This document shows, piece after piece, positions 1-26,634 of a stretch of DNA of 26,634 nt. This DNA comes from a virus. Its lineage: Duplodnaviria > Caudoviricetes. Each line of letters starts with the position of its first letter. Position 1 is the stretch's first letter. The position numbers and the translations under genes were made by a program. Under the pieces are notes generated by a model. The model saw nothing but the letters and a program-made list of their open reading frames with translations. It searched no databases and was not told where the DNA came from. Location of the stretch: IMG/VR virus record IMGVR_UViG_3300021371_000090, positions 1-26,634 of that record. One strand, 5' to 3'.

Positions 1-91
1 GGTTAGCGGGGGAAAGGTGGAGACCGAAAGTGCGATATCCTAGAACTTCACCTTTGAGGGTTTTGGCATTGCCTTGATTTAATAGCTTCAT
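1..91 (-). CDS. N-terminus of a phage protein, GP88-like family (truncated by window edge)
   Basis: Not in ORF track. ATG at 91 reads MKLLNQGNAKTLKGEVLGYRTFGLHLSPAN... open to position 1. Resembles N-termini of GP88-like phage proteins (from memory). Promoter-like sequence just upstream. Confidence 0.6.
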   Translation of the reverse strand, partial: MKLLNQGNAKTLKGEVLGYRTFGLHLSPAN

Positions 92-100
92 AACGAAAGG

Positions 101-128
101 ATTTTGTCAGGTTTAGGTTCGGGTGCAA
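101..128 (-). promoter_or_regulatory. sigma70-like early promoter
   Basis: TTGCAC-N16-CAAAAT, 9 nt before ATG at 91. Shares CTTGCACCC with the promoter at 2881-2909. Confidence 0.55.
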
Positions 129-186
129 GTATATTTTAAATGTTTTTTTATTATTATTTAATGCTTGACAGAGAGCGGAATCCCCG

Positions 187-261
187 TAACTTGTTGATTG
201 ATAACGAGTTAGGCGGCTGCGCCCGCCCCCGCTCGCTAACTCATTGATATTCAATGACTTA
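187..261. repeat. Paired 25-bp palindrome cassette 1
   Basis: TAACTTGTT-GATTGAT-AACGAGTTA (187-211), 25-bp spacer with 23 G/C, TAACTCATT-GATATTC-AATGACTTA (237-261). Confidence 0.9.
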
Positions 262-286
262 GAGTGTTTATTTTTTTATTATTGAC

Positions 287-325
287 AAAAGAAAAACCCC
301 GCCCCCCATGCAGAGGGGACGAGGC
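287..325 (-). terminator. Intrinsic terminator after DUF932 gene
   Basis: Minus strand CCTCGTCCCCT-CTGCAT-GGGGGGCGGGG followed by TTTTTCTTTT, ~20 nt after the stop. Confidence 0.8.
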
Positions 326-346
326 TTGCTATGTCTACCCAAAAAT

Positions 347-1144
347 TTATGCAGGGAGAACTAGGGCTGATTCTCTATCCTCATTTGATATAACCGCAGG
401 GGTAAAATCGGCTGACTTGTCAAAAACAGATTGCATACGCATGGTGCGATTTGATATATCATGCGATCCAATACCCTTCAAAGATTCTGTCACGGCATTA
501 TAAAGAGTCCAAAGAGACCCCCCTTTAAACTCCTCATGACGAGGATTGTGGAATTCCTGAAGAGCATCTACAGCTCTTTTATTCCCGAAAACCTTGTCAT
601 TGAAAAGGTCTAAAACAAGTTTGGAAGCATCTTTAACTTCCGTGTTTTTATACTTGTTTATCCGATTTTCCATGGCGGTCCAATGAGAAGTCACTTGAGA
701 AATGGCGGAGGTGATCCGATTGTAAAGATCATTCATAATGTAAGTAGTATGCTTGCGGGCTAGGGTGACATCGCTAGAAAAGCAGAGGTTATCACAAACC
801 AACATTTGATTACCGACTGCAATTCCTGCAGCTAGGGACTTGTCGTGAGAATTACGAAGGCCAAGGACAAGCTGGCGATCTTGAGAGTGACACTCTCGCT
901 TTGGATCTCCGTTCTCATCCAAAAAACTCTCCCCCCTAAGAGCGAACCCTCCGAAGTAGCGTTGTGAACCATGGGAAAGGCCGTGCTCTTCATTGATGAT
1001 TTCAAGGCCAGAATCACCTATGGCTTTTCTGGTCATATCAACCAACTCGTGGTGAGCGATTGGAGTGTGGGTTTGGGTTGGCTTTGGAGTCTCGACTTTA
1101 GAAAGGACTTCAGAGCTGACTTTGTTTTTTGCGTAGATAAGCAT
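347..1144 (-). CDS. DUF932-family protein
   Basis: 265 aa with LRNSHDKS...LVCDNL...RKHT and C-terminal SLWTLYNAVTE motifs typical of DUF932 phage/plasmid proteins. Has its own promoter and terminator. Confidence 0.8.
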   Translation of the reverse strand: MLIYAKNKVSSEVLSKVETPKPTQTHTPIAHHELVDMTRKAIGDSGLEIINEEHGLSHGSQRYFGGFALRGESFLDENGDPKRECHSQDRQLVLGLRNSHDKSLAAGIAVGNQMLVCDNLCFSSDVTLARKHTTYIMNDLYNRITSAISQVTSHWTAMENRINKYKNTEVKDASKLVLDLFNDKVFGNKRAVDALQEFHNPRHEEFKGGSLWTLYNAVTESLKGIGSHDISNRTMRMQSVFDKSADFTPAVISNEDRESALVLPA

Positions 1145-1163
1145 AATTTTAGTTTGGTTAAAC

Positions 1164-1216
1164 CGAGAGATTGTCTCTCGACAGGGGGATTATGACAGAA
1201 AATAATTTAGAAACAA
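1164..1216 (-). promoter_or_regulatory. sigma70-like promoter plus 5'-UTR hairpin of DUF932 gene
   Basis: TTGTTT-N16-CATAAT (1216-1189) with TGn extension. Hairpin CGAGAGA-CAA-TCTCTCG (1180-1164) lies right after the predicted start site. Confidence 0.6.
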
Positions 1217-1381
1217 GACCTTTTTTATACTTTTTTAATCTTTTTTTTCGGGCTAAGAATGCCAAATATTCTTGCAAATAAACTTGATTAAGGTTGCTTA
1301 GGTTAGAGACAAATATGCCAAATATATATTGACATGGCGCTTGCAATCTGATGATTTTTAATTTAAGCGCAAAAAGAAGCC

Positions 1382-1455
1382 TAACTCACTGATACACAAC
1401 GAGTTAGGCGGTTGAGTGGGGCGCGGCCCGTAACTCCTTGATACACAGGGAGTTA
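1382..1455. repeat. Paired 25-bp palindrome cassette 2
   Basis: TAACTCACT-GATACAC-AACGAGTTA (1382-1406), 24-bp spacer with 20 G/C, TAACTCCTT-GATACAC-AGGGAGTTA (1431-1455). Confidence 0.9.
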
Positions 1456-1671
1456 GATGTCCATGTGCTCTGCGATTTTTTTATTGCCACGCCAAGCATG
1501 CCAGCCCTCCACGGATATGCCAGAGCAGTAGTCGGCCTTAGCGTCCCCCTCGGAGAGATTTAGCCAAGCGATCTGTGAGGCTTTTTCGGAAGCGGCCTTG
1601 GGAGAGCGCGACATGGCGACTCCTGTGTAAACCCCTGTGCTGGCGACTATGTAGTAGCTGAATTTGTACAT
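1453..1671 (-). CDS. hypothetical protein (72 aa)
   Basis: ORF directly preceded by a leaderless promoter. Its stop codon lies in palindrome 2b. Confidence 0.7.
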   Translation of the reverse strand: MYKFSYYIVASTGVYTGVAMSRSPKAASEKASQIAWLNLSEGDAKADYCSGISVEGWHAWRGNKKIAEHMDI

Positions 1672-1677
1672 GAGGGG

Positions 1678-1706
1678 AGAGTAACGGAAGAATTTATTTT
1701 TGGCAA
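1678..1706 (-). promoter_or_regulatory. sigma70-like leaderless promoter
   Basis: TTGCCA-N17-TACTCT-N6-ATG(1671). Confidence 0.7.
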
Positions 1707-1717
1707 TATATTTCTAC

Positions 1718-1743
1718 AAAAAAAAAGCTCCCTTTCGGGAGCC
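1718..1743 (-). terminator. Intrinsic terminator
   Basis: GCTCCC-GAAA-GGGAGC followed by T9 on the minus strand. Confidence 0.85.
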
Positions 1744-1763
1744 TTGAAAAGCGATTAATTAGA

Positions 1764-1943
1764 TCACTTAGTGTTTTCTGGAGTGGGGTCAGGCGTGGAG
1801 GCTTCCGCGATACGGGCGAGACGCTCGTCCTCCGCTTGCCACTCGCGATAATCCTCCTCAGAGAGTTGCTCGCGTACCTTGCGGTATCCGTCATATTGTG
1901 CTTGCAGGGCTTCCCAGTCGGTGGTGGTATGTATATTAAACAT
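1764..1943 (-). CDS. hypothetical acidic protein (59 aa; start re-called to ATG 1943)
   Basis: MFNIHTTTDWEALQAQYDGY... bounded by a promoter and a terminator. Confidence 0.7.
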   Translation of the reverse strand: MFNIHTTTDWEALQAQYDGYRKVREQLSEEDYREWQAEDERLARIAEASTPDPTPENTK

Positions 1944-1949
1944 GGCCGA

Positions 1950-1977
1950 AGGGTACAAAAACTGTAGGGTATGGCAA
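1950..1977 (-). promoter_or_regulatory. sigma70-like leaderless promoter
   Basis: TTGCCA-N16-TACCCT-N6-ATG(1943), with an A-rich UP-like tract upstream. Confidence 0.65.
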
Positions 1978-2004
1978 GCTTTTTTATTTATTTTTTTAAA
2001 GCTA

Positions 2005-2079
2005 TAAGTGACTGATTAGTAGTGAGTTAGCGGTCGGGGTCGGGGCTTCGCTCCTAACTCGTTGCTGATAAGTGAGTTA
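2005..2079. repeat. Paired 25-bp palindrome cassette 3
   Basis: TAAGTGACT-GATTAGT-AGTGAGTTA (2005-2029), 25-bp spacer with 20 G/C, TAACTCGTT-GCTGATA-AGTGAGTTA (2055-2079). Confidence 0.9.
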
Positions 2080-2201
2080 TAAGCCATTCTCAAAGAGAAA
2101 ATTAAATTTATTTAGCAATCCTGTTGCATAAGCAGTGAAAAGAAGTAATGCAAGCAAAAGGGCTAAAATTATTTGTTTTTTATTCATGCTAATTCTGTTT
2201 T

Positions 2202-2236
2202 AAAAGAGAACCCGCCCCCCACCACAGGGGACGGGC
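2202..2236 (-). terminator. Intrinsic terminator, homologous to 287-325
   Basis: CCCGTCCCCT-GTGGT-GGGGGGCGGG followed by TTCTCTTTT. Confidence 0.8.
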
Positions 2237-2254
2237 TATACACACAACACACCA

Positions 2255-2554
2255 TTAAAAAAGAGTTTTCACCATTTGAATCGCGGTAGCGAAGCGGCCT
2301 TTCACTTTGGTGATACCTGCAACGTGGAGAGTGCGGAACTTGCGCTCCCCTGCGTCATCAAGGTCGCGGGTGGCAGCGATAACATAACGCTTGCCATTGG
2401 ATTCTGCGAACCCGTCCAGCTGGATTTCTTCCACGAGGAAGCTTCTGATACCGTCAGACTTGACGGTGCTTTGCCCTGCATTGGCGTAGGTGACTACGCG
2501 CTTGTTAAGCTTAGATGCAAGGGCGGTGGGGGCTAGTGTATATAGGTTTTTCAT
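2255..2554 (-). CDS. hypothetical protein (99 aa), possible WYL/SH3-like fold
   Basis: Clean ORF, last gene of a three-gene unit before a terminator. Beta-rich pattern. Confidence 0.7.
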   Translation of the reverse strand: MKNLYTLAPTALASKLNKRVVTYANAGQSTVKSDGIRSFLVEEIQLDGFAESNGKRYVIAATRDLDDAGERKFRTLHVAGITKVKGRFATAIQMVKTLF

Positions 2555-2564
2555 CAGGGGTATT

Positions 2565-2708
2565 TTAAAGGTTTTGAGAGATCTTGTCGAGGATATTTCG
2601 GCGGTTTTCTGCTTTTATTTTTTGATCTTGCTCCCACTCCCGAAGCTCAAGGTTTCCAGCGATTACCATGAGCAGAGTGAGGCCAGAGAGGCAGAGAAAG
2701 GTTTTCAT
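2565..2708 (-). CDS. small membrane-anchored protein (47 aa; start re-called to ATG 2708)
   Basis: MKTFLCLSGLTLLMVIAG hydrophobic N-terminus, then a charged helix. Starts 1 nt after the upstream stop. Confidence 0.65.
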   Translation of the reverse strand: MKTFLCLSGLTLLMVIAGNLELREWEQDQKIKAENRRNILDKISQNL

Positions 2709-2709
2709 A

Positions 2710-2874
2710 TTACTTAGAGGATTTGATGAGGAGTTTGGCGATCTTGTTGCTAACAGAAAGCATCCTGCGAGTTGGATTAACTGGCATTCCCTTGAATTCT
2801 GAATCAAAACGGTAGGAGAGAAGCTTGCGAGCTTGGGACTTGAGTTCCTTCTGGTATTCTTGTTGCTGTGTCAT
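2710..2874 (-). CDS. hypothetical basic protein (54 aa; start re-called to ATG 2874)
   Basis: MTQQQEYQKELKSQARK... directly after a consensus promoter. Confidence 0.7.
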   Translation of the reverse strand: MTQQQEYQKELKSQARKLLSYRFDSEFKGMPVNPTRRMLSVSNKIAKLLIKSSK

Positions 2875-2880
2875 GTGAGA

Positions 2881-2909
2881 AGTATAGTTGAATTTTGGGT
2901 TGGGTGCAA
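2881..2909 (-). promoter_or_regulatory. sigma70-like leaderless promoter
   Basis: TTGCAC-N17-TATACT-N6-ATG(2874). Confidence 0.8.
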
Positions 2910-2935
2910 GCACTTTTTAATCTTTTTTTAATTTA

Positions 2936-3037
2936 AATTCGTAGCATATTTCTGCGAGGGCTATGCCAGACCCACGACCCTTCCTTATTTAACGTCTTGC
3001 GGATCGCTTAACCGTGTTTATACTCACTTGACGAATC
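2936..3037 (-). ncRNA. candidate structured RNA (unassigned family)
   Basis: Intergenic. Closing stem ATTCGT/ACGAAT encloses GTG/CAC, GCGATCC/GGGTCGT and TGGCATA/TATGCTA stems. G-U pairs favour the minus strand. Confidence 0.4.
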
Positions 3038-3277
3038 TTAGTCGCACCCATACTGAGCGAAACTTCCGAAAGCAAACTCCATATCTGCGTCTATCTTATC
3101 ACGAGGGATAATCATTTTCTTGCCATAGTCTGGGTTAGGAACTTTCTTACCATCAACCCTCATCTCTCTCCAAGGGTTAAGTTTAAAGTAGTTCTCTCCG
3201 TCAAACTCTAATTGCATAGAGCCAGTGGCCCAATCGTGGATTCTCTTTTCTTTTGCTTGTGGTGTTTCTTTAGTCAT
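3038..3277 (-). CDS. hypothetical protein (79 aa)
   Basis: ATG start, tight operon spacing. Confidence 0.7.
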   Translation of the reverse strand: MTKETPQAKEKRIHDWATGSMQLEFDGENYFKLNPWREMRVDGKKVPNPDYGKKMIIPRDKIDADMEFAFGSFAQYGCD

Positions 3278-3289
3278 CTTATTTTTTGT

Positions 3290-3514
3290 TTACTTGCCGT
3301 AGATCCAGCGAAGCTCACTGCTCCACTCCTTAACCATCTTTGCTTCGTGTCCGTTGGGATTTTTACAAGCGGCACCGATCCATTTCCTGATCATGCGCTT
3401 GAGCTTTCGCTCCCTAAGCCATTCACCTAAGTGAATACCAATGGCGAAAGGGTAAGTGAGAATTAGAATGGCTTTGCCCTTGGTGTCTTGGTCTTTGAAG
3501 TTATGTAAGTTCAT
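3290..3514 (-). CDS. hypothetical protein (74 aa) with one hydrophobic segment
   Basis: AILILTYPFAIGIHL segment; operon spacing. Confidence 0.7.
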   Translation of the reverse strand: MNLHNFKDQDTKGKAILILTYPFAIGIHLGEWLRERKLKRMIRKWIGAACKNPNGHEAKMVKEWSSELRWIYGK

Positions 3515-3531
3515 AGTGTTAGTGTAAAGAT

Positions 3532-3681
3532 TTATTTTTTGTAGTAGTTCGGGACTACCTCATTCCAGTTGGTGGGATTAGCCTTCCGCTCTTCTTCACG
3601 CTTAACGGTTTCCTTGTAAAGATTTTTGCTAGCTTCTCTAACTCTCTCTTCGTAGGTGCGGCCTGTGTTGTTTGCTGTCAT
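3532..3681 (-). CDS. hypothetical protein (49 aa), not in ORF track
   Basis: MTANNTGRTYEERVREASKNLYKETVKREEERKANPTNWNEVVPNYYKK*, with TATAAT 6 nt upstream. Confidence 0.7.
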   Translation of the reverse strand: MTANNTGRTYEERVREASKNLYKETVKREEERKANPTNWNEVVPNYYKK

Positions 3682-3687
3682 GTGGGT

Positions 3688-3722
3688 ATTATAGATTAAA
3701 AATTGATTTAAAAAAAGCTTTT
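3688..3722 (-). promoter_or_regulatory. sigma70-like leaderless promoter
   Basis: TATAAT-N6-ATG(3681); weak -35 within an AAAAGCTTTT palindrome. Confidence 0.6.
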
Positions 3723-3732
3723 TCTTCTATTA

Positions 3733-3933
3733 TTATGCATTTATTTCAGGGTGTTCTATAACCTCATCATCGTAGATAATCCCGTTCAGGTATGGGTCTG
3801 TCTGTATACCGCCAGTATATTCTTTACCCTCATAAGTGAAAGCTACTAAGTGAGTAGCCCAGCAACCATCTTGCTCAACTACTTCTCCAAACTCTATTGA
3901 GTCCTTAACTTCGCCATAGGTGATCTCTTTCAT
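3733..3933 (-). CDS. hypothetical acidic protein (66 aa)
   Basis: ORF with TATAAT 6 nt upstream. Confidence 0.7.
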   Translation of the reverse strand: MKEITYGEVKDSIEFGEVVEQDGCWATHLVAFTYEGKEYTGGIQTDPYLNGIIYDDEVIEHPEINA

Positions 3934-3939
3934 GGGGGA

Positions 3940-3974
3940 ATTATATACTTAGATAAGATTTTTTAAAAGCTTTT
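3940..3974 (-). promoter_or_regulatory. sigma70-like leaderless promoter
   Basis: TTTTAA-N17-TATAAT-N6-ATG(3933); same AAAAGCTTTT palindrome at the -35 region. Confidence 0.6.
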
Positions 3975-4105
3975 TCTGTATAAAAATGCATTTTTTTAGC
4001 TGCAGAGGGGGAGGGTTTTTTCAGAATTTTGAACTTTTAAGTTGACTGGATTTCGGCGGGGGGGTGGTGTATTCTATAAACAAGTGGCCAATAGGGAGTT
4101 TATGC

Positions 4106-4111
4106 GTGTAA
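4106..4111 (+). promoter_or_regulatory. GTGTAA putative phage late promoter element
   Basis: 12 nt before the phoH ATG; recurring motif. Confidence 0.5.
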
Positions 4112-4123
4112 CAAATAACACAA

Positions 4124-4804
4124 ATGACGTTTGGAAATAAAAACTCATTATTGTTGGGTCATATAGAATTGACAGAGAAACAAAGTAAATTTCATAAGAT
4201 AATGCGTAACCCTGAAACAAGGGTTGTATTTATTAGTGGGCCAGCGGGGACTGCGAAGACATTTTTGTCAGTATATACGGCGTTATATAAATACAATGAG
4301 GACAATCTGCTTAATATATTATATTTGAGGAGTTTAGCTGAGAGTGCGGATAAGGGGATGGGTTTTCTGAAGGGGAGTATGGATGAGAAGTTCAATCCGT
4401 ATTTGGGTCCGTTAGAAGATAAATTGGATGAATTATTAAATGGTCCAGAAAAAAAACAAATACAAGACAGGAAAGTGTTAGAAGCGGCCCCGATTAACTT
4501 TTTGAGGGGTGCTACATGGAAAAACAAGGTAGTTATAGTAGATGAGGCACAAAATATGACAACAAGAGAACTTACAACTATCATAACCCGCATTTCAAGT
4601 AACACTACGTTATTTTTATGCGGAGATACGATGCAAAGTGATATTAGGTCTTCTGGTTTTAATAAATTCTGTAGAGTGTTTGATGATGACGAAAGCAAAT
4701 CGTTTGGGATACATCATTTAGAATTTAGTAAAGAAGACGTTATGAGAGATAAAATCATAAGTTATTTAGTAGATAAAATTGAAAAAAGTGAAATAAAACA
4801 ATAA
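4124..4804 (+). CDS. phoH: PhoH-like ATPase
   Basis: GPAGTAKT Walker A, MGFLKGS, FLRGATW, IVDEAQN, TR, GDTMQSD motifs. Confidence 0.93.
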   Translation: MTFGNKNSLLLGHIELTEKQSKFHKIMRNPETRVVFISGPAGTAKTFLSVYTALYKYNEDNLLNILYLRSLAESADKGMGFLKGSMDEKFNPYLGPLEDKLDELLNGPEKKQIQDRKVLEAAPINFLRGATWKNKVVIVDEAQNMTTRELTTIITRISSNTTLFLCGDTMQSDIRSSGFNKFCRVFDDDESKSFGIHHLEFSKEDVMRDKIISYLVDKIEKSEIKQ

Positions 4805-4812
4805 AATTAGCC

Positions 4813-5178
4813 ATGAATAAGATTTTCTGTGTATCTTGTGGTTTTAAGATCTTATATGAGGTCACCAAACCTAAATTTTGCCCTAGCTGTGGGAATAGCT
4901 TAGGTTCCGTTTCTTCTGCGGCCAAAAAAGAAGAAGGAGAAGAGGTTTCTGATCTTGATATTGATTTGAATAAGTTAAAAAGAGATATTATTGTCGAGAA
5001 CGATAAGCGAAAAACAAAAATTGAGGATATTTGGGGTTCTGTTACTTCGTCTGAAGCTAATAGCCCTCAAGATGGTTTTTCTCGACCTGAATCAAAAGAT
5101 CCTAGTGGTAAAGAGCTACTAGATAAGACTATTAGGGATTGTTCATCATCTCGTATGAAAGATATAGATGGAGAATGA
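4813..5178 (+). CDS. zinc-ribbon domain protein
   Basis: FCVSCG...KFCPSCG, two CxxC pairs at the N-terminus. Confidence 0.75.
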   Translation: MNKIFCVSCGFKILYEVTKPKFCPSCGNSLGSVSSAAKKEEGEEVSDLDIDLNKLKRDIIVENDKRKTKIEDIWGSVTSSEANSPQDGFSRPESKDPSGKELLDKTIRDCSSSRMKDIDGE

Positions 5179-5845
5179 TTTTGAAAGTCAGAGACTAGAT
5201 TTAGAAGACCTTTTAAAGAAGTATAGACCTAAGTGGCAATTAAGTGCCATAGCTTGGATGGATTATGATGATGTGTGTCAGATAATCCGATTACATATTT
5301 TTAAAAAGTGGCATCTTTGGGATCAGAATCGCCCATTTAAGCCTTGGGCTTCTATGATTATATCTAATCAGATTAAAAACCTGATTCGGAATAATTACTC
5401 TAGTTTTGCTAAGCCTTGTTTAAGGTGTCCTCATAATATGGGTTCAGATAGTTGTGCTTTAACAAGAAGCAAGGAGCAAGATATAAGTTGTCCTGATTTC
5501 AATAAATGGAAGAATAAAAAAGAAAAAGCTTATAATATCAAGCTACCATTAGCTTTAGAAGAGGGATCATTTACAGGGACGACTTCATTGAAGGATCATC
5601 TTGATTATCAAGATTCGTCTGAACGACTTCATGAATTAGTTATGGGAGAATTGAATGAGAAACATAAAAAGATCTATTATCTTCTTTATGTAAAGAATGA
5701 GGATGAGAATAAAGTGGCAGAACAATTTGGGTTTAAAGCAGACTCCGTGAAGAGAAAAAAACCTAGATACAAACAAATAGCGAATTTAAAAAAGAAATTT
5801 TATCAAATTGCGGTTAGAATTATGAAGGATAACGATATTTTATGA
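5168..5845 (+). CDS. phage RNA polymerase sigma factor (sigma70 family, ECF-sized)
   Basis: Region-2-like DYDDVCQ...WD..RPFKPWASMIISNQIKNLIR and region-4-like LNEKHKKIYYLLY...KVAEQFG helix-turn-helix. Confidence 0.8.
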   Translation: MENDFESQRLDLEDLLKKYRPKWQLSAIAWMDYDDVCQIIRLHIFKKWHLWDQNRPFKPWASMIISNQIKNLIRNNYSSFAKPCLRCPHNMGSDSCALTRSKEQDISCPDFNKWKNKKEKAYNIKLPLALEEGSFTGTTSLKDHLDYQDSSERLHELVMGELNEKHKKIYYLLYVKNEDENKVAEQFGFKADSVKRKKPRYKQIANLKKKFYQIAVRIMKDNDIL

Positions 5846-6903
5846 ATGATATAGAGTTAACAGACAAACAAAAACAAAAAATCGAGGCTGAGTTTGAAAA
5901 AAACCCCGATTTAAAACATATTACGCAAGTTGTATTTGGTAATAACTCATTAGATGGTCGTTCTAAGGAGGGAAGGTGTGTGAGGGCGTTTTTAATCACG
6001 AAAAGTTTAGATTTCACTACAACTCTTGCGCCGAAGGCAGAAGAAGTTGATCTAACAAGCGAACAAAAGCAATTTTTGATGGGGAATAATGTTGAAAGAG
6101 GGATGAACGCTCTTGAGGTCGCTCGTTTAACGTTTAAGGATAGGGAAATTCAACCCTTAAGCCAACAACATAGGACAGTAATGGAATATTTACGTCGATA
6201 CAGGCCAGAAATTGTTGATGACAACGAAATGTTAACTACAGACAAGTGGTTGTCGCCAAAATCTCTATCTAAATCAATCAAAAAGGTAAATGAGTGGGCT
6301 GGACAGAACTTTGACGAAGTAACGATTCAGACCAAACAGAAAAAAATGTGCGAAAAGCTACTTTTCTACCTTAAAAGTCCTAGATTCGTTCATTTTATAA
6401 ATCAATACTCAACAATAGCAGATAGAGACTTATTTGAAAGTGAATTTGTCAGAACAGTTTGGGATAAGCCAGATTTGACTAACGATGAGTTAAATTTGTA
6501 TATTACTGTTTGCACGAACTATGTAAGACAGAAACATATTCAACAAAGAATCGATAAGTTGAACACGATGCTCAACGATACCGATAATGAGCGAGATTTA
6601 ACATTACGTCTTACTGAGCTTATAAAGGCCACTAGCGAGGAGTTGAATCAATGTGAGAAAAGAATAGAATCTTTGACAAAAGACCTTAACGGAAGCCGTC
6701 AGGCGCGTTTAAAGGCAAGAGGAGAGCAAAACGGTAGTATTGCGGCGTTAGTTGAAGCTTTTCAGGAAAAAGAGGAGCGAGAGCGCATGATTTTGATGGC
6801 TGAGATGCAAAACAAGCTAATTGAAGACGAAGCGGATCGGCTTGAGTCTATGGACGAATACAAGGCTCGTATATTAGGAATATCCAAGAAGGAGATTTTA
6901 TGA
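5842..6903 (+). CDS. hypothetical coiled-coil protein (possible terminase small subunit)
   Basis: 353 aa, helical with C-terminal coiled coil. ATGA overlaps on both sides. Two genes upstream of TerL. The TerS role is positional inference only. Confidence 0.5.
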   Translation: MNDIELTDKQKQKIEAEFEKNPDLKHITQVVFGNNSLDGRSKEGRCVRAFLITKSLDFTTTLAPKAEEVDLTSEQKQFLMGNNVERGMNALEVARLTFKDREIQPLSQQHRTVMEYLRRYRPEIVDDNEMLTTDKWLSPKSLSKSIKKVNEWAGQNFDEVTIQTKQKKMCEKLLFYLKSPRFVHFINQYSTIADRDLFESEFVRTVWDKPDLTNDELNLYITVCTNYVRQKHIQQRIDKLNTMLNDTDNERDLTLRLTELIKATSEELNQCEKRIESLTKDLNGSRQARLKARGEQNGSIAALVEAFQEKEERERMILMAEMQNKLIEDEADRLESMDEYKARILGISKKEIL

Positions 6904-7853
6904 GTAAATTTGAATGTCTAGAATGTGGTAAAGAGTTTGACAGCAAAAGAAGTTTTCATGCTCATCTAAAAGCTCATGCCCTAACTATAGGAGATTACTA
7001 CGTAAAAAATTATGACAAGAGAGATTTATATACAAATGAAAAACTTGCTTTCAGATCTTACGATCAATATATGCGTGACAATTTTAATAATCATTCTAAT
7101 TTTATATCGTGGGTGGGATCTGCTCCAGCGGAGATTGTTAAAGACTATATTAAACAAAGAACTATAGAGAAGTTCAAACTAAAAGAAATTAAGGTATCAC
7201 CCCCGAATCTATTTTATGATTTGTCAGAAATGGCAAACATATTCTATTATAAAAAGTTTTGGGGATCGTATTCAAATTTTTTAAAAGAATTAGAGGTAGA
7301 ACATTATTTTAATAAGAACTTGCCGCCAAAGTTTTGGGATGAGCCTCATCAAGATATCCCAATGTTCACGGACACTAGGGAGAAAGCGCCATTAACATTT
7401 AAGGACTCTTTAACCAATAAATTGGACTTTGGAGACTATACTGCCAGAGGAGACTTATATACCAAGACGTTTGTGGACAGGAAGGCTCAAGATGATTTCA
7501 GACAGACGTTTGGGAAAGATATAGATCGTTTTAGAAGAGAAATGGATCGGTGTGTTGAATTTAACTCATACATGTTCGTTGTTGCTGAAACCTCAATAGA
7601 TAAATTAGAAGAACACAATAAAACCTCAAAGTTTAAATCAAACTTAAGTTACTTGTGGCATAACGTAAGAAATCTAATTATAGATTATCCGAAAAACCTT
7701 CAGATAGTTTTCGCCCACAACCGAGCTGGAGCTAAAAAACTCATTCCATTGATATTATATCATGGAACGGATTTGTGGAGAGTAGATTTACAATATTTCA
7801 TAGATAAAAGAATAAATGGCTTGGAACAAAGGAAAACAGGGATTTCGGCTTGA
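6900..7853 (+). CDS. C2H2 zinc finger + ERCC4 (XPF/Mus81)-like nuclease
   Basis: FECLECGKEFDSKRSFHAHLKAH finger; DTREK...LDFGDY...VDRKAQDD...RFRRE nuclease motifs. Confidence 0.75.
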   Translation: MSKFECLECGKEFDSKRSFHAHLKAHALTIGDYYVKNYDKRDLYTNEKLAFRSYDQYMRDNFNNHSNFISWVGSAPAEIVKDYIKQRTIEKFKLKEIKVSPPNLFYDLSEMANIFYYKKFWGSYSNFLKELEVEHYFNKNLPPKFWDEPHQDIPMFTDTREKAPLTFKDSLTNKLDFGDYTARGDLYTKTFVDRKAQDDFRQTFGKDIDRFRREMDRCVEFNSYMFVVAETSIDKLEEHNKTSKFKSNLSYLWHNVRNLIIDYPKNLQIVFAHNRAGAKKLIPLILYHGTDLWRVDLQYFIDKRINGLEQRKTGISA

Positions 7854-9708
7854 TCACTCCTCTCAGGAACTCAATGATTCGTTAAAGGAGATAGATGGCG
7901 CAATCAAAGAGGAGGAAGCTAAATATCTACTATATAAATTTTTAAGGAATAATATAGCTTTTACTTCTGAGTTATTTTTAGGGGTGAAGTTATTCCCATT
8001 CCAAGCGATGGCTATCAAGGGCATGATGGTATCGGATTACTCCATGTTCGTATTCTCGCGAGGCATGTCTAAAACGTTCTCTACGGCGGTCTACGTATTG
8101 ATGGAGTGCCTACTTAATCCCAATGCAAACATTGGTGTTATCGCGGGTAGCTTTAGGCAATCAAAACAAATTTTCCAAAAAATGGAAGATATTGTTAGCA
8201 AACCTGAAGCTAGTCTAATCAAGGAGTGTGGATTCAAAATTCAGAAGGGAACCGATCAATGGACAATGACTTTAGGTAAATCTAGGGCGATAGCCCTGCC
8301 TCTAGCTAATGGAGAAAGGCTTCGTGGATTTCGTTTTAATCGGATTGTATTGGATGAGTTCTTAACTATCCCAGAAAAGATTTTTAACGAAGTTATTATA
8401 CCATTTCTTGGTGTGGTAGAAAATCCTATCGAGAGGGAAGAACTATACAATCTAGAATCCAGAGTAATCGACAAAGGCGAGATGAAAGAACAGGATAGAT
8501 ACGTATGGCCTAACAACAAGCTTATCATCTTATCATCTCCATCTTTTAAATTTGAGTATATGTATAAATTATACAAAAAATATGAAGATCTTATATTTGG
8601 GCAAGGTGAGGAGCAAGATCAAGAAGAAGAGGGTTTTAAAGACGATGCTTACAGACTGATTATGCAGTTGAGTTATGATTGTGCTCCAACGAGATTATAT
8701 GATCAAAACCTACTTAAGCAAGCTAAAGCTACAATGTCAGAGATGCAGTTTAAAAGGGAGTTCGGCGCACAATTTATTGATGAGAGTGACGGTTATTTCA
8801 GATTGTCAAAAATGGCTGCTTGTACAATAGCTGATGGAGAATTTCCTGCTGTAGAGGTTGTTGGTAACCCTAGCGATGAATATATACTCGCTTTTGACCC
8901 CAACTGGGCTGGGAATACGAGTGCTGACCATTTTGCCATGCATGTCTTCAAAATTGATAGAGACGCTCAGAAGATCTGCTTAGTTCATAGTTATGCAATT
9001 GCAGGTGTTTCTCTCAAGCAACATATGGAATATTTTTTATACCTTATACAGTATTTTAATATTGTTGGTATATGCGGAGACTACAATGGGGGAGTGCAAT
9101 TTATCAATTCATGTAATGAGAGTGCTTTGTTTAAAGAGGCGAAAATAAAAATTGGGGTTATCGAGGTCGATCTAGAAAAACCTGAGAATTGGAACTCAGA
9201 TATTTTAAGCTTTAAAAATCAATATAATTTAAGGGAACGCAATTATTGTATATTAAGGAAGCCAACGTCTAATTGGATTCGGAATGCTAACGAGATGTTA
9301 CAAGCTGCTATAGACCATAAAAGAATACTATTTGCTTCTAGGGCTATAGATTCTCATTTTGATTCACAAAGGAAAAAGAATATACCTATAGATAAGATTA
9401 AATGGGATATCAAAACACCAAAGGCATCCAAAGGGGCCATGATGATTGATCTGATTGATCATCAAAAGTATGTAGTAGAACTTACAAAGTCTGAATGCGC
9501 TAACATTGAGGTCATAGGGAACCCGCAAGGATCACAGGCGTTTAACTTGCCTCAAAATTTAAGAAGACAAAAAGGCCCGAATAGAGCTAGAAAAGACTCT
9601 TATTCTTCTTTAGTTTTAGGAAATTGGTTTGCAAAAGTATTTTTTGATTCAGAAAATGCTTCAGTAGAACAAAAACCTGAGTCCACTTTTATTCCATTTG
9701 CAATTTAA
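7816..9708 (+). CDS. terL: terminase large subunit
   Basis: PFQ adenine motif, SRGMSKT Walker A, LRG, IVLDE Walker B, SSP motif III, F.REF, RNase H-like AFDP...D and C-terminal KD. Confidence 0.92.
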   Translation: MAWNKGKQGFRLDHSSQELNDSLKEIDGAIKEEEAKYLLYKFLRNNIAFTSELFLGVKLFPFQAMAIKGMMVSDYSMFVFSRGMSKTFSTAVYVLMECLLNPNANIGVIAGSFRQSKQIFQKMEDIVSKPEASLIKECGFKIQKGTDQWTMTLGKSRAIALPLANGERLRGFRFNRIVLDEFLTIPEKIFNEVIIPFLGVVENPIEREELYNLESRVIDKGEMKEQDRYVWPNNKLIILSSPSFKFEYMYKLYKKYEDLIFGQGEEQDQEEEGFKDDAYRLIMQLSYDCAPTRLYDQNLLKQAKATMSEMQFKREFGAQFIDESDGYFRLSKMAACTIADGEFPAVEVVGNPSDEYILAFDPNWAGNTSADHFAMHVFKIDRDAQKICLVHSYAIAGVSLKQHMEYFLYLIQYFNIVGICGDYNGGVQFINSCNESALFKEAKIKIGVIEVDLEKPENWNSDILSFKNQYNLRERNYCILRKPTSNWIRNANEMLQAAIDHKRILFASRAIDSHFDSQRKKNIPIDKIKWDIKTPKASKGAMMIDLIDHQKYVVELTKSECANIEVIGNPQGSQAFNLPQNLRRQKGPNRARKDSYSSLVLGNWFAKVFFDSENASVEQKPESTFIPFAI

Positions 9709-9709
9709 A

Positions 9710-9715
9710 GTGTAA
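9710..9715 (+). promoter_or_regulatory. GTGTAA putative late promoter
   Basis: GTGTAA-N8-ATG(9724). Confidence 0.65.
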
Positions 9716-9723
9716 TAAAAAAT

Positions 9724-10563
9724 ATGCCTTTAGATCCTAATATTACAGGTGCATGGGATGTTGGAGCCAACAGAAATTTAGGAATCCCATTTAATTATGT
9801 GTGGGATAGATCTAAATCTTATTGGAAGCCAATGGATTTAGGAGATTTGGGGTCTTATTCTGATAAGGTCAACGCAGGTGCTAATGACAGAGTCTTAAAG
9901 TTTGGATCAAACCCAAATATACCAAATGATGTCAGTCTTTCCTCTCCAGAAACAGTTTGGGACGGCTCTACAGAATATGTGTTTCCTCCTGACGTTGGAA
10001 CAGGTATTCAGGTTAAATCTGCTAATGGTGGAGATAGTCAAGAAATTATCATTCAAGGATTAGATGAGAGTTTTAATTCTGCAAGTTGGACTGGCGACTT
10101 AAATGGGGCATCTGAAGTGAATGTGGATGGAACTTGGTCTAGGGTCTTTAGGGCTTTCAATAATGATAATACTGATTTTGCGGGAGATATCAATATTCAT
10201 GCAAGCGGAGATGATAGCACTTCTTATGCGAAAATACTTAGTGGAAATAACCAAACTTTAATGGCAGTTTATACTGTCCCAGAAAGCGCAACAGGTTATT
10301 TAATTCAATATGAAGCTTCTGCTCAAAATACTGCCAGTTCATCAAGCATAGGTTACACTTTACATTTAAAAACAAGAGAATACGGCAAAGTTTTTAGGGT
10401 GCAAGAAGTTACTTCTGTCACTACAGAAAATTCTCATGCACAAGAATTACAGGTTCCTATTACTCTTGAGCCAAAAACAGATGTTTTAGTAAATGTTATC
10501 AATGCTAATGGTAATAATGGTTCTGTAAACGCTGATTTTAGTATAGCTTTACATTCAAGTTGA
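9724..10563 (+). CDS. hypothetical beta-rich protein, possibly virion-associated
   Basis: 279 aa rich in G/S/N/T, between terL and portal. Confidence 0.6.
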   Translation: MPLDPNITGAWDVGANRNLGIPFNYVWDRSKSYWKPMDLGDLGSYSDKVNAGANDRVLKFGSNPNIPNDVSLSSPETVWDGSTEYVFPPDVGTGIQVKSANGGDSQEIIIQGLDESFNSASWTGDLNGASEVNVDGTWSRVFRAFNNDNTDFAGDINIHASGDDSTSYAKILSGNNQTLMAVYTVPESATGYLIQYEASAQNTASSSSIGYTLHLKTREYGKVFRVQEVTSVTTENSHAQELQVPITLEPKTDVLVNVINANGNNGSVNADFSIALHSS

Positions 10564-10592
10564 AAAGTTTCAAAGTAACTTTTATAACTTTA

Positions 10593-10598
10593 GTGTAA
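10593..10598 (+). promoter_or_regulatory. GTGTAA putative late promoter
   Basis: GTGTAA-N8-ATG(10607). Confidence 0.65.
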
Positions 10599-10606
10599 AC
10601 TTTCAT

Positions 10607-12562
10607 ATGCCTCGTAAATATACCAAGAGATCAGAGTATTGGGAAAAGTTCAATAAGAAAAAAATTCCACTTGAAAACCTACTCCAGCCTCAAGAGGAGG
10701 GTTTTCAGCCAGAACTAATTGGAGAACCTGTTTTCAGCTCAGAGTCGTCTCGCTTAGACTCTCCTACAGCTAGAACGAAAGCTCGTACCAATGCGGTTGC
10801 CACTTCAGGCTTTAGCAATAAATTTGAGAATATCAAGAGTGGCATATTGCCATTTAACTACGAAAAAGATTCTGCAGATGCAAAAGAGGCTGTAGAGCTT
10901 TGTCAAAAAGCTTATTTTAATATTTCTTCATTTAAAGGAACGATTGACCTTTTATCAGAGTTTGCTGATTCAGAGTTGTATTTAGAAGGAGGCACTGAAA
11001 AATCAAAAAAATTTATTGATGCTTGGTTCAAAAGAATCAAGATGCATGATTTAAAACAACAATACTTCCGAGAATATTACCGTTCAGGAAATGTTTTTTT
11101 GTATCGGGTAGATGGAAAAATTCCACTTAAGAATTCTCAAAAAATGCTAGAAGCTTATGGAGCTAGCTCAAGAAAAGAGATACCAATTAGATATTTGCTA
11201 ATTAATCCTACAGACATTGCAACCAAGGGTTCTGTTTCATTTAGCGGTTATGAATATTTTAAAGTATTATCCCCATTTGAAATTTCTCGATTACAGAAAC
11301 CTGAGACAGATCATGAGTTAGAGATGTTCAAATCTTTGCCAGAGGACGTTCAACAAGCTCTTAAATCAGGAAAGAACGCTTATGCAATGACTAGAGTTCA
11401 AATTAAACTTGACCCACAACTCTTGCATGTTGTGTTTGCTAAAAAACAAGATTATGAGCCATTAGCTATTCCTCTCGGTTATTCTGTTCTTGATGACCTC
11501 AACAGAAAGATTGAATTGAAAAATATTGATCAAGCGATAAGTCGCTCTATTGAAAACGTTGTCTTGCTTGTTACCATGGGTAATGAACCAGATAAAGGGG
11601 GGGTTAATCACCGCAACCTAGCTGCGATGCAGCAGATCTTCAAGAATCAAAGCGTTGGTCGGGTTCTTGTTTCTGACTATACAACAAAAGCAGATTTTAT
11701 CATTCCAGATATTCGGAAGGTCGTAGGCCCAGAAAAATACGAAGTCTTAAACAGAGATATTGAGCAGGGTTTACAGAATATTCTTATAGGAGAATCCAAA
11801 TATTCAGATACTCAAATCAAAATGAAGGTTTTCTTCCAGAGATTAGAAGAGTCTCGTAGAGCCTTCCTAAATGACTTTATTAATCCTGAGATCAGAAGAA
11901 TATGCAAGGCTGCTGGTCTTCGTTCTTGGCCCGAAGCTAAATTTGCTCATACAGACACTATGGACGACAATAATTTGTCAAAGCTTGCTACAAGACTTAT
12001 GGAGCTAGGAGTCCTCACTCCAGAACAGGGGATGAAGGTGGTTCACACTGGAGTTTTCCCTCAAGCTGCTGAGATGCAGGAGGCTCAAGATAAATTTAAA
12101 GAAGAGCGTGAAAAAGGACATTACATGCCTCTTGTTAATACTATTAATTTATATAACGAAGAACAAGAAGATGATTCTGAACCTAGCCAGCCTAAAGCTA
12201 TTTCTCCATCTGGTGGGAGACCGATTGGAGTATCTAACTCCTCTTATTCAAAGAAAAATATCGTAGAAGCAACTAAAAAAATTAATGAGCTTGAAATATT
12301 GGCATTTAGAGAATTCGCTTCAAAGTTTGGACTTAAAAGAATGTCAAAGCAAAAGAAAGAAATGGTAACCCAAGTATGTGAATCTATTGTTATTGCTAAA
12401 GATAGTGCTGATTGGGAATCCACTTTATCTGAAATAGTTCAAGATTTAGACAAATTATCTTCTCTCGCGGTAAATCAAAAGGTTTTAGAATTAGGCTGTC
12501 AACATCAATTAGATGACTTAGCTTCAGCAATTTTATATCATTCAACTCAAATTTCTGTGTAA
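10607..12562 (+). CDS. portal protein
   Basis: 651 aa between terL and protease. REYYRSGNVF, LLNP-like and GRP tail motifs; helical clip/stem pattern typical of portals. Confidence 0.8.
   Translation: MPRKYTKRSEYWEKFNKKKIPLENLLQPQEEGFQPELIGEPVFSSESSRLDSPTARTKARTNAVATSGFSNKFENIKSGILPFNYEKDSADAKEAVELCQKAYFNISSFKGTIDLLSEFADSELYLEGGTEKSKKFIDAWFKRIKMHDLKQQYFREYYRSGNVFLYRVDGKIPLKNSQKMLEAYGASSRKEIPIRYLLINPTDIATKGSVSFSGYEYFKVLSPFEISRLQKPETDHELEMFKSLPEDVQQALKSGKNAYAMTRVQIKLDPQLLHVVFAKKQDYEPLAIPLGYSVLDDLNRKIELKNIDQAISRSIENVVLLVTMGNEPDKGGVNHRNLAAMQQIFKNQSVGRVLVSDYTTKADFIIPDIRKVVGPEKYEVLNRDIEQGLQNILIGESKYSDTQIKMKVFFQRLEESRRAFLNDFINPEIRRICKAAGLRSWPEAKFAHTDTMDDNNLSKLATRLMELGVLTPEQGMKVVHTGVFPQAAEMQEAQDKFKEEREKGHYMPLVNTINLYNEEQEDDSEPSQPKAISPSGGRPIGVSNSSYSKKNIVEATKKINELEILAFREFASKFGLKRMSKQKKEMVTQVCESIVIAKDSADWESTLSEIVQDLDKLSSLAVNQKVLELGCQHQLDDLASAILYHSTQISV
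12557..12562 (+). promoter_or_regulatory. GTGTAA putative late promoter overlapping portal stop codon
   Basis: GTGTAA-N8-ATG(12571). Confidence 0.6.
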
Positions 12563-12570
12563 GACTTAAT

Positions 12571-14070
12571 ATGTTATTGGATGATTTTAACATTTGCTTA
12601 TTTAAAGGAAGAGTAAGAGAGATTAAAAACGAAGAGTTTGAATCATTTGGGCTTTCCCAAGGTTCCCTTCAAGAAGCTGCAGAATCTTTACTGCCAGAAG
12701 ATTTTAATCCAGAAGAAAATATAGATGTTTTACCTGTTGTATTTAACTTGGCGAAGGTAAACGAGTTTAATAAAAATGGAGACGGTATTGACGCCAAAAC
12801 CGCCATTGCTGCTGTTAAACGTTTTATTAACAAGCCAATTAATATTGAACACAAAAAAGACAAAATTGTTGGACATATGATTAATGCTTCATTCTCTGAT
12901 AAGGAGTTTGACTTCAAGGATAATGATATTGAATCCTATGCAGATAAAAAAGAACCGTTTTATATTAATGCAGCTGGATTGATATATAAATCAGTCTTCC
13001 CAGAATTAGCTGAAGCGATTGTAGAGGCTTCAGAAGAGGAAGATGCATCTTATCAAAGTATTTCTACTAGCTGGGAATTAGCATTTAAAGAATTTGAAGT
13101 AGCTGTTGGTTCTAAGTATCTAAATGAATCTAGTATAGCAGAAGGGGCTGAAAAAGAAGACTTGAAGCAATATATTAGAGGGTTAGGAGGCAAGGGAGTC
13201 GATCAAAATGGCAACCCTGTCAATCGATTAATTGTAGGTCAAACTTATCCTTTGGGAGCTGCATTAACTAAAAATCCTGCAGCAGCAGTGACAGGAGTTT
13301 ATACAACACAAGAAGACCCAATAAACAAAAAAGTAGAAAAAATTTCCCGAAATAGTAATATTAATGTAAAGTCAAACAAATTAAAAAGTATTTTTAATAT
13401 GGATAACGAACAATTTGATCAATTAATCTGTCAGTTGACCAAGAGTGTTGCTTCTGCTGTGAAGGAAGGCTCTGAGGCTAAAACTGTTAGCGAAAGTATC
13501 CGAGATACTCTCGTAGAACACAACGAGTCTTGGACTTCCAAGATGCAAGTTGAACAGGAAGCTAAGGCTAAGGCTGAAGCTGAGCTTAGTGAGTTGCAAG
13601 ACTCTTTTAAGCAAACAAAAGAAGAACTAGATGCTCTTAAGGGCGAGGTTGAAGCAAAAGCTGCTGTTGACCTTTTCAATGACCGCATGAATTTTATTGA
13701 TAGCGATTATGACCTTAACGAGAAAGAACTCGCTTTGGTTACAGCTGAAGTTAAGGATCTAGGTTCTTCCGAAGAAGATTTTAATTCCTATAAGGATAAG
13801 CTTGAAGTTATTTTTGCTCATAAGCTCAAGAAAAATATTGAGGCTAAAGAAGCAGAGATTAAAGCTCGTATCGACGAAGCTGTCGCTAGCCGCGAAGAGG
13901 GTGATGAACCCGAAGAAGAGGCAGCTGACGAAGAAGAGTCGGAAGAAGAGCTTGAAGTCGAGGGAGATGAAGCAGAAGCTTCTATTCCGAATAATAACGC
14001 TGAAGCAAGCGAACAGATTTCTTTTGTCGAGAGACTCAAGAAGAACTTCTCAGTAGAAGTTGCAAACTAA
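12571..14070 (+). CDS. prohead protease / scaffold fusion
   Basis: N-terminal NKNGD...INIEH...STSWE protease-like motifs; acidic coiled-coil C-terminal half; located between portal and capsid. Confidence 0.75.
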   Translation: MLLDDFNICLFKGRVREIKNEEFESFGLSQGSLQEAAESLLPEDFNPEENIDVLPVVFNLAKVNEFNKNGDGIDAKTAIAAVKRFINKPINIEHKKDKIVGHMINASFSDKEFDFKDNDIESYADKKEPFYINAAGLIYKSVFPELAEAIVEASEEEDASYQSISTSWELAFKEFEVAVGSKYLNESSIAEGAEKEDLKQYIRGLGGKGVDQNGNPVNRLIVGQTYPLGAALTKNPAAAVTGVYTTQEDPINKKVEKISRNSNINVKSNKLKSIFNMDNEQFDQLICQLTKSVASAVKEGSEAKTVSESIRDTLVEHNESWTSKMQVEQEAKAKAEAELSELQDSFKQTKEELDALKGEVEAKAAVDLFNDRMNFIDSDYDLNEKELALVTAEVKDLGSSEEDFNSYKDKLEVIFAHKLKKNIEAKEAEIKARIDEAVASREEGDEPEEEAADEEESEEELEVEGDEAEASIPNNNAEASEQISFVERLKKNFSVEVAN

Positions 14071-14091
14071 AAAAATTAAATATTATATATT

Positions 14092-14724
14092 ATGGCTAAC
14101 GAAATTACACGTTTAATGCCGTTTCGTCAATACGACGAGAATGATGTTATTAACTTCTATTCTCTCGATGCTGAAACAGGTGAAGCGGGTTCTGTTGTTA
14201 AGGTAAGCGCTGCTAACCTTAGTGATGAGCCTGTCAAGTATGTTGGGCGAGGCGATGCAGACTCGTATCAATCTACTCTAGGTAAGGGTCTTTCCCTCTA
14301 TCCAGAAGTTCCTTATAAGGTCACTAAAATGGCCGCTACTGGTGCTGGAGAAAAAGCTCTTGGGATTCTTTTGCGCGATGTCCGTGCGAAGGACGAAAAC
14401 GGAGAAAACCTTCTATACTACCCAGAAAAGAAGGAAGAACTTCAGTGTGTTGTATCTGGTGAAGCGGTTCCTATCGCGACTAAAGGTATTTTCACTATCA
14501 ACGTCAATGGTCTTACCAATGGTGTTGCTCCTTCTGTTAACGATTTTGCTTTACCATCTCTGAATGGAACTATCACTGGTATTACTAGTGCTACTCCTGC
14601 AAAACATGCTGAGCATAGGAATCACCATATCGGAACCTTTATTGGCACTGGTCTCAGAGAGTCTCAAGGTGGGACTACTGATGCTTTCGCAGGTGCTTAT
14701 GCAATCCTTAAACTTAACTGCTAA
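14092..14724 (+). CDS. putative capsid decoration/cement protein
   Basis: 210 aa G/A/T-rich protein immediately upstream of the MCP, with highly biased codon usage. Confidence 0.6.
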   Translation: MANEITRLMPFRQYDENDVINFYSLDAETGEAGSVVKVSAANLSDEPVKYVGRGDADSYQSTLGKGLSLYPEVPYKVTKMAATGAGEKALGILLRDVRAKDENGENLLYYPEKKEELQCVVSGEAVPIATKGIFTINVNGLTNGVAPSVNDFALPSLNGTITGITSATPAKHAEHRNHHIGTFIGTGLRESQGGTTDAFAGAYAILKLNC

Positions 14725-14736
14725 TAACTTACGAAA

Positions 14737-15876
14737 ATGAAAATCACAATTAAAAGAACTGAAGATCAGTTGGCCTTAATTAAGGCAATGGGATCTAATA
14801 ATCGTGAAGAGGCTTATGAGGCACAGGCAGCAGTTGCAGAATTGCTTGGACCTGTTGTATCTGAAGTGATTAACAATGCTCCTACCATTGGAAATCTGTA
14901 TACTACAATTTCTTATGGAGAAGATGACAATCCTTCTCTTCCTTTGGACCTTTTCCACGATATCACTGATGAGGATTACATTGAAGTGTATTCTCAGCAG
15001 GTTGCTGGTGGGCTTCCATACAGTCAAGTCTTCCCTGCTCACAATGAGTTGAAGTTTAGCACTTACACTTTGGATAGTGCTCTTGCGTTTGATCGCAAGT
15101 ATGTCCGTAAGGCTCGCCTCGATGTTGTCAGCAAGACTTTCACTCGGATGGCTCAAGAAGTCCTGCTCAAGCAGACAACTACAGCTTTCAACGTTCTAGC
15201 TACCGCTTTGGTAAAAGGAACTGGAACTGGAACAACCGCTGGTGGAAGCATCATTGGTTCTTCTGCTGCTGACCGTTTTGTCCTTGCAGACTTTAATAAC
15301 CTGATTACCAAGAGTAAGCGTATCAATAGCTCCTTCAGTGGAGGAACTCCTGTTGGTGGCGTTAAGTCTGGTATTTCTGATCTCCTTGTTTCTCCAGAAA
15401 TGGTCGAGGAGCTTCGGGCAATGGCTTATAACCCAATCAACACCGCTGAAGCCCCTTACGGATCTGCAGTTAAGGACAGTCTTCCTGCTCCTGACGCTCT
15501 TCGTCAAGAACTCTTCAGTGCTGCTGGTCTTCCTTCTTTCTACGGAATTAATGTTATGGAGATCAATGAAATGGGCATCGGACAACGCTTCAACAAGCTC
15601 TTTGGTGCTGTTGTAGCTTCCGAAGGCGCTACTGTTATCGGTGGTGGAGGATCTGGAACTTGGGTAACTGCTGATGATGAAATTCTCATCGGTATCGACC
15701 GTTCTAAGGATGCTCTTATCCGTCCTACCGTTGTTGGTGAGGGATCACCATCTGAATTCCAAGTCCTTGTTGACGATCAGTTTTCTGTTCGTCAGAACAA
15801 GATTGGATACTACGGTAAAGTTGAAGAGGGTCGCCTTTGCATCGACAATCGCGCTCTTATCGGCTTGGTGGTATAA
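14737..15876 (+). CDS. major capsid protein (HK97 fold expected)
   Basis: 379 aa; synteny; LLVSPE and FYGINV patterns; strong codon bias; strong terminator downstream. Confidence 0.85.
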   Translation: MKITIKRTEDQLALIKAMGSNNREEAYEAQAAVAELLGPVVSEVINNAPTIGNLYTTISYGEDDNPSLPLDLFHDITDEDYIEVYSQQVAGGLPYSQVFPAHNELKFSTYTLDSALAFDRKYVRKARLDVVSKTFTRMAQEVLLKQTTTAFNVLATALVKGTGTGTTAGGSIIGSSAADRFVLADFNNLITKSKRINSSFSGGTPVGGVKSGISDLLVSPEMVEELRAMAYNPINTAEAPYGSAVKDSLPAPDALRQELFSAAGLPSFYGINVMEINEMGIGQRFNKLFGAVVASEGATVIGGGGSGTWVTADDEILIGIDRSKDALIRPTVVGEGSPSEFQVLVDDQFSVRQNKIGYYGKVEEGRLCIDNRALIGLVV

Positions 15877-15895
15877 TCAACCTGATGTTACTTAT

Positions 15896-15934
15896 AAAGA
15901 GAGTCGCTCCAAAAGGGGCGGCTCTTTTTTTTTT
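15896..15934 (+). terminator. Intrinsic terminator after MCP
   Basis: AGAGTCGCTCC-AAAA-GGGGCGGCTCT followed by a long T run. Confidence 0.9.
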
Positions 15935-15961
15935 GATTTTTATCTAAATTTTAACTATTAT
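15933..15961 (+). promoter_or_regulatory. sigma70-like leaderless promoter
   Basis: TTGATT-N17-TATTAT-N5-ATG(15967). Confidence 0.55.
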
Positions 15962-15966
15962 GTATT

Positions 15967-16389
15967 ATGAGTGAGAAAAAACCAGCAAAGAAGATGAATG
16001 CCTCAAAAGGAGTTGAAAAAAAACACTTAGAAGATTTTGATATCACTGATGGTAAGCATAGAAGCTCTAAAGAGGAGCAGATTGAACATGTAAAAGAATT
16101 AGAAGATTTATTGGGGATGCCGCAAATGAATCCTTATGGGACACTACATCGAGATATTTTTAGGCAACGCTTAGACTCTTGCAATGCTTCTGAACTAACT
16201 GATTTAGCTGCTAGGGTTGGCATTCCAAGAGAGAGAAATATGAATCTACTTAGAAAGTCTTTAATGAAATCTTTTGATTTTTATGTACAGAAACACAACG
16301 TTACCGTTCAGGGTTCTTCTAAACCAATTTTAGATCCAAGTTCCCCAGACTACGAATCTACTGTAAGGTTATTTAAAGAAGGTTTTTAA
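15967..16389 (+). CDS. hypothetical protein
   Basis: 140 aa ORF after the MCP. Confidence 0.7.
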   Translation: MSEKKPAKKMNASKGVEKKHLEDFDITDGKHRSSKEEQIEHVKELEDLLGMPQMNPYGTLHRDIFRQRLDSCNASELTDLAARVGIPRERNMNLLRKSLMKSFDFYVQKHNVTVQGSSKPILDPSSPDYESTVRLFKEGF

Positions 16390-16881
16390 TTGATGAATGA
16401 TCTTGGAGTTTTAGCTACTGAAATTGTAACATATGATTTCCCTAATGATACAGGGTCATATAACGTTGGATTTGTTTCTGGGTGGCTAGAAACTAATGTC
16501 GGAGAGTTAAATGGACTTATCCATGAAGAGTTTTCGGTAGACTCGACTGGTGCTATATTAATGCATGGAACTGGATTAGCAGATGTAGAAAAAAACATTT
16601 TTTCCACATTGTATGAAATATGGTATTACCAAAAATCAGCAAGAGAATCTTTAAGATCATTTACTTATTCTGATTCTGTAGACTGGGTTACGATTAAAGA
16701 AGGTGATACTACGATTCAGAGACAGAATAAAAACTCTGTAGCAAAGACATATAAAGATTTAGGAGAGCAAGCTCAAGAAGCTCTCGACAGTCTTCTTTTC
16801 CAGTATAACTATCAAAAATCTTCTCCTGTCCAAGTTGCTGGAACAGATGGGACTTTTAATTTATCTGGTCAATTAGTCTAA
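16390..16881 (+). CDS. putative head-tail adaptor
   Basis: Position after MCP; WVTIKEGDTTI beta-hairpin pattern seen in adaptors. Start may be 16393. Confidence 0.5.
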   Translation: MMNDLGVLATEIVTYDFPNDTGSYNVGFVSGWLETNVGELNGLIHEEFSVDSTGAILMHGTGLADVEKNIFSTLYEIWYYQKSARESLRSFTYSDSVDWVTIKEGDTTIQRQNKNSVAKTYKDLGEQAQEALDSLLFQYNYQKSSPVQVAGTDGTFNLSGQLV

Positions 16882-16882
16882 T

Positions 16883-17329
16883 ATGTCTTCCCTCCTTACA
16901 GATGCTGAAAAAGCTGCTATTAATTCAGCTCTAAGTAATGTTCATGATACATTTTCTAGGAACATTTTCATTTACGTCAAGGAAACATCTACAGTTCCTG
17001 CGGAGCTTAACTTTAACCCTTTGTACGGAAGGAATAAAAATGTAGCGGAGATTTCCTCAGAGATTACCCTGACAAAGTATACTTTTCCTGCTCGCATCTA
17101 TTATAAAAATGAGCAAAAAGAAGATATTCTTGATGGCAACGGACAAATGAATCTCGTAGGATCAGAAGGTCAAATTAGAATCAAAATAAGAAGTGATGCA
17201 TATGAAAAACTTAAGATTTGTTCTAAGATAGAGGTTGATGATCAACTCTTCGTAGTTGATGGAGATGCTAAAATCATTGGACCATTTGATACTCAATTTT
17301 ACTCTATATTTTTGAAACGTGAGAACTAA
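16883..17329 (+). CDS. putative head closure/stopper protein
   Basis: 148 aa beta-rich; synteny. Confidence 0.5.
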   Translation: MSSLLTDAEKAAINSALSNVHDTFSRNIFIYVKETSTVPAELNFNPLYGRNKNVAEISSEITLTKYTFPARIYYKNEQKEDILDGNGQMNLVGSEGQIRIKIRSDAYEKLKICSKIEVDDQLFVVDGDAKIIGPFDTQFYSIFLKREN

Positions 17330-17970
17330 TGGCCAAAAAGAATTTCATGAGGGTCTCAAGACCCGTGGTGACTATAAACGCCAAAGAACTACTAAGAGAA
17401 CTTACGGTAGATAGCCCTAATAGTAAAGCAATGGCAACTGCTATTAGGCAGGTTATAGCCCCAAGAATAGAAGAACGACAAAAAGATCTTCAAAAAGAAT
17501 TTAAAATTCATCCTATCACAGTTGAGTTAGATGCTGGACCGAGAGCTTCAAATACTAGTGGGACTTTGGGTGGATATGGTAATTTGTTTTCTTTTATTGG
17601 ATTTTCTGGAGGAGATAGGCCAACCGAAATTATATCTGAGATTTTTAAACAAAAAATTAGATTTACAGTCAGGAGAAGAAATAATAAGGGTCAATATAAT
17701 GTAACATTTTATCTTCCATCAACAGATGATATATATAATTTAACGCCTATTCCTTGGATGACAGGTAAAAGCTGGGCTAAAAGTGTGGAAGAAGGGGGAA
17801 TTACTAATCTAGGACAATTCTTGTATAGCTCAACTGGATTCGGGCAGTCGTCTTCTGGAACAGGTATACAAGTCAAAAACAGATCTTCTGGTGTAAGGTT
17901 TAGTAGGACTCCGTATATTGGGAAGTTAATAGAAAATTTTAAAAAGAATTTATTAAGGTTAGATAGATGA
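17329..17970 (+). CDS. putative neck/tail completion protein
   Basis: Basic 213 aa protein ending RTPYI...; synteny. Confidence 0.45.
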   Translation: MAKKNFMRVSRPVVTINAKELLRELTVDSPNSKAMATAIRQVIAPRIEERQKDLQKEFKIHPITVELDAGPRASNTSGTLGGYGNLFSFIGFSGGDRPTEIISEIFKQKIRFTVRRRNNKGQYNVTFYLPSTDDIYNLTPIPWMTGKSWAKSVEEGGITNLGQFLYSSTGFGQSSSGTGIQVKNRSSGVRFSRTPYIGKLIENFKKNLLRLDR

Positions 17971-18851
17971 AGGCGCAATTTGATCAGAATATTTTATCCA
18001 GTTTTTTCTTATGGTTTGAAAACCGATTACTTAGTGATTCAGCGAAAGCTTATAAGATAAATCTGGACAATGCTTTTATCTCAGGGTCTTTCTCTGATAT
18101 CCCTTCTAGTCACATAGGTTTTCAGGGAAAATTCCGTTCTCTTGTTGGAGAGTATGCAGTAGATAACCCAAACTCAGGATTTTTCTTGGGAAGTGATTTT
18201 ATCACAGGCAATTATGATGAAAATGGCGGAATTTTTACAGATTATGAAAATGGTAGATTAATATTCCCAAAAGCTTCTGGAGCAGAAATAGGTGATACTG
18301 CTCTAACAGCGAATTCTACAGTCAAAGAGGTAAATACATATATTACAAATGATACTGATGCCCAAATTATAATTCATTCCGATTTTAAAGATAGTGCTAC
18401 AGAATTACCTTATCAGTATGGTAAAACAGCGGAGTTTGATGAAACCACTTACTTTCTGCCAGCATGTTTTATCTCTGTAGCCTCGTCGGATAATAAAGAA
18501 TTTTCCTTTGGAGGAGAGGAGGACACTACCACTAGAATTAGAGTCATGGTCTTATCGTTTGATAATTATACTTTAGATTCCGTTTTGTCTTTGTTTAGAG
18601 ACACGGTCAGGGAAGATTTGACACATGTTCCTTATGAAGATTTCCCATATGGGTTTTCTTTCTCTATTAAGGATTTTCCTTATAATTATAATAATTTGAT
18701 TTCTGGCCAATCAGATCCTGTAAAATCTCATATACAGAATGTTTCTGTCTCAAAAATAGTTTCAGAAAGAATCCGTGAAAACTTAAATAAAAATATTTCA
18801 ATTGGCTATATCGACTTTGAATTATGCACTTATCGTTTCCCTAGACTGTGA
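17967..18851 (+). CDS. putative tail terminator protein
   Basis: LPACFIS motif, C-terminal beta strands, immediately before the tail tube gene. Confidence 0.5.
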   Translation: MKAQFDQNILSSFFLWFENRLLSDSAKAYKINLDNAFISGSFSDIPSSHIGFQGKFRSLVGEYAVDNPNSGFFLGSDFITGNYDENGGIFTDYENGRLIFPKASGAEIGDTALTANSTVKEVNTYITNDTDAQIIIHSDFKDSATELPYQYGKTAEFDETTYFLPACFISVASSDNKEFSFGGEEDTTTRIRVMVLSFDNYTLDSVLSLFRDTVREDLTHVPYEDFPYGFSFSIKDFPYNYNNLISGQSDPVKSHIQNVSVSKIVSERIRENLNKNISIGYIDFELCTYRFPRL

Positions 18852-18855
18852 ATTT

Positions 18856-18871
18856 GTGTAAGAAAGTGTAA
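18856..18871 (+). promoter_or_regulatory. tandem GTGTAA putative late promoters
   Basis: GTGTAA at 18856 and 18866, upstream of the tail tube gene; the second copy ends 27 nt before ATG 18899. Confidence 0.6.
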
Positions 18872-18898
18872 ACCTTTACATTTTTAACTTAAAATCTT

Positions 18899-20182
18899 AT
18901 GGCTTCTAGAACTAGAATAATTTCACAAAGCAAAGCTGTTTATGTGTCCCCTACGGGTACACTAGGTGGACTTACCGCCCCCGTAATAGCAAACACTGGG
19001 TTTATGCCCCAACAGCTACACCGTGTAGATACTTTATCTTTTGACATTGATATCGCTGGAGGGCGACAGGACATCAGGGAATTTGGTCAACTAGCACGAA
19101 TTGGAACAATCACCTTGGGTGACCTCAATCCATCTTTTTCTCTTGGTTACTATCTCGGCAATGGAGAAAACGAGGGTAATTTAGGATTCAATGGATTGGG
19201 TAAAAGCGCTGTAAATGGCGCTCTACAAGATCAGTTTATCTCTGGTATTATTGCAGAAGATCCCGCTAAAAGAGAGAAAAACCTTTTTGTTTTAACTGTT
19301 AAAGAGGGGGAAGATGCTTTCGCATCTACCACTTCATTTATCGATAACCCAACTGGAAGATTTACCACTGCCGAAAGAGCTGGTCACGATGTTGTTTCAC
19401 TTGGAAATTGTAGTTTTGAAAGCTATACTGTTAACTTCGCTGTTGGAGAGATTCCAAGAGTCGATATTGATGGAACCGCTGAAAACATTACTTTTGATAC
19501 TACTAGCTCTGGCCTTTATAATCCATCTTTAAATAAAGCTGGTGGACGCGCAGATACAGGTCAATTCATGCTTGGCACTCCTAGTACAGGTAATATGGAT
19601 GTTCTTGTCCTTCGTCCAGAAGACGTAACTCTATCGTTCTCCAATGAAGAATTTGAATTTGGAGGGACCGATCTCGGAGATATGCATGTGCAGAGCGCCT
19701 CAATTGAAGTTCCTCTCTCAAGGACTCCTATTGAAGCTCTTGGTTCTGCTAAAGCTGTTGCTAAACCTTTGGATTTCCCAATTAATGTAACCATGTCTGT
19801 AAGTGCATTGCTCAAGAATATTCACGCAGGTCAAATAGACAAAATCTTGACTGGAAATGCTGGAAATGAGACAACAAATATTTCTCTTACTGTTAAAGGT
19901 GATGATGGATTGACTAAACATCAATATATCATGCAAAAAGCAGTGATGGACTCACAAGGATTTTCTCAAGGTTTAGATGATAATGAGACAATTGAATTGA
20001 CATTCTCAACTCAGGTTGGAGGAGTAAATCAAACTGATCAGGGGTTCTTCTACTCTGGTATTAATGCAAGTCAGCCTGATGTATATAGTACTACTTCTGC
20101 TCAGAAATTTGGAGAAGGATTCCTATATGAAAAGAATAATACTTTAAGCCCATATTCCTCGCAAGACGGAGCTGGATCTTAA
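18899..20182 (+). CDS. major tail tube protein
   Basis: 427 aa G/S/T-rich beta protein with two internally similar halves (RQDIREFG / RTPIEALG), own promoter and terminator, upstream of the TMP. Confidence 0.75.
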   Translation: MASRTRIISQSKAVYVSPTGTLGGLTAPVIANTGFMPQQLHRVDTLSFDIDIAGGRQDIREFGQLARIGTITLGDLNPSFSLGYYLGNGENEGNLGFNGLGKSAVNGALQDQFISGIIAEDPAKREKNLFVLTVKEGEDAFASTTSFIDNPTGRFTTAERAGHDVVSLGNCSFESYTVNFAVGEIPRVDIDGTAENITFDTTSSGLYNPSLNKAGGRADTGQFMLGTPSTGNMDVLVLRPEDVTLSFSNEEFEFGGTDLGDMHVQSASIEVPLSRTPIEALGSAKAVAKPLDFPINVTMSVSALLKNIHAGQIDKILTGNAGNETTNISLTVKGDDGLTKHQYIMQKAVMDSQGFSQGLDDNETIELTFSTQVGGVNQTDQGFFYSGINASQPDVYSTTSAQKFGEGFLYEKNNTLSPYSSQDGAGS

Positions 20183-20200
20183 TATAACTATTATACCCAG

Positions 20201-20230
20201 AAAAGCCTCGCAGAAATGCGGGGCTTTTTT
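20201..20230 (+). terminator. Intrinsic terminator after tail tube
   Basis: GCCTCGCA-GAAA-TGCGGGGC followed by T6, A-tract upstream. Confidence 0.9.
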
Positions 20231-20236
20231 GTGTAA
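20231..20236 (+). promoter_or_regulatory. GTGTAA putative late promoter
   Basis: GTGTAA-N8-ATG(20245), directly after the terminator. Confidence 0.65.
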
Positions 20237-20244
20237 ACTACTAT

Positions 20245-21090
20245 ATGCCAGATAGGATTCATTCTAGTGATATTCAGCTTTTCGTAGATGATCAGCGAAT
20301 TCCTTCTGTCACCTCACTCTCTATTTCATCTCCTAAGAGTGTTGTCGATATTCAAAGATTAGGGGCTTCCCATTCTGTAGACAGAATACTAACCTCAAAT
20401 CAGTCTACAACACTTACCTATGATGTTAATTTAACAACTGGTGCTACTGGAATTGATCCTATTTACAGCTATCAGCATATGGAGTCGGGGTTTTTATCTA
20501 CTGGTTTTTTTGAATTTAAGGCAAAAGATACTGTTGGGGTAACGACTATTTCTGGTGCATCTTTAACCTCTTATTCCATAAATGGATCTGTAGGGGCTAT
20601 AGTTAAAGGATCTTCTTCTTATGAAGGAGATGGGGCTATTTTTACTGACGCTGGAGCACTAACAAGCGAATCCAATGATATTTTTGAGGGATTCTTCAGG
20701 CCAGAGGATATTGAAATAACTAGTTCTACAAATGGTGATGAGGGTTTAGATTCGGCCTCTTTAAATATACAAGATTTTTCCATCTCTGTTTCTCTTCAAA
20801 AAAATCCTGTAACTAGGTTGGGGACTAGAGTCCCTCAATATAGATATCCTCAAATGCCAGCTCAAGGGACTCTTAATTTTAATGTTTTAAAGACAGATGT
20901 TACAGGCATAAACATTTCTAGCTTGGTTTGCGAAAGCGGAGTAATCACTATAGATTTAAAGGATAGAGACAATGAAAGTGTTCTAGATTTTATTACAAGT
21001 GGCTGTTGTCTAGAATCTGTTGAGGAATCGACTTCTTTGGATGATAATACTTCTGTAAGCTTCTCTTACTATTTTCCTATAATAAAATGA
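20245..21090 (+). CDS. tail tube paralog (minor tail protein)
   Basis: Colinear similarity to 18899..20182 (SYSINGSVG/SYTVNFAVG, RPEDI/RPEDV, LDDN/LDDN). Confidence 0.7.
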   Translation: MPDRIHSSDIQLFVDDQRIPSVTSLSISSPKSVVDIQRLGASHSVDRILTSNQSTTLTYDVNLTTGATGIDPIYSYQHMESGFLSTGFFEFKAKDTVGVTTISGASLTSYSINGSVGAIVKGSSSYEGDGAIFTDAGALTSESNDIFEGFFRPEDIEITSSTNGDEGLDSASLNIQDFSISVSLQKNPVTRLGTRVPQYRYPQMPAQGTLNFNVLKTDVTGINISSLVCESGVITIDLKDRDNESVLDFITSGCCLESVEESTSLDDNTSVSFSYYFPIIK

Positions 21091-21488
21091 TTACTAGCGG
21101 AAACCTGCCAAATTATAAAAATTGTATCTACAATGTAGATATAACTATTGATTCTCCTGTTAGTGGTTTTGAGTTTTCTATTATGGAGACAGGGATAGAC
21201 GGTAGTTTCAAAAGTGCGAACTTAATTACATTTTCTGGAGCGGAAGGTTACGTATTTGACCAAAGTGGTAATTTCTTTGCTGGGTATGCGAGTGGTGTAC
21301 CCTTTGACCTTGAAATACATCATGATTTTCTGAACTCCACCTTCTCTTATTATAAAGATAATATTTTAATGGCCAATGGATTAGATGTGACGGGAGCTAG
21401 CATTTTGAATGGAAGGTCAAATTTACTTATGTTCACTAAACATAGGGAATCCGTACTTTCATTACAAGCTACAGGAGCTATAGGTTGA
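21087..21488 (+). CDS. hypothetical beta-rich protein (tail-associated?)
   Basis: 133 aa, ATGA overlap with the previous gene. Confidence 0.6.
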   Translation: MITSGNLPNYKNCIYNVDITIDSPVSGFEFSIMETGIDGSFKSANLITFSGAEGYVFDQSGNFFAGYASGVPFDLEIHHDFLNSTFSYYKDNILMANGLDVTGASILNGRSNLLMFTKHRESVLSLQATGAIG

Positions 21489-21512
21489 TTTTTTTCTGTA
21501 TATTTATATAAT
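21485..21512 (+). promoter_or_regulatory. sigma70-like leaderless promoter
   Basis: TTGATT-N16-TATAAT-N7-ATG(21520). Confidence 0.6.
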
Positions 21513-21519
21513 AATATAC

Positions 21520-22332
21520 ATGAAAGAACTATACTCGTTTGATGTCAAGAGAACCGTTGAAAAAGAGGTTCCTCATGTCAAAAAAACTAAAAATGGTCCA
21601 GTTGAAACGACTAAAAAAGTAAAAAATACTATTAAGAATAGAATTGTTTTTAGGAAGCCTTCTATTTTAGACCTTGAAGATGCCGAGTTCTTTTACGGGC
21701 AAAAATACAACGAATATATTAACGCTGGATTTTTAACTAAAGCTATGCTATCTAAGAAGCTTGGAGACATGGGCGGGCTGACTTCTAAAACATCCCAAGA
21801 AGCCATGAATCAGATTATCATTGATAACATGGAGTCTTCAAGAACTATTGAATTTTTTGCTGGTGCTAAAGATTTGTCCGAAGAGCAAGAAGAACAGCTT
21901 CAAGAAGCAAAAAAACTATTCGCGCATACCAGAGTTCAACTGCATGAATATGAAACCTCTCTAAGGTCTCAATTCAGTCAAACCGCAGATTCTAAAGCTG
22001 AAATCAAAGTTATTGAATGGCTAGTCTTAAACTTCTCTTATTTTGAAGATAGTATTAATGACAAGAAAGATTTGTTTGAGATTTTTGAAGGAGACGAATT
22101 TGAGCAAAAACGGGCGTTCTTGATCAGGCTACAGGAAGCTGAAGACGAAGACATTGAAGACGCTACATTCTTGAGGGCTAAAAAGATTTACGATGAATGT
22201 TTTGAGAAGCTGATTAGAGTAGCTAGTATTTGGTATAATAAAATGGGTAATGATCAGAAGTCTATTGATGAAGCTCTAACTGACCTGTTTGAACCTGAAG
22301 CAGAAGCTTTAGATGAACAACAAGGAGAATAA
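21520..22332 (+). CDS. putative tail assembly chaperone
   Basis: Acidic helical protein between tube genes and TMP; FRKPS...D pattern. Confidence 0.5.
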   Translation: MKELYSFDVKRTVEKEVPHVKKTKNGPVETTKKVKNTIKNRIVFRKPSILDLEDAEFFYGQKYNEYINAGFLTKAMLSKKLGDMGGLTSKTSQEAMNQIIIDNMESSRTIEFFAGAKDLSEEQEEQLQEAKKLFAHTRVQLHEYETSLRSQFSQTADSKAEIKVIEWLVLNFSYFEDSINDKKDLFEIFEGDEFEQKRAFLIRLQEAEDEDIEDATFLRAKKIYDECFEKLIRVASIWYNKMGNDQKSIDEALTDLFEPEAEALDEQQGE

Positions 22333-23185
22333 ATATTCTATTGACTTATTAGACATAGTTCGTGGATACAGTGTTTTAACTAGTTCTGATTCTCAATGCT
22401 ATTTTAAGCACTTTACTGTGCTTGAACTCTTAGAGTTAGATAATCTTCAAGAGATTGATATTAGTAGATCTATAAAATCAGGGATTAAGACTGAGAAAGA
22501 TTTAGTTGGGACGGCTATTAAAAGAAAGTCTTGGTCAATCCAGAAAGAGGATAAAATAAAGTCTTTGGAGTGGACTGTCAAAAAATCATTAACTGCTTTA
22601 GGAAAGATTGAAGATCCTAAGCAAAGAGAATTATTCAAGAGGCAGATAGATAGTCAAGAAAAAGAACTAAAAGAAATTAGGGTTGAAAGAGCTAATATAA
22701 CTTCTTATAGTGCTGAGCATTTATCTGAAGTAAAAAGAGTTAAGAGGATGTTTAAACAGTCTATTTTTATGGATATAAATTTTACAGAATCCCCAACCCA
22801 AGAACAAGAACTGGTTTTTACTACAGCAATGTTTTCAAGGTATGGAGAGCTTAATAATCGAGAATCAATCTTAAAAGCTTCTTATTTCGGAGGTTTTTTT
22901 GATTTATTCTCCGCTCAAGATGGAAATCCTTTAACTCTTTTGGGTAAGACATTTGAGGATATAACAAACTTCCAAAAGTATTTGATTGTAGTTTCCAACG
23001 GATTATTAAATAAGATTAAAAATACTAGAATCCCAGAAGAAATTTACGGAGACCCAGTAAGAATGATGAATTACGAGGAGAAAGAAGAGAAGGATACAAA
23101 GGTTTCTCATGGTATAGATGATCTAAGGCGTAAATCTCAAGCAAGAGGTGGAGAACTTAAAGCAGAGGACTTTTTAAGCGGATAG
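22313..23185 (+). CDS. putative second tail assembly chaperone
   Basis: Helical protein immediately upstream of the TMP; 20-nt overlap with the previous gene. Confidence 0.45.
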   Translation: MNNKENKYSIDLLDIVRGYSVLTSSDSQCYFKHFTVLELLELDNLQEIDISRSIKSGIKTEKDLVGTAIKRKSWSIQKEDKIKSLEWTVKKSLTALGKIEDPKQRELFKRQIDSQEKELKEIRVERANITSYSAEHLSEVKRVKRMFKQSIFMDINFTESPTQEQELVFTTAMFSRYGELNNRESILKASYFGGFFDLFSAQDGNPLTLLGKTFEDITNFQKYLIVVSNGLLNKIKNTRIPEEIYGDPVRMMNYEEKEEKDTKVSHGIDDLRRKSQARGGELKAEDFLSG

Positions 23186-23198
23186 GTGTAAATTACAC
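23186..23198 (+). promoter_or_regulatory. GTGTAA putative late promoter within palindrome GTGTAA-A-TTACAC
   Basis: 10 nt before the TMP ATG (23202). Confidence 0.6.
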
Positions 23199-23201
23199 TA
23201 T

Positions 23202-26200
23202 ATGCCTACTAGTCTAAATGCGTCCCTAAATGTCTCCCTAAACCCGCAGAGCCTAAACGCTTCTACAAAGCAGGTCCAACAGGCTTTAGGGAGAATAACG
23301 GGACAAGCCTCAGAGTTCCAGAAATCTCTGGATGCTTCCACGGCTCGTGTCTTTGCATTCGGAGCTACTACCGCCGTTCTAAACGGAGTAACCCAATCTT
23401 TTAAAAAGTTAGTTTCTTCAACTATTGAAGTAGAAAAACGATTAATTGAAATCAACTCTATTTTTCAAGCTACTGACGCGACATTCAATAAATTTAGAAA
23501 TTCAATATTTAAGGTAGCGAAAGAAACGGGCCAATCATTTGCGACCGTGGCAGATGGTGCTGCTGAATTAGCTAGGCAAGGTCTAAGCGCAGAAGAGACC
23601 GCTAAAAGACTAAAAGCATCTTTAGTCCTAACGAGAATCTCTGGATTAGATGCAGAGAAATCTGTTAAAGCCCTCACAGCTGCAATTAACGGTTTTGCAT
23701 CCGCTGGATTAAACGCAAATCAAATCGTCAATAAATTGGTTGCTGTTGACACGGCTTTCGCTGTATCTGCTCAGGATTTGGCGGAGGCGTTCAGTCGCGC
23801 TGGGTCTACAGCAGAGGATGCTGGAGTTAGTTTTGATCAGCTCTTGGGGCTTGTCACAGCAGTAGAACAAAAGACTGCTAGAGGTGGAGCTGTTATTGGT
23901 AACGCATTTAAATCTATTTTTACTAGAATATCTAGAGGTAACACTATTGAAAAACTCAAAGAGTTGGGGGTTGAAATTGATGCTACTCAAACAGGTATTC
24001 AAAAACTTAATGCCTTATCAGTCGCTTTACAGAACGTATCCGATCCAACTGTAGCATCTGCAATCAAAGAACTCGCTGGTGGCGTCTTCCAAATTAACGT
24101 TGTTAGTGCTGCTTTAAAAGACTTGGGTTCTGATACTTCTATATTTGCTAGTGCAGCTAGAACCGCCTCTCAAGCCACAAATGAAGCTTTTGAAAAGAAT
24201 GCAGAGTTAAGTAAATCAATATCATCTCAAATAAATGTACTTGTTCAGGGTTTAACTAGTCTTTCTGAAAAAATCGGGACAATTACTTTTGGACCTCTTC
24301 TACAAAACCTAATTGGTTTAGCTAATAAGTTTACTGAGTTTTTAGATAAAGCTCTTGATCCAGATAAGGGAAATACATTTATTAAAGGATTATTTAAAGC
24401 CATAGGTAGTTTCTTGAGTGGTCCCGCTGTAGTCATCTTCACAGCAGCTTTCGTTAAGATTTTCAAATTAGTAGCTAGGTTTGCAGGAGAAGGGTTGAAG
24501 TCATTGTTCGCCATTGGAACCCAGACAGAGCGAATTAAAAATATTGAGGGAGGGATTGTAGGTTTACTACAAAAGGATGAAAGCCTTAGGAACGCAATTA
24601 CAAGCTCGACAATAACTCAAGCTCAAAAGGAACAATTAGTTTTAAATGCTATAAGGAGCGAAAACAAACTTTTGGAGCAACAAGCCCAGTTGGTGAGGCA
24701 AATTGCGACCTCTGCTGCCGCGAAAGGTGTTACTGGGTTTAGCGCTACTTCTGGAACTTTTAAGGGTCGGCGGGGCAAGCGCTATGCTTCTGGATTCATG
24801 GAGGAAGAGGCTACCGCCAGAATGCTTGGCGCTCCTGATAATGTGCAAGCTCATTTCGGCAAGGGAACGATTGGTGGTCGTAGATTTGTCATGAATGACA
24901 ATGAGATAGAGATACCTAATTTTGCAGGAGGAAACTCTGCTGTTATCCCAATGTATGCAGGGGGTAATATGCCTAAATACGGAAGAGGTTTGTTGAGTCC
25001 ACTTAAAAGTAGGACTGATATTACGACTAGGCAACAAGCTATAGATGCTGGGTATAGTGCAGCTGCTGCTAGCAGTAGATTCGGGGCAGCTCCAAAGATT
25101 GCCTCTACTCCAAAAATGGAAGATGTAATTCAAGTTAATCCTACTGGGTCAGCTATGCTTGTCCCGAATATAGGTCGGACCTCTAAAATAGCCAAAGGGA
25201 CCAGAGGTAGATTTAAGTTCAAGGGTAAGAATATGGGGTTTGAATATGGAGCTGGATTGGGCGTTTATGGACCCAAGATTCCACAATCTGTAGATAAAGC
25301 AGCTAATCCTCAAGACGAAAGATTGAGGAAGAATATTACAAGGGGAGTCACTACAAGTGCTGCTAATTACGCTGGATCATTGAATCCTATTTTAGGTAAG
25401 CCAAAGCCCTCTCAAATTAGCAAAATGCTACAAAGACAAGGAGGGGGCAAAGGAGCACTACGAGGGGTTGTTGGAGCCGCATTTGAAGCTGCAGTTAATG
25501 TTGGCTTGGGAATAAGCCCAGCCCGAAGAGTTGACGGAGGAGACTTTGATATTAAGGGTGTAAGTGGTGAGAAGCGCAAAGATGTTAATACAATGTTTGG
25601 TGTTAAAAATCAAGCGACAAATCTTTATGATTATAAAGAGAATGCAGGAAGAGGAAGTTATTCTAGTTTTGCTAAAAAATTAGCTAATCAAGGTAGATAC
25701 ACTACTGTTAAAAGGCCCAAGTTTTCTAAGAAAGGTTTTGCTGGAGGCTATATGCCTAAGTTTGCTAAAGGGGCTACTGGAGGAGTTGGTGGAGGTGGCG
25801 GATTGATGATCGGTCTTTTCGCACTACAAGGAGTCTTGGGTGGTGTTACATCAAGTTACGAACAGAATAAAAGTGCTGTAGAGGCAGATACTGAAGAAAA
25901 AATACAAGCTCTAAAGCAGTCTAAAAAGAGCTATCAAGAAATAAAATCTGGCATTAAAGCCCTTAAGGAAGAAGGTAAAGTTAGAGGGGAAGCAAAGACT
26001 GCTATGGAGATTCTAGCAGAAAAAGCTATGTTAGCCGCTAACGCATTAATAACTTTAAGCACCATAAATATGGTTAGTGGAGGGGGCTTAGGTAAGGCTG
26101 GAAGTTTTTTGATGGGTAAAAGTGGAAAGGCTGCAAAGTTGACTCAAGCTCAGAATAGAGCTAGACATGCCAAAGAACTAAAACAATTTAGAAAAAACAA

Positions 26201-26634
26201 GGCATCAGGTATGAATCCTAGAGATGCTCAAAAAGCAGCTAAATCTACCGTAGCCAAGAGGGGGATGATGGGGACAGCTGCCAAACGACTGGGTGTGGTT
26301 GGATCGATAGGTTTCGGAGGTTATGAAGCTGGTTCAGCTTTCTTTGATAAAGATTTAGAACAATCTCAAAAAGACGAGAGATATAAGAGTGCTGCTGGCT
26401 CTACAACAGGAGCTTTGATAGGTGGACTGGCTGGTTCTTTACTTGGCCCAGTAGGTACAATTGTCGGATCGGCTGTTGGAGGATATTTAGGTGGTAAACT
26501 AGGAGACTCTGAAGGAGCAGATAGTGCTGTAGCTACTAGGAAACAGGAGTCTTTCAAAGAAGCTCAGACTTTCGGAATCTTAGATTTTAATGCATCTGAT
26601 TTTCAAGCAGCTATTGAGGAAAATCTAGACGCGA
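23202..26634 (+). CDS. tail tape measure protein (TP901-like core), truncated at window end
   Basis: Not in ORF track (no stop in window). MPTSLNASLNVSLNPQ...ELARQGLSAEET...AVSAQDLAEAFSRAG...RGGAVIGNAFKSIFTRI. Still in frame at 26634 (>1140 codons). Confidence 0.9.
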   Translation, partial: MPTSLNASLNVSLNPQSLNASTKQVQQALGRITGQASEFQKSLDASTARVFAFGATTAVLNGVTQSFKKLVSSTIEVEKRLIEINSIFQATDATFNKFRNSIFKVAKETGQSFATVADGAAELARQGLSAEETAKRLKASLVLTRISGLDAEKSVKALTAAINGFASAGLNANQIVNKLVAVDTAFAVSAQDLAEAFSRAGSTAEDAGVSFDQLLGLVTAVEQKTARGGAVIGNAFKSIFTRISRGNTIEKLKELGVEIDATQTGIQKLNALSVALQNVSDPTVASAIKELAGGVFQINVVSAALKDLGSDTSIFASAARTASQATNEAFEKNAELSKSISSQINVLVQGLTSLSEKIGTITFGPLLQNLIGLANKFTEFLDKALDPDKGNTFIKGLFKAIGSFLSGPAVVIFTAAFVKIFKLVARFAGEGLKSLFAIGTQTERIKNIEGGIVGLLQKDESLRNAITSSTITQAQKEQLVLNAIRSENKLLEQQAQLVRQIATSAAAKGVTGFSATSGTFKGRRGKRYASGFMEEEATARMLGAPDNVQAHFGKGTIGGRRFVMNDNEIEIPNFAGGNSAVIPMYAGGNMPKYGRGLLSPLKSRTDITTRQQAIDAGYSAAAASSRFGAAPKIASTPKMEDVIQVNPTGSAMLVPNIGRTSKIAKGTRGRFKFKGKNMGFEYGAGLGVYGPKIPQSVDKAANPQDERLRKNITRGVTTSAANYAGSLNPILGKPKPSQISKMLQRQGGGKGALRGVVGAAFEAAVNVGLGISPARRVDGGDFDIKGVSGEKRKDVNTMFGVKNQATNLYDYKENAGRGSYSSFAKKLANQGRYTTVKRPKFSKKGFAGGYMPKFAKGATGGVGGGGGLMIGLFALQGVLGGVTSSYEQNKSAVEADTEEKIQALKQSKKSYQEIKSGIKALKEEGKVRGEAKTAMEILAEKAMLAANALITLSTINMVSGGGLGKAGSFLMGKSGKAAKLTQAQNRARHAKELKQFRKNKASGMNPRDAQKAAKSTVAKRGMMGTAAKRLGVVGSIGFGGYEAGSAFFDKDLEQSQKDERYKSAAGSTTGALIGGLAGSLLGPVGTIVGSAVGGYLGGKLGDSEGADSAVATRKQESFKEAQTFGILDFNASDFQAAIEENLDA

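Follow-up and report, generated by a model that had tools for sequence, protein, structure and literature searches.

At phage early promoters such as Mu Pe and lambda pL, IHF stimulates transcription by drawing upstream DNA toward the polymerase or by keeping silencers away; an IHF-type site lies ahead of the sigma-70 promoter, on one helical face. The locus described here, from an uncultured marine phage, resembles these in outline, but its module is repeated 5 to 10 times, is doubled and symmetric, stands at variable distances from its promoters, and has no accompanying integrase. In E. coli the IHF consensus is WATCARNNNNTTR and the DNA kinks are spaced 9 bp apart (PMC8421141, 10.1101/382655), with the W placed midway between the kinks by the overlap of two kink-centered dodecamers (PMC12854757, Table 1); some IHF sites lack an A-tract (10.1101/382655). 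We note that Table 2 of PMC6907758 seems to interchange the IHF and H-NS motifs, and it was set aside; the available portions of PMC7145599 and PMC5683647 hold nothing relevant. Two IHF sites also shape a short DNA stretch in the type I-F CRISPR leader (10.1101/2023.05.26.542337). That fold serves Cas1-2/3 and is accompanied by a CRISPR repeat and by inverted repeats, features that were not seen at the phage pairs.

The PeSL elements of T4-type phages are repeated intergenic terminator-promoter elements in a hyperplastic small-gene region, with some exchanges at the repeats (PMC4122927 and PMC2839356, in their available portions). They combine a stem-loop, a promoter, and a Shine-Dalgarno sequence, and IHF is unmentioned in the available part of PMC4122927, whereas the repeat described here is a predicted double-stranded protein site that lacks covariation, its promoters are 26 to 195 bp off, the transcripts look leaderless, and most breaks between relatives lie elsewhere. 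Phage T5, according to the accessible part of 10.1101/866236, shares about 10 kb of small early genes, a possible long terminal repeat, and conserved noncoding sites for host proteins; its DnaA boxes lie in a single complex repeat region, whereas our phage sites are dispersed, one pair to an operon, and the terminal repeat is a candidate suggested by depth. We found no published description of the paired palindromic element.

Paired palindromes in the window and in related phages

The window, by which we mean the whole 26,634-nt stretch of DNA analyzed, contains six 25-bp palindromic units in three pairs. The start positions given by the initial annotation (187, 237, 1382, 1431, 2005, and 2055) were re-found in a window scan, as were the within-pair spacings of 50, 49, and 50 bp and the short GC-rich spacers. 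Pair 1 consists of units 1a (187..211) and 1b (237..261) around a spacer at 212..236 (25 bp, 92% GC), pair 2 of units 2a (1382..1406) and 2b (1431..1455) around 1407..1430 (24 bp, 83% GC), and pair 3 of units 3a (2005..2029) and 3b (2055..2079) around 2030..2054 (25 bp, 80% GC). With a symmetric weight matrix the units score 26.0 to 33.3 bits and the runner-up place in the 26.6-kb window 7.0 bits; when one pair is left out of the matrix, the held-out units still score 18.1 to 28.1 bits and rank 4th to 6th. The weight-matrix scan finds no unit in the structural region, in agreement with the earlier reading. The final three bases of unit 2b form the TAA stop of ORF 1453-1671, and a strain in run X9 carries 5 substitutions and a 1-base insertion in the spacer of pair 2.

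A DUF932 gene on the minus strand (347..1144; PF06067, E 9e-10) is flanked by pairs 1 and 2, likewise in most relatives, and small variable genes without family matches occupy 1453..3933 as same-strand (minus) operons with leaderless promoters. The distance of 27 to 165 bp from pair to -35 box, proposed earlier, holds for the minus strand. The box TTGCAC (128-123), 58 bp beyond pair 1, belongs to a likely sigma-70 promoter (101..128) serving a gene that starts at 91 and is truncated by the window edge, and whose orthologue in genome G003 is PF17338 (GP88). TTGTTT (1216-1211), 165 bp beyond pair 2, belongs to the likely sigma-70 promoter of the DUF932 gene (1189..1216), and TTGCCA (1977-1972), 27 bp beyond pair 3, to a sigma-70-type promoter (1950..1977) that is leaderless, with an ATG 6 nt past the -10 box. 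The last of these was detected by a promoter matrix; the first two were read by eye, the DUF932 promoter having been missed by the matrix. Terminator-like hairpins on the minus strand lie at 294..327, between the DUF932 stop and pair 1, and at 2209..2237, closing the operon upstream of pair 3.

Units are present in 39 of 39 phoH-anchored relatives that have more than 2.3 kb upstream, and in phoH-anchored relatives they are restricted to one 5- to 11-kb island of small operons. The relatives show 11-bp arms around a 3-bp variable center, in place of the 9-bp arms and 7-bp core first described; the center is a symmetric GA-nnn-TC whose three free bases vary between units of one genome. Pairs are the rule, but they are not universal as had been claimed: phoH-anchored loci hold 150 doublets, 20 triplets, and 9 singlets. 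Likewise, the geometry thought to be fixed at 49 to 50 bp is constant per lineage but varies between lineages; counted over distinct GC-rich spacers, the unit spacing is 50 bp (282 cases), 52 (20), 48 (13), 49 (12), 53 (3), 51 (1), or 27 (1). Genes turn over singly within modules and all remain on one strand, and island transcripts look leaderless (many ATGs are 5 to 7 nt past the -10 box). The phoH-adjacent first operon has promoters without a pair.

Genome G023 has no units, and in 40 other genomes of the family of G028 the strict palindrome gave only 3 weak single matches. Three loci (L059, L088, and L093) matched a loose pattern, bear a different repeat, and were rejected. Among cultured phages, the capsid protein was unmatched and the pair gave 69 short matches, none covering 80%; terminase identity is only 22 to 24% among the 30 of 143 matches listed, so the packaging type is not transferable from these phages.

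A match to the IHF consensus and a likely IHF-type binding site

Overlooked in the initial annotation, the IHF consensus is perfect in five of the six window units, on the minus strand in 1a, 1b, 2a, 2b, and 3a; unit 3b has 2 mismatches, whichever strand is read. At least one perfect half is held by 273 of 449 distinct units, and over their 898 halves position 17 is A in 100%, position 18 a purine in 100%, positions 23-24 are TT in 99%, and position 25 is a purine in 99.8%. As counter-evidence, position 14 is the consensus A in just 47% of halves, and 176 of the 449 units are without a perfect half. In the IHF register, the consensus W falls at the palindrome center (unit position 13), and T9 and A17, which never vary and are bordered by Y8 and R18, form kinkable Y^T/A^R steps around it, 9 bp apart. 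IHF sites such as lambda H' (PDB 1IHF) have the same nine specified positions, purine-only degeneracy at both R, W at the dyad, and 9-bp kinks. The known sites, however, lack this symmetry and carry an A-tract opposite the consensus, whereas in the phage units that A-tract is absent, a mirrored TTR arm stands in its place, and the sites form rigid pairs around a GC spacer. Each 25-bp unit is a mirror-symmetric match to the IHF site and likely recruits a host IHF-like protein. Of the options first offered, tandem operators came nearest, with the difference that an architectural protein of IHF type from the host, and not a phage repressor, appears to be the binder.

Candidate binder and host

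No HU/IHF gene (PF00216) scored above cutoff in 27 phage records. In 14 of 15 Verrucomicrobiales genomes, exactly one gene of the HU/IHF family encodes arginine where IHF-beta has Arg46, alongside a parsed HU-type gene in 12 of those 14, and a related verrucomicrobial protein has single-chain IHF as its best match among solved structures. The symmetry of the palindrome is explicable by a homodimer, since 14 of 15 genomes hold one IHF-beta-like gene; for Acidobacteria and Bacteroidetes, whether lone IHF subunits homodimerize and bind specific sequences is unknown (10.1101/2024.06.24.600358).

Single copies of the full palindrome turn up in 12 of 300 Verrucomicrobiota genomes, at 32 sites as against 2 for a reversed control, and in 3 of 300 genomes from Pseudomonadota and Bacteroidota (Fisher p 0.03). 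At 4 of the 16 host loci listed it lies within 10 bp of a tRNA 3' end, and at another it precedes a RepA gene, both being places where IHF sites are expected. The inner bases of the unit are enriched in bacterial chromosomes (187 vs 62 and 406 vs 112), the latter in a gammaproteobacterial family, so the half-site does not single out Verrucomicrobia. One Verrucomicrobiales MAG contains two phage contigs of the unit-bearing type, but a contig with a GC-spaced pair is found in each of four other MAGs (two Flavobacteriaceae, Thalassolituus, and Enterobacterales). The host is tentatively taken to be a verrucomicrobium. Because most small proteins of the complete genome G003 are without a family, the binder may yet be phage-encoded.

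Position relative to promoters and terminators

Promoters are one-sided, occurring in 94 of 154 downstream flanks and 2 of 154 upstream flanks. After thinning of related flanks, the distance from unit to -35 box is periodic at 10.6 to 11.5 bp (p ≤ 0.003 at <65% identity, 68 to 73 flanks; p 0.001 to 0.028 at <60%, 42 to 49 flanks), with p merely 0.05 to 0.2 at a period of 10.5 under coarser clustering. The distance from unit to terminator is not phased (p 0.36 to 0.74, 18 to 26 flanks). Pair-to-promoter distances span 26 to about 195 bp, and for about half of the pairs (142 to 153 of 318) no promoter was detected within 200 bp by a matrix that also missed two window promoters. Spacings of 48 to 53 bp differ by half a helical turn, so a single fixed three-dimensional fold cannot be shared by all lineages. 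In a toy two-kink model the writhe was negative at every spacing, but the model reached just 87 to 114 degrees per site and was not relied on.

Possible IHF-type folding at early promoters

We give about even chances to a model in which a host IHF-like protein folds the DNA upstream of early promoters via the paired sites. At the sequence level it is favored by the consensus match in the right register, by spacing that is fixed, by restriction of the units to the island, and by the one-sided, phased promoters; in addition, the phage records searched yielded neither an HU/IHF nor a recombinase gene. Against it stand the units with no perfect half, the pairs with no promoter detected nearby, the promoters of the phoH-adjacent operon that have no pair, and the last pair, which often faces convergent genes. 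The host protein would bind each 25-bp unit, and each pair would introduce two sharp DNA bends, helically in step with the next early promoter, which likely help RNA polymerase to fire it. The binder is presumably a homodimer of the one IHF-beta-like protein in the host, and a palindrome would be favored because such a dimer would read TTR on both arms; the GC-rich spacer may serve as a stiff, sequence-free linker. The fold could activate the promoter either by bringing upstream DNA to the polymerase or by keeping silencers off A-tracts. As a side effect, the repeats may offer the phage's own RecA short homology for the occasional gain or loss of a module.

On this model, the first DNA to be expressed in a widespread group of lytic phages would be packaged in part as chromatin made by the host, through a repeated module of fixed geometry. 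The palindromes are a predicted site for the lone IHF-type protein of Verrucomicrobiales, which bears on the homodimer question of 10.1101/2024.06.24.600358, and the motif is a marker of the phage clade, possibly of its host.

Alternative explanations

With the same IHF-type binder, each pair could instead act as a boundary that halts read-through and supercoil transfer from one strong early promoter to the next in tandem, both as a roadblock and as a topological barrier. One pair does follow each operon, even the last, and the last pair often faces convergent genes; a terminator lies within 150 bp in 48 of 157 upstream flanks, the ends of several genes coincide with a unit or come no more than 15 bp from one, and IHF divides topological domains according to the available part of PMC9519438. 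Helical phasing to the downstream promoter would, however, be superfluous for a pure barrier, and we regard this role as unlikely, although it can coexist with promoter folding.

We also consider, as a tentative and rather improbable alternative to promoter folding, that a long terminal repeat, first to enter the cell, makes up the island and is folded at each pair by host IHF-like protein, which would ratchet, pause, or shield the incoming DNA. Summed contig depth over positions 1-4002 exceeds that over 4003-20000 by factors of 2.11 (run X1), 1.83 (X2), and 2.16 (X5), where contig depth is not copy number and shared strains or intracellular replication could yield the same step; run X7 points in the same direction at low depth. 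These runs were picked using the island as query, and outside the island depth does not climb with GC. The roughly 2-fold drop falls at the island border (3920..4123, with a conserved G-run motif at about 4055-4069), just before the first island promoter, and every island gene points away from it. The border is a candidate end of a long terminal repeat, and an island at about twice the depth of the structural region suggests such a repeat; the earlier idea that the pairs are handles for DNA entry, segregation, or protection gains a little from this depth. T5 carries a terminal repeat of 10 kb, for which 10.1101/866236 proposes a stop signal bound by protein. Against an entry role, the pairs occur one per operon and phased to promoters rather than clustered at one stop site, the depth carries the caveats given, and no physical end was seen, all records being classed as linear without end repeats.

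Three contigs upstream of phoH stop within 12 bp past a conserved C-run, which may be an assembly branch. The end repeats of G002 and G003 are short repeated genes, and a duplicated 5.7 kb in G159 (96.5% identical) looks like a two-strain join, so these do not probe the terminal repeat. It is conceivable, if doubtful, that a large aquatic phage family has a first-entering terminal repeat with double docking sites for a homodimeric verrucomicrobial IHF, in which the host protein would fold the incoming DNA into serial double U-turns, turning on early promoters while ratcheting or shielding the genome during entry. If true, no earlier recognition site would have been shown for an IHF subunit that works alone as a sequence-specific homodimer.

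The perfect dyad symmetry of the units, the conservation of inner bases where the IHF consensus has N, the lineage-specific spacing, and the promoter phasing would also suit tandem operators at which a dimeric regulator made by the phage shuts off early promoters, whether through looping or through cooperative binding. The sites stand well upstream of the -35 box, however, the same inner bases are those enriched in bacterial chromosomes, and the Pfam matches of G003 (146/176 ORFs) include no helix-turn-helix regulator, a sigma factor and the RuvB winged helix aside. A regulator of this kind seems distinctly unlikely.

Tyrosine recombinase core sites that excise and shuffle promoter-gene-terminator cassettes, another option in the initial annotation, are a very improbable explanation that is now largely refuted. 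The core of such a site has a 6- to 8-bp asymmetric overlap, identical between partners; the phage center is symmetric and its three free bases vary within a genome. No integrase (PF00589, 0 of 7 records, three of them at least 90% complete), resolvase (PF00239, 0 of 5 records), or inverted module was found, although an enzyme from the host might act instead. Entire modules do differ in L272/L277, L253/L043, and L223/L224, and of 110 alignment block ends, 8 come no more than 3 bp from a pair edge. PeSL repeats lie near indels; the units are confined to a variable island. The proposed check of synteny breaks nevertheless gave no overall enrichment at pairs: 14 of the 110 block ends touch a pair or its surrounding 30 bp, where length alone predicts 11.1 and a uniform spread over noncoding DNA predicts 20.1. 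None falls inside a unit, nor does any contig joint end there. Single genes turn over inside modules, on one strand throughout, and the phage-encoded RecA and RuvB suffice for homologous exchange.

That the units act as RNA or single-strand hairpins, as 3' stabilizers or terminators, is scarcely credible: they are self-complementary, some lie in 3' untranslated regions, and one scores as a terminator-like hairpin (1409-1379), but pairing at variable positions does not exceed independence (4:22, 0.51 vs 0.57; 8:18, 0.54 vs 0.58). The preference first expressed for a double-stranded DNA protein site is borne out by this lack of compensatory pairing and by Rfam, which gave six weak matches (E 1.6 to 4.7), none near threshold and none over a unit beyond its edge; a hairpin is correspondingly disfavored. 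The spacers fold no better than shuffles (mean z -0.34), and an apparent pairing of spacer ends vanished under within-genome shuffles (p ≥ 0.58). Within the units, pair 7:19 alone lies slightly above independence (p 0.02).

Predicted IHF-like sites in the early island

The six 25-bp units of the initial annotation (starting at 187, 237, 1382, 1431, 2005, and 2055) stand on re-checking, as do their spacing and GC-rich spacers. A weight matrix run over the whole 26.6-kb window, which is a virus record, scores them at 26 to 33 bits versus 7 bits for the next-best place, and the units are still recovered with one pair left out. They lie among small leftward genes (1 to 3933, minus strand), after which come phoH and genes for a sigma factor, an ERCC4 nuclease, and the large terminase, in that order; the genes beyond the terminase in the window are taken to be structural. 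The public runs containing the window are seawater or marine metagenomes.

The unit consensus is TAA-S-TC-N-Y-TGA-nnn-TCA-R-N-GA-S-TTA, and each half, read from the center outward, equals the IHF consensus WATCARNNNNTTR given in PMC8421141 and 10.1101/382655. Over 898 halves, agreement with that consensus is 81% at W, 47% at A, 87% at T, 78% at C, and 100% at A, and at the outer positions 100% at R, 99% at TT, and 99.8% at R. PMC12854757 lists two kink-centered dodecamers (Table 1) whose overlap sets W at the same distance from each of two kinks spaced 9 bp; in this register, the IHF dyad would fall on the palindrome center and the kinks at invariant T9 and A17. The 25-bp element is real, clade-wide, and agrees in sequence with an IHF site, and is best described as a predicted IHF-like site.

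Distribution and layout

Among 80 viral loci gathered by PhoH similarity, independently of the motif, units are present in 44, including all 39 with >2.3 kb upstream of phoH. The claim that units always occur in pairs holds for 150 doublets, but there are also 20 triplets and 9 singlets; 149 gaps are exactly 50 bp (duplicates kept in both counts). With motif-selected loci and whole records added, the totals are 353 distinct groups and 449 distinct units. Spacing is constant within a lineage, at 48 bp in 10/10 pairs of locus L017 and 52 to 53 bp in the L239 group. All units lie in a single island beside phoH in six of seven whole records, as at 114.5 to 124.9 kb in the complete 140-kb relative G003; the seventh, the unrelated phage G023, has none. 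A module runs from one operon, in many cases through a terminator, to a pair, an A-tract, a promoter, and then the following operon; no pair precedes the first operon, and the last pair often lies opposite convergent genes. A literature search, in which subscription journals were thinly covered, returned no published description of the element, and cultured phages gave no match to the element or its phage.

A DUF932 gene (347 to 1144, and in relatives) is flanked by two pairs, usually with the GP88 module next, the stablest part of the island. The related locus L467 (G161:97-108 kb) has 35 units in denser clusters with spacings of 34, 51, and 60 bp, and loci L059, L088, and L093, from the unrelated phage G023, carry an array of another palindrome, TAACTTGACA...TGTCAAGTTA, plus TAACTTTACAC repeats. 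TATTTG and TAACCT words recur in long noncoding stretches past triplets or the last pair (L236, L239, L253, G001, and G006). G003 codes for many glycosyl- and sulfotransferases, BspA leucine-rich repeats, DUF285, PATR repeats, a ClpA/B-like ATPase, and Hsp20. In the window, a 279-aa gene (phrog_8198; 9724 to 10563) between the terminase and the next large gene looks like an insertion, because its two neighbors adjoin in G001, G002, and G006.

Promoters and phasing

Promoters are one-sided, present in 94/154 downstream flanks versus 2/154 upstream flanks. Distances from unit to -35 box cluster near 27, 38, 48, 59, 71, 83, and 93 bp, and with related flanks thinned and period choice allowed for, the phasing gives p <= 0.003 at <65% identity and 0.001 to 0.028 at <60%; it is weaker under coarser clustering, at 10.5 bp, and is not seen in the fewer terminator-side distances. 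Phasing across so wide a range suits a bend-dependent effect on polymerase, although no promoter was detected for about half of the pairs, and spacings of 48 to 53 bp imply differing folds.

At early promoters at 1941 to 1977, 2874 to 2909, 3678 to 3720, and 3930 to 3967, the ATG lies ~6 nt after the -10 box; island transcripts are apparently leaderless throughout. A reversed -35-like TGTCAA (165 to 170) is present in 84/154 downstream flanks, clustering 22 and 30 to 34 bp from the unit, with no clear -10 partner there.

Candidate binder and host

None of 27 phage records has an HU/IHF gene above the cutoff. The complete G003 codes for replication and recombination proteins, namely RecA, RuvB, SSB, primase, and RNR (Pfam, 146/176 ORFs); a repressor is absent from these matches, and most small genes have no family. 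The pair occurs at 10 loci in 8 MAGs among 185,579 prokaryote genomes scanned. One Verrucomicrobiales MAG accounts for three loci, on two 25- to 30-kb phage contigs, and because the others are scattered over other phyla, this is a weak hint to the host. Single palindromes are found in 12/300 other Verrucomicrobiota genomes versus 2/150 Pseudomonadota and 1/150 Bacteroidota (p = 0.03; center genomes excluded, sites clumped in three genomes).

A tRNA 3' end is within 10 bp at 4 of the 16 host palindrome loci returned, and among hand-picked loci one palindrome is upstream of a RepA gene. Two further hand-picked palindromes come from genome G116 (L461:1800-2010 and 5947-5992), which has 11 in all; one lies among DnaA-box-like motifs, with no dnaA gene seen at that locus, and one is 5 bp from a parS-like motif before argS. 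tRNA 3' ends, replication genes, and parS-like and DnaA-box-like surroundings are usual settings for IHF. In two Verrucomicrobiales genomes (L459:1945-2065, L460:2115-2235), two of the same palindromes 58 bp apart lie within 15-bp inverted repeats, a module resembling a small mobile element.

Arg46 of IHF-beta contacts TTR, and a homodimer of an Arg46-type chain would prefer TTR on both arms; the phage units carry TTR on both arms and would thus fit such a binder. Exactly one gene with arginine at this position is present in 14/15 Verrucomicrobiales genomes (two of 30 matches left unparsed), Arg46 being a beta-specific residue according to 10.1101/2024.06.24.600358.

A possible terminal repeat

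Contig depth in three runs is ~2x over the island (1 to 4002) versus structural genes (4003 to 20000), although contig depth is not copy number and the runs were retrieved with the island as query. The step falls between ~3920 and phoH, and elsewhere depth does not increase with GC. If the step is real, the island is a candidate T5-like long direct terminal repeat, with early promoters directed inward from one end; that of T5 is described in 10.1101/866236. The step keeps alive the earlier suggestion of a role in DNA entry or shielding. A conserved C-run motif, CACCACCCCCCC (minus strand, 4055 to 4069), precedes phoH by 55 to 100 bp in almost every relative shown (L199 to L276); three contigs end <=12 bp past it, and it is a candidate terminus or late-promoter element.

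Module turnover and spacers

The proposal that a tyrosine recombinase shuffles cassettes at the pairs fares poorly. In alignments of 23 genome pairs, 14/110 block ends fall within a pair or close to one, a share that does not exceed the expectation from length (8/110 are <=3 bp from a pair edge), and there is no integrase in 7 phage records or resolvase in 5. Single genes turn over within modules in the relatives compared, none inverted, and whole modules differ in a few cases. This pattern fits occasional homologous exchange via pair-plus-promoter repeats, not a cassette recombinase, and is like the exchange through repeated elements proposed for PeSLs in PMC4122927. RNA-hairpin models, already disfavored in the initial annotation, fail, as base pairing at variable positions, whether inside a unit or between the two of a pair, does not exceed the level expected under independence, and Rfam has no match.

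In 40 orthologous pairs, identity is 95% in units and 79 to 85% in spacers; the 93% of flanks is inflated by their preselection at >=80%. By this comparison, the spacer is conserved in length and GC content rather than in sequence.
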